A DNA stretch of 64,000 nucleotides from a virus. The notes beneath the pieces are model-generated. The model ran no database searches. It was given only the letters and a program-made list of their open reading frames with translations, and was not told the DNA's origin. A program made the position numbers and the translations under genes. Below, in pieces: positions 1 to 64,000 of the stretch. How positions within the stretch are numbered: position 1 is the stretch's first letter; every line of letters begins with the position of its first letter. Location of the stretch: positions 1 through 64,000 of the IMG/VR virus record IMGVR_UViG_3300021519_000916; one strand, 5' to 3'.

Positions 1-2
1 AC

Positions 3-116
3 GGCAAGCTCACAGGCGGTTGCAGTTTCTGCAAGCATGGGTTGACTGACAACCGTAGCCTGGCAGTGGGGTATGGCCCGGTTTGTGCTAAGAACTTTGG
101 CTTGGTGTGGGGTTAA
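3..116 (+). CDS. C-terminal end of a DUF6011-like Zn-binding protein (partial, runs off window start)
   Basis: Manual translation GKLTGGCSFCKHGLTDNRSLAVGYGPVCAKNFGLVWG* shows the CxxC...S...GxGPxC pattern. Confidence 0.6.
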   Translation, partial: GKLTGGCSFCKHGLTDNRSLAVGYGPVCAKNFGLVWG

Positions 117-124
117 TATTTTGG

Positions 125-153
125 TTGCCCAATAAATCCATTTGCCGTATAAT
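125..153 (+). promoter_or_regulatory. sigma70-like early promoter
   Basis: TTGCCC-N17-TATAAT upstream of GGAG RBS and ATG 185. Confidence 0.6.
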
Positions 154-184
154 ATACACATAAACTAGCGAAACGGAGAAATAA

Positions 185-454
185 ATGAAGACACCACAAG
201 TCCCGGCATTACAAGGAATGACCCCAATGGGTTTTAAAGACACCCGTCCGCAATTTGATCGCGAACGTCATGGTTCGTTGTATGACCGCGGTAGTGCAGA
301 TTCCTGGTATAGCCGTAATGCAGATCCGCATTGGTATCCGGAAGGCTCTTACAATGGTGATCCGGTGCTGGAACTGACTCCCGAAGAATGCAACGAATAT
401 CTAGCAGGCTACGAGGACAATGAAAAGTCCGGTGGAAAAAAGGATTGGCAATAA
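185..454 (+). CDS. hypothetical phage protein
   Basis: ORF with GGAG RBS, downstream of promoter. Confidence 0.7.
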   Translation: MKTPQVPALQGMTPMGFKDTRPQFDRERHGSLYDRGSADSWYSRNADPHWYPEGSYNGDPVLELTPEECNEYLAGYEDNEKSGGKKDWQ

Positions 455-783
455 TGTTGGCTATTAAAGAAATTACTGTATGGAAGGGCATTTCGCGTCA
501 GCCCAACCATACGTATTTAATGGACGGCGACAAGATAATTGCCTACAAGCAATGGCACACTGGTGAGCCTATTTACTCTAAAACACCCTTGCGAATGGAT
601 AAACGATATCGCAAGTTTGTAGAAGTAGAAGTGTCCCAATTTAAAAATATACCTCAGGTTGCAAGCAATACCAAAACTGTGCAAGGCAGTAAGGGTAACG
701 TATATACAGTGGACTTGGATGCAGGCTCGTGTTCGTGTCCGGGATTTTCATTTCGCGGTAAATGTAAACACGTTGAGGTCTAG
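445..783 (+). CDS. SWIM zinc-finger protein
   Basis: C-terminal GSKGNVYTV...CSCPGFSFRGKCKH (CxCxnCxH). Confidence 0.75.
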   Translation: MAIMLAIKEITVWKGISRQPNHTYLMDGDKIIAYKQWHTGEPIYSKTPLRMDKRYRKFVEVEVSQFKNIPQVASNTKTVQGSKGNVYTVDLDAGSCSCPGFSFRGKCKHVEV

Positions 784-784
784 C

Positions 785-1147
785 ATGAAAAATAACATAA
801 TTGATTTTGATGAAGCAGTAAGCAATTTACGTTATATGGGATTGGTGATACCACCGCATACGCAAGAATGCTTGGAAAATTATTATATACGTGGCTACGA
901 GCCAGGTGGGTTTGTTTCGGCAATGCTGGCACGTGATTACGACCGTGCTATAACTATTGCCGATCAAGCCAACCGACAGATGTTTTGGGCCATTGCAACA
1001 TGGATCAAGGAAAATTCTCCCGAAGGTAGCTATGGCGATTACGCTACTATAACTGATTGGTGTTGCGATAAAAACCAACGCAGAACATTGTTTGCTGATT
1101 CTGCTGAGGAAAAGTTTATGTGGCAAAAACTAAAGGACAAAGCATGA
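785..1147 (+). CDS. hypothetical phage protein
   Basis: ORF; likely start ATG 785 just after previous stop. Confidence 0.65.
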   Translation: MKNNIIDFDEAVSNLRYMGLVIPPHTQECLENYYIRGYEPGGFVSAMLARDYDRAITIADQANRQMFWAIATWIKENSPEGSYGDYATITDWCCDKNQRRTLFADSAEEKFMWQKLKDKA

Positions 1148-1302
1148 GGACAAGTGAATTTCGACGATGGGTCCACGAGATATGGCGCCGCAATTGTGAC
1201 GAACATGACGAAGTAAACGAAAACCGATATACGCAAAAACAGTATTTTCAAATGTACAAGTATTGGTTAAAACGAGAATTTCAATTTCAAAGGACAAAAT
1301 GA
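1144..1302 (+). CDS. hypothetical protein
   Basis: ATGA overlap with upstream gene. Confidence 0.55.
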   Translation: MRTSEFRRWVHEIWRRNCDEHDEVNENRYTQKQYFQMYKYWLKREFQFQRTK

Positions 1303-1478
1303 GCGAGCACCATAAGTGTAACGTATGCAGTTGTGATTACACCGACGACGAAGGCGGAATGGAAGGATATTTTGGTATGCTTCCTGTAACATTTTGCCCA
1401 ACTTGTTTTAGCTGTATGTGTGACATGGCCGCACAATTTTTAACCGCAGACGACTTAAAGGAAAAACAAGATGCCTAA
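1299..1478 (+). CDS. small Cys-rich putative Zn-binding protein
   Basis: CxxC...CxxC motifs; ATGA overlap. Confidence 0.55.
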   Translation: MSEHHKCNVCSCDYTDDEGGMEGYFGMLPVTFCPTCFSCMCDMAAQFLTADDLKEKQDA

Positions 1479-2109
1479 TTGGTGCCAAAATACATTAGTA
1501 CTCAAACACGAAGACCCGGTGATGATTAAGCGGGCTGAAGACTCGTTTGCCAAAGGTGCATTTCTAAACGAATTTATTCCAGTGCCCAAGAGCCTACATA
1601 TTGTAGCAGGCCGCGTGGGTGATCCTGATGAGCAGAAGAAGCTCGACGAACAGGAAGAACTCAACCGTGAAATATACGGCTATGCCAATTGGTATGACTA
1701 CTGCGTCAACGAGTGGGGAACCAAATGGGACATTGGCCATAGTGATGGCATCAATGATGTTAAAACAAATGAAATTGTATTTTATTTTGATTCTGCTTGG
1801 TCTCCTCCGACTATCGCTTACGAAAAGCTGATAGACCTAGGGTTCACTGTAGAAGCAACCTATTACGAAGGCGGAATGTCGTTTTGTGGTACGTTTGATA
1901 TGAACGGTGATCAATATTACGACCTATCGGATCTAAATGCCACGGAAGTTGCTAGTACTATACCTAGTGAGTTAGATATGTCATATGGTATTAGTGAGCA
2001 AATGGCCGAAATGGAACGCGAGGCTGAAGATGATGTTACTGCATGGTACAAAGATGGCGTAGAAGAAGTGGGACTTGAACCCCATGTGATCAAAAAAGAC
2101 AATGGTTGA
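1471..2109 (+). CDS. DUF1281/YubB-like ferredoxin-fold protein
   Basis: MPNWCxNxL start, WYDYCVNEWGTKWD and FDSAWSPP motifs. Confidence 0.75.
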   Translation: MPNWCQNTLVLKHEDPVMIKRAEDSFAKGAFLNEFIPVPKSLHIVAGRVGDPDEQKKLDEQEELNREIYGYANWYDYCVNEWGTKWDIGHSDGINDVKTNEIVFYFDSAWSPPTIAYEKLIDLGFTVEATYYEGGMSFCGTFDMNGDQYYDLSDLNATEVASTIPSELDMSYGISEQMAEMEREAEDDVTAWYKDGVEEVGLEPHVIKKDNG

Positions 2110-2142
2110 CCATTAATTTAAATGGTAACACGGAGATCGATA

Positions 2143-2397
2143 ATGAAAACTAAAGAACCTATAATCCATCAGGACTACTTTGGACATGAACTTCGGAACG
2201 GTGACTTCGTTGTATTTTACGGTTGGAAAACCTTCCAAGTCGGACAAGTGCAAAAGTGTACTCCCAAGTTGGTATTAGTAAAGGGATTTGATCGCCGTAT
2301 CTCAACAGATCCGTTCCGTAAGTATGGTCACGAATGTCTCAAAGTTGATGAGCAAGAAGTTACTATGTATCTGCTGAAGAAGACACACAAAAGATAG
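2143..2397 (+). CDS. hypothetical protein (possible SH3-like fold)
   Basis: ORF with GGAG RBS. Confidence 0.6.
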   Translation: MKTKEPIIHQDYFGHELRNGDFVVFYGWKTFQVGQVQKCTPKLVLVKGFDRRISTDPFRKYGHECLKVDEQEVTMYLLKKTHKR

Positions 2398-2426
2398 TTG
2401 ACCATTAAATCAAATGGTGCTATAAT
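2398..2426 (+). promoter_or_regulatory. sigma70-like promoter with extended -10
   Basis: TTGACC-N17-TATAAT with TG-n before the -10, upstream of ligase. Confidence 0.75.
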
Positions 2427-2457
2427 AGTTGTATTGTATAGTTAATAAGGAACACAA

Positions 2458-3759
2458 ATGAACAAGCCGTGGGAAGTGATTGCTGAGCTAGAACTGGATA
2501 ATAGTCGCTTGGTTAAAGAAGCTATCATCCGTAGGGAAAGCGAAGCTGGAAATTTAGAATTGTTCCGCGGATTTCGTGCGGCATACGATGCTATGGTTAC
2601 ATTTGGTGTTAAGAAAGTTGAAGAGAAAAAAGGTGATGGTAAGGGTATTAGTTCCGATGCCTTTTGGAAAGTGGCCGAGGAACTTAGCAATCGGACTATC
2701 ACAGGCAATGCCGCAATTACTGCCATAAACTTTTTGCGTATGAACGCAAAAGAGCAAGAATGGAACCAGTGGTATCGACGTATCCTTATCAAAGATATGC
2801 GTTGTGGTACTAGCGATAGCACCATTAACAAACATGCCGCGGAACATTTCCATGTGCCTGTTTTTGAATGCCAACTTGCACATGATGGTGCCAAACACGA
2901 AAGCAAAGTGTCTGGTAAAAAGATCATTGAAGTCAAGTTGGATGGTGTACGTGTTATCACAATTGTATACCCAAGTGGGCAAGTTGATCAGTACAGCCGT
3001 AATGGTAAAGAGCTTGTTAATTTTGAGCACGTTAAAAAGCAGATTGCTAAACATGCGATCTTTTTTAAAGTGCCAATGGTGCTTGACGGTGAAATTATGA
3101 GCGCAAACTTTCAAGATCTAATGCGCCAAGTGCATCGTAAAAGCGATGTTAAGGCCAATGATGCTGTATTGAACTTGTTTGATATGTTGCCCCTTAGTGA
3201 ATTCCAAGAGGGCAAGAGTAAACTGAATCAAAGTCAACGTAGTCAACAATTGGCATCTTGGTTTGCGCCAATTGCAGATCATATGCCCAATGTTAGTGTA
3301 TTGGGACAAGAAATTGTTGATTTGGATACTGAGGCTGGCAAGGCTCGTTTTAAAGAGATCAATACCACAGCGATTGCAGGTGGATACGAAGGCATTATGA
3401 TTAAAGACCTTGGTGCTGTATACGAGTGTAAACGTAGCACCGCATGGCTTAAACAGAAACCCTTTATTGAGGTTTCATTGACTGTAGTAGGCACCGAAGA
3501 GGGCACTGGTAAGAATGTTGGCAAGCTCGGTGCATTAATTGTAGAGGGTATAGATGATGGTAAACTTATTAGGACCAATGTCGGTTCGGGACTCACTGAC
3601 GTTGATCGGGATAGCTTCTGGAGTAGCAGGACTAGCCTTGCTGGTAAAGTTGTCGAAGTTAGGGCTGACGCGGTTACGCAAAATCAAGACGGATCGTACA
3701 GTTTGAGGTTTCCGCGTTTTAAATGTTTTCGTGGTTTTGCTATAGGAGAGAAAATTTGA
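2458..3759 (+). CDS. lig: ATP-dependent DNA ligase
   Basis: KLDGVR adenylation motif, LDGE, EGIMIK, VGSG, SLRFPRF. Confidence 0.95.
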   Translation: MNKPWEVIAELELDNSRLVKEAIIRRESEAGNLELFRGFRAAYDAMVTFGVKKVEEKKGDGKGISSDAFWKVAEELSNRTITGNAAITAINFLRMNAKEQEWNQWYRRILIKDMRCGTSDSTINKHAAEHFHVPVFECQLAHDGAKHESKVSGKKIIEVKLDGVRVITIVYPSGQVDQYSRNGKELVNFEHVKKQIAKHAIFFKVPMVLDGEIMSANFQDLMRQVHRKSDVKANDAVLNLFDMLPLSEFQEGKSKLNQSQRSQQLASWFAPIADHMPNVSVLGQEIVDLDTEAGKARFKEINTTAIAGGYEGIMIKDLGAVYECKRSTAWLKQKPFIEVSLTVVGTEEGTGKNVGKLGALIVEGIDDGKLIRTNVGSGLTDVDRDSFWSSRTSLAGKVVEVRADAVTQNQDGSYSLRFPRFKCFRGFAIGEKI

Positions 3760-4154
3760 TAGATTGTTTGATTTTAGGAGATAGTATTGCTGTAGGGACT
3801 CATCGGTTCAAACAAGAGTGTGTGGCCTATGCCACTGGTGGACTTAATAGTAAGCAATGGTTTGATCGTAATGTGGGCAAGAGCCCGTATATCGCCAAGA
3901 CTGTTATTATTAGTTTAGGAACAAACGACCATCAGTATATTAAAACCGAAAGTGAATTGCGTACACTAAGGGCATTGACTAAAGGTGATCGCATTTACTG
4001 GATATTGCCCGCTATCAAGCCAGACATCCAAAACATTGTACGCAAAGTAGCACAAGAGAATGGCGACGTAGTATTGCCCATTACAAGTTTACAAGCAGAC
4101 AAGATACATCCAAGTTGGGCCGGGTACAAACAAATTGCAAAGGAAACGCAGTGA
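3756..4154 (+). CDS. SGNH/GDSL hydrolase-like protein
   Basis: GDSIA, LGTND and DxxHP blocks; TTG start overlapping ligase stop. Confidence 0.8.
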   Translation: MIDCLILGDSIAVGTHRFKQECVAYATGGLNSKQWFDRNVGKSPYIAKTVIISLGTNDHQYIKTESELRTLRALTKGDRIYWILPAIKPDIQNIVRKVAQENGDVVLPITSLQADKIHPSWAGYKQIAKETQ

Positions 4155-4414
4155 TAGCACTAGGTATTGACATAAGTTATCCGTACAGCGATCGGTGGGC
4201 TAATGTATATGCCATTGGTGGGGCCTTAACTGAAAACAAGAGTTGGGAGTTTCAACTTATGAAAACCAACACTATTGTTCAACTGAATATTAATGTTACC
4301 TCTGCACAAGATCATGCAGGACTTAAAGTAGAAGTAGGATTCTTAGGATACACCGCAGAGTTTAACTTGCACGATAATAGACATTGGGATTACGAAAACA
4401 AACACTGGCAGTAG
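4151..4414 (+). CDS. hypothetical protein
   Basis: GTGA overlap; ORF. Confidence 0.55.
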   Translation: MIALGIDISYPYSDRWANVYAIGGALTENKSWEFQLMKTNTIVQLNINVTSAQDHAGLKVEVGFLGYTAEFNLHDNRHWDYENKHWQ

Positions 4415-4449
4415 TATACAAAGACGAAGACTAATATAAAGGAATTAAT

Positions 4450-4656
4450 ATGTCATACGATCCAAAAGCAATAAAAATTGGTAAAGCAACAAAGACAATG
4501 GCGGCTAATATTCTTGACGCCCACGAGCGCGGCGCTTTCATCCGTATGTTTGTACGTGTAGCGGAAAATGAAGCAATGGGACGTTCAAGCCGTAATCAAG
4601 CGGGTAGTAAGGGCAATAAAGGCAACATCAAAGGCACACCACCTGCGGCAGAATAA
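4450..4656 (+). CDS. hypothetical protein
   Basis: ORF with AAGGA RBS. Confidence 0.6.
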   Translation: MSYDPKAIKIGKATKTMAANILDAHERGAFIRMFVRVAENEAMGRSSRNQAGSKGNKGNIKGTPPAAE

Positions 4657-5267
4657 TGGGACAGGTATTTAGACAAGCAGAGCAGTATCTAGATCAGCTT
4701 GGGTATGATGGGGAGTTCATTGAAATAGGTACTAGTCGCAACGGCGATGATGGTAGTACCAAAACTTTGGCCGAATGGGCTACTCGGTTAGGTACTACCC
4801 TTACTACTATAGATGTGGATCCTGTAAATTGTCAGTTCGTGCAAAATTTGCACATACTGAATTGCACAATACTGAACGCCAAAGGCGAAGACTATTTGTA
4901 TACTCGTAACTATAGCCTATGCCCAATTAATTTCCTATATTTAGATAATTTTGATTGGGACTGGCATCCAGAAAAGACCGAAGACTTTATCCTGGAACAG
5001 CAGGTTAGATACCAACAATTAGGTTTGGCCATGAACAATGTTAATAGCCAACGTGCCCATTTAGCGCAAATGATTTATGCATTGCCACACATGGCTGATG
5101 TATGTTTAGTAGTATGTGATGATACATGGTTTAATAAATGGTGGGGACACTATTCGGGTAAATCGGGGGCAGTAATTCCGTTCCTGATGGACAAAGGATT
5201 CGATATACTGTACACAGAAGAACAGCCAGTGTATGGGACAATATTAGGTCGCGGAATAAAGACATAA
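4656..5267 (+). CDS. class I SAM-dependent methyltransferase-like protein
   Basis: FIEIGT motif I, TIDVD, FLYLD, VVCDD. Confidence 0.7.
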   Translation: MGQVFRQAEQYLDQLGYDGEFIEIGTSRNGDDGSTKTLAEWATRLGTTLTTIDVDPVNCQFVQNLHILNCTILNAKGEDYLYTRNYSLCPINFLYLDNFDWDWHPEKTEDFILEQQVRYQQLGLAMNNVNSQRAHLAQMIYALPHMADVCLVVCDDTWFNKWWGHYSGKSGAVIPFLMDKGFDILYTEEQPVYGTILGRGIKT

Positions 5268-5301
5268 TTAGTATAATACAATTTTACAAAGCGAGAACAC
5301 A

Positions 5302-5595
5302 ATGGAACAAACTCAAGAATCATTTTTAGGGTTACTTACTACACCGGAAGAAAGAAACAAGTGGCTCACAAATTTGCTGTGGGAACACGACTGCGAGGTT
5401 ACTTTTACCAAGGTAGATGGAAGTGTGCGAACCATGCCTTGCACCCTTAGAAAGGAAGCAATGCCAGCCCGAGAGGCAAGTACCTTACACGAAACACGAC
5501 TGTACAAGCCCGAGACTATCCGAGTCTATTGTTTGGATAAGAATGAATGGCGCAGTTTCCGTGTAATGAACGTAACTGATGTTAAAGTACTATAA
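5302..5595 (+). CDS. WYL_2/Sm-like SH3-barrel protein common in T4-like phages
   Basis: VTFTKVDGSVRTMPCTL...DKNEWRSFR. Confidence 0.75.
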   Translation: MEQTQESFLGLLTTPEERNKWLTNLLWEHDCEVTFTKVDGSVRTMPCTLRKEAMPAREASTLHETRLYKPETIRVYCLDKNEWRSFRVMNVTDVKVL

Positions 5596-5816
5596 TGGTT
5601 AACTCTAAAATAGATCCAAGCATCTTTGAACCCAAGATTGAAAAGACATCAGATTCGTCATGGTCTATTTCGTTAGAAGAAGATCCAGAAACTGGAGAAC
5701 TAGTTTTGCCACTACCCGACGAATTACTTGCCCTCCAAGGATGGGAAGTTGGCGACGAGCTAACTTGGGAATTTAACAAAGACGGAACAGCAGTAATAAC
5801 AAAAAAATCCCCTTAA
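5595..5816 (+). CDS. AbrB/MazE-like DNA-binding protein
   Basis: GELVLPLPDELLALQGWEVGDELTW swapped-hairpin pattern. Confidence 0.65.
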   Translation: MVNSKIDPSIFEPKIEKTSDSSWSISLEEDPETGELVLPLPDELLALQGWEVGDELTWEFNKDGTAVITKKSP

Positions 5817-5837
5817 TCCAATAACTTTTAGATAATA

Positions 5838-5865
5838 AAAAAGCCCACTTATGCGTGGGCTTTTT
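5838..5865. terminator. bidirectional intrinsic terminator
   Basis: AAAAAGCCCAC-ttatgc-GTGGGCTTTTT between convergent genes. Confidence 0.8.
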
Positions 5866-6035
5866 CATATGCTTGGAGAGCTAACTGTCTAGCTAACCAT
5901 AATCTAAATTTTACATAGTCTGATAATTCAATATCTTCGTGAACTATCTTACCAAACTCGCCAGATTTTCGATTACGTCCAAATGTGACTTCATCGTCTA
6001 AGATGAAGTCATCATTATCATCATCTAGACCATAC

Positions 6036-6248
6036 TTACTTAGCGGCTGGAGTAGCGGCTTTTGCGTCTGCTTTAGGTGCGTCTTTCTTAGCAGGTTCGC
6101 TTTTTGCAGGCTTTTTGTCGTCTTTCTTAACTTCAGCTTTAGCGGCTGGAGCCGTAGCAGGAGCAGCCTTGTCAGCAGCCTTAGGTGCGTCAGCGGCAAT
6201 AGCGGATAATGCAAACATGGATGCTACGATTAAAAATAATGATTTCAT
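6036..6248 (-). CDS. small secreted Ala/Lys/Pro-rich low-complexity protein
   Basis: Sec signal MKSLFLIVASMFALSAIA followed by A/K/P/D-rich mature part; AAGGA RBS. Confidence 0.75.
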   Translation of the reverse strand: MKSLFLIVASMFALSAIAADAPKAADKAAPATAPAAKAEVKKDDKKPAKSEPAKKDAPKADAKAATPAAK

Positions 6249-6351
6249 GATATTTCCTTTTAGGTTATACACAATTCTCACTGTGTAATATAATAACGCA
6301 TAGACCACGAAATCAGTTGACACAAATCCAAAATAAATGTAAAATGAATAT

Positions 6352-6771
6352 ATGTCTAAACCAAATAACTTAGAATCGGTTCTTGCTACTGCACAATGGA
6401 TTTCGGATAAAGTTCAAGGTGATATGGTATATGCACAACACCTGTATGCGGCACTATGCAATAACGATTTTCAACAGAATGATATGTGGCCCATATTAAA
6501 AAACGAAATATGGAGTTGCTCATGGCGACATGCTGGTAGTATCGTGGCTGGCCTAGAAGGCCAAGGAGATTACATGAACTGGTATTGTAGTGGTATAAAA
6601 CTAGATCCGTTGAGCCAAGATGAATTTGATGCACTATCAGAGGAAAATAAGGCCCATTACAAGAAAACAAGCTCGTATGTTAGCGAAGGTGTAGTGACCG
6701 ACGAAATAAGAGAAGACTTATTTAAACTAGGTTGGAACGTTGTGTCGGATCCCGATGATTCTACAATTTAA
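6352..6771 (+). CDS. hypothetical protein, paralog of 7233..7625
   Basis: Shared YAQxLYAALCNN...WxCSWRxA..IVA...YCSG motifs. Confidence 0.75.
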   Translation: MSKPNNLESVLATAQWISDKVQGDMVYAQHLYAALCNNDFQQNDMWPILKNEIWSCSWRHAGSIVAGLEGQGDYMNWYCSGIKLDPLSQDEFDALSEENKAHYKKTSSYVSEGVVTDEIREDLFKLGWNVVSDPDDSTI

Positions 6772-6869
6772 TGCAAACAGAATGGTTAAATTAGTCGTTG
6801 CAATTACAAAATAATTCGTGCATAATACTGAAATGCTGTAAGAACAGCGTATTAACTAAAGGAGACATA

Positions 6870-7160
6870 ATGTCTATTTCCGTAAAACTAAAGAAGTTTG
6901 ATTTGAAAACTAAGCAGGGTAAGTTGTTTCAAGCGTTGGTATTGAACCGCGAGACTTTGAGCCCAGCTCAAATTAGCAAGCGTTTTGGTATTAAGAACCC
7001 AACTGCTACTATTAGCGACATCCGTCAACGTGGTTATGCCATTTATGGTAACCAACGTGTTGCTGGTAATGGCGTTAAAGTTACTGAATATCGCCACGGT
7101 GAAGCTAGCCGTCGCATGGTTGCTATTGCTTACAAAGCAATCGCAGCTGGTTTGGTCTAA
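6870..7160 (+). CDS. winged-helix/HTH DNA-binding protein
   Basis: Basic; LSPAQISKRFGIKNPTATISDIRQRGY; strong GGAG RBS. Confidence 0.7.
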   Translation: MSISVKLKKFDLKTKQGKLFQALVLNRETLSPAQISKRFGIKNPTATISDIRQRGYAIYGNQRVAGNGVKVTEYRHGEASRRMVAIAYKAIAAGLV

Positions 7161-7205
7161 TTCTAGACCAATTTGACTTGAATTAATTCTACATTCAAGC
7201 CACCC

Positions 7206-7231
7206 AAAAAGCCCACTTTGGTGGGCTTTTT
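7206..7231. terminator. intrinsic terminator
   Basis: AAAAAGCCCAC-tttg-GTGGGCTTTTT, same stem as 5838. Confidence 0.8.
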
Positions 7232-7232
7232 C

Positions 7233-7625
7233 ATGACTCAGAATAAATATTTAATGCATCGTAGAATCTTTAATTTAGAGTTCGACATCAGAAGTACGGA
7301 TTGGCTTATTGATAAGATCCGTCACCAAGAGATTTACGCTCAAAATCTGTATGCCGCATTGTGCAACAACGAATATGTACCTAAAGATGTATGGGGCATC
7401 CTGAAAAATATACATTGGGACTGTAGCTGGCGCTATGCCGCTGGTATTGTGGCTGATATCCGTGAGCGCGAAGACTATCTAACTTTGTATTGCTCTGGGA
7501 CTAAATTTAAAGGTACAGATTTCTTTGGTTTTGTTGAAGAAAGTTATGTAACCGAAGAAGTTGAAACGGATTTTAATAACATCGGATGGTTATTGCAGAC
7601 CAGAAGATTCGTTGACTTGCCATAG
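7233..7625 (+). CDS. hypothetical protein, paralog of 6352..6771
   Basis: Shared motifs; start may instead be ATG 7254. Confidence 0.7.
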   Translation: MTQNKYLMHRRIFNLEFDIRSTDWLIDKIRHQEIYAQNLYAALCNNEYVPKDVWGILKNIHWDCSWRYAAGIVADIREREDYLTLYCSGTKFKGTDFFGFVEESYVTEEVETDFNNIGWLLQTRRFVDLP

Positions 7626-7646
7626 TAATATTTGTTATACTGTTGT

Positions 7647-7997
7647 ATGGCAATTAATACATTACCAACTAACACCAACATTCCGTTATATACCACCGCC
7701 GGCCCCATCTCTCCGTATATCTTTAATACCACCGGAGTCAACAGCATTTCAACAGGTTTCGCCGGAGATACCAAAATACATATTAATGGGAAAGATGCTG
7801 ATCTTGTAATAAACGGAAAGAGCTTTAACGAAACTATGGCCAAGATTGAAGACCGCCTCGGCATCCTTTTTCCCAATCCAGAACTTGAAAAAGAATTTGA
7901 CGAACTACGCCAAGCCGGTGAACACTATAGACAACTTGAAAAGAAATTTTTAGAGCAAAAAAAGGTATTTGATATACTAAAAAATACTGACAAATAA
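7647..7997 (+). CDS. hypothetical protein with C-terminal coiled coil
   Basis: ORF. Confidence 0.65.
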   Translation: MAINTLPTNTNIPLYTTAGPISPYIFNTTGVNSISTGFAGDTKIHINGKDADLVINGKSFNETMAKIEDRLGILFPNPELEKEFDELRQAGEHYRQLEKKFLEQKKVFDILKNTDK

Positions 7998-8015
7998 TTC
8001 ACTTACATGTTATAA

Positions 8016-8198
8016 TTGTATATGACATATCTAACAGTAAACTGTACAAACAAAGATCCAATAGAAATAGCCAATTGGTGCGACAAACAATTTGGTTCAA
8101 CTAACTGGAGTTGGCAAACACAATGGCCCAGTAAATATTGGATTTTTTATCTACCTAACACTAAAGCAGAAACTTTATTTCAACTAAGATGGCGATAA
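8016..8198 (+). CDS. small hypothetical protein (FxLxW-tail family)
   Basis: ORF ending AETLFQLRWR. Confidence 0.55.
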   Translation: MYMTYLTVNCTNKDPIEIANWCDKQFGSTNWSWQTQWPSKYWIFYLPNTKAETLFQLRWR

Positions 8199-8443
8199 CG
8201 ATCGAAGTACCATGGGAAAATCCCTACAATAAAAAGGAAGCGTGGAACGAGCTACTGGCGTGGACTGTGGAAGTATTTGGTCTCCCAGGTGACCGTGTAC
8301 AATTTCATCCAACAGAACATTGGATGCGTTTTACATTCGATGATGAAAACGATGCATTAATATTTCAGTTAAAAACAGCTGGACGTAGGATGTCGGATCA
8401 AGATCTCACTGTTGACTTAATGAGCCGGTCGTTGCGGATATAA
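8189..8443 (+). CDS. small hypothetical protein (FxLxW-tail family)
   Basis: WTVEVFG...FTFDDENDALIFQLK. Confidence 0.6.
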   Translation: MAITIEVPWENPYNKKEAWNELLAWTVEVFGLPGDRVQFHPTEHWMRFTFDDENDALIFQLKTAGRRMSDQDLTVDLMSRSLRI

Positions 8444-8688
8444 TGGCGCAGATAAAAACCGTGTTACATTCTTTTACTATGGGAGATGTTGAAGACCCAT
8501 ATTTGTATGCGGCTTTTCCTATTAGCAAATGGCAAGAAACAGAACAGGGTAAGTGGGCCAAGGAACACATAGTTGGTGAAGGAGAGTTTGTTTGTATTCC
8601 GGACCCAATGAGTTATGGATTCCGGGTTATAATAACAGGTGTATTTGAAGAAAAAGATCTAACCTATTATAAGTTGAAATGGCAATGA
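8443..8688 (+). CDS. small hypothetical protein
   Basis: MGDVEDPYLYAAFP; ends YYKLKWQ. Confidence 0.65.
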   Translation: MAQIKTVLHSFTMGDVEDPYLYAAFPISKWQETEQGKWAKEHIVGEGEFVCIPDPMSYGFRVIITGVFEEKDLTYYKLKWQ

Positions 8689-8963
8689 AGATTAGAAAAA
8701 TTGATTCAAGAAATGAACTGTTTGGTGATTTCAAATGGCAAATAAAAATGGATGTCAAATCGTTTCTAGACGTCAGGGATTGGTGTTATACTACATGGGG
8801 GCCAGCAGTAGAATATCAATGGTGGAATACCTTTGGAAAAGAAAAAGGTTGTGATAATTGGTCATTTGATACATTCCAAATTGAAAGATTTAAAATACGT
8901 ACAGCTAAAATATACCTTAAAGATGATGCCGAGTTAAGTATGTTTCATTTAAAATGGAATTAA
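8685..8963 (+). CDS. small hypothetical protein (FxLxW-tail family)
   Basis: WCYTTWGP...IYLKDDAELSMFHLKWN. Confidence 0.6.
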   Translation: MKIRKIDSRNELFGDFKWQIKMDVKSFLDVRDWCYTTWGPAVEYQWWNTFGKEKGCDNWSFDTFQIERFKIRTAKIYLKDDAELSMFHLKWN

Positions 8964-9289
8964 TAATGACCGATGATGAACTAATCGAAGAGATTAAAGG
9001 TATCCAACGTATCGTGATCAATACGGTACATGGAGGCTTTGGCCTAAGTGAGCAAGCATCACGATTGTTTGCACAACGGACTGGTATTACTTATGACCAT
9101 GCTTGGGCTGATAATCTAATTGCTCGAGATGATCCGGTACTTGTTGCCGTAGTGCGTGAATTAGGGGCAGATGCGGATACTCGTTACGCTGAACTTAAGA
9201 TAGTAGAAGTCCCGTATGGTGTAGACTGGCAGATAGAAGAATACGATGGCGTAGAATGGGTTGCGGAGAAACATAGAATATGGCGATGA
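8954..9289 (+). CDS. conserved hypothetical phage protein
   Basis: VINTVHGGFGLS...RDDPVLVAVV...EEYDGVEWV. Confidence 0.7.
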   Translation: MELIMTDDELIEEIKGIQRIVINTVHGGFGLSEQASRLFAQRTGITYDHAWADNLIARDDPVLVAVVRELGADADTRYAELKIVEVPYGVDWQIEEYDGVEWVAEKHRIWR

Positions 9290-9660
9290 AAAACATATTT
9301 GTGATTACTGCACAGCACAAAAGGCGCCCAAAGTATATAGTAACATGGCCGGGATACGGTTCATTACGGAAACCTAGTTCTATCTATATATTATTAAACT
9401 GGATAAGCAATACCAAAGCATTTAACATTGTTCTTGGTAATCAGAACAATCAACTAACACTCAACGATTTGCTATACGTGTCCTCTACTAAAGAACTAAT
9501 AACCAATTATATCATGGAACGACTAATAATTGTTAACTATGTAATATTTGATTTGTTAACCGATGCAGAAACATTTATTGATTGTGCAGAAAAAGATATT
9601 GTTTGGCGTATTCTAACAAAAGAACATACCACAACCATTGGTGATTTATTGGGGCCATAA
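9286..9660 (+). CDS. hypothetical protein
   Basis: ORF in operon. Confidence 0.5.
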   Translation: MKNIFVITAQHKRRPKYIVTWPGYGSLRKPSSIYILLNWISNTKAFNIVLGNQNNQLTLNDLLYVSSTKELITNYIMERLIIVNYVIFDLLTDAETFIDCAEKDIVWRILTKEHTTTIGDLLGP

Positions 9661-9662
9661 CT

Positions 9663-9839
9663 ATGATTTATAAAGGACCACAAGGACCATGGATGCCATA
9701 TTTTACTCGGAAGCCACGTAAAATTAAAGGTAAATGGTACTGGCTTACTACTGTATATCGTAGAGAACGCAATCCAATAGTTTGGCCGCATCAAGGATAT
9801 GAGTTTGGTGACGGTTTTGATCTGCTGAAAGATGCATGA
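9663..9839 (+). CDS. small hypothetical protein (58 aa, not in ORF track)
   Basis: Manual translation MIYKGPQGPWMPYFTRKP...FDLLKDA*; fills the gap and overlaps the next ATG. Confidence 0.55.
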   Translation: MIYKGPQGPWMPYFTRKPRKIKGKWYWLTTVYRRERNPIVWPHQGYEFGDGFDLLKDA

Positions 9840-10063
9840 AAAAAGTAGAAATGTGGCCACCACCAGACCAGTGGACTGAAGTCATTATAAAATGGGACGA
9901 AGTATTACAGCATCCATACATACCAATTAGAAAACTGTTAGATTGGGTTGATACTGCCCCGGGTGGTGAATACCATTTAAGTGGATACAAAGCTACAGAG
10001 GGATTTTCATTTCGGTTTAAGCGTGATCGAGACGCTGTACTATTTCGGTTATATTGGTCCTGA
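9836..10063 (+). CDS. small hypothetical protein (FxLxW-tail family)
   Basis: Ends FRFKRDRDAVLFRLYWS. Confidence 0.6.
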   Translation: MKKVEMWPPPDQWTEVIIKWDEVLQHPYIPIRKLLDWVDTAPGGEYHLSGYKATEGFSFRFKRDRDAVLFRLYWS

Positions 10064-10088
10064 CACAATATTCAATGGATGCTATAAT
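10060..10088 (+). promoter_or_regulatory. sigma70-like promoter
   Basis: CTGACA-N17-TATAAT with extended -10 TG. Confidence 0.65.
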
Positions 10089-10117
10089 ATACATACTTAA
10101 TTAAATAAAGGTTTATC

Positions 10118-10651
10118 ATGATTACTATGAAAGAATGGATGGAATTAGTAGACTATAAAATTACCGAAGGCGGTGATTATGGTTGGTCGTGTTACGGCCC
10201 TAATAGCTACAGCTTAGATAGTTGGAACGGTGTTCACGGAGAAGGTGGCTATAGTTTTAATATTGTGTTCAGCACAAAGAGCCAAAAGGTCTACGAAGTT
10301 AGTATGTGTGACTACACTAACAACCGTGCCTATCGTATGATCAATCCAGACTATGTTAAAAAACATGCCAAAGAAGCCAAAGCTCGAGACGTCAACTTAA
10401 ACGAAGCGTGGGAAGATATTGACTATGTTAATTTAGACGTGGAAGCCGATTGGATTGAAAAAGCCAAAGCAATTGCATCTGGTCAACCATACGATACTCG
10501 TGTGCAGATAGAGGTTAATTTTTCGGACGACGAGATGGCGCGGTATATGAAATTAGCGCACGAGCGTGATATGACTTTTAACGACTTTGTTGAAGAAGCA
10601 TTGCGTCATGCTATTGAGTCGCCCGATCAATTGGAATTTAACAAGCCGTGA
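10118..10651 (+). CDS. hypothetical protein with possible C-terminal ribbon-helix-helix
   Basis: C-terminal IEVNFSDDEM...LAHERDMTFNDFVEEAL. Confidence 0.65.
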   Translation: MITMKEWMELVDYKITEGGDYGWSCYGPNSYSLDSWNGVHGEGGYSFNIVFSTKSQKVYEVSMCDYTNNRAYRMINPDYVKKHAKEAKARDVNLNEAWEDIDYVNLDVEADWIEKAKAIASGQPYDTRVQIEVNFSDDEMARYMKLAHERDMTFNDFVEEALRHAIESPDQLEFNKP

Positions 10652-10654
10652 TAA

Positions 10655-10858
10655 ATGATTACGTTATCAAAGTACGAGTGGATTCCGTTACAGCAAAGGT
10701 TGGTTGAAGAACACGGCTTGTCTGTAATGAACATAAGTTGGGTGTGTCGTAGAGAATTAGGATTTACAATAAGGTACCATAGACAGTCGGAAACTATAAC
10801 ATGCCTAGATTTTTATGATGATGCCAAGGAAACATTTTTTAGGATAAAATATCTATGA
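10655..10858 (+). CDS. small hypothetical protein
   Basis: ORF; ends DFYDDAKETFFRIKYL. Confidence 0.55.
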   Translation: MITLSKYEWIPLQQRLVEEHGLSVMNISWVCRRELGFTIRYHRQSETITCLDFYDDAKETFFRIKYL

Positions 10859-11079
10859 TATCTAAGTTGGAATACGGAGAATTTAAAAAACACTATGTCT
10901 GGGTATTATTACAGGCTCCGGATTACCGACTTGGTCAAGCATTCCTTAATTACTTTCCTAAGGTAAGCAAGTTAATGTTAGCTCGTGAGAAAGGCATGCA
11001 AGACGAGTTTCAACTGTTTAATGAAAGAGATCCAAAAAAAGCACAAGAAATTATAAATCAATTCTTATTTGACCATTAA
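10855..11079 (+). CDS. hypothetical protein
   Basis: ORF with RLGQAFLN motif. Confidence 0.55.
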   Translation: MISKLEYGEFKKHYVWVLLQAPDYRLGQAFLNYFPKVSKLMLAREKGMQDEFQLFNERDPKKAQEIINQFLFDH

Positions 11080-11098
11080 TACCATTCAATGCTATAAT
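11069..11098 (+). promoter_or_regulatory. sigma70-like promoter
   Basis: TTGACC-N18-TATAAT. Confidence 0.65.
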
Positions 11099-11142
11099 AG
11101 CATATAAATTGGATTAAATACATATATTATTAAGGAAGCACA

Positions 11143-11982
11143 ATGGCACAGCACGGTAACTATTGGAGTTGTACACCGTTCGCAGATTGGGTTCGCGGCA
11201 CTAAAAAGATCAGTGCCGGCACCAGCGAACAGTGGGATGATTGGACAACTGCCGCACAGATGAAACACAACTTTCGTTACTGGGTGGCAGAAGAAGGACT
11301 CGGACATCTACAAGATTTTGTTACATGGCCTGTAAGGAAAATATATGATATCAAGTACTACATTAACAACCGTTGGGTTAGTCGCACTCATAGTCTTACC
11401 GCTCATGCCCGCGATATTAAACCTGGCAACTGGCAGGATGTGGGGAACCGCTTTTTGCCTTGCTTATTCAATGAGCTGGTTGATTTTGTTGAGGTGGAGT
11501 TAGCCTGGTGGCACATTGCCTGGGATGAAGAAGCCCGTAAGAAATTTAAATCACCTTGGTATGCTACAGGATGGTTCCGTTGGCGCACATGGCGCAGTCC
11601 CGAAGCCGGGCTGGCTAATCTAGAATGGCAACGGCAGCTTCGTTGGACAGAAGATGAAGTTGGTAAGGACTTTAAAGGTCTAGGCGAGCTTACCCAACAA
11701 GCAGTCAAAGCACAGGAGATCCTGGACTTGTATACTTGGTGGACTCAAACTTATCGTAATCGTCCAGATGCTTATGATGCCAGTGGTTGGTCTGCTTACT
11801 GCGAGACAAGCCGTATAGCCAACGGTGGAAAACTAAGTTGGAGTGGTGACAAGAGTCCCGAACTTAAAAACATGAGCACCAAGGCGCATAAGCTACTGCA
11901 AAAGATTGAAGCGGCTTATGAAAAAGAAGATGAAGCCATGATGATCCGTCTTATCAAAGTCAGACATGGGTTGTGGACGTAA
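11143..11982 (+). CDS. Trp-rich conserved hypothetical phage protein
   Basis: 279 aa ORF with AAGGA RBS. Confidence 0.75.
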   Translation: MAQHGNYWSCTPFADWVRGTKKISAGTSEQWDDWTTAAQMKHNFRYWVAEEGLGHLQDFVTWPVRKIYDIKYYINNRWVSRTHSLTAHARDIKPGNWQDVGNRFLPCLFNELVDFVEVELAWWHIAWDEEARKKFKSPWYATGWFRWRTWRSPEAGLANLEWQRQLRWTEDEVGKDFKGLGELTQQAVKAQEILDLYTWWTQTYRNRPDAYDASGWSAYCETSRIANGGKLSWSGDKSPELKNMSTKAHKLLQKIEAAYEKEDEAMMIRLIKVRHGLWT

Positions 11983-11999
11983 CAGTAACTGAGAACAAA

Positions 12000-12830
12000 A
12001 TGCACATTAATTTAATTAGCGACATACATTTAGAATTTGCAGATCTTACATTGCCCGGTGGCGATGTATTGATTCTATCTGGTGATGCTTGCGAGGCAAA
12101 AAACTTTAAAAAAGGCATGTATAATAAAGACATGGTTTTGCTTGAACACGAGCGCGACGATCGTCGCCCCGATAGGTTTAACAGGTTCTTGGAAGAGGAA
12201 TGTTCTAAGTATGCCCACGTGATATATGTTATGGGAAACCACGAACACTACGGGTTCCAATATCAAAAGACGTATGCTCATATTAAAGAACAGTTGCCTC
12301 CTAACATGCATCTGCTGGAAAATGAAACCTACGAATTAGAGGACGTAACCTTTGTGGGTGCCACATTGTGGACTGATATGAACAAAAACGATAATCTTAC
12401 AATTTTCCATATGAAGTCTGCCATGAATGATTATCGCCAAGTTACCATGTTTAACGAAGCAAAGAATACCTATCATCGGCTAACACCAGAACGCACAGTA
12501 GCAGACCATTACAAGTCACGTAACTATATCCGCGAGACTGTGGAAGCAAACCCCACAGGTAAAGTTGTAGTGGTGACGCACCATGCACCTAGCAAGGCCA
12601 GTATTAAGCCATGGTATCAAGACGATCATTTAATGAATGGTGCTTATAGTTCAGACCTGAGTGAGTTTATTTTAGATAACCCACAGATCAAAGTGTGGAC
12701 TCATGGACATACGCACGATACATTTGATTACATGATTGGTAGCACTCGTATTATGTGCAATCCACGTGGTTATGCTGGTTACGAGGAACGGGCACGGGAA
12801 TTTGACCCGGCGTTTGGATTTGACGTATAA
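12000..12830 (+). CDS. calcineurin-like metallophosphoesterase
   Basis: DIH, GD, GNHE, THH and HGHTH motifs. Confidence 0.9.
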   Translation: MHINLISDIHLEFADLTLPGGDVLILSGDACEAKNFKKGMYNKDMVLLEHERDDRRPDRFNRFLEEECSKYAHVIYVMGNHEHYGFQYQKTYAHIKEQLPPNMHLLENETYELEDVTFVGATLWTDMNKNDNLTIFHMKSAMNDYRQVTMFNEAKNTYHRLTPERTVADHYKSRNYIRETVEANPTGKVVVVTHHAPSKASIKPWYQDDHLMNGAYSSDLSEFILDNPQIKVWTHGHTHDTFDYMIGSTRIMCNPRGYAGYEERAREFDPAFGFDV

Positions 12831-12855
12831 TTAATTTTCGTGTATAATATAATTA

Positions 12856-13218
12856 ATGGAAACTAATATGAATGAAATTTGGACAATAGCAATCCAATGT
12901 ATATTTTGGTATTTTGGTATTAAATTAGTCATGCATTTTATTTCAACCTACTTGGGAAATAGGCTTGAAATGAAGCGTCAGATAATTAAACATTTTAACG
13001 AAGTCACGCATCAAGTTGAAATTGAAAGTGCCGGCAACGTACAATATTGGTTTGATAAAGATACTAAGCAATTTATTGCACAAGGCACTACACGAGCAGA
13101 AATTATCTCTGTATTGAAGAGCCATTGGCATGATCACTTATTTTTAGTTAGTGATAATGAACTATTGGTGGGTCCGGAATTCACTCCGGTTAATCCAAAC
13201 GTAAAGGATACAGTATGA
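12856..13218 (+). CDS. hypothetical membrane-anchored protein
   Basis: N-terminal hydrophobic helix. Confidence 0.6.
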   Translation: METNMNEIWTIAIQCIFWYFGIKLVMHFISTYLGNRLEMKRQIIKHFNEVTHQVEIESAGNVQYWFDKDTKQFIAQGTTRAEIISVLKSHWHDHLFLVSDNELLVGPEFTPVNPNVKDTV

Positions 13219-13559
13219 GCGAAATAGCACAGGGAATTATGATTGATAACGAGTATAAAGATGCGGTGTCGTACACCATTGCGTGTTCTTGCACAGATAC
13301 CGATCACCAAGTCCACATGTGGATTGAAGTGGATGGAGATCCTGAATGTAACGATATTACATTAACGTTTTTTGTTAACACCACTACTCCGTTTTGGAAA
13401 AAAGGGTTTAGTCGACTTAAAGCGGCCTGGGATATTTTAGTAAAAGGGTATAGGGAAGATCAGCACTCGCTTGTTTTAAAACGAGATTCTGCACTTAACG
13501 TAGCCCATGCAATTAAAGAAACTGTTTTTAAACTTGATAAACTAAGGGAGTCACTATGA
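13215..13559 (+). CDS. hypothetical protein
   Basis: ORF, ATGA overlaps. Confidence 0.65.
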   Translation: MSEIAQGIMIDNEYKDAVSYTIACSCTDTDHQVHMWIEVDGDPECNDITLTFFVNTTTPFWKKGFSRLKAAWDILVKGYREDQHSLVLKRDSALNVAHAIKETVFKLDKLRESL

Positions 13560-13792
13560 CATTGAAACAAAAAGCAATTATTCGTGCTATGTGCGTATTT
13601 GGCGTTGCGGCACTGAGTGCAATTATAGTAAATGTAATTCTACATTTTGTACCAGCAGTAACTATTGGGACAATTTTTGTAGCAGGTGTTGCATGTTTTC
13701 TATTTTATGTTTGCTACAGTATTTCACTAGGCCAACTTGAAGCAGAGGAAAGTATCGCAAAAATGTCCCAGAAATTTCAAGAGACAAAATAA
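13556..13792 (+). CDS. small two-TM membrane protein
   Basis: Two hydrophobic segments; GGAG RBS. Confidence 0.65.
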   Translation: MTLKQKAIIRAMCVFGVAALSAIIVNVILHFVPAVTIGTIFVAGVACFLFYVCYSISLGQLEAEESIAKMSQKFQETK

Positions 13793-14181
13793 TGTCAATG
13801 CATTTGGCACATCCTGCTCTAAGCACTACCGGAAAGAAAAAGGGTAAACCTAAATTTCGCAATGCCGATGAAGCACGTAAGTCACGCGAACGTGAAGCGT
13901 CGTGGAAAGAATTACAGAAAAAATGGGCATTAGAAGTAGATGCAACAAAACGTAAACGTGGGCTTTCTGCAGAAGTGTGGAATCCCCCCGAGCGTACTTA
14001 TAGAGGTGCAAATGATCCAAAAATCCCAAGCAAAATAACAAGTTGGGATCCATGTGTTATGCCAACCCCAAAAGTTTATACGGGCAATATGGTCAAAGGT
14101 ATTGCTACCATGCACAAATCAAATGCTGTCCCGGTCTTTTCTAATCAAGAGGCAGTTGAGATAAGTAATATGCGTAGATAA
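13792..14181 (+). CDS. conserved T4-like phage hypothetical protein
   Basis: C-terminal YTG..VKGIATMHKSNAVPVF...MRR motif. Confidence 0.7.
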   Translation: MSMHLAHPALSTTGKKKGKPKFRNADEARKSREREASWKELQKKWALEVDATKRKRGLSAEVWNPPERTYRGANDPKIPSKITSWDPCVMPTPKVYTGNMVKGIATMHKSNAVPVFSNQEAVEISNMRR

Positions 14182-14215
14182 CATTAAAGGACTATAGCAC
14201 AAATTATGAGTAAGC

Positions 14216-14434
14216 ATGAGTAAAGAAGATTTGTTACGGATGTCGGGCGTAGTAGAGGAAGTATTACCAAACGCTATGTTTAGGGTAGTCCTTGAAAATA
14301 ATCACAAAATTACCGCTATAATTGGTGGTAGACTAAGACAAAATAATATACGTATATTAATGGGCGATGCAGTGGAAGTCGAGATGAGCCCATACGACAT
14401 GACCAAGGGTCGTGTAGTATATCGCAATAAATAA
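14216..14434 (+). CDS. infA: translation initiation factor IF-1
   Basis: 72 aa; [18 protein letters not shown]...[26 protein letters not shown]. Confidence 0.95.
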
Positions 14435-14437
14435 TAT

Positions 14438-14971
14438 ATGCGTGATATTATTAATCTTGTTGAAGAACAAAAAAAGTTAGAACTTATAAAACTGCCTTAC
14501 AGTCGCGGCGGGTTAAGTCCTGTATTAAGTTCTGCCAATATTGATTTTCATTTTGGAAAACTTGCTAAAGGCTATGTTGACCGCTACAATAAAGGTGAAG
14601 GCGACAAAACCTTTAACGAAGCTGGTGCAGATTTACATAACATATTCTTTGGACAGTTTCGTTCACCAAAGAACTCCAATGCTCCACGTGGTAAGATATT
14701 AGATCTTATTAATGCACACCATACAAATTGGGTTGATTTTAAAAAGCACTTCAAAGAAGAAGCATTAAAAGTACAAGGGTCAGGATGGATTTATCTGGCA
14801 AAGAGCGGTGCTATCAAGCCCATTAAAAACCACCAAAAACGTACAGATATTGCTATATTGGTAGATATGTGGGAACACTCGTATCAAAATGATTATCATA
14901 GCGACAAAAGCAAATACGTTGATAGTTTGTGGCGTATAATGAATTGGGACGCTATAAACAAAAGACTATAA
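14438..14971 (+). CDS. sod: Fe/Mn superoxide dismutase-like protein
   Basis: LPY..LSP, H..HNIFF, GSGW and DMWEHSY signature. Confidence 0.9.
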
Positions 14972-15294
14972 TGATTACTATAACCGATAATGCTGTAGAA
15001 AAAATTAAAGATATCCTGGCAGAAGAAAACAATCCAAACCTTAAATTGCGTGTATTTGTACAAGGTGGTGGCTGTTCGGGCTTTCAATACGGATTCACCT
15101 TAGACGAAGATCAAGCAGAAGATGATTGGGATCTTGAATTTGGGGATCTTCATGTGCTAGTGGATACTATGAGCGGACAATATCTACAAGGATCTTCATT
15201 GGATTATAAAGAAGACATCAATGGTGCTAGTTTTACAGTTTCAAACCCAAATGCTCAATCAACCTGTGGCTGTGGCAGTAGTTTTTCAGCGTAA
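14971..15294 (+). CDS. erpA: A-type Fe-S cluster carrier (ErpA/IscA/HesB)
   Basis: GGCSGFQY and [14 protein letters not shown]. Confidence 0.92.
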
Positions 15295-15358
15295 GGCGCC
15301 GTAGTCAAAACTCAGCTTTAACCAATTCCGCTAAATAAGCTATATGAGGATTTAATCT

Positions 15359-17125
15359 ATGGCTTTTTGGCAAACATTATCCATTTCGGATATAAACATA
15401 GGTACATCACCAAACGATGGTACCGGTGATAATATACGGGCGTCGTTTTCTAAAGTTGATAGCAATTTTAGTAATATATCTAGTTTTCTATCAGGCACTA
15501 GAGTTGACTTTTTAAACGCAAACGTCTCGTTTAACCTATTATCAAACTACATCACTGTAGCAAACTTATTTGTGGCAAATGCCACTGGTACTACAGCAAG
15601 TTTTTCATCAAATATTACAGCGGGTAATGTAATTGCTAATTCAGCAATATATGCCACTAGCGGAATATATAATGCAGGTATAACCAGCTTAGTTGGAAAC
15701 GCCTCTGTTGGTGGGGCTTTAACAATAACTGGACAATCTAGTTTTGGTGCTAACATGTCCGTGGCCGGCTCTATGATCCCGGCAGTAAATGGTTTACACG
15801 ACCTTGGTACAGCATCAAATCGTTTCAGAACAGTTTATTCATTAAACACAGATGCGGCAACACAAATCCAATCATCGAGCGATGCTGGTTTATTACTGGT
15901 CCATGCTAATGCTTCAATTGGTGACTTCCAGGATACTGGTATTTTAGGAAATATTACTAGCGACTTTGGTGGCGCCAATACATATTGTTTCTTTGGTTAC
16001 CAACCTGCAACTGATAATTTTGCTTTTAAAATTACCAACACCAATGCCACAAAAGGCAACAACGTTGTATATGATGGTGTTTATGGTAATGCCCAACTTG
16101 GTGGTTTGTTTTTAAGTAATAGTACAATATCAAGCAGTCCCACAACAGGAGCATTAATAGTTATAGGCGGTGCTGGTATAACCGGCAACATTAACGCTGC
16201 AAATAGTATTATTGCCCCAACACACTACGGTAACATTGTGGCCACAGTGGCCAACGTCACAAGAATGGCAGTCAGTGGTACTATATCAAATAACTTATCA
16301 GTTGATGGCTTGATTTACTCCGGTGGATCACAGGTTGTTACAACTGGACAATTGGCCACACTAGGATTACCGGCATTCACTGGCGTTGGTAGTTTGTTTG
16401 TTGGAAATACCGTGTTTACTTCTACTGGCACATCCACTAGTAATGTGACTGGTGCTGTTGTTATATTTGGCGGACTTGGAGTTGGTGCAGGAACAACCGG
16501 CGGCAACATCAATGTATACGGTAACGTGTCTGCTGTGGGTGTAGTTGGTACACATTACGGATTGATAGCAACAGCAAGTCAGCCAAACATCACTGGTCTT
16601 GGTACATTGGGATCTCTCAATGTCACTAACACAACAACAACTGGTACATTGCAAGCAACCAATATTGGTGTAACTAATGTAACAGCAACTGGTAACGTAT
16701 TTGTTAGTACTATTAATGGACTAACTTCGTTGACCATCGGTGGTTTGCTTACAACCACTACCAGTACCGTTGGTGCCAGTTTTAATAATACCTATACTAG
16801 TGGAACGATATCTGCTGCAGGAGCAACTACGCTAGACACCTTTACTGCAACAACATATACCACTGCAAAATACGTTGTTCAAATAGTTGACTCTGGATCT
16901 ATTCCGTCAAAAGTACAAGCTTCTGAAATATTAATAATACATGATAGAAATAGCACAAGTACTATTCCGTACCTAACAGAATATGGATGTGTATTTAATG
17001 TAACCGGTGGTCTAGGAACATTTAGCACAGCGTACAGCGCAGGATTGATTCAGTTGATATTTACTCCAAACTATACGCCAACTAGCATGGTGATTAAAGT
17101 TGTAAGAACATCATTAACTGCGTAA
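15359..17125 (+). CDS. baseplate-anchored tail fiber/structural protein
   Basis: N-terminal INIGTSPNDGTGDNIRASFSKVDSNF (T4 gp9/gp10-like motif), G/T/N-rich beta repeats, TAAATA promoter at 15332. Confidence 0.75.
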   Translation: MAFWQTLSISDINIGTSPNDGTGDNIRASFSKVDSNFSNISSFLSGTRVDFLNANVSFNLLSNYITVANLFVANATGTTASFSSNITAGNVIANSAIYATSGIYNAGITSLVGNASVGGALTITGQSSFGANMSVAGSMIPAVNGLHDLGTASNRFRTVYSLNTDAATQIQSSSDAGLLLVHANASIGDFQDTGILGNITSDFGGANTYCFFGYQPATDNFAFKITNTNATKGNNVVYDGVYGNAQLGGLFLSNSTISSSPTTGALIVIGGAGITGNINAANSIIAPTHYGNIVATVANVTRMAVSGTISNNLSVDGLIYSGGSQVVTTGQLATLGLPAFTGVGSLFVGNTVFTSTGTSTSNVTGAVVIFGGLGVGAGTTGGNINVYGNVSAVGVVGTHYGLIATASQPNITGLGTLGSLNVTNTTTTGTLQATNIGVTNVTATGNVFVSTINGLTSLTIGGLLTTTTSTVGASFNNTYTSGTISAAGATTLDTFTATTYTTAKYVVQIVDSGSIPSKVQASEILIIHDRNSTSTIPYLTEYGCVFNVTGGLGTFSTAYSAGLIQLIFTPNYTPTSMVIKVVRTSLTA

Positions 17126-17126
17126 T

Positions 17127-20100
17127 ATGAAGAACCCACTAATTTGGATAACTAAGACTGGAACTATAGCTAATTTATTAGTTGGTAATCCTATATCCGT
17201 AAAGGTACAGGCCCTTGATACCACAAACAATGCGTACACAGTAACCTATCAATTGTTACACGGTTCACTTCCTCCGGGAATGAGCCTTGCATCAGATGGT
17301 ACTATTTCCGGAACTCCATCGATGACCGGCTTTGATATAACTTCACAATATGAATTTATACTACGAGCCACAAGTAGCAACAATAACATAGTTGATGGTT
17401 CTTTTATAATAACATTAACAAACATAATTAACGGTGACTTTGCGTGGATAACACCAGCTGGTGACCTTGGAATGATTCCCGATGGCGAATACTATTCTTT
17501 ACAATTTCAAGCAGATAGCGCAAGTGGATCGCATATTACATATAGTTTTATATCAGGCGAATTGCCGTCTGGTATGCAATTATTGGCCAGTGGTTATCTA
17601 ACTGGTGTTCCAACTTTTTTAAATGCTGTATTAGTCGACCAAAGCAAAACTTATAGATTCACAGTACGTGCCACAAATGCATTGGGTCAAATATTAGATA
17701 GATCGTTTAGTGTAAGTGTTACAAACGTATACGGTCCCACTATTAGACCAACTACCGGTCTTAGTACTAACCTTGGTACTGTATTTGATGGAGTATATTT
17801 CACCCAGCAATTATCAGTACAAGATTTAAACCCAAATGTTTCTATACAATGGTCAGTTGTCGAAGGTGCTTTGCCCAATGGTGTAGCATTATCATCTAAA
17901 GGATTAATATTTGGATATATTGAGCCGTTAGAGTTGATTGGTGCATATGGCCCAGCTGGATTTGATGGCCAAAGCAAAATACCAGTTGGTACCACAGCAA
18001 TTTTAGCAAATTCAACAATCAGTGGTTCAACATTGAGTGTTGGTACTGTGACATCTGGTGTTATACAACTTGGTATGTATTTAACTGGGGGGAATATAAT
18101 CTCCGGTACAACTGTTGTATCATCGATTACGACATGGCAACGCGGTGCAGCATATAACGTTGGTGACTTAGTATTATATAATAATAGTTATTATAGAGCA
18201 TTATTTAATGTAGCACCAAATAATGATTTTAATCTAGCACAGTGGGTATCTACTACAGGTAATGTAAATATGTGGAGAATACAAACTCCCGGACAGGTTC
18301 CGCAACATATATACGATACAACAATTACAGCGACAGTACTTGACGCTATACAGCAACAAGAATATGATCTTGGCCCATACGACTTTAATCAGTTAAGTCA
18401 AAATTTAACATATGGGTTTACTATACAGGCATTTGATGGTGCCAACTACGACACACAACAATATGTACTAGAGGTTGTAAGTCGTGGTGGCTGGACTGCT
18501 GACAGTACGGCCAGTGTTAACGACACCCATTTAACAGCAGACTCAGAAAATGCATATATTCCAGTTTTGCGGGACACTATAACAACCTTGCCGGCTGGAA
18601 GATCAGGCAGTCATTATGCGTATAAATTTGATGGTTACGATTTCCAAGGCGATGATGTTTCGTATGCAATAGCAAATACAGTTGGTACATGGGATGCCGA
18701 AGAATGGGATTTGGCATGGGATACCGAGACCATGAATAATCAGATAGATATTATTCGTACGGTATACGGCAATGCTGGTGCATGGGATTACTTTGATGCA
18801 ACCGCAGTTGGCACAACAAACTTACCGGGACTAAATCTTGACGCCGACAATGGTTGGCTATACGGAAACATTTCACCACAGACCGAATCGGTGAAAAATT
18901 TCCAATTTGGTGTTGTGGTCAGCAAAACTGTTGGTAATGTTGTATATTCATCAACTCCGGTATTCTTTACGTTGCCTGTATTAGGCGATGTTAATAACGT
19001 TGTAGAATGGATATCACCGGATTACCTTGGATCAATTGACAACGGTTCTGTAAGCGAATTATCGGTTGTGGCCCGCAGCATGGTTGGTAAAGAACTAGTT
19101 TACTCAATGAATGATACGCTTGGTGTGGCTGTTGGTTTACCACAAGGATTATCGTTACTTCCGTCCGGGGATATAAGTGGTAGAGTAAGTTTTGAAGTAT
19201 TCTCTTTAGATATGCAAGACACTACATTTGATAATGCGTTGCTAACAATTGATAGAACATTTAAATTTACAGTCAAGGCAGAAACATTCGATGGGTCATC
19301 ATCAATGTTAAAAACATTTACATTAAGACTAAATGTAATTAATGTAGAACCATATAATAATTTATATTTACATGCCTTACCAGCCACCGACCAACGTGCA
19401 ATTTACAAATCTATTATTACAAACGAAGACATATTTGATCCTAACTTAATTTATCGACCAACTGATCCATGGTTTGGAGTGCAACCCGATATAAAAATGT
19501 TATTCTTGTCGGGACTAACTGCCGAATCGTTATCAGAATACCAATCTGCAATGGCTAGAAATCATTGGACTAAAACTTATAATTTTAGTGATGTAAAGAC
19601 AGCGGTGGTGTTAGATGAATTTTATAAGGTAAAATACGAAGTAGTGTATATTCAGATTACCGACCCTGCAGAAAATGAAAACAATCATGGTGCGCCTGCG
19701 GTATTAAACTTAGCTTCGCAACTATCTAATCCATATATTGATGAAGCTGGAATTAGTCATACTGTGCTGTACCCAAATTCTAGCGAAAATATGGCGGCAC
19801 AATTAATCGATGGCATTGGATACTATGACCAAAGTAGTCTTCCTCCATGGATGACAAGTAATCAACCTGAAGTAACAAGTGTTAGCCAATTCCGTGCACC
19901 ATTAGGATACACCAAAGCTGTAGTATTGGCATATACTATACCTGGTGCAAGTAAATTAATTGCATATCGCCTTAGAAAAGAAGGTATTACATTTAATAAT
20001 ATTAATTTTACAGTTGATAGGTATTCACTTGATAATTACTACAGCACAAACTTTAATTTAGTCAACAGAAAATTTATACCCAGTGCCGAAGTTACGTTTG

Positions 20101-20765
20101 ATCAGTTACCAAAGAATAACGTTGGTGCTATTGTAGCAAATGTAAATTACGCTGTTAAAGTGGCGTTTGATGAAATTAACGGAAGGCCGGTTAGTTATAT
20201 CATTGCAAGTGGCGGATTTGACGGTCGTACTGATTTTACTTCAGGGCAGACACTAATTTTCACTAAACAAGAAAACTATACAGGAGCTACTGGACCATAC
20301 GACGGATGGGTAAACTACAGAGATTCGTTCTTTGGTGATACCATAAGTACTGAACTAATTGAAGGGTACGATCAAACTAGTTATGATACCTTTACATTAA
20401 TTCCGGGCTATTTAGAAAAAGCGCAAGGAACAGCATCCATTAATCAACGTGGCGGTGTTTGGCAAATTACCATTGTAAATGGCGTTGTATTTTTAGTTTT
20501 TATTCAGGAAGTTTATCTAAATCAACGTATACAAATAACTAGCGGTAAAAGTTATGCTAGTGCTGTGATGTATTATAACCCAATTACCCCGCCAGGGCAA
20601 TCAGTACCTTACTATACTGTGGCAAATAGTAGTGGAGTTGCTATAAGCAAACCAACTACGTTCAATGCTGGTACAACCAAGTTCTTCCAGGGCAAAGATC
20701 AATATTATGCTCCTGGTTCACAGGATAAATATCTGAAGTTCCCACAATACGGAGTTTTTAAATAA
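17127..20765 (+). CDS. large virion structural protein with putative Ig (He_PIG-like) repeats, probably baseplate
   Basis: Repeated GxLPxGxxLxxxGxIxG motifs; 1212 aa; located among tail genes. Confidence 0.7.
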   Translation: MKNPLIWITKTGTIANLLVGNPISVKVQALDTTNNAYTVTYQLLHGSLPPGMSLASDGTISGTPSMTGFDITSQYEFILRATSSNNNIVDGSFIITLTNIINGDFAWITPAGDLGMIPDGEYYSLQFQADSASGSHITYSFISGELPSGMQLLASGYLTGVPTFLNAVLVDQSKTYRFTVRATNALGQILDRSFSVSVTNVYGPTIRPTTGLSTNLGTVFDGVYFTQQLSVQDLNPNVSIQWSVVEGALPNGVALSSKGLIFGYIEPLELIGAYGPAGFDGQSKIPVGTTAILANSTISGSTLSVGTVTSGVIQLGMYLTGGNIISGTTVVSSITTWQRGAAYNVGDLVLYNNSYYRALFNVAPNNDFNLAQWVSTTGNVNMWRIQTPGQVPQHIYDTTITATVLDAIQQQEYDLGPYDFNQLSQNLTYGFTIQAFDGANYDTQQYVLEVVSRGGWTADSTASVNDTHLTADSENAYIPVLRDTITTLPAGRSGSHYAYKFDGYDFQGDDVSYAIANTVGTWDAEEWDLAWDTETMNNQIDIIRTVYGNAGAWDYFDATAVGTTNLPGLNLDADNGWLYGNISPQTESVKNFQFGVVVSKTVGNVVYSSTPVFFTLPVLGDVNNVVEWISPDYLGSIDNGSVSELSVVARSMVGKELVYSMNDTLGVAVGLPQGLSLLPSGDISGRVSFEVFSLDMQDTTFDNALLTIDRTFKFTVKAETFDGSSSMLKTFTLRLNVINVEPYNNLYLHALPATDQRAIYKSIITNEDIFDPNLIYRPTDPWFGVQPDIKMLFLSGLTAESLSEYQSAMARNHWTKTYNFSDVKTAVVLDEFYKVKYEVVYIQITDPAENENNHGAPAVLNLASQLSNPYIDEAGISHTVLYPNSSENMAAQLIDGIGYYDQSSLPPWMTSNQPEVTSVSQFRAPLGYTKAVVLAYTIPGASKLIAYRLRKEGITFNNINFTVDRYSLDNYYSTNFNLVNRKFIPSAEVTFDQLPKNNVGAIVANVNYAVKVAFDEINGRPVSYIIASGGFDGRTDFTSGQTLIFTKQENYTGATGPYDGWVNYRDSFFGDTISTELIEGYDQTSYDTFTLIPGYLEKAQGTASINQRGGVWQITIVNGVVFLVFIQEVYLNQRIQITSGKSYASAVMYYNPITPPGQSVPYYTVANSSGVAISKPTTFNAGTTKFFQGKDQYYAPGSQDKYLKFPQYGVFK

Positions 20766-21316
20766 TGGCATCAAACATCAACACAGTTAACATAGATATC
20801 AACTTTCCCGTTGCAGGGCAGGATAACGATACTCAGACATTTCGCGACAACTTTAGTGCTATTAGAAATAATTTTTCGGCGGCAGCATCGGAAATTACAG
20901 CAATTCAGACTATTTTAGAAGTATCACCAACAATCCAAAGTGTTCCGGTTAGTGCTAGTGCGTCTGGCACTCCGGGACAAATTGCATACGGACGCTCGTA
21001 TTACACGCCAACTGTTACAAATACATACGCCACTGGTAGTTTAATTAAAGTTGGGACAATCACTAACTTAGAACCCGGACAGGCTATTACGTTTAGTGCC
21101 AATTTGGGCGGGCTAGTAACCGGAACAACCTATTACATTAAAAATGTGTATAGTACTGGAAATATTACAGTAGCAAATGCAAGAGCTACAAGCGCCTCGG
21201 AAACAACCACTTTGTCAACAGCATCCGGAAGTATAATAGCCAATGCCAGTTCGTATTATATGTATGTTTGTATTAACACAAATAGCTGGCAACGTACACC
21301 TTTATCAGTATGGTAA
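20765..21316 (+). CDS. virion structural protein (tail/baseplate)
   Basis: N-terminal FPVAGQDN..QxFRDNF shared with next gene; late promoter at 20726. Confidence 0.65.
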   Translation: MASNINTVNIDINFPVAGQDNDTQTFRDNFSAIRNNFSAAASEITAIQTILEVSPTIQSVPVSASASGTPGQIAYGRSYYTPTVTNTYATGSLIKVGTITNLEPGQAITFSANLGGLVTGTTYYIKNVYSTGNITVANARATSASETTTLSTASGSIIANASSYYMYVCINTNSWQRTPLSVW

Positions 21317-21358
21317 TATTTTTATGATAAATACTTAATAAATTAGGATAGAACTTAA

Positions 21359-22858
21359 ATGGCATCAAATATTAACCCATACAACGTAGACGGCACTTTC
21401 CCCATTGCAGGGCAGGATAATCCTAGCCAAGGTTTTCGCGACAACTTTACAAATATTAAAAATAATTTGTTATATGCACAAAGCGAAATAACCGACTTAC
21501 AAGGAAAAGCAATTCTAACTGGTGCATTATCGGGCCAGACATTAAACAACGATATGGCTGGCACTACTATTACCCGCCCGCAATTAAAAGCATGGACACA
21601 GTCCATGCTTGATTTAGGTGCTATAAGTAGCAACGTTATACTTGACTTTAATCTTGGTAATTTTCAAAAGATTACCACAGCAGCTCCTGTTTCAATTGGG
21701 TTGCAAAATTGGCCAAGTTCAGTTGGAACTGGTGCATTAGGCTACGGCACATTGAGAATGTGGATTTCTGTTAGTGCTATTGAGCATACGTTAACTTTAC
21801 CATCAAATGTAACAATTGGTGTTGCTGACATAGCAGGTGCTTCGTCTGATGGTACACAATATACTATTGCTTTTGATTCTCCGGGCGATTACATATTTGA
21901 CTTCAGCTCAGCCGATGGTGGTAACAACTATTTAATTTTTGACGTTACTAGAAATCGTGCCACATTCCGAGATCCAGATTTTTATTATAATTCTGAAGTT
22001 AACTCTACACTATTAATTGGATTTGGTGTTGCTCGCCCACTTGCGCTTACATTAGAACGCGGCAACGACATGGTTAGCGCATTGGGTAGTTACAACTCAG
22101 TGACTATAGGTAATTTACAGTTGGCCAACGTGGCATACGCACAAACTGACAACGGAACATTGGGCGGTTTTTGTGTTAGCGCCGCACGTGGAAACATATA
22201 TACAACATCAACATTAACATCAAATTGTGCTGTACAATCAAATGATCCCCTTGGTGCATTTAATGCCTATGCGTTCACTGGTAATGGAGTATCAAACGTA
22301 TTCCAATTGTCAAGTAGTATTAGTATGTTTGCCACTGGTGGCAATGTACAATATGGCTTAGGTGGAAACATTGCAATATTTGTTGCGGCAAATGGTCGCC
22401 CAGTTGGCACCGCTGCTAATTATAATACTGTACAACAAGCAGTTGGTATTGAAAATGATAAGAGTGTTAAATTATATGGTAACGTTGAAGTCACCGGTGC
22501 ATTAAAACGTAGTGGTGGTATTATTGAAAATGGTACTTATGTTACTAACGTAAACACAAGTGGTGTTAATACTATTACTGCCAATGCCAATGTATCAACT
22601 ATGATTATTACCAGTACTGGTGATGCCACAGTTGCTCAAATCACAATGCGGTTACCAACAGCGCCGGAGCGTGGACAACGTATTAAGATCGTATCGTTAC
22701 CAGTCATTACCGCTGCAAACGTATGGAACGCAGAAGGATATTTTATTAGAGCAGGTGGAACAGCGGCATCATCAACATTGCTTTCTTCTTCCAAATTCAC
22801 TGGAAATACTGGTGTTACTTTAACCTATATGCCATCTTTGGGTTGGTTGCTAAGTTAA
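21359..22858 (+). CDS. tail fiber-like structural protein
   Basis: N-terminal FPIAGQDNPSQGFRDNF plus coiled coil, beta-rich body; late promoter at 21328. Confidence 0.65.
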   Translation: MASNINPYNVDGTFPIAGQDNPSQGFRDNFTNIKNNLLYAQSEITDLQGKAILTGALSGQTLNNDMAGTTITRPQLKAWTQSMLDLGAISSNVILDFNLGNFQKITTAAPVSIGLQNWPSSVGTGALGYGTLRMWISVSAIEHTLTLPSNVTIGVADIAGASSDGTQYTIAFDSPGDYIFDFSSADGGNNYLIFDVTRNRATFRDPDFYYNSEVNSTLLIGFGVARPLALTLERGNDMVSALGSYNSVTIGNLQLANVAYAQTDNGTLGGFCVSAARGNIYTTSTLTSNCAVQSNDPLGAFNAYAFTGNGVSNVFQLSSSISMFATGGNVQYGLGGNIAIFVAANGRPVGTAANYNTVQQAVGIENDKSVKLYGNVEVTGALKRSGGIIENGTYVTNVNTSGVNTITANANVSTMIITSTGDATVAQITMRLPTAPERGQRIKIVSLPVITAANVWNAEGYFIRAGGTAASSTLLSSSKFTGNTGVTLTYMPSLGWLLS

Positions 22859-22874
22859 ATATCCAAAAAAATAG

Positions 22875-22918
22875 TTGACTCCTAGCCCTTATTAGTATAC
22901 ACTAGTAAGACTAGGAGT
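22875..22918 (+). promoter_or_regulatory. sigma70 promoter inside a hairpin that also covers the mazG RBS
   Basis: TTGACT-N17-TACACT; ACTCCTAG(22878)/CTAGGAGT(22911) inverted repeat. Confidence 0.6.
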
Positions 22919-22926
22919 TTTCATTT

Positions 22927-23334
22927 ATGCAAATTGATTTAAACAAATATCAAGACTTTGTACTTGAAGTAACATCCGAAGCCAGCAACGACACCGAAAA
23001 ACTAATTGAAAGATTAGCAGATCTAAACACCAACACCACTATTAACCCAGCGTTGCTATTAACAGCGGCAATTGGATTAGCGGCGGAGGGTGGCGAGTTT
23101 GCAGAGCTTCCAAAGAAAATTGTATTCCAAGGCAAACAAGTTAATGAAGAAGTGCTATTTCACATGAAACGTGAATTAGGAGATATAATTTGGTATTGGG
23201 TTAACGCATGTCGCGCTTTGAACTTAAATCCTAACGAGGTCATCGCAGAAAACGTAAATAAACTAAAGGCCAGGTATCCCGGAGGGGAGTTTGACCCATA
23301 CTACAGCGAAAACCGAAAGGACGGCGATCTATAA
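22927..23334 (+). CDS. mazG: MazG-like nucleotide pyrophosphohydrolase
   Basis: GLAAEGGEFAE..KK, RELGDIIWY, NVNKLKARYP. Confidence 0.9.
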   Translation: MQIDLNKYQDFVLEVTSEASNDTEKLIERLADLNTNTTINPALLLTAAIGLAAEGGEFAELPKKIVFQGKQVNEEVLFHMKRELGDIIWYWVNACRALNLNPNEVIAENVNKLKARYPGGEFDPYYSENRKDGDL

Positions 23335-23573
23335 TGTTCCATCCACTATCTCCAGATTTAACTAAATTAACCGCCGAAGAGTTAACAAGTAAGTATGGGG
23401 AATTGCTCAAACGAGTAACTGTATCATATCGTATGGGCAATGCTGACATGGTTCATCAATTGCAACTGTTACTACAAGATTACCAAGCTGAGATGGATTT
23501 ACGCAATCGTAAAGCACTTGAAGAGATGGAAAAAAATTCTAAGAACTTTAAGAATATTATTGATATCCAATGA
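23334..23573 (+). CDS. hypothetical protein
   Basis: ORF; helical. Confidence 0.65.
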   Translation: MFHPLSPDLTKLTAEELTSKYGELLKRVTVSYRMGNADMVHQLQLLLQDYQAEMDLRNRKALEEMEKNSKNFKNIIDIQ

Positions 23574-24094
23574 ACTATAATAAATTTGGTCAGGCTTATA
23601 CTACAGAAGCCGAGCTATGTGATATTATCTATCAAAATCCAAACATAGATTTGTCACTGTTTATGGTCGACGACCCGGGCAAGTATAATCAGAGCAGGGA
23701 GACTACATTTAGTAATTTTCCTATCCTAAAAAGATACGTGGCTGTAGACTATAAAGATGATGTTCCGTTAGAATTGTTTGATTGGTCGCAACAAAACAAT
23801 TGGTATATGCCCGCCAATTATAAAGAATTGGATATAGCATCGTATGTGTTAGGATTATGTAAAACAGAAGAAGAATTACAACGAGTTGGTATGGAGTTAT
23901 TGTTATACCAAGAAAGAAATTTGTTTACCCTATTGCAATATTTAAAATATTTTGTTGACACCATGAGAGTCAACAATGTAGTATGGGGATTAGGTCGTGG
24001 ATCTAGTGTAGCAAGTTATGTATTATATCTATTGGGTGTACATCGTATTAACTCGTTGTATTACGATTTACCTGTAGAAGAATTTTTAAAATAA
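23570..24094 (+). CDS. DNA polymerase III alpha (DnaE)-like fragment
   Basis: RVxxEL...YLKYFVDTMR...WGLGRGSSVASYVLYLLGVH; only 174 aa. Confidence 0.75.
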   Translation: MNYNKFGQAYTTEAELCDIIYQNPNIDLSLFMVDDPGKYNQSRETTFSNFPILKRYVAVDYKDDVPLELFDWSQQNNWYMPANYKELDIASYVLGLCKTEEELQRVGMELLLYQERNLFTLLQYLKYFVDTMRVNNVVWGLGRGSSVASYVLYLLGVHRINSLYYDLPVEEFLK

Positions 24095-24106
24095 AGGAAT
24101 TACAAA

Positions 24107-24556
24107 ATGACAAGAGTTTATAAAACAGCAAAAGGCAAGTCTATTGATATTGATAGAGTTAAACTTTCAAACGAAAGTGCAAGAGCAGTTGGTAATATGA
24201 AGGTAAATGCCCGAGGTGATCAATTAGGAGCTCGAGGTGAAGTTGCTATGGGACGTAATCAAGTAATGGATCAGGTATATGCAACTCCAACAAGCCCAGC
24301 ATCATACAGCCCAAACGAACCTACTCAGTTTATTAAGCAACAAGAAGCGGCAAACAATAGTAAGGCAAAAGAATTGCATGATCTTGCGACTAGTTTGACT
24401 GCAACTACTCCGCTTGAACCAATTGTAGCAGAAACAACATCAGCACAACCTGCTCCTGCTCGCGGTAGTTTGGCAGGATCTGTTGCTAAACATGTTTCTG
24501 TGAATCAGCAACCATTGCCACTACCAAAAAAATCAAACGGACCCACGAGAATTTAA
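24107..24556 (+). CDS. conserved hypothetical protein
   Basis: YKTAKGK...AVGNMKVNARGD; AAGGA RBS. Confidence 0.7.
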   Translation: MTRVYKTAKGKSIDIDRVKLSNESARAVGNMKVNARGDQLGARGEVAMGRNQVMDQVYATPTSPASYSPNEPTQFIKQQEAANNSKAKELHDLATSLTATTPLEPIVAETTSAQPAPARGSLAGSVAKHVSVNQQPLPLPKKSNGPTRI

Positions 24557-24558
24557 TT

Positions 24559-24930
24559 ATGTTTAAGGCAATCAAGATAGAATCTATTAGAGCATTACGA
24601 GATCATGTACTTGTAACCGAAATGAATTTTGGTGCTCGCACTACTAGTTCAGGACTACATCTACTTGGCGATGATATGCGTACCGCCGGGATACGGCCGC
24701 GATGGGCACAAGTCTATGCTATTGGACCAGACCAACAAGATATAAAAGTTGGACAATGGATATTAGTGACACACGGACGATGGACACGCGGTGTTACTAT
24801 TGAAGATTCCGTCGGTAAGCAAACATTACGTCGAGTTGATCCAACCGATGTATTACTAGTTTCAAACCAAGTACCAGCCGATGATAGTTTAAGTGGCGCA
24901 ATTCTTAAAGACGCCGAAACACGCTGGTAG
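24559..24930 (+). CDS. groES: GroES/gp31-like co-chaperonin
   Basis: IRALRDHVLV...TTSSGLHL...VYAIGP...IKVGQWIL. Confidence 0.75.
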   Translation: MFKAIKIESIRALRDHVLVTEMNFGARTTSSGLHLLGDDMRTAGIRPRWAQVYAIGPDQQDIKVGQWILVTHGRWTRGVTIEDSVGKQTLRRVDPTDVLLVSNQVPADDSLSGAILKDAETRW

Positions 24931-24931
24931 T

Positions 24932-25153
24932 ATGGGATTTGCTAAACTCAATATTCAACCTGCATATTCTGCTATACGTAAATTTTTGGTAGAAATACAT
25001 AGCCCTTATAATAACGGTTTTACCACTTCGTATTGCAAAAAAGATTTATATCTGTTAAAATGTTGGTTAGAGGATGAATATAAAAAGTTGCCTACATACG
25101 CCGTGGAGGAGAAATGGGAACAGGACAGAATAATACAACTACTCAAACAGTAG
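24932..25153 (+). CDS. hypothetical protein
   Basis: ORF in operon. Confidence 0.55.
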   Translation: MGFAKLNIQPAYSAIRKFLVEIHSPYNNGFTTSYCKKDLYLLKCWLEDEYKKLPTYAVEEKWEQDRIIQLLKQ

Positions 25154-25320
25154 TAAGTAAAAAACCACCGAATTGTAGTGTTTGCCGTAAACCGATTAGC
25201 ATATCTTGTGATTGGAAGCAAGGGCGCTGTCCAAATTTACCAAGTTTAGCAGAACAGATTATAAACGATAGACACAAATCACGATTTTACAATTTATTCA
25301 AAATATTTAAAAGGAAGTAG
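25114..25320 (+). CDS. small Cys-containing hypothetical protein
   Basis: CxxC..C..C; ORF. Confidence 0.45.
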   Translation: MGTGQNNTTTQTVVSKKPPNCSVCRKPISISCDWKQGRCPNLPSLAEQIINDRHKSRFYNLFKIFKRK

Positions 25321-25321
25321 C

Positions 25322-26242
25322 ATGATAGAACTTTGGACGGAAAAATATAGACCTAAAACAGTTAATGAGTATGTATTTACCGACGCTAATCAACGCCAAC
25401 AAGTAACAGCATGGATTAAAGATAAATCAATTCCGCATCTGTTGTTTAGTGGTAGTGCCGGCACAGGCAAAACTACGTTGGCCAAGATTCTTATCAATGA
25501 ATTGGGTATTGAAGGATATGATGTCTTGCACATCAACGCTAGTAGGGATAACGGTGTTGATTTTATTAAAAGCAAAGTTGAAGGCTTTGTGCAAACAATG
25601 CCATTTGGTGATTTTAAAATAGTGCTAATGGACGAGGCCGATTACTTGTCCCAGAATGCACAAGCAATTTTGCGGGGGCTAATGGAAACGTATGCTAGCC
25701 AGGCAAGGTTTATTTTAACTTGTAACTATCCACACAAAATTATGCCTGCGTTACATAGTCGTACACAGGGATTCCATATTGATAAAACAGATCATACAGA
25801 ATTCACCGCCCGTGTTGCTACAATCCTAGTAACCGAAGGAATAGAATTTGAGTTGGATACCCTGGACAGTTATGTTAAAGCGACATATCCTGATTTGCGT
25901 AAATGTTTGAACTTGGTGCAACCAAATAGTTCTACAGGTGTATTGACTACACCAGGTGATAGTGATACAAGTGCAAAAGACTGGAGACTAGATGCCGTTG
26001 AATTATTTAAGCAAGGTAAAATTAGACCAGCGAGAGAATTAATATGTAGTCAAGCATCAACTGAAGATATAAACGACGTCTTTCGTTGGATGTATGATAA
26101 CTTGAGTATTTGGAGCGATACACCCGAAGGACAAGACAAGGCCATTATTACTATTAGAAAAGGGTTGGCCACCCATGCAGTTGTAGCAGATGCTGAAATA
26201 AATTTAAGCGCCACATTAGTTGAACTTACACTTATTGGATAA
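25322..26242 (+). CDS. clamp loader ATPase subunit (gp44/RFC-like)
   Basis: WTEKYRP, GSAGTGKT, DEAD, ALHSR. Confidence 0.93.
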   Translation: MIELWTEKYRPKTVNEYVFTDANQRQQVTAWIKDKSIPHLLFSGSAGTGKTTLAKILINELGIEGYDVLHINASRDNGVDFIKSKVEGFVQTMPFGDFKIVLMDEADYLSQNAQAILRGLMETYASQARFILTCNYPHKIMPALHSRTQGFHIDKTDHTEFTARVATILVTEGIEFELDTLDSYVKATYPDLRKCLNLVQPNSSTGVLTTPGDSDTSAKDWRLDAVELFKQGKIRPARELICSQASTEDINDVFRWMYDNLSIWSDTPEGQDKAIITIRKGLATHAVVADAEINLSATLVELTLIG

Positions 26243-26244
26243 CC

Positions 26245-26655
26245 ATGAAAATTAAAGATTTACATTTACTTGCATTTTACGTACAGAAGCCACGCCATGG
26301 TGTTCAAACACAAATTAAAGGGTGGATGAAAGATCCCAATAATTATCAGTACGACGAACGCATTGAGTTTACCAAAGGGTTACAAAGTAAAGACCAACAA
26401 TACGCCGGTGTTATCCTAAACCTTAGTAAAAAAACAGTTGTATCAAATCGATATAACACTGAACACAAAGACTTTGATGCATTGTTCAAGTATTTTTTAA
26501 ATGCGTATCCTAAGTATGTAATTAATGTTATGGCACAATTAGACATGGCTTACCTTGAACAATTTATTCCCAAGGAAAAGCCAGTACATGAAACCGGAAC
26601 AGATAATCCAATTGACTTACCCAAGATAGAAGATGAAGCGGTACAAGTTAAGTGA
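26245..26655 (+). CDS. hypothetical protein
   Basis: ORF following clamp loader. Confidence 0.65.
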   Translation: MKIKDLHLLAFYVQKPRHGVQTQIKGWMKDPNNYQYDERIEFTKGLQSKDQQYAGVILNLSKKTVVSNRYNTEHKDFDALFKYFLNAYPKYVINVMAQLDMAYLEQFIPKEKPVHETGTDNPIDLPKIEDEAVQVK

Positions 26656-26959
26656 ATCCGGTGACCGCGGTTGGTTTGTAGGTGCGTTTGATCGTGCCGT
26701 TTGGAAAACCAACCTGTTTGAAGTTGCATACATGTTTAACCCAAAAGGTGACATGAGCCAATCTCATGTTCATAAAATTGCCAAGGAACTTAGTTTAATT
26801 GTAAAAGGCCATGTTATTGTCAACGGGGAAGAGTTTGTTGAGGGCGATATATTTGAAATATTACCCAACGAAGTTATTAGCGACTGTCAATACCTAGAAG
26901 ATACCATTACCGTTTGTGTCAAGATGCCAAGCGTTCCTGCTGATAAATATTACGTATGA
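26633..26959 (+). CDS. cupin-fold protein
   Basis: RGWFVG, HVHK..E...IVKG...GDIF. Confidence 0.7.
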   Translation: MKRYKLSESGDRGWFVGAFDRAVWKTNLFEVAYMFNPKGDMSQSHVHKIAKELSLIVKGHVIVNGEEFVEGDIFEILPNEVISDCQYLEDTITVCVKMPSVPADKYYV

Positions 26960-27198
26960 ACAATCTTTCCATGTACAAGGTTAAAAAGAAAAGGGCCGTT
27001 GATCCCAACGCACCACCACGCCCTAACTTGCTTAGCCATGAAAAAGTGCTAAAAGGTAACAAAGAGCAAATGGATCAACATCATCAAACGATCATAGCCC
27101 TACAGTCCAGAGTAGAGCGATTAGAGGCTAAATTGGCCAATCAAAGTGCGTATTTAAGCCAATTACACCAAACTTTAGCCCGTAAAACTAGCGGTTGA
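26956..27198 (+). CDS. hypothetical coiled-coil protein
   Basis: ORF, ATGA overlap. Confidence 0.6.
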   Translation: MNNLSMYKVKKKRAVDPNAPPRPNLLSHEKVLKGNKEQMDQHHQTIIALQSRVERLEAKLANQSAYLSQLHQTLARKTSG

Positions 27199-27223
27199 CC
27201 CATAAATCAGACTATGCTATAAT
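27195..27223 (+). promoter_or_regulatory. sigma70-like promoter
   Basis: TTGACC-N17-TATAAT with extended -10. Confidence 0.75.
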
Positions 27224-27255
27224 ACTTGTATTGTAATTAGATATAGGTGATTTAA

Positions 27256-27918
27256 ATGAGCAAGTATCAAAAAGTTTCCGTTGGAATTATTGATGCGTTG
27301 GCAGTGGCTGTGCATACCTATCGCAAGCAGGGCAACAAGGTTACTAAATTTGACTACGATACTCAGGCCCCGGGCAATAAAGAAATAATCTACGATTATT
27401 TTACCGCAGGCGCCGGCAACATACAACAAGACCCCAAACTGGTTGAAATAGCACTTGCAATACGATCTGCTATTGGTCAACGGATTACTGTTAATATATT
27501 GACTGGTGTTAAAAATAATGATTTTCTTGTCACTGTTAATACCCTACTTGAACGAGATAAAATCACTAGCAAAGATTTTGGGTTGCTAGTGTGGGCACCA
27601 AAGTTATTTGATGATATGAGCAAAGCAGACACACTCAAAGAAGCGATGATCAGTGCCGGCACAGATAGTAAGCATATTGGTGCAATTGGTAAAAAGATTT
27701 CAATTACCTTTAATGAAATTACTACACGATATTTGTCAACATATAATTCGTATGTGCATTCCGGAAAAGATGACGAAGGTAATTTGATCAGCTTTTGGAA
27801 TAAAAATCAAATTCCCAATGGCAGTGAAATTACTGCCAAGGTCAAGAGTCATGCCAAGAACCCACGCATTGGTAATGCGTTGGTAACAAATTTAAACTAC
27901 GTTAAGGTTGCAAAATAA
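27256..27918 (+). CDS. hypothetical protein with probable C-terminal OB fold
   Basis: SKHIGAIGKK...ITAKVKSH...TNLNYVK. Confidence 0.6.
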   Translation: MSKYQKVSVGIIDALAVAVHTYRKQGNKVTKFDYDTQAPGNKEIIYDYFTAGAGNIQQDPKLVEIALAIRSAIGQRITVNILTGVKNNDFLVTVNTLLERDKITSKDFGLLVWAPKLFDDMSKADTLKEAMISAGTDSKHIGAIGKKISITFNEITTRYLSTYNSYVHSGKDDEGNLISFWNKNQIPNGSEITAKVKSHAKNPRIGNALVTNLNYVKVAK

Positions 27919-28214
27919 TGGACGGGATAAAATTTCACTGGATTGGATGGTGTCAGGAAGGTACGTCTGACAAAGTGTGGGGATTCTGCTCTACAGGTGG
28001 CACCAGCCAATGCTATGTGTTTTGGGGCAGACGTGGCAAGGCATTGAGCTTTAAAAAAACTACCATATGGGACGCCGACACCCTGAGTGAAAAGAAAGAA
28101 GATAGCGGATATCGATCGGTCACAGAAGCCCAATTACGCGAAGTGTGGACCACGTTTGATGATGACTTGCAATCACGTTTATGCTTTGCTATACTAGCTG
28201 ATAAGGTACGATAA
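27918..28214 (+). CDS. WGR-like domain protein
   Basis: SDKVWG...VFWGRRG...KKEDSGY. Confidence 0.6.
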   Translation: MDGIKFHWIGWCQEGTSDKVWGFCSTGGTSQCYVFWGRRGKALSFKKTTIWDADTLSEKKEDSGYRSVTEAQLREVWTTFDDDLQSRLCFAILADKVR

Positions 28215-28215
28215 A

Positions 28216-28428
28216 ATGAACGAATGGATTTTAATTGTTATGATGCTCTCCCCCGGTGGAGAATTTATGGACAAATATACAAAAGGTCCGTACACTAAAG
28301 TTGAATGTATTGCTAAACAAAAAGAATTACCAACTAACTCTGTAATTGGTGCTAAACTTAAAGGTATATGCGTAACAAAGGATCACTGGACTGGGAAGAA
28401 GACAATGACCAATGTAGCACTGGATTGA
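28216..28428 (+). CDS. hypothetical protein
   Basis: ORF with hydrophobic N-terminus. Confidence 0.55.
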   Translation: MNEWILIVMMLSPGGEFMDKYTKGPYTKVECIAKQKELPTNSVIGAKLKGICVTKDHWTGKKTMTNVALD

Positions 28429-28429
28429 T

Positions 28430-28885
28430 ATGAAAAAGATTTATTACGAAAAAATTGGACGAAAGTACGTACCTGTGTCAGAGTACGACAGTGAGTATCT
28501 GGCCAGTTTTTCCAAAGGTACACATCTTGTGATGTGCTATCCTGGAGGTCAAAGTCGTAGGTTCAATATTGATCCCAACCATGCAGCTATGATTGCCGCA
28601 GGGCGTGTGGCTGAGGATGCAATTTGTAAGGCCATTTATAAGGCCAGCGAATTCCGACCACCAAGTACTCCCGTCACAATAGGTCAGAAACGAGCCTGGG
28701 AAAAGTTAGCCAAAGAGTTTGGTGATGAGCTGTGCAGTTTGCGTGGTGTAAGTTTTTCTGACTGTGCCGATGCAGGGGTCAAGGCCATGATGGAGGAAGC
28801 GGAAAAACTTATGACACATGCTGCGGTGCGTGAAGCATATGATCACTTCGTGCTGATGTGCAAATTAACCCAAGATCATAAATAA
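28430..28885 (+). CDS. hypothetical protein
   Basis: ORF. Confidence 0.65.
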   Translation: MKKIYYEKIGRKYVPVSEYDSEYLASFSKGTHLVMCYPGGQSRRFNIDPNHAAMIAAGRVAEDAICKAIYKASEFRPPSTPVTIGQKRAWEKLAKEFGDELCSLRGVSFSDCADAGVKAMMEEAEKLMTHAAVREAYDHFVLMCKLTQDHK

Positions 28886-28994
28886 TTATACAAAGCAATT
28901 TTAACTATCAAGGGCCCTCCTTGATAAATAACTATGTAATTTAATGCTTAAATTACTATTCTTAATAATTTATTATCCCATTCAGGAGATTCAT

Positions 28995-29954
28995 ATGTCG
29001 CAAAAACATACATTAAACTGGGTTTTGGCCCACGAACCATACCACGTATTCATCGAAGCGGCTAAGAGCTTTGCTGACGAAATTAACACAGAAACTAACG
29101 GTCAATATACAATTAACGTTGTTGACTTAAATGAGTGGAACGCAATCGCTCAAGCAAACTTATCCGTACACACAACAGACCGTGAAAAAATCATCGGCCT
29201 AGTTGATACAGGTGTAATTGATATGGCTACAGTTTATGCAAGTACATTAGGTCGCATTGACAAAGACATGTATGCACTAACAATGCCTTTCTTATTCAAC
29301 AGCGATGAGCAAGCACGTAAGGTAATCGACGGCGACGTTGGTCAACACATGTTAGCTAAAGTTGCAGATAACAGCAACATCCGCGGTTTAGCATTTACAT
29401 ACTCAGGTGGTTTCCGTATTGTTCCAAGTAACAAGGCAATCGAATCTGTTGGTGATTTTGCTACTATGAATATTGGTTGCGGTAATAACCTAGTTGCAGT
29501 TGAAACATTTAAAGCAGTTGGTTCCAATCCAGTTCCAATGTTTATCGAAGACTTAGAAGAAAAATTAGCTACAGGTCAAGTTGACGGTGGCGAAACAACA
29601 TACACACGTTTCTTTGTATTAGGTCACGATAAGCAAACTACACACATTAACGATAACGAACACAGCTTATTCTTAACTAGCTTGATCATTAACCAACAGA
29701 CTTGGTTATCATTGGGCGAAAAGGTACAAGGTATTTTTGCTCGTGCGGCAATGAGAGCCGCTCAAATTGAACGTGATCATAGTTTAGCCGACAACGTTCT
29801 AATTCAGAAACAAGCCGCAGAAAAAGGTATTCCAACTGTACGTATGACCGAAGCTGAAAAAGCCAAGTTTGTATCTGCCACAGCAGGCCTATACACAAAG
29901 TTCAACACTTACTTTAGTTCTGGTCTACTAGATCAATTACAAGGTAAAAAATAA
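28995..29954 (+). CDS. dctP: TRAP DctP-like substrate-binding protein without signal peptide
   Basis: MPFLF, IDGDVG, GLAFTYSGGFR, TGQVDGGE, H; AGGAG RBS; TAAATA at 28925. Confidence 0.85.
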   Translation: MSQKHTLNWVLAHEPYHVFIEAAKSFADEINTETNGQYTINVVDLNEWNAIAQANLSVHTTDREKIIGLVDTGVIDMATVYASTLGRIDKDMYALTMPFLFNSDEQARKVIDGDVGQHMLAKVADNSNIRGLAFTYSGGFRIVPSNKAIESVGDFATMNIGCGNNLVAVETFKAVGSNPVPMFIEDLEEKLATGQVDGGETTYTRFFVLGHDKQTTHINDNEHSLFLTSLIINQQTWLSLGEKVQGIFARAAMRAAQIERDHSLADNVLIQKQAAEKGIPTVRMTEAEKAKFVSATAGLYTKFNTYFSSGLLDQLQGKK

Positions 29955-30658
29955 TGTTGAGCCCAAAAGAGTTTATAGCACGTTTAGCCAAACAATGTGA
30001 ACCATTGTATCAGCATCACGAACAAGCAGTAGCAGAATACTTTGCTAACAAGCCAAGTAAAGAAGATATGATTGGCTACTTTAGCCGTCGTATGATCAAT
30101 GAACGTATTAACTGCATCCAGTTAGCCAAGCGTGTAGGTAGCTTGCCAATGGATACTAGCGCAGAAGAAATGTTCTTGTTGAGCAAACAAGCACATGACG
30201 AAGCTAAACACTTCTGGTACGTTAAAGAAATCGTAGAAGATATGTTAGGTCATGAAGTTGATGTTGACGCTACATTTGAAAAGATCAAAGAAGAACAATT
30301 AAAGCAAGAAGAAGATGGTTACGATCGTTTTCGTCCAGCTGAATTGTTAGAACATTTCGAGTGTTCAGAAGATCCAGTTGCACTAGCAGTTTACCAATAC
30401 ATTGCCGAAGGCATGGCACATCGTAATTGGGTAATGCAAGCTGAGTGTGCTCCTAATGAACTAATTGCTGAAAAGTATGCCGAAATTGCTAAGGACGAAA
30501 AGTTCCACGCAAGTCTAGGTCGTGCGGCATTAGAAAAATTAGTAGTCGATCCAGAAGTACAAGCTCGTGCTCAAGCATTAGCAGATCAATTTATTGCAAT
30601 TTTATGGGATTTGCGTTGTATCAAACAACATATCCCGATGTCCGAATTAGCAGTTTAA
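29954..30658 (+). CDS. ferritin-like diiron-carboxylate protein
   Basis: E...DEAKH...E...DEKFH ligand set in a helical protein. Confidence 0.8.
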   Translation: MLSPKEFIARLAKQCEPLYQHHEQAVAEYFANKPSKEDMIGYFSRRMINERINCIQLAKRVGSLPMDTSAEEMFLLSKQAHDEAKHFWYVKEIVEDMLGHEVDVDATFEKIKEEQLKQEEDGYDRFRPAELLEHFECSEDPVALAVYQYIAEGMAHRNWVMQAECAPNELIAEKYAEIAKDEKFHASLGRAALEKLVVDPEVQARAQALADQFIAILWDLRCIKQHIPMSELAV

Positions 30659-30662
30659 TCTC

Positions 30663-30703
30663 TTGACAAGTTGGCACTAGGTAGCGTATACTAGTGCTAA
30701 CTT
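30663..30703 (+). terminator. 13-bp hairpin overlapping a sigma70 promoter
   Basis: AAGTTGGCACTAG/CTAGTGCTAACTT; TTGACA-N18-TATACT. Confidence 0.6.
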
Positions 30704-30718
30704 TGTAGTCCCCTTTAA

Positions 30719-31438
30719 ATGAATAACCCCTTAAGCGAATACGATAGCGTATGGGAATGGTCTAAGACTAAAAGCTCTTACCATTTTGATAACACTAAAC
30801 AAGACCGTCCTAATTCTACCTTTATGGTTGTTGGACAAATACCTGTAACCTGGGCAGACTATTTGCCTGCAATACGTCAACAGAGTTTTACTACAACATG
30901 GAATAACATTACCAGCACAGGCGGCGCCAAGCAAGTTGTACTAGGCATTGATAAACGACGTGCTGATATTGCTAAAGGTGGCGGTGACCTTGACAAGATT
31001 GAAATGACTGATGTCTTTGATGACTTTACCAACTATCCCGAGTTACAAAAGATTATTGACAGCTTTCATTTTAGTGCAATTCATGCTCGCTGTCATGTAC
31101 AAAAGACAGGGCAAATGTTTACAGCACACATTGACCCGATACAAAGATTGTTTTACAAAGATGGTAACGGTAATCCCGACTCAGGCGATTACGGTTACGA
31201 TCCACTAGATATTGTTCGTGCTACAGTTATGTTAGAAGACTGGCATCCGGGACAATTTATGATATACGGCAATACTGTTTACCAACAGTGGCGTGCCGGA
31301 GAAATACACATGCACGATTGGCCAAACGTACCACACGCTACAGCCAACGCAAGTGAACACAGTCGTATTACTCTACAAGTAACAGGACTAAGAACTGCTT
31401 TAACTGATCCAAAATTTAACGTGAGGAACTTCAAATGA
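30719..31438 (+). CDS. 2OG-Fe(II) oxygenase/cupin-like protein
   Basis: HID...H facial triad (FTAHIDP, VPHATAN) followed by R-x-T-L-Q-V-T. Confidence 0.7.
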   Translation: MNNPLSEYDSVWEWSKTKSSYHFDNTKQDRPNSTFMVVGQIPVTWADYLPAIRQQSFTTTWNNITSTGGAKQVVLGIDKRRADIAKGGGDLDKIEMTDVFDDFTNYPELQKIIDSFHFSAIHARCHVQKTGQMFTAHIDPIQRLFYKDGNGNPDSGDYGYDPLDIVRATVMLEDWHPGQFMIYGNTVYQQWRAGEIHMHDWPNVPHATANASEHSRITLQVTGLRTALTDPKFNVRNFK

Positions 31439-32340
31439 TCAAACGACTTTTACTAACAGCTTTATTAGCCTTATCAACTACTGCATTTGCTGGAGAACGA
31501 ATTACTCTGTATTGGGGTTTTAGTCCTGCCGCCAACCAAGCAAACTTTTATCGTGCTATGGTAGCAGAACTTAAACGTACTCAAACCAAGTATGAATTCT
31601 TTTTTGAAACTAAACCAGGTGCTGGCGGCGCCATTGCCGCGAAACATATTTTAGACAACCCTAAAAATACCCTGCTAGGCGGCACAAGTACTTTCTTTAT
31701 TAGACCAAACTTTGATAAAGAAACTGGCTATAGCGCAGAAAGTTTTCAACCAGTCCTAGTTCAAACTCTTGGCGCACCAGTTGCATTTTTTAGTTCTAAG
31801 TATAATAACATTAAAGTATTGAAAAAGGATCAAGACTTAACAACATCAATTAGTGGGTACGGTAGTCACAGTAACCTAATGGGCAGTATCTTGGGGGAAC
31901 ATTACTCTGGTGTTCGTATTATTAACTATGTTAGTCTAGTAGATGCTGTTAGAGATGTAGAGGGAAAACACATTGACACCGGGTGGAACTGGTTGGCCGA
32001 GATTGAAGGTGCAGTTGAAACAAATACGACAAGTGTGCTTGGCATTACTGGAACTCGTAGTGTCAAAGGTTTCCCTACATTGGCCAGCCAAGGCATCAAG
32101 GGATTTGAAAACGCCAGTACCAATACTGTCATTGTTGCCAGTGCCGAAATGCCTGCGGAAAAAGTTCGAGAATTATACGAACTGCTACGTGTAGCAAATC
32201 GAGCACCGGATGTACAAGCTGGCTATGCTAGAGAGTATTCGACTCCGGCAGACTTTACATGGCCTCAAACAGTTAGTTGGTTTAATCAGCAAGTTAAGTT
32301 TTGGCGCGAACAGGCCGCAAAAGTTAAGCCACTACAATAA
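31435..32340 (+). CDS. Bug/TctC-like tripartite tricarboxylate transporter substrate-binding protein (secreted)
   Basis: Signal peptide ..TAFA, KPGAGGAIA, DVEGKHID, PTLASQG. Confidence 0.8.
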   Translation: MIKRLLLTALLALSTTAFAGERITLYWGFSPAANQANFYRAMVAELKRTQTKYEFFFETKPGAGGAIAAKHILDNPKNTLLGGTSTFFIRPNFDKETGYSAESFQPVLVQTLGAPVAFFSSKYNNIKVLKKDQDLTTSISGYGSHSNLMGSILGEHYSGVRIINYVSLVDAVRDVEGKHIDTGWNWLAEIEGAVETNTTSVLGITGTRSVKGFPTLASQGIKGFENASTNTVIVASAEMPAEKVRELYELLRVANRAPDVQAGYAREYSTPADFTWPQTVSWFNQQVKFWREQAAKVKPLQ

Positions 32341-33479
32341 TGAATAAGAAACTCGGTTACTACGTATGTGATGGTCAAGAATTTAATTCTAAGATCAATT
32401 GTGCAATACATGCCACACAAGCAAATAAACCCATGTCTTGGGTTTTTAACAATGACGTCTTTTCTAATTACGATTTTAGTAAAGATCCAGAAGAAACATT
32501 AGATGCTCTGTACGATCGCCGTGCTAGAGAAATTAGAGAAAAATACGATTATGTTGTGTTAAGCTACTCTGGGGGTTCCGACAGTCATAATATCTTAATG
32601 TCATTTTATCGACAAGGATTACACATTGACGAAGTAATCAGTAACTGGGTATTTGAAGCTAGTAAAAAATTTACTATCATTGATTCTTTAGTTAACGATG
32701 CATGGAATCAAAACGCCGAGTACGAGCTACATACCAAAGAACGCCTGCAATGGATCTATGATCATATGCCCACGACCAAGGTCACATTATACGATTGTGG
32801 TAAACAAATTTATACGTATTTTAATAAGGCCAAAGACCCAACGTGGGTAACCGATCATGTTGAACCCTTGAACCCTGCGGCCACACAACGTTATAATCCG
32901 TTACAAATTAAAGATATTCGTTTGCGTATAGACAAACAACATTCAATTGGATTTATAGTGGGTGTTGATAAACCCCTGAGTCTTATTGTTGACAACAAGA
33001 TGTATCTGCGTTTGCGGGATAAAACTGCAAACATTATTCCCAGCAGTATCTACACCAGCGAATACGATAACACCACGGTTGAGTACTTTTATTGGGCGCC
33101 TGAATCATGCGCTATGTTGGCCAAACAAGGACATACTATGCTCAAGCATTTGAACACCAATAAACAATACCAGTTGATTTGGAAACCTAGCCAGGTTGAA
33201 AACTTTAGAGCCGCACAAGAAACTCTGATGAGAAGTATAGTTTATACCACATGGGATGAGCAAAACTCATTTCAAACAAAGAAACCGACTAACGATTGGT
33301 ACAGTGAACTAGACTATTGGTTTACTGAACAATTCAGGAATACCCCCGCTGGCCGCAATTGGCAAGCAGGGGTAGACTATTTAGAAAATTCTGTTGATAA
33401 ATCTTTACAACTTACAACTGGAAAGAAGGGCTTGAAGGTTTTCTTCTCACCCCTTTACTATGTTGGCGATGTTGTTTAG
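32340..33479 (+). CDS. PP-loop (adenine nucleotide alpha-hydrolase-like) enzyme
   Basis: RRAREIREKYDYVVLSYSGGSDS; GVDKP; paralog of 40074 and 41393. Confidence 0.7.
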   Translation: MNKKLGYYVCDGQEFNSKINCAIHATQANKPMSWVFNNDVFSNYDFSKDPEETLDALYDRRAREIREKYDYVVLSYSGGSDSHNILMSFYRQGLHIDEVISNWVFEASKKFTIIDSLVNDAWNQNAEYELHTKERLQWIYDHMPTTKVTLYDCGKQIYTYFNKAKDPTWVTDHVEPLNPAATQRYNPLQIKDIRLRIDKQHSIGFIVGVDKPLSLIVDNKMYLRLRDKTANIIPSSIYTSEYDNTTVEYFYWAPESCAMLAKQGHTMLKHLNTNKQYQLIWKPSQVENFRAAQETLMRSIVYTTWDEQNSFQTKKPTNDWYSELDYWFTEQFRNTPAGRNWQAGVDYLENSVDKSLQLTTGKKGLKVFFSPLYYVGDVV

Positions 33480-34501
33480 TCTTTACGACGTTCAATAATA
33501 CGTTTTACTAAGTTTATATCGATACCCATGACTTCAACATGGCGATAGCTTAGTTTTGCTCGCTTCCGTAACAACACCTGGTCTTCTTCAGACAAGTCAA
33601 TGATTGTAACACCATTGGCTACAGCATCGCGTTCGTATTTTTCAGCATCTGCAACAGACCACTCACGTTCGATCTTAGCTACACGCTTTGCGGCAACCAT
33701 AAATGCATTACGTTGTTCTTCTGTTAAACTATCTAAGAACTTAGTACCAGTTAAGATAGTTGTCATGAAAATACTGTGATTTGTTTTTAATACGTGCTTA
33801 CCAGTAAAGCGAATGTATGTAGTTTCAATAGCCATGCCGTCATCTACACCTTCAGCTAAACTAGCGTTAGCAACTTCAGAGCGACGTAGGATTGGAGTTC
33901 CAAAACCATCGCCAAACAATACTTCGCTTGGACGATTAGCAACGATCAGATCTGTTTGTGCTAAATCACTAAGATTGCTTAGACCATTTGTGCTACCGAT
34001 AATGCGATAACCACCGGAGTAAGTAAATGCTAAACCACGAATCTTTTCATTTTCTAGGCCTTTGCATAGCTCGTCACCAATTTCGCCATCTAGTACACGA
34101 CTAACGTGATCGTGACTGTCAAACAAGAATGGTAAGTCTAATGCGGCAAAGTCTTTGTTCTTTAATTGTTCGGCAACTGTGAATACTTGAGTTTGGCTCA
34201 TTTCAAAATCGCCGGCACGTAACGCATCAAAGAATGTTGTCCATTTTTGTTGCATATCTCTAATGTGGCCAACGGTATGTTCACTAGTACTATCTTCTAG
34301 ACCAGGAATGCTTGGCTTTCTAAGACGCAGAGCTTCCGATTTTTGGTATTGATCAACGTATGAATCAATAGTGTGAATTTCAAGTTCAAATTGTCCCGGG
34401 CACAAAGTTTCTAGTTCGCGGCCAAATGCTTCGGCAGTTCTTTGAAATAGGTGTACCGGAAAGTGTGCAATTAACCAACGTATTTTTCTACGGTCAGACA
34501 T
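33476..34501 (-). CDS. dctP: TRAP DctP-like substrate-binding protein without signal peptide
   Basis: IRWLIAH, LPFLF, VLDGEIG, GLAFTYSGGYR; AGGAG RBS; TAAATA on - strand at 34530-34535. Confidence 0.82.
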   Translation of the reverse strand: MSDRRKIRWLIAHFPVHLFQRTAEAFGRELETLCPGQFELEIHTIDSYVDQYQKSEALRLRKPSIPGLEDSTSEHTVGHIRDMQQKWTTFFDALRAGDFEMSQTQVFTVAEQLKNKDFAALDLPFLFDSHDHVSRVLDGEIGDELCKGLENEKIRGLAFTYSGGYRIIGSTNGLSNLSDLAQTDLIVANRPSEVLFGDGFGTPILRRSEVANASLAEGVDDGMAIETTYIRFTGKHVLKTNHSIFMTTILTGTKFLDSLTEEQRNAFMVAAKRVAKIEREWSVADAEKYERDAVANGVTIIDLSEEDQVLLRKRAKLSYRHVEVMGIDINLVKRIIERRKD

Positions 34502-34566
34502 ATTTGTATCTCCTGAGGATTTAAACATATATTTATGCTTGACCGTAGTCAAATGCCAAAAATACC

Positions 34567-35325
34567 TTAAACTTCCTTGTATATTTTAAGAATTTCAAGT
34601 ACAGCTGGATGTCGTTGTATGTCCTTGTTGGCAAATTCAACTCCCGACACAAACTTACATTCACGATACTCATCTACTAAACGTGTAAAATCTAACAAAC
34701 CGTTATCAGCTTCTTTTCGGTCTGCTTGGCGAGTGTCTCCTGTGATAATCATCTTAGACGCTTCACCCAATCGTGTGAGTAACATTTTCATTTGACTTGG
34801 TGTTGCGTTTTGCATCTCATCTGCAATAATCCAAGATTTCTTAAATGTTCTGCCCCTCATATATGCCAGTGGAGAAATCTCAATTGTTTGATCATCTAGC
34901 ATTTTTACGATTTCGCTTTGTCTATAATACTCCCCAATGACGTCAAATATTGGTCTAGTCCATGGTGCCATTTTTTCATTTAGCGTACCCGGTAAGAAAC
35001 CGTGTTGTTCATCATCTACCCCAACTGCTGGTCTAGTTATAACTATACGTTCGACTTCTCCGGATCTGTAGGCTTTCAAGGCCGCAAGGACCGCAAGCAT
35101 AGTTTTACCCGTACCTGCTGGACCTGTGGCAAATATAATTAGCCGTTTAGGATCAGTTAGTTGATCGATGTATTTTTCTTGTGTTAGACTTTTTGGGAGA
35201 AGAGAAATTGGACGTTGCTGTTGTTGCTGTGGTTTTCGATATAAGTCCAATCTTACTGCGTTGTTACTAGTGAAGTTACTGTTGATTGTTAGAGCATCTG
35301 CTCTACGTTGTTGCCGTTTGGACAA
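34567..35325 (-). CDS. phoH: PhoH-family ATPase
   Basis: GPAGTGKT, GFLPG, YMRGRT, DEMQN, GDTRQ.D. Confidence 0.95.
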   Translation of the reverse strand: MSKRQQRRADALTINSNFTSNNAVRLDLYRKPQQQQQRPISLLPKSLTQEKYIDQLTDPKRLIIFATGPAGTGKTMLAVLAALKAYRSGEVERIVITRPAVGVDDEQHGFLPGTLNEKMAPWTRPIFDVIGEYYRQSEIVKMLDDQTIEISPLAYMRGRTFKKSWIIADEMQNATPSQMKMLLTRLGEASKMIITGDTRQADRKEADNGLLDFTRLVDEYRECKFVSGVEFANKDIQRHPAVLEILKIYKEV

Positions 35326-35436
35326 GTGTGCCTCCTGTTAGTAGATTTGTAGATCAATTTTACCTACACAAATATTTAGGCGCAAACTTGTTTATTTTAT
35401 ACGACCTGTTTATGGTCGAAAAACCAACATAAATAA

Positions 35437-36171
35437 TTAACTATGAGTGAGACACTGGTACGCAAAGTACAGACGCTCGTTGGTATCCTTCTTAAACTCC
35501 AATAGTTTCAAATTATACTTTTCAGCAAACTCGTTTACTATTTCAAATGTCCACGGAAAAATATCTACATACGGGCCAGTCTTGTGCGGAATACCAGGAT
35601 TGGCTCTTAGATAAAATTTCCCCCCGGGTGCAAGCAACTCTATGCAATGTGCAAATCTAGCTTCAATGTCATCTCGACTATTAAAGTTTATGGACCCCAA
35701 TGCAATAATGTGATCGTGTTTACGTGTCACTTTATAGTCAAGAATATCTACCATATAGTCAGCACAATTGTTATAGGGATCAATGCCTATTAGATTATCA
35801 ATTTTCCCTTTAAACGGATGATATCCGCAGCCAACATCCAACACGTTTTGTGGACCTTGTTTTTGAATTTCATCTGCTAGACCCCAACCAGTGTAGTCGT
35901 AATCCCCTGTGCGTGGTTTCCATATTTCACTAAAGAATCGATGAATGTATCTCTCACTTAAATCATCTACTACTTCTTTTAATGTACCTCGGTATTCACA
36001 GGGTAAACATAACTCAGCTTCAACAGCATCTTTAAACTTGCGATAACGTGCTGGTGTCCATGGCAGGTCCTCTACTATAGTATCTTCATTAATAGCAATA
36101 TGTTGATATTTTGGTAGGCTAAATGCACCATATAAATTTTGGGAGATTAAGTTAAAAATTTTAGTATTCAT
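35437..36171 (-). CDS. SAM-dependent methyltransferase with N-terminal ACP-like helical domain
   Basis: VLDVGCG, GIDP, LAPGG; N-terminus resembles a carrier-protein pattern. Confidence 0.75.
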   Translation of the reverse strand: MNTKIFNLISQNLYGAFSLPKYQHIAINEDTIVEDLPWTPARYRKFKDAVEAELCLPCEYRGTLKEVVDDLSERYIHRFFSEIWKPRTGDYDYTGWGLADEIQKQGPQNVLDVGCGYHPFKGKIDNLIGIDPYNNCADYMVDILDYKVTRKHDHIIALGSINFNSRDDIEARFAHCIELLAPGGKFYLRANPGIPHKTGPYVDIFPWTFEIVNEFAEKYNLKLLEFKKDTNERLYFAYQCLTHS

Positions 36172-36267
36172 TGATTTTTTTCTATTAGATAAATAATTTT
36201 TACAGAAACATAAGAAATTTTTATGTCTGACTGTTTTTCTATAAGTATTTAATCAAAGGATAGCTCA

Positions 36268-37221
36268 ATGAAAAAATTAGTAGCCATATTACTACTTGTG
36301 CCACTGTTAGCATTTGCGTGGGAACCAAAAAAGCCAATAACTGTTATATTTCCAAATGGTCCCGGTGCCGGAAACGAAATTAGTTTTAGATTTGTGGCAA
36401 GTATAGTAGAAAAGAAAACTGGCAGTAGTTTTGTGTCAGAATATCGCCCAGGCGCCGATGGTAATGTTGCAATGAATCATTTTGCCACTGCGCCGGCTGA
36501 TGGATATACTGTTGCTGTTCCTGCTTGCCAAAGTAACTGGGTAACTGCAGAGGTTTGGTATAGCAATATATTAAAATATGATGCTCAAGAATTTGAGCCG
36601 GTTGCTAATATTGCACGTAGCCCTTTGGCATTTTGGGCAACCCCAAAAAGTAATATCAACAATCCAAGAGAACTGGTTGATGCTATTAAGAATAGCAACC
36701 GTCCAATCACATTTGCAATTGGTGGTGGCGGACATAGATTAGCGGTAGAATATCTGGCGGAACGTTTAGGTATCCCGAATAGCAGAATAACAGTGGTAAT
36801 GTATAAAGGTCCAGCACAAGCATTATTAGATGTTATGGGAGGACATGTAGAATTTGGTGTTACTCCAGTGGCAGTGGGGTGGCCCCAAGTGCAAGCCAAC
36901 AAACTAAAGTTAATTGGTATAGCCAACGAGCATCCACTTAAAGGATTAGAAAATGCTCCATTAATGAAAACTGTTGCTCCGGGTTTGTTTATACATGGAT
37001 GTTGGAACATAGTATTGCCAAAAGGTACACCAGCTGATGTACAAGCGTGGTATCGCGATCAATTTGTACCTGCTATTAGAAGTAATGAAGCCCAAGAAAA
37101 GTTTGTGGACAATATGATGTTTATTACACCAACAGAACATACCCCGGAAGGTGTCAGGGCAAGTATGGCCCGTTTGCGACAAGTATGGCAACCAATTGCT
37201 AAAAAGGTAAACCCAGAATGA
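36268..37221 (+). CDS. Bug/TctC family substrate-binding protein (secreted)
   Basis: WEPKKPITVIFPNGPGAG, RPGADGNVA, APADGYT, YKGPAQALLDVMGGHVE, LPKGTP. Confidence 0.9.
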   Translation: MKKLVAILLLVPLLAFAWEPKKPITVIFPNGPGAGNEISFRFVASIVEKKTGSSFVSEYRPGADGNVAMNHFATAPADGYTVAVPACQSNWVTAEVWYSNILKYDAQEFEPVANIARSPLAFWATPKSNINNPRELVDAIKNSNRPITFAIGGGGHRLAVEYLAERLGIPNSRITVVMYKGPAQALLDVMGGHVEFGVTPVAVGWPQVQANKLKLIGIANEHPLKGLENAPLMKTVAPGLFIHGCWNIVLPKGTPADVQAWYRDQFVPAIRSNEAQEKFVDNMMFITPTEHTPEGVRASMARLRQVWQPIAKKVNPE

Positions 37222-37820
37222 AATATATTTTTATAGCTGGTGCGCCCGGTTCAAAATGGTCCAGTGTAGCTCTTAATATCTATTATAGTCCAGATGTTGA
37301 CCGCAGTGATGCACAAGCCAATCGAAACTATAGTCGCAACGGCACAGTCATGCATGTGGGCGGTTACTTTGATCCTGGTATGGAATTTGGCGATTGGTTT
37401 GATCAGTTAGATAAACATACCCAAGAAGAATGTGAAGCAGAATTTGATCGGCCGTTTACAGGTGAGGGGGTGCGTATTATCAAGAGTCATATGTTTATGT
37501 ATCATATTGGGTTCCTAAAACAAAACTGGTCCGATGCCCCTATCATTATGGTACACCGGGGTGATGATGCTTCTTTAGGATGGTGGGTGCGGTCTGGTGG
37601 ATTTGACATCACTTACCCCGACTATCAACCCTACTATAAAGATTTAGACTTTATGTCAGAGGAAATCACAAGACAAAATGCGGCCATGCGTCCTCACTGG
37701 GATTTGGGAAGTTTTGTCTACAATAATCTTGAGCTGTGTGACCAAATTGGCATTGCCCTGCCCCCACCTGAATATAAGCAAAACTACGCCGATAATAAAA
37801 TAAGGGTAAAAGTATTATGA
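37218..37820 (+). CDS. P-loop/sulfotransferase-fold protein
   Basis: IFIAGAPGSKWSS resembles the PAPS 5'-PSB loop; IIKSH; MVHR. Confidence 0.5.
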   Translation: MKYIFIAGAPGSKWSSVALNIYYSPDVDRSDAQANRNYSRNGTVMHVGGYFDPGMEFGDWFDQLDKHTQEECEAEFDRPFTGEGVRIIKSHMFMYHIGFLKQNWSDAPIIMVHRGDDASLGWWVRSGGFDITYPDYQPYYKDLDFMSEEITRQNAAMRPHWDLGSFVYNNLELCDQIGIALPPPEYKQNYADNKIRVKVL

Positions 37821-37891
37821 CACAAGCTAAATAACTGTAGCACTTCGACGATATCCGTCACACACCCCAAAAAAACAATAAGGAATTCTAT

Positions 37892-38371
37892 ATGAAAACA
37901 ACAAAAATTCGCTGGGTAATCGCTCACGAACCGCTAGATCTTTTTATCCGTGCCGCTAAGGATTTCCAAGACTTTTTAAATGCCTCACAGTCGGCTGAAG
38001 AAATTGAAGTAGAAGTAATGACACTAAGTGAGTATTCTACAAAGTATAAAAACGGCGAAACAGTTACCAAGCACGATTTGCTAGACCTAATAGAGTCCGG
38101 TGAAATTGAAATGAGCCAAATGTACACAACCTGGCTGGCAGAAAACTTTAATCACGATATGTTAGCATTAGAAATGCCATTCCTATTTGAAAATCACGAA
38201 CATGCAACTCGTGTACTAGAAGGTGAAGTTGGCGAATATCTATTAGATAAAACAACTGAAAATTCAAATGTGCGCGGCCTAGCGTTTACATATTCGGGTG
38301 GTTTCCGTAATGTACTATCAAACAAAAAAGTTAATAATCTAAAAGGTCTAACTGGTGAAGATCAGAACTAA
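37892..38371 (+). CDS. dctP: DctP-like protein, N-terminal half
   Basis: IRWVIAHEP, MPFLF, GLAFTYSGGFR; stops shortly after; TAAATA at 37828. Confidence 0.8.
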   Translation: MKTTKIRWVIAHEPLDLFIRAAKDFQDFLNASQSAEEIEVEVMTLSEYSTKYKNGETVTKHDLLDLIESGEIEMSQMYTTWLAENFNHDMLALEMPFLFENHEHATRVLEGEVGEYLLDKTTENSNVRGLAFTYSGGFRNVLSNKKVNNLKGLTGEDQN

Positions 38372-38849
38372 TCGTAATCCTGTAGCACAAGAAACTTTTC
38401 GAGCACTAGGTGTGGAGTCGGAAGACATCCACATCTGTGAAATTGAAGATCTTGCTGAGCATATTAAGTCTGGCGAATGTGATGCCGGCGAAGGTGTATA
38501 CAGTCGTGTGTATCCGTTAAAACAAAATGAAGTTACCAAAAGCGTTATTGATAGTAAACATAGTTTGTTTCTTACCACCATGATTATTGGCAATACATTT
38601 TATGAAAAGTTAAGCCCGGAAGTACGTGCTATTATCAAAGAAGCGGCATTAGATGCTGGACGTAAAGAACGTTTAAAAACTATTGAAGATGGCGAGCAGG
38701 CCAAACAAAAATTGATCAACGAAGGTGTTAACATACACAATCTAACACCAGAAGAACTTGCCGAGTGGAAAGAAAAGACTCAAGTTGTTTACGACAAATT
38801 TGAACCTACCTTTACACCAGGATTAGTTGACAAAATCAAACGCAGTTAA
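38355..38849 (+). CDS. dctP: DctP-like protein, C-terminal half (+1 frame)
   Basis: KIRT...FRALG...SGECDAGE...HSLFLT; GTG start overlapping the first half. Confidence 0.8.
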   Translation: MKIRTNRNPVAQETFRALGVESEDIHICEIEDLAEHIKSGECDAGEGVYSRVYPLKQNEVTKSVIDSKHSLFLTTMIIGNTFYEKLSPEVRAIIKEAALDAGRKERLKTIEDGEQAKQKLINEGVNIHNLTPEELAEWKEKTQVVYDKFEPTFTPGLVDKIKRS

Positions 38850-38861
38850 TTTTACCAAATG

Positions 38862-38902
38862 ATTGAGTAGGTATTTACATCCTACTCAATTTTCTGTATA
38901 AT
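38862..38902 (+). terminator. terminator hairpin with sigma70 -35 in its loop
   Basis: ATTGAGTAGG/CCTACTCAAT followed by T-run; TTTACA(38874)-N17-TATAAT(38897). Confidence 0.65.
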
Positions 38903-38925
38903 CTATAAATCAATTAGGAAATTTA

Positions 38926-39162
38926 ATGTTTAAAACTCAAATATCTGAGCGCATTCCGCGTTCTCTGGCAAAAGTCATAACATGGCGAATCTTGGTAACA
39001 ATTACAAACTTTCTCGGTGGATGGCTAGCCAGCGGCAATCCCTGGGTCGGCCTAGGTGTTGTTAGTTTTGCTCTGGTAGTAAACAGTATACTGTATTTCT
39101 TTCACGAACGTGCATGGAATCGCACAGACTGGGATAGATCAATCAATGAGGAATCAAGATGA
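38926..39162 (+). CDS. DUF2061-like small membrane protein
   Basis: RSLAKVITWRIL...YFFHERAW. Confidence 0.8.
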   Translation: MFKTQISERIPRSLAKVITWRILVTITNFLGGWLASGNPWVGLGVVSFALVVNSILYFFHERAWNRTDWDRSINEESR

Positions 39163-40064
39163 AAAAGATTTTAGCTACATTACTAATGGCTTTTGCACTC
39201 ACAGCACAGGCCAAAGAAACAATTACAATTATTTACGGGTTTAGTGCGTCTGATAACTCAGCAAACTATTCACGTAATTTAGCCAACGAAGCAAACAGCC
39301 AACAAACCAAGTATAAATTTTTATTTGATGTTAGGCCAGGCGGCGGTCAAGCAGTTGCAGTAAATCATGTAAAAAATACACGGAACACTATTTTTATGAC
39401 ATCCGGCGCATTTTGGTTACGTCCAGTTTTTTATCCTAACGAAAGTTGGGACGTTAACGAATGGCGCACGATCATGACACAATGTAGCGCACCATTTAGT
39501 GTGGCCAGCGTAAAATATAAGTCATGGAATGATGTACCAAAAAATCAACCATTGACTATCGCAACAAGTGGTATGGGTGTATTCAGCCATATCATTGCTT
39601 TACAAATTGTAGAACGATATCCAAACATGACTTTAATCCCATTTAAGTCCACGGTAGAAGGTATGTTGGCCGTTGTTAGTGGGCAAGTTGATTTTGCTGT
39701 TGGCTTCGTGGGCGATCAAGAAAATTGGACTCACGAAGAAACTAAGACTCGTTTAAATATTCTCGGAACCACTGGTAATGGTGCTGGAAAATATCCTAGT
39801 TTAGCAAGCCAAGGCTTTCCGCAGGTTCTAACTAAGTTAGATACACCATATAACTTAATGGTTCCAAAGTCGTTTGATGCAGGCAAGGCAAAAGAAATCC
39901 GCGATATACTTGCTAAGGCCGAAACAGCAACAAGTGTACGTAAAAGTTATGCATTAGATTTTTGTGCGCCTATATCTATTCCAGAGAATAAATTAAATGC
40001 TTGGTTTGACGAACAGAATAAAACTATACGCAATACCACAAAAGGGTTAACTATTACTCAATGA
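39159..40064 (+). CDS. Bug/TctC-like substrate-binding protein (secreted)
   Basis: Signal ..TAQA, RPGGGQAVA, IPFKS, VSGQVD, PSLASQG; paralog of 31435. Confidence 0.8.
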   Translation: MKKILATLLMAFALTAQAKETITIIYGFSASDNSANYSRNLANEANSQQTKYKFLFDVRPGGGQAVAVNHVKNTRNTIFMTSGAFWLRPVFYPNESWDVNEWRTIMTQCSAPFSVASVKYKSWNDVPKNQPLTIATSGMGVFSHIIALQIVERYPNMTLIPFKSTVEGMLAVVSGQVDFAVGFVGDQENWTHEETKTRLNILGTTGNGAGKYPSLASQGFPQVLTKLDTPYNLMVPKSFDAGKAKEIRDILAKAETATSVRKSYALDFCAPISIPENKLNAWFDEQNKTIRNTTKGLTITQ

Positions 40065-40073
40065 TGCAAATTT

Positions 40074-41393
40074 ATGAATAAATTCGAACACACCACTGTT
40101 GCTGATGTGGCTCACGACTCAAATAAAAAGTTAGGTTATTATCTTTTTAATAATCAAATTTATTATAATAAAATGCAAGTGTTACTAGAAGCATCTAAAA
40201 CATCCAAAGACAACGTAAATAAATCACCAGAGGACGACATTAAATGGTTCTTCAATAATGACGTATTCATGAAATTCCCATGGCATGTGGAACCCGAAAC
40301 GCCACTTACTGAACTGTATCGTATACGGGCGCAACAACTCAGGGATCAATATGATTATATACGGGTTGAGGCATCAGGTGGGTCCGACAGTAGTACTGTA
40401 GTTTATAGCTTTTTACTTAACAACATTCACATAGATGAAATAGTATTTAGATATCCCAAGATTGGTGAGAAGGGAGTTTCTAATACTGCGCGATTTACCC
40501 AGTGTGAAAATACTCTAAGTGAATACGAATTTGCTACCAAACCAATGCTTAATTGGATTGCTACTAATTATCCTAAAGTTAAAATCACAATCTACGATTA
40601 TAGTGAAGACATGATTGCAAACGCAGATCGCGCCGACGAGTCATGGATATTTAAAACTAGACACTATTTACAGCCCGGACATGCATATAAAAATTCCTTA
40701 ACAGGCTTCACAGAACATCGAAGATTAGCAGACTCCGGTATCAACATTGGCGTCATATACGGCGTAGATAAACCCAAGATATGTATCAAAGATGGTAAGT
40801 TCTTTTTATATTTCTTTGACAGTTTAGCAAATTATAACAATCCAGATGTTGGCGATTATACAAATATAACCAATGAATATTTTTACTGGACTCCGGACAT
40901 GCCAGAGATACTTGCAAAACAAGCTCATATATGTAAGTATTGGTTTAGTATGCCGGAACATTATCAATTTCAAAAAACCCTGCATTGGCCTAATATGGAC
41001 TTTGCCGCTAGAAACTTATATGAGCAATTAGTCAAGGGAATTGTATATCCAGACTACGACCCAAATACATTCCAGGTTGCTAAACCCAGCAATAATATAT
41101 ACAACGAAATGGACCATTGGTTCCATGTCAACTTCAAAAATACCAAAGCATATAACGTATGGGAAGCCGGCATTAATCACCTACTAACTAACTTTCACGA
41201 GTCGTATATAAAAATGGACATACATGGTAGGGCATCAAATATTCAAGAATTTATGAGCCCGTTTTACTATGTTGGGGACAGTGACATTCCTGAGATTGGA
41301 GTAATAAAGAATAGAGAATTTATATCCAATAGTCGTTTACCAGTTTCTCAGAGACATGTGCATTTTATAAAAAACAAAATGGTAATTTATTAA
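40074..41393 (+). CDS. PP-loop (adenine nucleotide alpha-hydrolase-like) enzyme
   Basis: RAQQLRDQYDYIRVEASGGSDS; GVDKP. Confidence 0.7.
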   Translation: MNKFEHTTVADVAHDSNKKLGYYLFNNQIYYNKMQVLLEASKTSKDNVNKSPEDDIKWFFNNDVFMKFPWHVEPETPLTELYRIRAQQLRDQYDYIRVEASGGSDSSTVVYSFLLNNIHIDEIVFRYPKIGEKGVSNTARFTQCENTLSEYEFATKPMLNWIATNYPKVKITIYDYSEDMIANADRADESWIFKTRHYLQPGHAYKNSLTGFTEHRRLADSGINIGVIYGVDKPKICIKDGKFFLYFFDSLANYNNPDVGDYTNITNEYFYWTPDMPEILAKQAHICKYWFSMPEHYQFQKTLHWPNMDFAARNLYEQLVKGIVYPDYDPNTFQVAKPSNNIYNEMDHWFHVNFKNTKAYNVWEAGINHLLTNFHESYIKMDIHGRASNIQEFMSPFYYVGDSDIPEIGVIKNREFISNSRLPVSQRHVHFIKNKMVIY

Positions 41394-42694
41394 TGAAAAT
41401 TGAACATACACAGGTCGCCGGCGTTACTTTAGAATCAAATAAAAAGTTAGGGTATTATCTGTTTGATGACCAAGTGTACTATAATAAATTTCATGTACTA
41501 CTAGAATCATCCAAAACTGAAAAGAATAAACCACTAAACGATGCAGTTAAATGGTTCTTCAATGATGACGTATTCATGAAATTCCCATGGCACGTAGAAC
41601 CCAAAACATCAATGCAAGAACTATATCGTATGCGGGCCCAGCAACTCAGGGACCAATACGATTATATACGAGTTGAAGCGTCTGGCGGAGGAGATAGTAC
41701 TACTGTAGTCTATAGTTTTTTACTTAATAATATTCATTTAGACGAAGTTGTTTTTAGATATCCCAAAACCGGAGAGAATGGTGTGTCCGGAGATGCATGG
41801 GCAACTAACTGTGAGAATACCCTGAGTGAGTGGGAATATGCTGCAAAACCATTGCTTAATTGGATCGCTACTAACTACCCCAAGGTTAAAATTACAGTAC
41901 ATGATTATAGCGAAGACATGATTAAAAATGCTGACCGTGCCGACGAGTCATGGATATTTAAAACTAGACATTACCTGCAACCGGCACATGCACATAAACA
42001 CTCCACTACAGGATTTATTGAACATCGCAGGTTGGCCGATACCAATTCTAAAATTGGTATAATATACGGAATTGACAAACCCAAGTTATGCATTAAAGAC
42101 GGTAAGTTCTTTTTATATTTCTTTGATAACTTGGCGAATCACAATAACCCCGACGTTGGCGATTATACAAATATAACCAATGAGTTTTTCTATTGGACTC
42201 CGGACATGCCGGAGATAGTGGCCAAACAAGCTCACATGTGTAGGCATTGGTTTAGCATGCCGGAACATTATCAATTCCAGCGCACACTACTTTGGCCCAA
42301 TATTGACTTTTCTGCTAGAAGCTTATACGAACAACTAGTAAAAACCATTGTATACCCAGATTATGATTGCAATACATTCCAAGTAGCTAAACCAAGTAAT
42401 AACATATACAACGAAATGGATCATTGGTTCCATGTCAACTTCAAGAATACCAAAGCATATAATGTGTGGGAAGCTGGCATTAATCACTTGTTAAACAACC
42501 TTAATGAAAATTATATACATCTAGTTAACGGAAAACAAACAAATATTAAAGAATTTATGAGCCCGTTTTACTACATAGGGGAATGTAATATACCAAGCAT
42601 GGGCGTATTACAAAACAAAGCGTTAATGGATAAAGCCAGGGCAATGGCTACAAAACACGTACACTTTATAAAGAATAAGATGGTAATTTATTAA
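41393..42694 (+). CDS. PP-loop enzyme, tandem duplicate of the upstream gene
   Basis: SGGGDS; co-linear and highly similar to 40074..41393. Confidence 0.7.
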   Translation: MKIEHTQVAGVTLESNKKLGYYLFDDQVYYNKFHVLLESSKTEKNKPLNDAVKWFFNDDVFMKFPWHVEPKTSMQELYRMRAQQLRDQYDYIRVEASGGGDSTTVVYSFLLNNIHLDEVVFRYPKTGENGVSGDAWATNCENTLSEWEYAAKPLLNWIATNYPKVKITVHDYSEDMIKNADRADESWIFKTRHYLQPAHAHKHSTTGFIEHRRLADTNSKIGIIYGIDKPKLCIKDGKFFLYFFDNLANHNNPDVGDYTNITNEFFYWTPDMPEIVAKQAHMCRHWFSMPEHYQFQRTLLWPNIDFSARSLYEQLVKTIVYPDYDCNTFQVAKPSNNIYNEMDHWFHVNFKNTKAYNVWEAGINHLLNNLNENYIHLVNGKQTNIKEFMSPFYYIGECNIPSMGVLQNKALMDKARAMATKHVHFIKNKMVIY

Positions 42695-42733
42695 CCAACT
42701 CAATGCTCGCATATTTCGATAAATAATTGTACT

Positions 42734-43264
42734 ATGCCAGCAAATATTAAAGATTTACTAAAAAATACACAAGACATTTTCATGACAGATTCTGCTGTCA
42801 GCACCCTATTAGACTTTGAACGGGTGTTAGATGAGCTTGATTTATACGCATTTGCCAATTGGAAGCAAGGCGAATTAGTCGAAGGTCCCACATACGAAAA
42901 GTACTTTGTAAAATGCACTTTTATGTGGCCCTACAAAAAAATGCCCGATCCCCGTGGCGCACAAAGACTGTCTGAATACGATTGTGATATTACATTTGAA
43001 CGTGACTTCTTTGAACACCCTATTAAAGTAAAAAGCCCAAACGACTATAAGCCCGGAACAAAAGTTCCTAAAATGGTCAAGAGCCCCATATGGCTAGTTG
43101 ACATTGTTATGCCTAAGAAGTTAATGGCAGACATTGAAAAAGGTGCTTTAGAACTTGAATCGGGCACAATTGATATGGAAGACATTAATCAAGCATACGA
43201 AACCGGTGCTGATAATGATGCTATAGACCAAGAGGAACAAATCAATGACCAACCAACACAGTAA
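42734..43264 (+). CDS. conserved hypothetical phage protein (late)
   Basis: LLDFERVLDELDLY...MPDPRG; TAAATA at 42720. Confidence 0.7.
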   Translation: MPANIKDLLKNTQDIFMTDSAVSTLLDFERVLDELDLYAFANWKQGELVEGPTYEKYFVKCTFMWPYKKMPDPRGAQRLSEYDCDITFERDFFEHPIKVKSPNDYKPGTKVPKMVKSPIWLVDIVMPKKLMADIEKGALELESGTIDMEDINQAYETGADNDAIDQEEQINDQPTQ

Positions 43265-43805
43265 CCTATTTGAGGGTCTAGAAGTTGGCGACTTAAAGCG
43301 GTTAATCCACCCCGAATTACATATTGACGAATTTAAAAGCAAGTTAGGCGACGATGCCGACGTTGTTGTTGTTAGTTTTAAAGTTGACAGTAAAGATCCA
43401 GCAATTGATTTAGTGGCATTCATTGAAAAAGGCTACAGCTGGGTCATTGATGCCGATGTTAGTTCCGGCGAACTTGAAGATGGTTCATATATTGTATTTG
43501 TTGAGATGGATCGTGATGCCGACGCTCCAAAAAATATTATGCAGTTAATGGATGAATTATTGAATTTAACAGAGCAAGATGAAAGCGACTGGCGAGTGCG
43601 CTATTATAAATCTCGTCAAGAAAAGCAATTAAGCCTTGATGCGTTAGAAGAACTTGTGCCAACTACACCAGAAGCCTACGAAAAGGCCCATGGTCAGTCT
43701 GATATTGATCAGTTAAAGACTGCTGCTGGTATAAATGTAACTACTAAAGCACCTAAAAACGACTTTACAGAATCTTTACGTAATCTAGCTGGCATTGCAC
43801 GTTAG
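43245..43805 (+). CDS. conserved hypothetical phage protein
   Basis: HIDEFKSKLG...FIEKGY..VIDADVS. Confidence 0.7.
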   Translation: MTNQHSNLFEGLEVGDLKRLIHPELHIDEFKSKLGDDADVVVVSFKVDSKDPAIDLVAFIEKGYSWVIDADVSSGELEDGSYIVFVEMDRDADAPKNIMQLMDELLNLTEQDESDWRVRYYKSRQEKQLSLDALEELVPTTPEAYEKAHGQSDIDQLKTAAGINVTTKAPKNDFTESLRNLAGIAR

Positions 43806-43810
43806 TACTA

Positions 43811-43818
43811 TATAAATA
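43811..43818 (+). promoter_or_regulatory. T4-type late promoter
   Basis: Exact TATAAATA upstream of the endolysin. Confidence 0.75.
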
Positions 43819-43843
43819 CTGAGTATCTACTAAGGAGATAAAC

Positions 43844-44470
43844 ATGAGCTTCGATTTCAATTTCACTAAAGAAAAGTTAGCAAAAATTATTACAGGTAAC
43901 CAATACGTAGACCATTGGTTTGACGCACTGAACACTATATTACCAGATTATGAGATTACCTCATTGAATCGTGTTGCGGCATTTATAGCGCAGACAGCCC
44001 ATGAATCCGGCAACTATAAAGCATTAAAAGAGAATTTAAATTATCAGGCCGCATCTTTGTGTAAGGTATGGCCAAGGTTATTTCCAACAATGGAAATAGC
44101 AAATCAATACGCACATAAGCCAGAGATGATTGCTAATCGTGCCTACGCAGATCGTATGGGCAATGGTAACGAAGCAAGCGGCGACGGGTGGAGACATTGC
44201 GGACGTGGACTTATCCAACTAACCGGTAAGGCAAACTATACTGCATTTGCAGAAAGTATTGAAACACCAGTGGATGAATTAGTTGAATTTTTACAGACCT
44301 TTGAAGGCGCTGTACAATCAGCTTGCTGGTTCTGGGAAACTAATAACTTAAACCAATGGGCAGACAAAGGTGATATGCTTACGTTAACTAAACGTATCAA
44401 TGGCGGCACATTGGGACTTGACGATCGTATTAAACATTATAACCATGCATTAGAAGTGCTAGGCGCCTAA
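43844..44470 (+). CDS. glycoside hydrolase family 19 endolysin
   Basis: AQTAHESG, ENLNY, GRGLIQLTG, TKRINGG. Confidence 0.9.
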   Translation: MSFDFNFTKEKLAKIITGNQYVDHWFDALNTILPDYEITSLNRVAAFIAQTAHESGNYKALKENLNYQAASLCKVWPRLFPTMEIANQYAHKPEMIANRAYADRMGNGNEASGDGWRHCGRGLIQLTGKANYTAFAESIETPVDELVEFLQTFEGAVQSACWFWETNNLNQWADKGDMLTLTKRINGGTLGLDDRIKHYNHALEVLGA

Positions 44471-44935
44471 ATGTTTGGATGGTTAGTTGAACACGCACTA
44501 TTAATAATTCCAACTTGGGCATGGTTGGCACTTGCTGTTGCTGGCGCAGTAGTATATTATCTCAGCGGATTTATTCTAGCATTTCCACAATTTAAGCCAT
44601 ATGGCATATTAGTTAAAGTAGTCGGAGTACTGGCATTACTTGGCGGAGTATTCATGACCGGCGGCGAAGGAGTTACAGCTATATGGCAACAACAAATTAA
44701 AGAATCAAACGAACGTATTGCTATAGCCGAAGCGCAAAGCAAAGAAGTTAATGTTAAGATAGTGGAAAAGGTTGTTAAGCAATTAGAAGTAGTGCATCAA
44801 AAGGGCGCTGAAGTTATAAAGTATGTGGATCGCGAAGTTACCAAATACGATAATACCTGCCCTGTTCCTGATGTGGTAGTCAAGGCACACAATGCGGCCG
44901 CATTAAATCAATCAATTGAAAAGGATAAGAAATGA
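44471..44935 (+). CDS. inner-membrane spanin-like (Rz-like) protein
   Basis: N-terminal TM helices, coiled coil, C-terminal Cys; follows endolysin. Confidence 0.65.
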   Translation: MFGWLVEHALLIIPTWAWLALAVAGAVVYYLSGFILAFPQFKPYGILVKVVGVLALLGGVFMTGGEGVTAIWQQQIKESNERIAIAEAQSKEVNVKIVEKVVKQLEVVHQKGAEVIKYVDREVTKYDNTCPVPDVVVKAHNAAALNQSIEKDKK

Positions 44936-45198
44936 AATACTTACTAATCCTGGTTACAATTATGCTAACAGCATGTGCATCTACAGTACCAACCATAGCT
45001 AAATTTCCCGAAGTGCCATCGCAACTATTAGAGAAGTGCCCACCATTAAAAACAATACCAACAGAAACAACAGTATTCAGCGAGTTAACTAAAACAGTTA
45101 CAGTTAACTACACAACATATTATGAATGTGCAATAAAACAAGAAGCATGGGCTGAATGGTTCAATACTCAGAAGAAAATATACGAGAGTTTAAAATGA
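44932..45198 (+). CDS. outer-membrane spanin-like lipoprotein (Rz1-like)
   Basis: LTAC lipobox, Pro-rich segment, further Cys residues. Confidence 0.7.
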   Translation: MKYLLILVTIMLTACASTVPTIAKFPEVPSQLLEKCPPLKTIPTETTVFSELTKTVTVNYTTYYECAIKQEAWAEWFNTQKKIYESLK

Positions 45199-45608
45199 AA
45201 AAATTAATATACGTAGCCTTGTTTTCGTTGTTGTCTGGATGTGCAAGTATTCAAAATATATACGAAGCATATACAATGGCTAAGTTTGATGTTAACGAGT
45301 ATCAATACATCACACGTATACGTACACACGCACAGCTAGGTGGTCCATTGTGTGGAACACCCGACGTTAAAGAACATGTTAAGTATATTTTTGTAGTGGC
45401 ACAAGAATATAAAAACTACGCAGAATTAATACCCAACAATCAAAACAGTTTTAAATTAGCAACAACGCTAACGCAAATTACTGATGAATTTGCTAAAAAA
45501 TATCAAGGTGCAGAAACACCGAGTGTTGTATATTGCAAGGCTAAATTTATGGCTATCGAACGTTCAAGTGAGAACATACAAAAGGTTATAGGAGCCAAGC
45601 CAAGATGA
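45195..45608 (+). CDS. lipoprotein
   Basis: LSGC lipobox. Confidence 0.7.
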   Translation: MKKLIYVALFSLLSGCASIQNIYEAYTMAKFDVNEYQYITRIRTHAQLGGPLCGTPDVKEHVKYIFVVAQEYKNYAELIPNNQNSFKLATTLTQITDEFAKKYQGAETPSVVYCKAKFMAIERSSENIQKVIGAKPR

Positions 45609-45868
45609 ACGCACAACAAATTTTAGATGGCATTTACGGAACACAAACACAAGACCCCATTGCACAGCAATTAGCAGGGGTATTAGCACAATACACCCAA
45701 CAATTTCAAGCAGGGCAGATGAGCAAAGACGAATACGCTGAACTAGTAAGAGATTTACAAACAGAACAACTAATTAATGCTCAGTGTAGTGACTTAGAAG
45801 CCAAAGAACGGTTAAATACAATATGTAATGCAGTATTAAATGCAGTGGACATACTAAGTAGCATATAA
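45605..45868 (+). CDS. hypothetical protein
   Basis: ORF with GGAG RBS. Confidence 0.6.
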   Translation: MNAQQILDGIYGTQTQDPIAQQLAGVLAQYTQQFQAGQMSKDEYAELVRDLQTEQLINAQCSDLEAKERLNTICNAVLNAVDILSSI

Positions 45869-45892
45869 AAATAATTCAAATAGGAGCTAATA

Positions 45893-46393
45893 ATGAGCGA
45901 AGTAAGCGAAAGCGAAAAGAAAAAAGAAGATTGGATGAATAGCAAATGGCGTCCAATGATGGGCTGGATGTACATGTCAGTATGTGTGTTTGACTTTGTA
46001 TTGGCCCCAATTTTATGGTCAATGTTACAAGCAGTATTTCACGGCGGGGTAAACGTACAATGGCAACCACTAACATTGCAAGGTGCTGGTTTATTCCACA
46101 TTGCGATGGGTGCTGTCCTTGGTATTGCGGCAATGGGTCGTACACAGGAAAAATTAGCAGGTGCTAATAATGGCGGAGCAGGCGGTACATCATATACTGC
46201 GCCAGCACCAATTAGCAGCCCATCACCAAGTACAAGTGCTCCGCCGGCACCAAGCTGGGGGACAACGCCGGTGGCAAGTCCATTCCCGAGTGCTCCGGTA
46301 GCAAGTCCATTTCCAAGTGCTCCGGTGGCTACGCCATTGATGAGTTCGTCTGGTAAGTTGGCACCACAGCCGGCACAAGATCCGGTACTATAA
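45893..46393 (+). CDS. holin-like protein (3TM/GTA-holin-like) with Pro-rich tail
   Basis: KWRPMMGW, hydrophobic helices, GRTQEK; located in lysis cluster. Confidence 0.7.
   Translation: MSEVSESEKKKEDWMNSKWRPMMGWMYMSVCVFDFVLAPILWSMLQAVFHGGVNVQWQPLTLQGAGLFHIAMGAVLGIAAMGRTQEKLAGANNGGAGGTSYTAPAPISSPSPSTSAPPAPSWGTTPVASPFPSAPVASPFPSAPVATPLMSSSGKLAPQPAQDPVL
46268..46329 (+). repeat. 27-bp imperfect tandem repeat (PVASPFPSA, about 2.3 copies)
   Basis: ccggtggcaagtccattcccgagtgct / ccggtagcaagtccatttccaagtgct / ccggtggc. Confidence 0.85.
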
Positions 46394-46413
46394 ATTAAAA
46401 ATAAGGAAATATC

Positions 46414-46629
46414 ATGAAATATATCATATCAGCGTTTGCATTACTCGCATTACTTACAACTAACCCAGTGTTTGCTGCTGGCGAGACTAAAGAAGTATGT
46501 AAGGATGCAGTGGGTAAAGATGGTAAGGTTGTTAAAAATAAAGATGGTTCTGCCAAACAAACCTGTAAGAAAATTAAGGTACACAAAAAGGCAGAAGGCA
46601 CTAAAGTACCTGAAAACTCAAAAAAATAG
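46414..46629 (+). CDS. small secreted Lys-rich protein with two Cys
   Basis: Signal peptide ..PVFA; C...C; AAGGA RBS. Confidence 0.7.
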   Translation: MKYIISAFALLALLTTNPVFAAGETKEVCKDAVGKDGKVVKNKDGSAKQTCKKIKVHKKAEGTKVPENSKK

Positions 46630-46646
46630 ACTACATCATCAAAAAC

Positions 46647-46689
46647 AAAAGCCGATTGAGTTGACACCAGTCGGCTTTTCATTTATAAT
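46647..46689 (+). terminator. terminator hairpin with sigma70 promoter -35 in its loop
   Basis: AAAAGCCGATTG/CAGTCGGCTTTT; TTGACA(46661)-N17-TATAAT(46684). Confidence 0.75.
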
Positions 46690-46695
46690 AGCAAC

Positions 46696-47541
46696 ATGAC
46701 TCATTATGCTACCCTAGGTGTTGCCGAAAACGCAAATGCCGACGATATTAAAAAAGCCTACCGAAGGTTAGCGAGTCAACACCACCCGGACAAAGGTGGC
46801 GACACTAAAAAGTTTCAAGAAATACAAACCGCATACGATACCATAAGCGATAATGAAAAACGACAACAGTACGATATGCAACGCAGTGGACGAGGACCGC
46901 AGCAATTCCATTTCCACCAAGGTGATGTGAATAACGCGGACATAAGCGAACTATTTAGAAATTTTGGATTTGGTGGTGCTGACCCATTTACACCATTTAG
47001 GCAACAACAGCAACAAAGACGCAATAAAGATTTGCGTGTAGAAGTTGCAATCCCATTAGTTTCAACGTTAGAAGAACAAACCAAAGTCATTAGTGTATTG
47101 ACCACTACCGGAAGCAGAGAGACTGTTGAAGTTAAAATACCAAAGGGCATAACAAATGGCACCAATATAAAGTATGCCAATCTAGGTGATAACTTATTCA
47201 ATACTATACCGCGTGGTGACTTATATGTTCAAATTAATGTTCATAATGCGGAGAATTTTTTTGTAAACAACATTGACTTATACACATCAATTAGTGTAAA
47301 CTGTTTACTAGCAATAACAGGTGGAGTCACTACTATTACAGGCATCGATGATAAAAGTTTTATATTAACAATTCCGCAAGGAACACAACCAGGTACTAAA
47401 TTTAGAATAGCACAACAAGGATTATACCAATTGAATTCGAATATTAGAGGCAATTTGTTTGTAGAAATGAATGTTACAATCCCGCAAAATCTAAACACAG
47501 ATCAATTACAAATAGTTAAATCAATCCTCAATCCTCAATAA
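46696..47541 (+). CDS. dnaJ: DnaJ/CbpA-like co-chaperone (no Zn finger)
   Basis: J domain with HPDKGG, G/F region, DnaJ C-terminal domain. Confidence 0.92.
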   Translation: MTHYATLGVAENANADDIKKAYRRLASQHHPDKGGDTKKFQEIQTAYDTISDNEKRQQYDMQRSGRGPQQFHFHQGDVNNADISELFRNFGFGGADPFTPFRQQQQQRRNKDLRVEVAIPLVSTLEEQTKVISVLTTTGSRETVEVKIPKGITNGTNIKYANLGDNLFNTIPRGDLYVQINVHNAENFFVNNIDLYTSISVNCLLAITGGVTTITGIDDKSFILTIPQGTQPGTKFRIAQQGLYQLNSNIRGNLFVEMNVTIPQNLNTDQLQIVKSILNPQ

Positions 47542-47551
47542 ATATTTTTAT

Positions 47552-49843
47552 ATGATAAATCACAATCCCGAAATAGAAGTGGTAATTACCAACGCAACAG
47601 AGTTGGCACGTAAGTACAATCACGAGTATGTGACGTTAGAACACCTTGCACACGGATTACTTAGTTATAAACCATTCAGCGAGCTCATGTTAGCATTTGG
47701 AGTAGATGTTGATGGTATACTAAACGACCTTGACGAGTATATCCAAAAGCAAACATACATTGCTGGCGGCGAAGTTGATATTGTACCAAAGAAAACACAT
47801 AGCCTAGAGCGTGTGTTCAATCGTGCATTTACTCAGGTGTTATTCAGTGGTCGTAACCATGTTCAAATTATTGATATCTTTTTGAGTCTGTCAAATGAAA
47901 GCAATAGCCATGCTAGTTACTTTTTTATTAAGTATGGACTAGAACGTAGTCAAGTTGTTGACTTTTACAATAAACACTATGTTGAAACAAAACAAAAACG
48001 TATACCGGCTAGTGCTCGTTCTGATGCTATTTTGGCTGAGTATTGCGAAAACTTAAACGTACAGGCCAAAGAAGGAAAGATTGATCCTGTGGTTGGGCGT
48101 GAGTTTGAATTGGATGAGATCGCGCAGATCCTGGCTAAACGTAATAAATCAAATGTGTTAATGGTTGGTGATGCTGGTGTGGGTAAGACAGCAATCGCAG
48201 AAGGACTTGCACGTAATATCACTACCGGCGATGTACCAGAGTACCTACGTGATTATACTGTATACAATCTTGACATTGGCAGTTTACTTGCTGGGTCTAA
48301 GTACCGCGGTGAGTTTGAAGAAAAGTTTAAAGACGTTATTGGTGCATTGAGACACAAAGGTAAATGTGTGTTGTTCATTGATGAAGCACATCAGATGCGT
48401 GGTGCAGGTGCCGGTGGTGGTGGATCATCTGTGGACTTTGCTAACATGATTAAACCAGCATTGTCCAAGGGAACAATTAAAGTTATTGCATCCACAACAT
48501 GGGAAGAATATACAGGTAGCTTTGAAAAAGATCGTGCGCTAATGCGTAGGTTCTGCCGTATGACGATTGAAGAACCAAGCTCTGTAGTCGCAAAAGAAAT
48601 TCTACGTGGACTTCGCGAGTATTTTGAAAAGTTCCACGGTGGTAGTATTAGTGACGAAGCAATTGAAGCCGCAGTTGAGTTGAGTGTACGTTATCAACCG
48701 GATAAGAAATTACCGGATAAGGCAATTGATTTAATTGATACTGCTTGTGCTAAATTAAAAATTAATGCAATGGCGTGGACCTGCCGTAAGAGTCATATTG
48801 TAGATATCATTAGTAAATTTACTAAAATTCCAGCAGAACAAATTGGATCTGAATCTACAAAGAGTCTTGTTAATCTCGAAGAAACAGTTAAAACAAAGCT
48901 CTATGGGCAAGATGCTGTAGTTGAAACAGTACTTGAAAAAATCTATGTTGCCCGTGCTGGACTTAAAGCAATGAACAAGCCAATTGGTAACTTCTTATTT
49001 CTGGGACCAACAGGCACAGGTAAAACAGAGCTTGCCAAGTTACTTGCTGAAGGTATGGGAATGAAACTCTTGCGATACGATATGAGCGAGTATCAAGAAA
49101 AACATTCCTTGTCTAAGTTGATTGGTGCTCCCCCAGGATATGTAGGCTACGACGATAGCAACTTAGGTGGTGGTATGCTAATCAGTGATATTGAAAAAAA
49201 TCCTAATTGCGTTATACTGTTTGACGAAATTGAAAAAGCACATCCAGACGTAACTAATATCCTACTACAGCTAATGGATGAAGGTGCAATTACCAGTAGC
49301 AATGGTAAGAAGGCCGATGCACGTAATAGTATTGTTATTCTAACAAGTAACCTAGGCGCAAGTGCTAACGAACAAAACAATATTGGATTCGGTCGCGAGT
49401 TACAGAAGTCTGGTGAGGATGACAAAGCTGTTAAAGACTTCTTTAAGCCTGAGTTCCGTAATCGTTTAGATGGTATTTGTAAATTCAATAAACTAGATGA
49501 CATAAGCATTAGGAAAATTGTTGCTAAGTTTATTAACGAAATAAATGACCTACTAAGTGAGAAGTCATTGAAAATTAGACTAACCGAAGCCGCTGTTGAT
49601 CAATTGGCAAAAGTTGGTTACGATAGTAAAATGGGTGCAAGACCCTTGGGACGTAAAATCAACGACCTTATCAAGGTACCGTTAAGTAAAAAAATATTGT
49701 TTGATACTATAGTACCAAACAGTATTATTGAAATTGATTACGACCAAGTTGAATTTAAATTTAATACGTTGGGACAATATTTGTCTGCAACACCAACCAT
49801 AGACTCCAATGGATACATCGTTCTGGATTCAGTGCAATCCTGA
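47552..49843 (+). CDS. clpA: ClpA-like AAA+ unfoldase
   Basis: Clp N domain, GDAGVGKT and GPTGTGKT Walker A motifs, GAPPGYVG, IGF loop. Confidence 0.93.
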   Translation: MINHNPEIEVVITNATELARKYNHEYVTLEHLAHGLLSYKPFSELMLAFGVDVDGILNDLDEYIQKQTYIAGGEVDIVPKKTHSLERVFNRAFTQVLFSGRNHVQIIDIFLSLSNESNSHASYFFIKYGLERSQVVDFYNKHYVETKQKRIPASARSDAILAEYCENLNVQAKEGKIDPVVGREFELDEIAQILAKRNKSNVLMVGDAGVGKTAIAEGLARNITTGDVPEYLRDYTVYNLDIGSLLAGSKYRGEFEEKFKDVIGALRHKGKCVLFIDEAHQMRGAGAGGGGSSVDFANMIKPALSKGTIKVIASTTWEEYTGSFEKDRALMRRFCRMTIEEPSSVVAKEILRGLREYFEKFHGGSISDEAIEAAVELSVRYQPDKKLPDKAIDLIDTACAKLKINAMAWTCRKSHIVDIISKFTKIPAEQIGSESTKSLVNLEETVKTKLYGQDAVVETVLEKIYVARAGLKAMNKPIGNFLFLGPTGTGKTELAKLLAEGMGMKLLRYDMSEYQEKHSLSKLIGAPPGYVGYDDSNLGGGMLISDIEKNPNCVILFDEIEKAHPDVTNILLQLMDEGAITSSNGKKADARNSIVILTSNLGASANEQNNIGFGRELQKSGEDDKAVKDFFKPEFRNRLDGICKFNKLDDISIRKIVAKFINEINDLLSEKSLKIRLTEAAVDQLAKVGYDSKMGARPLGRKINDLIKVPLSKKILFDTIVPNSIIEIDYDQVEFKFNTLGQYLSATPTIDSNGYIVLDSVQS

Positions 49844-50543
49844 TATAACTGTAGAACACACTACTAAAAAGTATTTTGGGAAATATCTATATAAACTAGA
49901 TATATATTCTCCTGCTGGTAGATTAATATACAGCAAAGGAGATATACTTAGTGGACTAGATCATCGAAAACGCACAGCCAAAACGATTAATCATGCTGGT
50001 TGGTGGGGTTCCGGCGGAAACAATTTTAAAGGAATAGATAGAGCAGATGTAGGTTTATTGGATGCCATTAGAACGTTGCGTAATAATCCAGCACACACTA
50101 TTCATTTACGGGTAGAAGAACCGCACGTTCAAATATATGCGTCAACTGAATCTGAATTACAGTCATTAGTTAATAACAAGTTTGGCCAATTCCTCCCAGC
50201 CCTATTTAGAATAACAGGACCCGAAAGTAGCACAGCAGCAAACATATTAGAAACTGGTGCCATTATCCGAAAGAAAGAAGTTGGCTACAAATACAAAGTT
50301 ATTCTCAGAGATGGTAGATATACACAAGAAGTTAAGGCGGGCATATTACAGTACCTAATAAATATTGGGTTGACTACTGTAAAAATACCCAAAAGCGCCA
50401 TTAATTCGCTGGGTACAAATAATTCATTTATTTGGAATTGTTATTTCTACACAAACGACCTAAGTATAAACACTTTTATAACTTTGATATCCCCGGGCAT
50501 AATATCAAAATCGCACGAGCTGGTCATACTAGCCGATAAATAG
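49809..50543 (+). CDS. hypothetical protein
   Basis: 244 aa ORF. Confidence 0.65.
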   Translation: MDTSFWIQCNPDITVEHTTKKYFGKYLYKLDIYSPAGRLIYSKGDILSGLDHRKRTAKTINHAGWWGSGGNNFKGIDRADVGLLDAIRTLRNNPAHTIHLRVEEPHVQIYASTESELQSLVNNKFGQFLPALFRITGPESSTAANILETGAIIRKKEVGYKYKVILRDGRYTQEVKAGILQYLINIGLTTVKIPKSAINSLGTNNSFIWNCYFYTNDLSINTFITLISPGIISKSHELVILADK

Positions 50544-50566
50544 AAGTATACTTCAAGGAGTGGCAA

Positions 50567-50731
50567 ATGGCCAAAATTCAAACCGAAACAGTTGTAATCA
50601 CCTTCAATAAACTAATCAAAGACTCAGATGCTGAAACAGCATCATTAACTGCCGATACCTTATCAGCACTAGAGCAAGTGGCCCAGGAATTAGCGGGCAG
50701 TGGCGTAGTAGTTGAAGTACAAGTAGCTTAA
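50567..50731 (+). CDS. small hypothetical protein (54 aa, not in ORF track)
   Basis: AAGGAG RBS, TAAATA at 50537; MAKIQTETVVITFNKLIKDSD...VVVEVQVA*. Confidence 0.7.
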   Translation: MAKIQTETVVITFNKLIKDSDAETASLTADTLSALEQVAQELAGSGVVVEVQVA

Positions 50732-50753
50732 TCAATTAACCAGAGAGAACTCA

Positions 50754-51611
50754 ATGAGCGACAAAAAAATTAATCAAAAAGATGCGGTAGCAATGATCAA
50801 GGCAGCAGCCGCAAAACAAAAACTTGCGGCGGCTCAACCGCAGGCACAACAAGAAGGCCAACCGTACGATTTTAAACGAAATCATTTACACATTGGTATT
50901 CCTTGTTATGGTGGTATGGTATCCGAACCTACTATGACTAGCTTTTTAAGATTTACTCTTTTGGCTACACAGGCTGGATTAAATTGGTCACTTGACACAA
51001 TGGTTAACGAATCATTGGTTACTCGTGCTCGTAACAATTTAATGGCTAAAATGATGACCAATAAAGAAGCAACACATTTTATGTTTATCGATGCAGATAT
51101 ACGTTTCCAACCTGATAGTATCTTATCAATGATGGCGCACGAAAAAGATGTCATTGGTGGACTATATCCTAAAAAAGCACTACCGGTTAATTATGTTATT
51201 AACTTAAAACCAGAAACAAAAATCCAAGGCGACATTTTTACAGTTGATACAATGGGTACAGGTTTCCTAATGTTTAAGCGCAATGTATACGAGAAGTTAA
51301 TTGCCGCACATCCAGAATGCAAATATGTAGACGATGTGGGTCTTGGTAAACAATATGAGCCAATGATGTATTCAATCTTTGATTGCGAAATCGATGAGCG
51401 TGGACATTATCTAAGCGAAGACTGGTTGTTCTGTCGTAGATGGCAAAAAATTGGTGGCGAGATTTGGGCCCATAGTAAAGTATTGCTCAATCACGTTGGA
51501 CACTACGAATATGCTGGTGACTTGGATAAACTCAAAATTGCCGAGCGTGGCAGTATGGGTATTATTGAAGATACCCTCGCTTCACAAGGTGCCAGAGTAG
51601 AAAAGGCATAA
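50754..51611 (+). CDS. GT-A fold glycosyltransferase-like protein
   Basis: IGIP, RARN, FIDADI (DxD), GTGF, SEDWLFC, HVG. Confidence 0.8.
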   Translation: MSDKKINQKDAVAMIKAAAAKQKLAAAQPQAQQEGQPYDFKRNHLHIGIPCYGGMVSEPTMTSFLRFTLLATQAGLNWSLDTMVNESLVTRARNNLMAKMMTNKEATHFMFIDADIRFQPDSILSMMAHEKDVIGGLYPKKALPVNYVINLKPETKIQGDIFTVDTMGTGFLMFKRNVYEKLIAAHPECKYVDDVGLGKQYEPMMYSIFDCEIDERGHYLSEDWLFCRRWQKIGGEIWAHSKVLLNHVGHYEYAGDLDKLKIAERGSMGIIEDTLASQGARVEKA

Positions 51612-51624
51612 CAACGGAGTTTAT

Positions 51625-52074
51625 ATGTCATCAACAGAAAAATTGCATTTTAAAGTTGGCCTATCAGGAACCTATTGGAAAAAGGTTCCTGTTTATAGTG
51701 TACTAGTTAATGACTTAACAATTTTTACAAAAAACAAAATAACAAATCCAACAGACGAAGTTGAATATATTGAGTTTGATGCTGAAATAGCAGATGGGCC
51801 TGCTACTCTGCATATACGCCTTGACAATAAAGACTGGACAGATACTGTACAAAATGACGATAAGACCGAAATTCTTAAAGACATGATGTTAAACATAGTA
51901 AGTATTGAAATTGATGAAATTTCCCTTGGTAATTTAGTATACACTAAGAGTATTTTTGTTGGTGATGATACTACTCGACCAGATCTTGACAAATGTGTAA
52001 ATTTAGGATGGAACGGTACTTGGACTTTAGAGTTTACCAGCCCATTCTACATTTGGCTCCTTGAAAACATTTAA
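51625..52074 (+). CDS. hypothetical beta-rich protein
   Basis: ORF with GGAG RBS; resembles 53123..53413. Confidence 0.65.
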   Translation: MSSTEKLHFKVGLSGTYWKKVPVYSVLVNDLTIFTKNKITNPTDEVEYIEFDAEIADGPATLHIRLDNKDWTDTVQNDDKTEILKDMMLNIVSIEIDEISLGNLVYTKSIFVGDDTTRPDLDKCVNLGWNGTWTLEFTSPFYIWLLENI

Positions 52075-52103
52075 ACTAAATATAGTAATAGGATACTATT
52101 ACT

Positions 52104-53120
52104 ATGTTTCTTTCAGAACTTAACGAACCAAATTTACTTGTAGTCTACTGCGGTAGATTCCAGCCTTTTCACAAAGGGCATCATGCTGTATACGAATACC
52201 TCACCGGCAAATTTGGGGTTAACAATGTATATATTGCAACCAGCAACAAAGTAGATCCCCCACGTAGCCCATTTTCCTTTTCAGAGAAGTCATATTTCAT
52301 GCAATTGACTGGGGTTCCCGGCCACCGTGTTATACAGGTATCCAACAATTATAATGTAACAGAAGTAGCAAAAGCATTAAACATGGACGATCAATCCATG
52401 GCAAATACTGTGTTAATTTTCCCAGTTAGTGAAAAAGATATGGCTGAAGAGCCACGTTTTCAATCCTGGACTAAAAAAGACGGCTCCCCGGGTGCTCTAC
52501 AACCTTTAGAAAATATTAAAGATACCAAGAGCATGAAAGAGTTTGCTTATATAATGACTGTACCTACATTTGACTTTAAAGTAATGGGACAACCAATGCG
52601 GTCGGGTACAGAACTTAGACAACAATACATTGATAGTGATGAAAAAACACGCGGTACTATAGTTGCAGATTTGTTTGGTAAGTACACCAGAGAAGCAGAG
52701 CAACTTATGACTAAAGCATTGGCGCCAGCTGCACCAATTGCTCCTCCTACAGCCATTCCTAAGTTACCTAAACCTGCCAAAGCTGCAGGTGGTGTAGTAA
52801 AGGGTATTAAAGAAGGCGGACTCGATCATTCATGGGCTGTTAAAGATGAGAAAACTGGTGAGATGGGTATACGTCCTGCTGGTGGTATGGGTACATGGAC
52901 TGAACCTACTTTAATAAGTAGCCTACTCCGCGACCTAGCAACAGTTGAAGCAAAAATTACTGCAAAAAACGCAACTGATGCTGAGTATATACTGTATCAA
53001 AAATATAGCACAGTAAAAGCTAAACTACAAGCACTGGCAAAATACGAACAATTTGTACTACGCAATGGTAAGCGTGCCATTAAGCCGGGTCGAGAAATTG
53101 ATCTAGGAGAGGACAAATAA
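52104..53120 (+). CDS. cytidylyltransferase-like (HxGH) nucleotidyltransferase with C-terminal extension
   Basis: GRFQPFHKGH, SPFSFSEK, SGTELR; TAAATA at 52077. Confidence 0.8.
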   Translation: MFLSELNEPNLLVVYCGRFQPFHKGHHAVYEYLTGKFGVNNVYIATSNKVDPPRSPFSFSEKSYFMQLTGVPGHRVIQVSNNYNVTEVAKALNMDDQSMANTVLIFPVSEKDMAEEPRFQSWTKKDGSPGALQPLENIKDTKSMKEFAYIMTVPTFDFKVMGQPMRSGTELRQQYIDSDEKTRGTIVADLFGKYTREAEQLMTKALAPAAPIAPPTAIPKLPKPAKAAGGVVKGIKEGGLDHSWAVKDEKTGEMGIRPAGGMGTWTEPTLISSLLRDLATVEAKITAKNATDAEYILYQKYSTVKAKLQALAKYEQFVLRNGKRAIKPGREIDLGEDK

Positions 53121-53122
53121 TC

Positions 53123-53413
53123 ATGTCCTTGGTAGCAATGAGTGTTGATATTTACTGTGATAACTCACATGGTAAGCACCCGTATTATAGACTATGGGTT
53201 GACAACGAATTGCTAACTGAACGCACATGGATTTGGCCCACGTACGAAATTTTTATACAAGAGAATATAGAAGTGGATATAGAACCCGGCGAACATCATA
53301 TCCGCATTGATAATTGCGGGTCAAAAACAAATTTTGATCTAAAGAATTTAATAGTAGATGGAACTCCACTGCAAGCCGTAACATCACATCAAGATTTGAG
53401 CTTTACAATCTAA
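53123..53413 (+). CDS. hypothetical protein
   Basis: YRLWVDNELLTERTW; AGGAG RBS. Confidence 0.65.
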   Translation: MSLVAMSVDIYCDNSHGKHPYYRLWVDNELLTERTWIWPTYEIFIQENIEVDIEPGEHHIRIDNCGSKTNFDLKNLIVDGTPLQAVTSHQDLSFTI

Positions 53414-53444
53414 CACATAAATATACAATATTGGGATTAACCGA

Positions 53445-54074
53445 ATGAAAACAACAGAATTTATTAATGAAAATGCCTTTATTGGGCAAGATGCACATAT
53501 TATGCACGAAGAGCATAAGCTACAGTCTATACGTGTAAATTTGCATAATATCGCCATAAACAGCGTAGCAATCCATAAACTATTACGTAGACTTGAAAGC
53601 GATAGCGACATTGCGCTATATGCCGAATCAATCAAAGAAGCCGAATCATTGATACAACATGTATTAGAAGAAGTAGAATACGCAACAGCAGACCATAGTT
53701 ATATGGATGCTGAAATGGAATCGTTTAATCCAACTATTGCTGAAGCTAAGTTTGCCGAAGAAACATTGCCTTGGGAAACCGATGCTGAATCTAAAAAGCG
53801 CGAAGCTGGTGAGAAAGAAAAATCTGCATTTAAAAAACCAAAGAATCCTAATCGTACTGGACCCGATGCTGCCAAGGCACTGGCACAAAAAGGCGCATCT
53901 ACTGTTAAAGAAGATGCAACTGGTGGTTCTTCGATGAGTAGTTCTGTTGCTGTTACTCCACAGACGCTGGGTGAAAAAGGCACATTCAGTAAAAAAGAAG
54001 TTAATAAAAAATTAGGCAATTATAGTAATGTACTTACACGCGGCGGCCCAGTTAAGGTTGGGAAGTCAAAATAA
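53445..54074 (+). CDS. putative internal head protein
   Basis: MKTTEFINE N-terminus; TAAATA at 53418. Confidence 0.55.
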   Translation: MKTTEFINENAFIGQDAHIMHEEHKLQSIRVNLHNIAINSVAIHKLLRRLESDSDIALYAESIKEAESLIQHVLEEVEYATADHSYMDAEMESFNPTIAEAKFAEETLPWETDAESKKREAGEKEKSAFKKPKNPNRTGPDAAKALAQKGASTVKEDATGGSSMSSSVAVTPQTLGEKGTFSKKEVNKKLGNYSNVLTRGGPVKVGKSK

Positions 54075-54787
54075 TGGATAATAATTTTAACGACATTTTA
54101 AATATTTTTAAGCGTTTAGATGAAAGCGCAAAACCTGTTGTACAGGAAAATAATGATTTTCCGGGCTATTGGACAGGTAAGATGTCGGCTAAACAATCTA
54201 GAAATAAAATGGTTGGTGCCGCTGAGAGTATTGAACAAAAACTACAAAAGCAATTTGACAATCCAAAAGACGAACCACAGAAGCAAAAGTTTCGTGTGGA
54301 AGTTACAGTAAGCGACCCAAACCACACAATGGTAACTCAGCGCAATGAACTAAAACGTAGGGTATGTAAAGTAACAGCAACCGATGAAAATAATGCTGTT
54401 GACACGGCAATCCATTGGTATAAAAAACAAGGTTATAAAGTACACGATCATCACTTCATTGGCGCAGACGAACAATCGTTAACAGAATTTGGTGCCGACG
54501 GCATTGGCGCAACTCCCGGTGCACAAGCTGCTGATCCAGCCGCAGATGCAAAAGAACTACAAGCAACAACACAGGCCTTACAAAAACTTGGTGCTGTAAC
54601 TGGTACAAAAATTCCAGTTGCACAAACAGCAAAATCAATGTCTAGTGATGCACCACCAAGCCCAGCCGATAATGCAAAAAATGCAATGGTCGCTAAACAA
54701 ATTGAGCCTTTGTTAACCGATCCAGCTGCCGCGGGCAAGTTAACTAGTTTAATTAAACAGCAACAAACTGAACCCGGAGCCGAATAA
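54074..54787 (+). CDS. putative internal head protein (modular)
   Basis: Modules separated by xxE linkers. Confidence 0.5.
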   Translation: MDNNFNDILNIFKRLDESAKPVVQENNDFPGYWTGKMSAKQSRNKMVGAAESIEQKLQKQFDNPKDEPQKQKFRVEVTVSDPNHTMVTQRNELKRRVCKVTATDENNAVDTAIHWYKKQGYKVHDHHFIGADEQSLTEFGADGIGATPGAQAADPAADAKELQATTQALQKLGAVTGTKIPVAQTAKSMSSDAPPSPADNAKNAMVAKQIEPLLTDPAAAGKLTSLIKQQQTEPGAE

Positions 54788-56373
54788 TGTTTTTACATGA
54801 CTTTTTTGATACTAAAAAATCCGCAGTTAAAGAAGGAGAAACTACTTTAACTAAAACTGGTCGTGTACATCGCTCAACAGATGCGTACGGTGGTACCCCA
54901 CGCGAGCCAGATTCACTTGGTAACAAGTTAGATAAAGCTGGCACAAATAGTATTGAACGAGCATTAGATATTAAGTGGGATAGAAAGAAAGAATGGCAAG
55001 GCGGCGTTGAAGTAGATACGTCAGAAGGAATAGCTGGTGAACTGATTGGTGGTACCATTGGTGGAGTAGCAGGAACATTAGGTGGTGCCGCAGTAGGTGG
55101 TCCAATGGGTGCATTAGTTGGTGGTGCCGCAGGCGGTACTGCTGGACAAATGGCCGGTAGAGAGCTAACTAAAGAAGAAGGCCGAGAACGAATTTATAGC
55201 AATGGCGATAGAGTAAAATTAAATTCTACATACGCCGATTATCGTAACCCAAATGAGATATTCACTGTATCACAATGTGATCAAGAACGTAAACGTTGTT
55301 GGATCGGCGATAAAAGCGGTAGTGGATGGTATGCAACATTTGATCAATTGATTCCAGCAAGATCTCGTGCCAAAGAAGATGACACCAAGTTAAACAAAAA
55401 TATCGATAACGGCCACCTACGTATGTTGGTACACCGTGCAATGAAAGCAAGACAAGCTGGAAAGTCATTGACTAGTGTAATGCGGTCCGATGAAATTAAA
55501 ACATTGCTAATGGCCAAAGGCACAGGACAATTAAAAGATTTATTTGCAGAAGATTCATGGCATGGCGAAGGCGAAGCATGGCACGGCGGTGGCAATGAGC
55601 CAATGGATGCATGGCACGGACAAGAAGGCGTAACAGAAGAACAACTTGATGAATTTTTGCCAGCATTGGCCGCAGGTGCCGGTGCATTGGCACGTGGTGC
55701 TGCAATGGCAGGAGGCGCGGCGCTAAAAGGCGCACAAGTAGTGGGTGGTGCGGCATTAAAAGGTGCTCAAGCAGTTGCTCCGGGTCTAGTAAAAGGCGCT
55801 CAAGCGGCAGGTAATGCTGTTGTAAAAGGTGCTCAAGCAATTGCTCCGGGCGTTGTAAAAACTGGACAAGCAATTGGAAAAGTCCCAGGTCAAGTTGAAA
55901 AAGGATTAATAAAGGGCTTTGAAGTTCTTGATGCTCTTGTTCCAGGCGGCATCTTTGATGCAAACGGTAATATAAAGAGTCCTCAAATCTTATCAAAATT
56001 CTTAACACCACAACAAATACAACAGGTGCAACAACAGCCAGTACAACAACAATCACCTAGCCAACAAGTAGCACAGAATCAACAACAAGTTGCGGCCGAA
56101 GGTTATTTTTCAGATCTAGATGTTCAAAAGAAAGATAGGCAGTATGCTGGTACAAAAGCATATCACGCTAAGAAGAAAGCCGAAAAAGAAAAGAATGCTA
56201 CAGATGCCAAGACCGCGTTTGATGCTAAGTTTGGTGGTAGCAATCCAGTGGGTTCTCTTAAAATTAGAGAGCAAGGTGTGGCGGAAGGTACCAACTACTG
56301 GACTAAGTTACAGGACGCTCGCAATAAAAAAATAAATAGTTTAGTCAACGAATTAAAAGAGAGTATAATGTAA
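54787..56373 (+). CDS. modular putative head/ejection protein with glycine zipper and 11-residue repeats
   Basis: GxxxG zipper, KGAQ repeats, Q-rich tract, EQGVAEG. Confidence 0.55.
   Translation: MFLHDFFDTKKSAVKEGETTLTKTGRVHRSTDAYGGTPREPDSLGNKLDKAGTNSIERALDIKWDRKKEWQGGVEVDTSEGIAGELIGGTIGGVAGTLGGAAVGGPMGALVGGAAGGTAGQMAGRELTKEEGRERIYSNGDRVKLNSTYADYRNPNEIFTVSQCDQERKRCWIGDKSGSGWYATFDQLIPARSRAKEDDTKLNKNIDNGHLRMLVHRAMKARQAGKSLTSVMRSDEIKTLLMAKGTGQLKDLFAEDSWHGEGEAWHGGGNEPMDAWHGQEGVTEEQLDEFLPALAAGAGALARGAAMAGGAALKGAQVVGGAALKGAQAVAPGLVKGAQAAGNAVVKGAQAIAPGVVKTGQAIGKVPGQVEKGLIKGFEVLDALVPGGIFDANGNIKSPQILSKFLTPQQIQQVQQQPVQQQSPSQQVAQNQQQVAAEGYFSDLDVQKKDRQYAGTKAYHAKKKAEKEKNATDAKTAFDAKFGGSNPVGSLKIREQGVAEGTNYWTKLQDARNKKINSLVNELKESIM
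55711..55875 (+). repeat. 33-bp (11-aa) degenerate tandem repeat, 5 copies
   Basis: GGAALKGAQVV/GGAALKGAQAV/APGLVKGAQAA/GNAVVKGAQAI/APGVVKTGQAI. Confidence 0.8.
56269..56286 (+). repeat. 18-bp dispersed repeat, copy 1 (EQGVAE)
   Basis: GAGCAAGGTGTGGCGGAA, identical at 57602. Confidence 0.9.
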
Positions 56374-56807
56374 TGGAAGAACTACAAAAAGCCGCTAAGA
56401 TAGCATTTGCCTCAGAATTTAGTTTTTATCTAAAGGCACATTTCTTTCACTGGAACGTAGAAGGTATCAACTTCCGTGAACTACACGATTTGTTTGGAAC
56501 GATCTACGAAGAAGTATATGGTAGTATTGATGACTTTGCTGAAAAGATCCGTGCCTTGGGTGCGTATGCGCCAGGTAGTAACAGTCGCTTTAGTATGCTT
56601 AGTCGTATAGAAGATGAAACCGATGTGCTACCCGCTGAACAAATGGTTGTTGAACTATTACAAGATAGCGACAACATGGTTAAAATTTTAAAACGTGTAT
56701 ACGACATCGCCGAGGCTGCTGGCGAACATGGTTTCTCTAACTTCTTGGCTGAACGTATGGATGCACATCGCAAGCACAGCTGGCAATTGCGTGCCACAGC
56801 AAAATGA
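56373..56807 (+). CDS. dps: Dps DNA-protection/ferritin-like protein
   Basis: HFFHWNVEG..F..LH..F, DDFAEKIRALG, KHSWQL. Confidence 0.93.
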   Translation: MEELQKAAKIAFASEFSFYLKAHFFHWNVEGINFRELHDLFGTIYEEVYGSIDDFAEKIRALGAYAPGSNSRFSMLSRIEDETDVLPAEQMVVELLQDSDNMVKILKRVYDIAEAAGEHGFSNFLAERMDAHRKHSWQLRATAK

Positions 56808-57754
56808 AAGTAAACGAAGTCTTATTGGAAAATAAGAATAATGCTTTTATTAAGCAACATATCCAATGGCTTGCAGATCAATTGGATATTAAAAAACTAC
56901 CAAAGATCACATTATTAAACGATCCTGTTGATACAACGTTTGGCCAATATGATCCAAACACTAAAAGTATTAAGTTAGTAACAGGTGGACGACATCCAGT
57001 TGATGTGTTGCGTACATTGGCACACGAACTGACACATTACAAACAAGATATTGAAAATAACTTACCCGATGGTGCTGGTGAAACTGGCACCGACCAAGAA
57101 AACGAAGCAAATGCTAATGCTGGTATTGTCATGAGAGATTTTGCACAAGAGAATCCAGATCAGTTCGGTTTGGATAAAGGTGCATTGGCCGAAGGCAAAA
57201 TTGCCGAGGTAAATGACGAATGGTTTAAACAAGGTGCATTTAAAACTTTTAAGAAAGCCGCCCCAGTTAAGTATCAACTTGCACAACAACACGGGACAGT
57301 TGACACCTTAGAAGGTCCAGTTAGATATGAAGCGGGTCATTATATAATGACAGGCCCTAAAGGCGAACGATATCCTATCTCTCCAGACAAGTTCAATACA
57401 TTATATGATGACAATGGCGACGGAACTGCTACCCCCAAGAAAATTTCTAAGTTAGCTAAACTAGCCGACCACGATGGTGTACTACATACCAGTTGGGGTG
57501 ATCTGCAATACACAAAAGGTAATGATTATATCGTACGCCATGGTACCGGTGATTATGGTGCTGTTAAAAAAGATATTTTTGCACAGACATACAATAATCC
57601 TGAGCAAGGTGTGGCGGAACATATCGTTAAGCACGGTAGCCAATTTCGTTTGCTTAGTAAAAAAGGTAAGAACTTAGGTACATTCCCTTCACACAAAGCC
57701 GCGGCCAAACACGAAGGCGAAGTTGAATACTTTAAGGCACATCCTAAGAAATGA
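56804..57754 (+). CDS. three-module protein: HExxH metallopeptidase-like, PGDYG-like duplicated domain, basic C-terminal module
   Basis: LAHELTH; TLEG..GHYIMTGPKGERYP / TSWG..GNDYIVRHGTGDYG; KGKNLGTFPS. Confidence 0.65.
   Translation: MKVNEVLLENKNNAFIKQHIQWLADQLDIKKLPKITLLNDPVDTTFGQYDPNTKSIKLVTGGRHPVDVLRTLAHELTHYKQDIENNLPDGAGETGTDQENEANANAGIVMRDFAQENPDQFGLDKGALAEGKIAEVNDEWFKQGAFKTFKKAAPVKYQLAQQHGTVDTLEGPVRYEAGHYIMTGPKGERYPISPDKFNTLYDDNGDGTATPKKISKLAKLADHDGVLHTSWGDLQYTKGNDYIVRHGTGDYGAVKKDIFAQTYNNPEQGVAEHIVKHGSQFRLLSKKGKNLGTFPSHKAAAKHEGEVEYFKAHPKK
57602..57619 (+). repeat. 18-bp dispersed repeat, copy 2 (EQGVAE)
   Basis: GAGCAAGGTGTGGCGGAA, identical at 56269. Confidence 0.9.
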
Positions 57755-57787
57755 ACGAATACCCAGTATACCCAGAAGACGACGGCT

Positions 57788-58240
57788 ATGATAGTCCACG
57801 AAATCCTTTCAGCCCAGCCTGATCCCAAGGCAGAATTAGATGCTATACTTGCTAAATGTTGCGAGATGATTCTTGATGGGCAAACAAAAGAGCCAGACCA
57901 TTATGGGATGGTTGCGGCCTGTGTAGTTTGCCCAGGAGGCAAAAAAGTTTGCCGTACTAGTTATAAAGAAGATGACAAGTATGTACACGCAGAACGTGCC
58001 GCAATAGATGCCTGTGGCGAAGTTGACCCGGACTGTATGATTGTCACTACCTTAAGTCCTTGTAATCGCCCAATGGATGACCGATATCGTGAAAGCTGTG
58101 AGGATTTAATTGCCGAGTATGGTATTAAGCATGTCTATTGTGGATATAAAGATCCAAGCCAAAAACAAGATACCAGCGTTGAAACAGAAAATACAAAACT
58201 TAAAGAGCTTTGTAAAAAGTTCGCAGATACTTTTTTATGA
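57788..58240 (+). CDS. Zn-dependent cytidine/RibD-like deaminase
   Basis: HAERAAI...TLSPC......C. Confidence 0.8.
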   Translation: MIVHEILSAQPDPKAELDAILAKCCEMILDGQTKEPDHYGMVAACVVCPGGKKVCRTSYKEDDKYVHAERAAIDACGEVDPDCMIVTTLSPCNRPMDDRYRESCEDLIAEYGIKHVYCGYKDPSQKQDTSVETENTKLKELCKKFADTFL

Positions 58241-58839
58241 AATCAAGCGAAATACAACCACGTAAGTTAGTTATATTTGATATCGATGATACGCTGGTAC
58301 ATACACAGACCAAAGTCCGCGTTATCAAACACGGTGCTGTTGTTAATAACTTAAACAGTCATGAATTTACCCATTACAAACTACAACCAGGCGAATCATT
58401 TGATTTTGAAAACTTTCGTAACGCACACGACTTCTTTCATAATAGTAAACCTATTATTCCAATGATCAATCAACTCAAGCACGATATCAATACCGGCAAT
58501 AAAGTTGTTATGGTTACAGCCCGTGCAGACTTTGATGATAGAGAATTGTTCCTGGATACATTTCGCAAATATGGTGTAGACATGAGTAAAGTACATGTAT
58601 ACCGTGCAGGTAATATGCAAGGTAAGGTACCAATTGAACACAAGAAAAAATCTATAATAAAAAATTTACTGAATCAAGACAAATATACAAAAGCTATTAT
58701 GTACGATGACGCTAAACCAAATTTGGATCTGTTTGTGAGCCTTAAACACGAACACCCAACTACTAAATTTTATGCATGGCATGTAAGTTTAGAGGGACAG
58801 GCCAGCGAATATCAGCGTTCGGACGAAGAACACCCTTAG
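58237..58839 (+). CDS. HAD-superfamily phosphatase (PNKP-phosphatase-like)
   Basis: FDIDDTL, VTAR, K, YDD. Confidence 0.8.
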   Translation: MKSSEIQPRKLVIFDIDDTLVHTQTKVRVIKHGAVVNNLNSHEFTHYKLQPGESFDFENFRNAHDFFHNSKPIIPMINQLKHDINTGNKVVMVTARADFDDRELFLDTFRKYGVDMSKVHVYRAGNMQGKVPIEHKKKSIIKNLLNQDKYTKAIMYDDAKPNLDLFVSLKHEHPTTKFYAWHVSLEGQASEYQRSDEEHP

Positions 58840-58941
58840 GACCCGTTTAATTACGGTGGTGTAGGTTTTGCCGCTACCTTTCAAATATTATGGAGTCGTG
58901 CCCGGAATGTATTTGGAAAAAGCGGCTTTCTCTTTTCCAAA
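58835..58941 (+). ncRNA. candidate structured RNA (unassigned family)
   Basis: GC-richer intergenic stretch with several stems and a potential pseudoknot (see findings). Confidence 0.35.
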
Positions 58942-58948
58942 ACTTCTC

Positions 58949-58977
58949 TTGCAATTTTAAATAAGTAACTGTATAAT
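58949..58977 (+). promoter_or_regulatory. sigma70-like promoter of the replication operon
   Basis: TTGCAA-N17-TATAAT. Confidence 0.65.
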
Positions 58978-59000
58978 AAATCAATTAACTAGGAGACTTT

Positions 59001-59270
59001 ATGTCATCAAATGGACCGCGCATGTTTAGTGCAGAACAAAAAGCAAAACTTACACAAATTATTAACGAAGGTATGGGTGTACTTCAAGAAGTTGAAGACC
59101 TTAATGCAGGACTTAATGATACCATTAAAGCTATTGCTGAAGAAATGGAAATTAAACCAGCTATTCTAAAGAAAGCAATTAAAATTGCCCAAAAGTCTAG
59201 ACTTGGCGAAATGAATCAGGATCACGAAGAGCTCAATACTATTCTTGAGACAGTGGGCAAAACGCTTTGA
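59001..59270 (+). CDS. small dsDNA-binding protein (T4 DsbA/GapR-like)
   Basis: Helical 89 aa; VEDLNAGLNDTIKAIAEEMEIKPAILKKAIK; AGGAG RBS. Confidence 0.6.
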   Translation: MSSNGPRMFSAEQKAKLTQIINEGMGVLQEVEDLNAGLNDTIKAIAEEMEIKPAILKKAIKIAQKSRLGEMNQDHEELNTILETVGKTL

Positions 59271-59575
59271 TTAATATGCTTGAAGGGTGGTTTAATACCA
59301 CCTGGCATTTTGCCAAAACAGATTATCAAGATTGGCCATTGCGGTTCACTCTTGAAATGGTTGCATGGGCTGTAAGCATTGGCTGTAGTTTAGGTATGAT
59401 GCTTACTGTACCTAACCCACCGTTGATCTGGCTGTACCCTGCCTGGATAACAGGTTGCGTGATTTATTGTTGGGCGGCGTGGACTAGAGGTTCTTTTGGA
59501 ATGATGGCAAATTATTTGCTATTGAGCACAATTGATTTAATAGCACTTGGCCGCATGATAAGTAAAGTAGTATAA
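59267..59575 (+). CDS. small three-TM membrane protein
   Basis: Three hydrophobic segments. Confidence 0.65.
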   Translation: MINMLEGWFNTTWHFAKTDYQDWPLRFTLEMVAWAVSIGCSLGMMLTVPNPPLIWLYPAWITGCVIYCWAAWTRGSFGMMANYLLLSTIDLIALGRMISKVV

Positions 59576-59646
59576 TGTATCAAGGGTCGCTCACTTAACG
59601 AGCATGTAGAGTATGTGCGGGCTATAAGTCGCATTGGAGATTTTAA

Positions 59647-62313
59647 TTGAGTTACATTGACGCTCTCTTTGATAGAGACAAAGATAGGATTCATGTAGTT
59701 GAACGTGTAAATGGTGAGCGGGTATATAAAGAATATCCAGCTAACTACACATTCTACTATGATGATCAAAAAGGCAAGTATCGTACCATCTACGATACTC
59801 CCGTTTCTAAATTCACCACACGCAACGGTAAAGAATTTCATAAAGAGATTCGTGTTAATTCCAACAAGAGATTGTGGGAATCGGACATAAACCCAATCTT
59901 CCGTTGCTTAGAAGATAATTACTCCGGAATTGAATCTCCAAAACTACACACATGTTTTTTTGACATTGAAGTAGACTTTGATCCGGAACGTGGCTACAGT
60001 AAGCCCGACGATCCATTTAATGCCATTACAAGTATTTCACTGTACATGGATTGGATGGATAAACTTGTAACCCTTGTTGTTCCACCTAAGAGCTATTCTT
60101 GGGAGTCTGCTGAAGAAATTTGTAAAAACTTTGACAACTGTTATTTGTTTGAAAACGAAGCAGACATGCTTAACACGTTTTTAGACTTAATAGATGATGC
60201 AGATATATTAAGTGGTTGGAACTCCGAAGGGTACGATATCCCATATACCACAATGCGTATAAATCGTGTATTGAGCAAAGATGACACACGACGCCTATGC
60301 CTATGGGGACAATTTCCTAAACAGCGGACATTTGAACGTTTTGGTGCAGAGAACCTAACATTTGATTTAATTGGTCGTGTGCATATGGACTATATGCAAT
60401 TGTACCGTAAGTATACATACGAAGAAAGACACTCTTACTCATTAGATGCTATCGGCGAATACGAAGAAGTCGGTAGTAAAGTAGCCTATGAAGGCACATT
60501 GGATCAACTCTATAATAAAGAGTTTTCTAAATTCATAGACTACAATCGCCAGGATACTATGTTGTTGGCCAAGTTGGATAAGAAGTTACGCTTCTTAGAT
60601 CTTGCAAATGAACTTGCACATGATAATACTGTACTGTTACCAACCACAATGGGTGCGGTTGCTGTGACGGAACAAGCTATTATTAACGAAGCTCATCAAC
60701 GTGGTATGATTACACCTAACCGGAGATCAAGAGATGACCAAGGAAATACGCAAGCCGCAGGTGCCTATGTTGCTTATCCCAAAAGGGGCATTCACGAATA
60801 CATTGGCGCAATCGACATCAACTCGCTCTATCCCTCGGCTATTAGAGCCCTTAACATGGGGCCAGAAACTATCGTTGGGCAACTCAAACAAACAATGACT
60901 GACAAGTATATTGCAGACAAGATGGCCGCAGGGTCGTCATTTGCAGATGCTTGGGAAAATATGTTTGGTAGCATAGAGTATCAAGCGGTAATGAATATGG
61001 AAATAGGCACAGAGATTACCATTGACTGGGAAGGTAGTAACAGTACTGTACATTCAGCCTCTGAAGTATGGCATATGATTTTTGATTCTCGCCAGCCATG
61101 GACGTTAAGTGCCAACGGAACTATATTTAAGTACGACATGAAAGGTATTATCCCCGGACTATTAGAAAGATGGTATGCTGAACGAAAAGAAATGCAAGCA
61201 AAGAAAAAGGCCGCAGAAACTCCTGAAGAAACTGCCTTCTGGGACAAGCGGCAATTGGTTAAAAAAATTAACCTCAATAGCCTGTATGGCGCCATCCTTA
61301 ACCCGGGGTGCAGGTTCTTCGATCATAGGATTGGCCAAAGTACGACGCTTACGGGGAGGATTATTGCGAAGCACATGGACGCCCATGTCAACGAAGCTAT
61401 TACAGGTGAATACAACCACGTCGGCGAAGCGATTATCTACGGTGATACAGACTCGGTCTATTTCTCAGCCTGGCCGGCGCTTAAAGAAGAAATAGCCACG
61501 GGACGTATGGAATGGAACAGAGAGATCTGTGTCCAACTATACGATACTATTGCAGATAGCGTAAATGAATCATTCCCTGGATTCATGGAACGTGCATGCC
61601 ATGTTCCACGTGATATGGGTACCATTATTAAAGGTGGTAGAGAAATGGTTGCCAGCAAAGGTCTGTTTATTAAAAAGAAACGCTATGCTGTATTGATTTA
61701 CGATCTTGAAAACAATAGATTGGACACACATGGTAAGCCTGGCAAAGTAAAAGCCATGGGTCTTGACCTTAAGCGCAGTGATACTCCCAAGGTAGTACAA
61801 AACTTCCTAAGCGAGATCCTATTAGAAGTACTAACTGGTACTGGTAATGTTAAACAAAAGGTAATTGACAAAGTTCGTGATTTTAAATTACTCTTTGCAG
61901 AACGACCGGCGTGGGAAAAAGGTACACCTAAACGTGTAAACAATTTAACCAAGTATACAGCAGAAGAAGCACGTCTTGGTAAGGCAAATATGCCGGGACA
62001 CGTTCGTGCCGCAATGAATTGGAATAACCTTAAACGTATGCACGGAGATAATTATTCCATGGCAATTGTTGACGGAATGAAAACTGTTGTGTGTAAACTC
62101 AGAGACAACCCACTGGGATATACCAGTGTTGGCTATCCTACAGACGGAACTCATATTCCACAGTGGTTTAAAGATTTGCCTTTTGACCAAGACAGTATGG
62201 AAATGGGAATTGTAGATCAAAAAGTAGAAAACTTACTGGGTGTGCTTGAATGGCAAATTGCCGAAAGCACAGATATTAAAACAACATTTGATGCATTGTT
62301 TACCTTTGAGTAA
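59647..62313 (+). CDS. polB: family B DNA polymerase (gp43-like)
   Basis: Exonuclease DIE, GWN..YD; polymerase DINSLYPS, K..LNSLYG, YGDTDS, KKRY; TTG start with GGAG RBS. Confidence 0.97.
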   Translation: MSYIDALFDRDKDRIHVVERVNGERVYKEYPANYTFYYDDQKGKYRTIYDTPVSKFTTRNGKEFHKEIRVNSNKRLWESDINPIFRCLEDNYSGIESPKLHTCFFDIEVDFDPERGYSKPDDPFNAITSISLYMDWMDKLVTLVVPPKSYSWESAEEICKNFDNCYLFENEADMLNTFLDLIDDADILSGWNSEGYDIPYTTMRINRVLSKDDTRRLCLWGQFPKQRTFERFGAENLTFDLIGRVHMDYMQLYRKYTYEERHSYSLDAIGEYEEVGSKVAYEGTLDQLYNKEFSKFIDYNRQDTMLLAKLDKKLRFLDLANELAHDNTVLLPTTMGAVAVTEQAIINEAHQRGMITPNRRSRDDQGNTQAAGAYVAYPKRGIHEYIGAIDINSLYPSAIRALNMGPETIVGQLKQTMTDKYIADKMAAGSSFADAWENMFGSIEYQAVMNMEIGTEITIDWEGSNSTVHSASEVWHMIFDSRQPWTLSANGTIFKYDMKGIIPGLLERWYAERKEMQAKKKAAETPEETAFWDKRQLVKKINLNSLYGAILNPGCRFFDHRIGQSTTLTGRIIAKHMDAHVNEAITGEYNHVGEAIIYGDTDSVYFSAWPALKEEIATGRMEWNREICVQLYDTIADSVNESFPGFMERACHVPRDMGTIIKGGREMVASKGLFIKKKRYAVLIYDLENNRLDTHGKPGKVKAMGLDLKRSDTPKVVQNFLSEILLEVLTGTGNVKQKVIDKVRDFKLLFAERPAWEKGTPKRVNNLTKYTAEEARLGKANMPGHVRAAMNWNNLKRMHGDNYSMAIVDGMKTVVCKLRDNPLGYTSVGYPTDGTHIPQWFKDLPFDQDSMEMGIVDQKVENLLGVLEWQIAESTDIKTTFDALFTFE

Positions 62314-62316
62314 GTT

Positions 62317-63327
62317 ATGGCTCTGTACGATCTAGTTACCTTAAAAACACAACTAACCGAAGCGTTAGATGTTGCTCCGTCAATTGAAAAATTAACAGAA
62401 CTGCGTACGGCTATTTTAAATATTAAGTTACAGGTACAACAGTTAACACCAGAACAAATAGAATACATCGATAGCATGGTAGCACATTATGATAATGTAA
62501 TTGCAATTGCCACTGCCCCTGTTAATAGTAATAAAGAGTTTTTGCGTAAAATTGATACAGAAATTAACGAAATTACTCACCGTTTATTTGCGGGCAACTA
62601 TGATTTAGAAAACAGACCCGGTGACGTTCACTTTGTTAGACGCAGTAGACGCATTAGTATCGAAGGGCAATTTGATGATAACCAACACGTAATTCGACAA
62701 AAGATAGCCACTAGAACCAGTTGGAAATATCCATCATTAGAAATTGGATGTCGTGACGGTGAATGGACTCAGCATTTAATAGCTGCCGACCCTTTATATG
62801 TAGTTGATTTCCATCAAGAGTTTCTTGACTTTACCACGGGACGTTTTCCAACTGAATATCAACGTAGATTGCGTTCATACAGAATAGTCGACCACAATTT
62901 AAAAATGTTACCACAAGGAGTGTTTGGTTTTATTTTTAGTTGGGGATATTTTAACTATGTTAGTGTAGATACAATGAAACAGTACCTAAAGCAAATACAC
63001 GATCTTTTGCGGCCAGGTGGTACATTTATGTTTACATACAACGATGGTGATACGCCAAATGGTGCAGGTATGGCAGAAAACTTTGCACAAACCTATATGC
63101 CAAAAAGTCTGTTAATACCATTGGTCAATAGTATTGGGTTTAGTGTGATTGAGGAATCTAGATTTAGTACTCACATTAGTTGGCTTGAAATTAAAAAGCC
63201 CGGAATACTACATACCATCAAGACACATCAAGTTTTAGGTGAAATTAAAAAGAGAGAAGACTCTATATTATCCTTGACAAATTTCATTGGAAGCACTATA
63301 ATAGATAATACACAGGAGAAGCTATGA
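62317..63327 (+). CDS. class I SAM methyltransferase with N-terminal helical domain
   Basis: LEIGCRDG, VVD, LRPGG. Confidence 0.75.
   Translation: MALYDLVTLKTQLTEALDVAPSIEKLTELRTAILNIKLQVQQLTPEQIEYIDSMVAHYDNVIAIATAPVNSNKEFLRKIDTEINEITHRLFAGNYDLENRPGDVHFVRRSRRISIEGQFDDNQHVIRQKIATRTSWKYPSLEIGCRDGEWTQHLIAADPLYVVDFHQEFLDFTTGRFPTEYQRRLRSYRIVDHNLKMLPQGVFGFIFSWGYFNYVSVDTMKQYLKQIHDLLRPGGTFMFTYNDGDTPNGAGMAENFAQTYMPKSLLIPLVNSIGFSVIEESRFSTHISWLEIKKPGILHTIKTHQVLGEIKKREDSILSLTNFIGSTIIDNTQEKL
63274..63302 (+). promoter_or_regulatory. sigma70-like promoter
   Basis: TTGACA-N17-TATAAT. Confidence 0.8.
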
Positions 63328-64000
63328 AAGATTATTTGCAAGACATCGTACAACATACACATGGACTAGGTACAATTGACTTAGTCAAGATTACCGGAAC
63401 CGATACAGACACTACTATTAACTCTGTAGCAGAAGATCGTAGCGTGATTGTTGAAGCTAAATTTAAAAAAGCACACCCAGATTTCGTTGGAACATTTGGT
63501 ATGCCAAACTTGGGCAAACTTCATACTATTTTGAATATCCCCGAGTATAAAGAAGATGCTAAATTAACAATTACACGCCAAAATCGCAATGGCGAAGATA
63601 CACCAAATGGTGTTCATTTTGAAAACAAAGCCGGTGACTTTAAAAACGATTATCGCTTTATGGATGCCGCAGTTGTTAACGACAAACTTAAATCAGTTAA
63701 GTTTAAAGGTGTAACATGGGGTGTTGATATTGTTCCAACAAATCAAAACATTCAGCGCCTTCGTTTCCAAGCCAGTGCTAACAGCGAAGAAACTACATTT
63801 GCCGCTAAAGTTGAGAATGGTAATTTGAATTTTTACTTTGGTGATGCTTCTAGCCACGCAGGTAACTTTGTATTCCAAGCAGGCGTGAGTGGAACATTGA
63901 CTACATCGTGGGCATGGCCAGTTAGTGCTGTTATTGCCATCCTGGGACTGTCTGGCGACAAGACCTTTAAATTTAGTGATCAAGGTGCATCGATGATCAC
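63324..64000 (+). CDS. probable sliding clamp (gp45-like), partial, runs off window end
   Basis: Open frame MKDYLQDIVQHTHGLGTIDLVKITG...FGMPNL...NDYRFM; AGGAG RBS; near polymerase. Confidence 0.65.
   Translation, partial: MKDYLQDIVQHTHGLGTIDLVKITGTDTDTTINSVAEDRSVIVEAKFKKAHPDFVGTFGMPNLGKLHTILNIPEYKEDAKLTITRQNRNGEDTPNGVHFENKAGDFKNDYRFMDAAVVNDKLKSVKFKGVTWGVDIVPTNQNIQRLRFQASANSEETTFAAKVENGNLNFYFGDASSHAGNFVFQAGVSGTLTTSWAWPVSAVIAILGLSGDKTFKFSDQGASMI

Follow-up and report, generated by a model that had tools for sequence, protein, structure and literature searches.

What does a phage gain from several solute-binding proteins when no permease is encoded beside them to pass their ligands on? The question is raised by a 64,000-nucleotide stretch (the window) of a 136.5-kb record, about 39% complete, from an uncultured giant phage, an Atu_ph07/Rak2-like jumbo phage. 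Between 28.9 and 42.7 kb is a conserved 13.7-kb block, the island, in which binding-protein genes alternate with genes for enzymes. All the genes called in a previous, sequence-only reading were found at or close to where it had placed them, and its observation of the island as a whole is confirmed. A literature search found no description of such a module. The features are as follows.

28923..28931, +, GATAAATAA box, T4 late promoter-like, heading the first operon (motif search)
28995..29954, +, DctP1, DctP family, no signal peptide, predicted cytoplasmic (PF03480 E 1.6e-44)
29954..30658, +, candidate ferritin-like diiron protein (sub-threshold Rubrerythrin and FA_desaturase_2 matches only)
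30719..31438, +, candidate double-stranded beta-helix (2OG-type) oxygenase (HxD...H triad; AtsK E 0.0015)
31435..32340, +, TctC1, Bug/TctC-like binding protein, predicted secreted (PF03401 28.1 bits; signal peptide MIKRLLLTALLALSTTAFA)
32340..33479, +, PP1, putative adenylating enzyme with a PP-loop, from a family restricted to viruses (SGGSDS; 410.6 bits to the family profile)
33476..34501, −, DctP2, DctP family, no signal peptide (PF03480 E 5.6e-23; open frame to 34552)
34567..35325, −, phoH (PF02562 E 1.3e-67; occupies this position in 11 of 80 related loci)
35437..36171, −, candidate class I SAM methyltransferase (weak Methyltransf_23 match; VLDVGCG motif)
36188..36196, +, GATAAATAA box before TctC2 (motif search)
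36268..37221, +, TctC2, Bug-family binding protein, predicted secreted (PF03401 E 5e-26, 92 bits; signal peptide)
37218..37820, +, ST, sulfotransferase-fold enzyme (AF2 pLDDT 87.5)
37826..37834, +, GCTAAATAA box before DctP3 (motif search)
37892..38371, +, DctP3 N-terminal half, no signal peptide (PF03480 profile positions 35-135, E 6.6e-16)
38355..38849, +, DctP3 C-terminal half, GTG start (PF03480 profile positions 138-284, E 3.1e-28)
38926..39162, +, small membrane protein with DUF2061 (PF09834 E 2.1e-14; overlaps the TctC3 start by 4 nt)
39159..40064, +, TctC3, TctC-like binding protein, predicted secreted (PF03401 19.2 bits; signal peptide)
40074..41393, +, PP2, PP-loop enzyme of AsnB-like fold (AF2 pLDDT 88.2)
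41393..42694, +, PP3, tandem copy of PP2, of recent origin (77% identical; SGGGDS)

Each Bug gene had been said to be followed directly by an enzyme gene, and so it is: TctC1 and PP1 overlap by 1 nt, the TctC2 stop overlaps the ST start by 4 nt and TctC3 is separated from PP2 by 9 nt. DctP1 and the diiron candidate likewise overlap, stop with start, the coupling that had been claimed for this pair. The identities of phoH and DUF2061 hold, the latter having homologs at a few related loci. The island adjoins two genes labelled virion structural by PHROGs, then lysis genes.

The boxes resemble the T4 late promoter consensus, TATAAATA. All five matches to them in the window lie on the + strand, each in a short gap immediately 5′ of a gene start, and they precede island operons and a virion gene alike, though their number is not above chance (5 observed, 7.3 expected). 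Expression of the island may be late. (Such boxes, and a position beside virion and lysis genes, are odd for nutrient uptake.) In relatives an identical box is found upstream of a riboswitch-like leader, one conserved structured RNA 5′ of DctP-like, TctC-like, TctA-like and oxygenase genes. Its occurrence before several types of gene argues for a single shared regulatory ligand. The leader was not found in this window, which counts against the capture-and-conversion explanation preferred below.

Binding proteins and their predicted compartments

The three Bug/TctC-like genes of the earlier reading are borne out to differing degrees by Pfam, whose PF03401 cut-off is 27 bits: TctC2 is clear, TctC1 marginal and TctC3 below it, the last being placed by homology to TctC1 (30% identity over its full length, E 1e-42) and to TctC2 (23%, E 1e-9). 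TctC2 can be aligned over its whole length with solved receptors of the Bug family, which includes Bordetella proteins, and of tripartite tricarboxylate (TTT) transporters, its full-length PDB matches being 2dvz (2.4e-24), Bug27, BugD and terephthalate-binding proteins. A signal peptide is predicted for all three window proteins and for 53 of 55 distinct relatives. Unlike the receptors of TctABC systems, these are phage-borne, each of their genes is coupled to one for a cytoplasmic enzyme, and two of them, TctC1 and TctC3, make up a divergent subfamily.

PF03480 matches all three of the proposed DctP-like proteins, DctP3 as two genes. The open frame of DctP1 is 28944-29954, and its likeliest start is 28995, with AGGAG 7 nt upstream and orthologs starting at the same residue; the N-terminus is WVLAHEP. 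It matches 73 DctP/SiaP chains in the PDB (best 4.9e-22), and the Arg of its GGFR aligns with the GGSR Arg of 4xfe. DctP2 starts at MSDRRKIRWLIAHFP, preceded by AGGAG, and keeps GGYR. The ligand Arg is conserved in all three window copies. (The canonical ligand Arg is missing from 5 of 18 clade members, a point against the carboxylate explanation preferred below.) That the split of DctP3 is an error was considered and rejected: the two-gene form is real and recurs in relatives L009, L022, L023 and L067, with a stop/start overlap of 4 nt in the last three, while L019 and L027 have one fused gene. The N-terminus of the C-terminal half, MK(I/L)RTNRNPVAQET, is common to the other split copies.

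Unlike TRAP DctP/SiaP receptors, which they match in sequence, members of the phage clade have no signal peptide (none of the 20 relatives with an N-terminus and none of the three window copies), and they share clade-specific invariant pocket residues, TYSGG, R205, H223, E259 and R260. The TctC-like proteins are thus predicted to be outside and the DctP-like proteins inside, a division conserved among relatives and in keeping with the proposal of binders on both sides of the membrane.

Enzymes of the island

The three PP-loop proteins had been recognized by their motifs, and SGGSDS, SGGSDS and SGGGDS are indeed present. These are the only copies of the family in the record. The family comprises 1942 representative clusters, from records exclusively viral or from unnamed metagenomes, and PP1 has no match in Pfam, NCBIfam or PHROG; none of the three paralogs is covered by a Pfam model. 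The predicted fold of PP2 is that of carboxylate-adenylating amide synthetases, in keeping with the earlier statement that PP-loop enzymes adenylate substrates. The model aligns over 220-297 residues with E. coli AsnB (1ct9, Z 10.1 over 297 residues), human ASNS (9b6c, 9.9), beta-lactam synthetase (1jgt, 8.6), TsnB9 (7ylz, 8.2) and carbapenam synthetase (1q15, 7.6); with other PP-loop classes Z is at most 7.5, and with QueC 5.4. The chemistry implied by this similarity, at moderate Z, is adenylation of a carboxylate followed by amine attack, so the PP enzymes may form amides. In contrast to AsnB-class synthetases, however, the family has neither the N-terminal glutaminase domain nor Cys2, the N-terminus of PP2 being taken up instead by a domain of some 75 residues. 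It is also multi-copy, paired with binding proteins, and gives no Pfam Asn_synthase match, an absence that counts against the proposed chemistry.

The sulfotransferase fold of ST is likewise borne out by its model, which over about 163 residues has the tyrosylprotein sulfotransferases TPST1 (5wri, Z 11.4), TPST2 (3ap3, 10.8) and tick TPST (8w5z, 10.7) as best matches; other sulfotransferases score 8-9 and kinases at most 8.6. Unlike the TPSTs, ST is a cytoplasmic protein of 200 aa with 13-14% identity to them and a Pfam sulfotransferase match of just E 0.21. It has 3788 homologs and follows a TctC2-like gene in five of six ST-bearing loci.

The remaining enzymes keep the names first given to them only as candidates. 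The diiron gene is there, but the label is based on Pfam scores of 18-20 bits (E ~1e-3), with homologs in 4 of 80 loci. The oxygenase candidate has invariant H137, D139 and H206 and a nearly invariant R167 (21 sequences); the name draws on this triad and the weak AtsK profile match, there being no Pfam match and a probability of 0.3 in hhalign against a Pfam-supported 2OG cluster. What was called an ACP-like/methyltransferase fusion is weakly supported in its methyltransferase part (Methyltransf_23 16.5 bits, cut-off 27; homologs in 7 of 80 loci) but not in its ACP-like part. Relatives also encode a halogenase, a radical-SAM enzyme, an ATP-grasp ligase and methyltransferases, consistent with the suggestion that a metabolite is made or modified.

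Linkage and transport in related phages

The island genes belong together. A TctC-like cluster is found in 49 of 80 PP-bearing loci, and at 67 non-redundant related viral loci a TctC-like gene adjoins, on the same strand, 39 of the 102 PP genes, about five times the 8.3 ± 2.5 (maximum 17) expected from 1000 shuffles. For DctP-like neighbours the count is 11 against 3.4 ± 1.7. The PP-TctC adjacency persists at 25-30% protein identity, and in distant lineages the pairs adjoin neck and gp15 genes. Between conserved flanks the content varies, a single PP gene being present in L036 and over 10 genes elsewhere, modules being shuffled among phages with paralog expansion and rapid turnover. The sequence-only reading was to be abandoned if these families neither co-occurred nor kept synteny in other phages; they are linked in synteny across many other large phages, so those grounds do not arise.

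The lack of DctQ/DctM and TctA/TctB in the window, already noted, extends to the whole record, and no permease is encoded in two complete relatives, so that uptake would need a permease of the host, a point against the capture explanation. Of 36 related records, however, 6 encode TctA. In L019, L014 and L044 its gene comes immediately behind PP or DctP genes, and L019 has an MFS transporter too. Transport therefore looks part of the system from these gene arrangements, and the earlier view that this is not a simple uptake module is weakened, while its expectations of co-occurrence, of binders on both sides of the membrane and of metabolite chemistry stand. DctM occurs in none of the 36 related records, which fits DctP-like proteins that are not transport receptors. 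The phage probably uses a host permease. Cyanophage PstS, a phage-encoded phosphate binder, reportedly boosts host uptake in this way, as an exported binder encoded without a permease; the island differs in having several binders of two families, one of them cytoplasmic, tightly linked to enzymes.

Proposed capture and conversion of carboxylates, and the alternatives

Our best explanation, a tentative one to which we give not quite even weight, is that of a conserved virus-specific accessory island for carboxylate capture and conversion. The three exported Bug/TctC-like proteins would bind small carboxylates in the periplasm and pass them to a TTT permease, the host's here and the phage's own TctA in some relatives. 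Once inside the cell, a carboxyl group would be adenylated at the expense of ATP and joined to ammonia or an amine by the three PP-loop enzymes, which resemble asparagine synthetase B in its synthetase half. The compound could then be tailored by the sulfotransferase-fold enzyme, the methyltransferase and the two candidate oxygenases, while the signal-less DctP-like proteins would keep substrate or product bound in the cytoplasm. The data show the protein families, their conserved linkage and adjacency and the fold of two of the enzymes; which way the flux runs, that amides are formed and what the product might do are inferences, and the part assigned to the DctP-like proteins is a guess.

The substrate might instead be a peptide or protein, either a component of the virion or a peptide of ribosomal origin, with the PP enzymes forming isopeptide or amide bonds in the manner of AsnB-family cyclases of lasso peptides, ST sulfating tyrosine and the oxygenases hydroxylating side chains. 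The resemblance of ST to TPSTs, the virion and lysis genes next door, the late-promoter-like boxes shared with a virion gene, the neck and gp15 genes in distant lineages and the radical-SAM and halogenase genes of relatives all favour this. Yet fold similarity to TPST does not determine the substrate, none of the island's intergenic gaps is longer than 111 nt, too little to house a precursor-peptide gene, and exported carboxylate receptors, TctA and MFS genes are left unexplained; we consider it unlikely, though the most serious alternative. Somewhat less probable again is a hot spot holding a loose set of independent auxiliary genes, in which exported binders boost host TTT uptake and the enzymes are unrelated cargo. 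Variable content between flanks and shuffled modules speak for it, as does the frequent occurrence of orphan Bug receptors in some bacteria, but PP-TctC adjacency far above the shuffled expectation at low identity, overlapping stop and start codons of binder and enzyme genes and one leader RNA for several gene types in relatives argue otherwise, and cytoplasmic DctP-like proteins are unable to serve uptake.

Two further readings were considered. Cytoplasmic DctP-like proteins could soak up a defence or regulatory metabolite of the host, with periplasmic binders sensing the environment and the enzymes inactivating the molecule. Paralog expansion with rapid turnover, the invariant pocket signature and high-affinity binder folds in a cytoplasm without a permease would suit such interception. 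However, Pfam, NCBIfam and PHROG scans show no defence-related family in the island, the TctA link indicates transport, and the immune signals described so far are nucleotides, not the carboxylates usually bound by these folds, making the proposal improbable. Least credible of all is that the PP-loop enzymes replace a missing QueC, amidating 7-carboxy-7-deazaguanine for DNA modification. The record does have QueD (78764-79153) and no QueC, as do the two complete jumbo relatives, G005 and G008, and two near-complete ones, G009 and G016, and carboxylate-to-amide conversion would be the chemistry needed. But QueD is lacking from 15 of 29 PP-bearing records, including ones 78%, 65% and 63% complete, queD is ~36 kb from the island, the PP fold is closer to AsnB than to QueC, and three paralogs, secreted binders and a sulfotransferase go unexplained.

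If capture followed by cytoplasmic amidation and tailoring is the right explanation, the infected cell probably captures small organic acids and chemically converts them.

Setting of the island and its binding proteins

The record of which the window forms the first 64 kb is a 136.5-kb viral sequence with a completeness of 39% (CheckV). The jumbo phages Phosso and Atu_ph07 have DNA polymerases that share 47–51% identity with the one encoded here; for Rak2-like Yersinia, Erwinia and Serratia phages the figure is about 41%. The island has the same GC (0.39–0.41) as the remaining window. Clamp-loader genes are upstream of it, and downstream are genes for two PHROG 'virion structural proteins', a GH19-like lysin, a holin, DnaJ and a Lon-like protease. 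The lysis cassette adjoins the island (43844–46393, with the GH19-like lysin candidate at 43844–44470 and a holin with three TM segments at 45893–46393), and at 46696–49843 the phage encodes a DnaJ, with both a J domain and a C-terminal domain, and then a Lon-like ATP-dependent protease of 763 aa. A QueD/PTPS gene is present at 78764–79153, 14.8 kb past the window end; QueC (PF06508) was not detectable in the record. No tRNA genes were found in the window, and megablast of the island against GenBank phages gave no match.

Binding-protein, PP-loop and sulfotransferase-like genes of the island
28995–29954, +, DctP-like (DctP1)
31435–32340, +, TctC-like (TctC1)
32340–33479, +, PP-loop protein (PP1)
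33476–34501, −, DctP-like (DctP2)
36268–37221, +, TctC-like (TctC2)
37218–37820, +, sulfotransferase-like (ST)
37892–38371 and 38355–38849, +, DctP-like, in halves (DctP3)
39159–40064, +, TctC-like (TctC3)
40074–41393, +, PP-loop protein (PP2)
41393–42694, +, PP-loop protein (PP3)

Several features named in the sequence-only reading are confirmed by Pfam, namely phoH (PF02562, 227.7 bits), DUF2061 and the three DctP-family genes, with DctP3 in two pieces. The tight coupling it saw between binder and enzyme genes is also real: of the pairs headed by TctC-like genes, two overlap, by 1 nt and 4 nt, and in the third the genes are 9 nt apart. The diiron (29954–30658), methyltransferase and oxygenase (30719–31438) labels are kept as candidates on weak matches, while the ACP-like part proposed for the methyltransferase protein found no support.

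Scores against PF03480 (cut-off 23.4 bits) are 152.8 for DctP1, 82.1 for DctP2, and 58.9 and 99.4 for the DctP3 halves. The carboxylate-binding arginine, which aligns with the arginine of GGSR in 4xfe, is found in each window copy (GGFR, GGYR and GGFR). This canonical ligand residue is kept in 13 of 18 aligned clade members, all three window copies included, and the clade has invariant residues of its own (W9, H13, T135-Y-S-G-G139, R205, H223, E259 and R260). The split in DctP3 (37892–38849) is at the same residue in four related PP-bearing viral loci, L009, L022, L023 and L067, making five contigs with the window; stop and start overlap by 4 nt in three of those four, and a fused form occurs in L019 and L027. 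As the split recurs at the same residue in relatives, DctP3 is judged to be the natural two-gene form of what would be a naturally two-piece binding protein.

Of the three Bug/TctC-like proteins claimed, one is clear by Pfam; the other two are weaker and stand by their homology to it in pairwise comparison. TctC2 scores 92.3 bits against PF03401 and TctC1 28.1 (cut-off 27), with TctC3, homologous to both, below the cut-off at 19.2. Among GenBank phages DctP1 matches 15 records (tblastn; 20–26% identity, mostly short unannotated fragments), and TctC2 matches one, within the same range of identity.

The two kinds of binding protein are predicted to work in different compartments. All three window TctC-likes have a predicted signal peptide of the classic kind, with an AxA-type site at its end, and an N-terminal hydrophobic stretch is present in 53 of 55 distinct relatives (in the remaining two the start codon was called too far upstream, and the stretch is found internally). 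In the DctP-likes no such stretch was found in any of the 20 relatives with an N-terminus or in the three window copies, whose sequences open straight away with strand one of the fold (W-V/L-I/L-A-H-E/F-P). From these N-termini the TctC-likes are assigned as exported and the DctP-likes as cytoplasmic, a division conserved in relatives. We know of no cytoplasmic binder role for the DctP fold in cells.

PP-loop enzymes and the sulfotransferase-like protein

The three PP-loop proteins that had been proposed are present, with motifs SGGSDS, SGGSDS and SGGGDS, and there are no further copies in the record. In 45 sequences S101, G102, G103 and D105 of SGGxDS are invariant and S106 is nearly so. None of PP1–PP3 has a match in Pfam, NCBIfam or PHROG, and Asn_synthase (PF00733) does not appear even at E values up to 5. 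NCBIfam gave 0 matches for 10 island proteins, and PHROGs, with ten proteins scanned, gave matches only for DctP1 (a family of unknown function) and two flanking virion proteins. The PP family is nevertheless large: it has 1,202 matches in the 90%-clustered database, with a Pfam domain on none of the 120 matches listed, and falls into 1,942 representative clusters when grouped at 50% identity. ESM Atlas searches returned viral hypothetical clusters only, the PP-family Atlas clusters being 99–100% viral, and informative names are absent from the NCBI-sourced homologs. PP2 has no tblastn match among GenBank phages (50,697 records), the PP profile found nothing significant in PDB sequences, and the C-terminal extension of a 584-aa family member (P0270) is without any match.

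Foldseek on PP2 gave weak PP-loop matches only (TM 0.2–0.3). The top structural match of its AlphaFold model (pLDDT 88.2) is E. coli asparagine synthetase B (Z 10.1, 297 residues), with human ASNS (9.9), beta-lactam synthetase (8.6), TsnB9 (8.2) and carbapenam synthetase (7.6) next; GMP and NAD synthetases, CysD, LarE and TilS have Z of at most 7.5, and QueC 5.4. On this predicted model, and at moderate Z, AsnB is at least 2.5 Z units above other PP-loop classes. Enzymes of the AsnB/beta-lactam synthetase class adenylate a carboxylate and then form an amide or lactam, and carboxylate adenylation with amide or lactam formation would, on the model, be the chemistry of the PP enzymes. No more than about 75 residues are ahead of the PP-loop domain. 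There is no Ntn glutaminase domain and no Cys2, the N-termini being MNKK, MNKF and MKIE. A shorter PP-loop-like family of about 279 aa (cluster c2, e.g. L066:3618–4457) occurs alongside PP genes in 27 of 80 related loci and is not in the window; its matches to Asn_synthase (E 0.045) and QueC are sub-threshold.

The sulfotransferase fold also found backing, the predicted ST model (pLDDT 87.5) having tyrosylprotein sulfotransferases as its nearest matches (Z 11.4, 10.8 and 10.7). Z falls to 8–9 for the remaining sulfotransferases, a range overlapped by P-loop kinases at up to 8.6. Matches to PF13469/PF00685 are below cut-off (E 0.21; 12.2 bits vs 27). Its family has 3,788 matches and shows unusually high conservation, the best 120 being 64–97% identical, with PF13469 on 1 of the 120 listed. 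The invariant residues are G8-x-P10-G11-S12-K13-W14-S15 and R114-x-x-D117, motifs that we take to resemble the 5'-PSB and 3'-PB motifs for PAPS binding. In the candidate 2OG-Fe(II) oxygenase the HxD...H triad is invariant in 21 sequences; there is no Pfam match, an AtsK match covers 44 residues (E 0.0015), and hhalign against a 2OG cluster gives a probability of 0.3.

Linkage, transport and control elements in relatives

Scanning viral contigs with PP2 yielded 102 relatives, and 80 loci were retained (67 after removal of near-identical loci). The families keep company and synteny elsewhere: in jumbo-phage contigs of 354, 374, 317 and 289 kb they are in the same place, between the same flanks, around phoH. 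Three sub-modules recur in such contigs: DctP – diiron/oxygenase – TctC – PP; methyltransferase – TctC – ST – oxygenase; and PP – DctP – TctC – PP. One locus, L036, has phoH – PP only. Clustering of all ORFs placed a TctC-like gene in 49 of the 80 loci; for DctP-like genes the number is 21. In the 67 loci, 39 of 102 PP genes have a same-strand TctC-like neighbour vs 8.3 ± 2.5 (maximum 17) in 1000 within-locus shuffles, and 11 of 102 have an adjacent DctP-like gene vs 3.4 ± 1.7 (maximum 10). The PP–TctC pair is kept at 25–33% identity in distant T4-like lineages, where it adjoins neck and gp15 genes, 2OG oxygenases and a fatty-acid hydroxylase.

Further proteins are encoded by modules in relatives: an ATP-grasp ligase in L044, a radical-SAM enzyme with B12 binding in L082, a methyltransferase in L019 and, in the DctP slot of L018, a phosphonate-type binding protein. 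At L024:8379–9992 a tryptophan-halogenase-family flavoenzyme is encoded between two PP genes (Pfam E 2.8e-52). This variety looks like tailoring chemistry.

No permease had been seen in the window, and extending the search to the whole 136.5-kb record (39% complete) gave no DctM, DctQ, TctA or TctB. Full-length TctA is encoded by 6 of 36 records of related viruses (by 0 of the 2 that are at least 90% complete). It is directly after a PP gene in L019 and L044 and after PP–DctP in L014; L019 also has an MFS transporter downstream of its DctP-like gene. DctM was found in 0 of the 36. Since some of these relatives have TctA and none has DctM, gene content ties the module to TTT rather than TRAP transport, which agrees with exported TctC-likes and cytoplasmic DctP-likes.

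A multi-stem leader RNA of about 110 nt was found in relatives by aligning regions upstream of 13 DctP-like genes; of its 17 predicted pairs, 8 show compensatory changes. Searching the 80 loci with a covariance model gave 29 copies, all with E of 1e-11 or below and 16 of them outside the training set (12 once near-identical loci are discounted). They are upstream of DctP-like, TctC-like, TctA-like (L082) and oxygenase (L038) genes, an example being L013:11208–11319, and begin a few bases past a (G/C)(A/C)TAAATAA box. Rfam has no match at the positions in L013, L033 and L082, and none in window 27–45 kb. This strongly conserved and apparently undescribed RNA looks like a riboswitch. The window has no copy; its best match (13.2 bits, E 0.12, filters off), inside the Lon-like gene, was rejected as chance. 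In L082 (3487–5845) three clustered tRNA genes and a match to a group I intron (53 bits) occur immediately upstream of its leader RNA and its TctA gene.

The window has five similar boxes, every one of them on the + strand and in a short gap just before a gene start:

(G/T)(A/C)TAAATAA boxes of the window
15330, +, box before a gene start
28923, +, box heading an island operon
36188, +, box heading an island operon
37826, +, box heading an island operon
42718, +, box preceding a virion gene

The boxes resemble what we take to be the T4 late promoter, TATAAATA. As their number is not above chance, placement alone is suggestive, and it suggests that the five are candidate late promoters.

Capture and conversion among other readings

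The best-supported reading, with a likelihood a little short of even, is that the island is for capture and conversion: a phage-borne uptake-plus-conversion operon with new families. It is rated no higher because a setting among late-type genes is unusual for nutrient uptake and because ligand, product and activity are putative. The same late-type boxes, together with the virion neighbours and the TPST-like fold, favour the alternative that the enzymes tailor a peptide or virion protein, which we consider unlikely. That these are unrelated auxiliary genes gathered in a hot spot would fit the varying gene content between conserved flanks, and is distinctly unlikely.

Cytoplasmic binders without a permease are what a signal interceptor or sponge would have, an improbable role. 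Least of all do we expect the PP enzymes to be a replacement for QueC; QueD is present without QueC here and in the jumbo relatives G005 and G008 (both complete) and G009 and G016 (both near-complete), but QueD is absent from 15 of 29 PP-bearing records.

Capture and conversion can be extended to a fuller proposal, rather doubtful as a whole, in which large phages run a pathway of their own. Carboxylates would be imported via exported Bug-type receptors, acted on by virus-only amide synthetases and by sulfation, methylation and oxidation (in relatives also halogenation and radical chemistry), and stored by cytoplasmic DctP-clade proteins, with riboswitch-like control in relatives. The product would be for late infection, e.g. 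for virion or envelope chemistry or host manipulation. In the parts of the literature available to us no account was found of phages that combine TctC or DctP with a PP-loop module; the available text of PMC6359870 and PMC4164917 gives tctA alone as a putative viral auxiliary gene, and the 'TctC' match in that of PMC8290583 is a primer.

The PP family (about 1,900 clusters at 50%) and the ST-like family (about 3,800 matches) are large, virus-dominated and without a Pfam or PHROGs model, and the conserved way in which they are paired with binding proteins marks out a phage function that is widespread and unnamed. The leader RNA of relatives offers a direct handle on the putative metabolite. If the pathway reading is true, phages import metabolites and chemically rework them with their own enzymes, which would extend the auxiliary metabolic gene idea towards natural-product-like chemistry, and a transporter binding-protein fold would have been reused within the cell.
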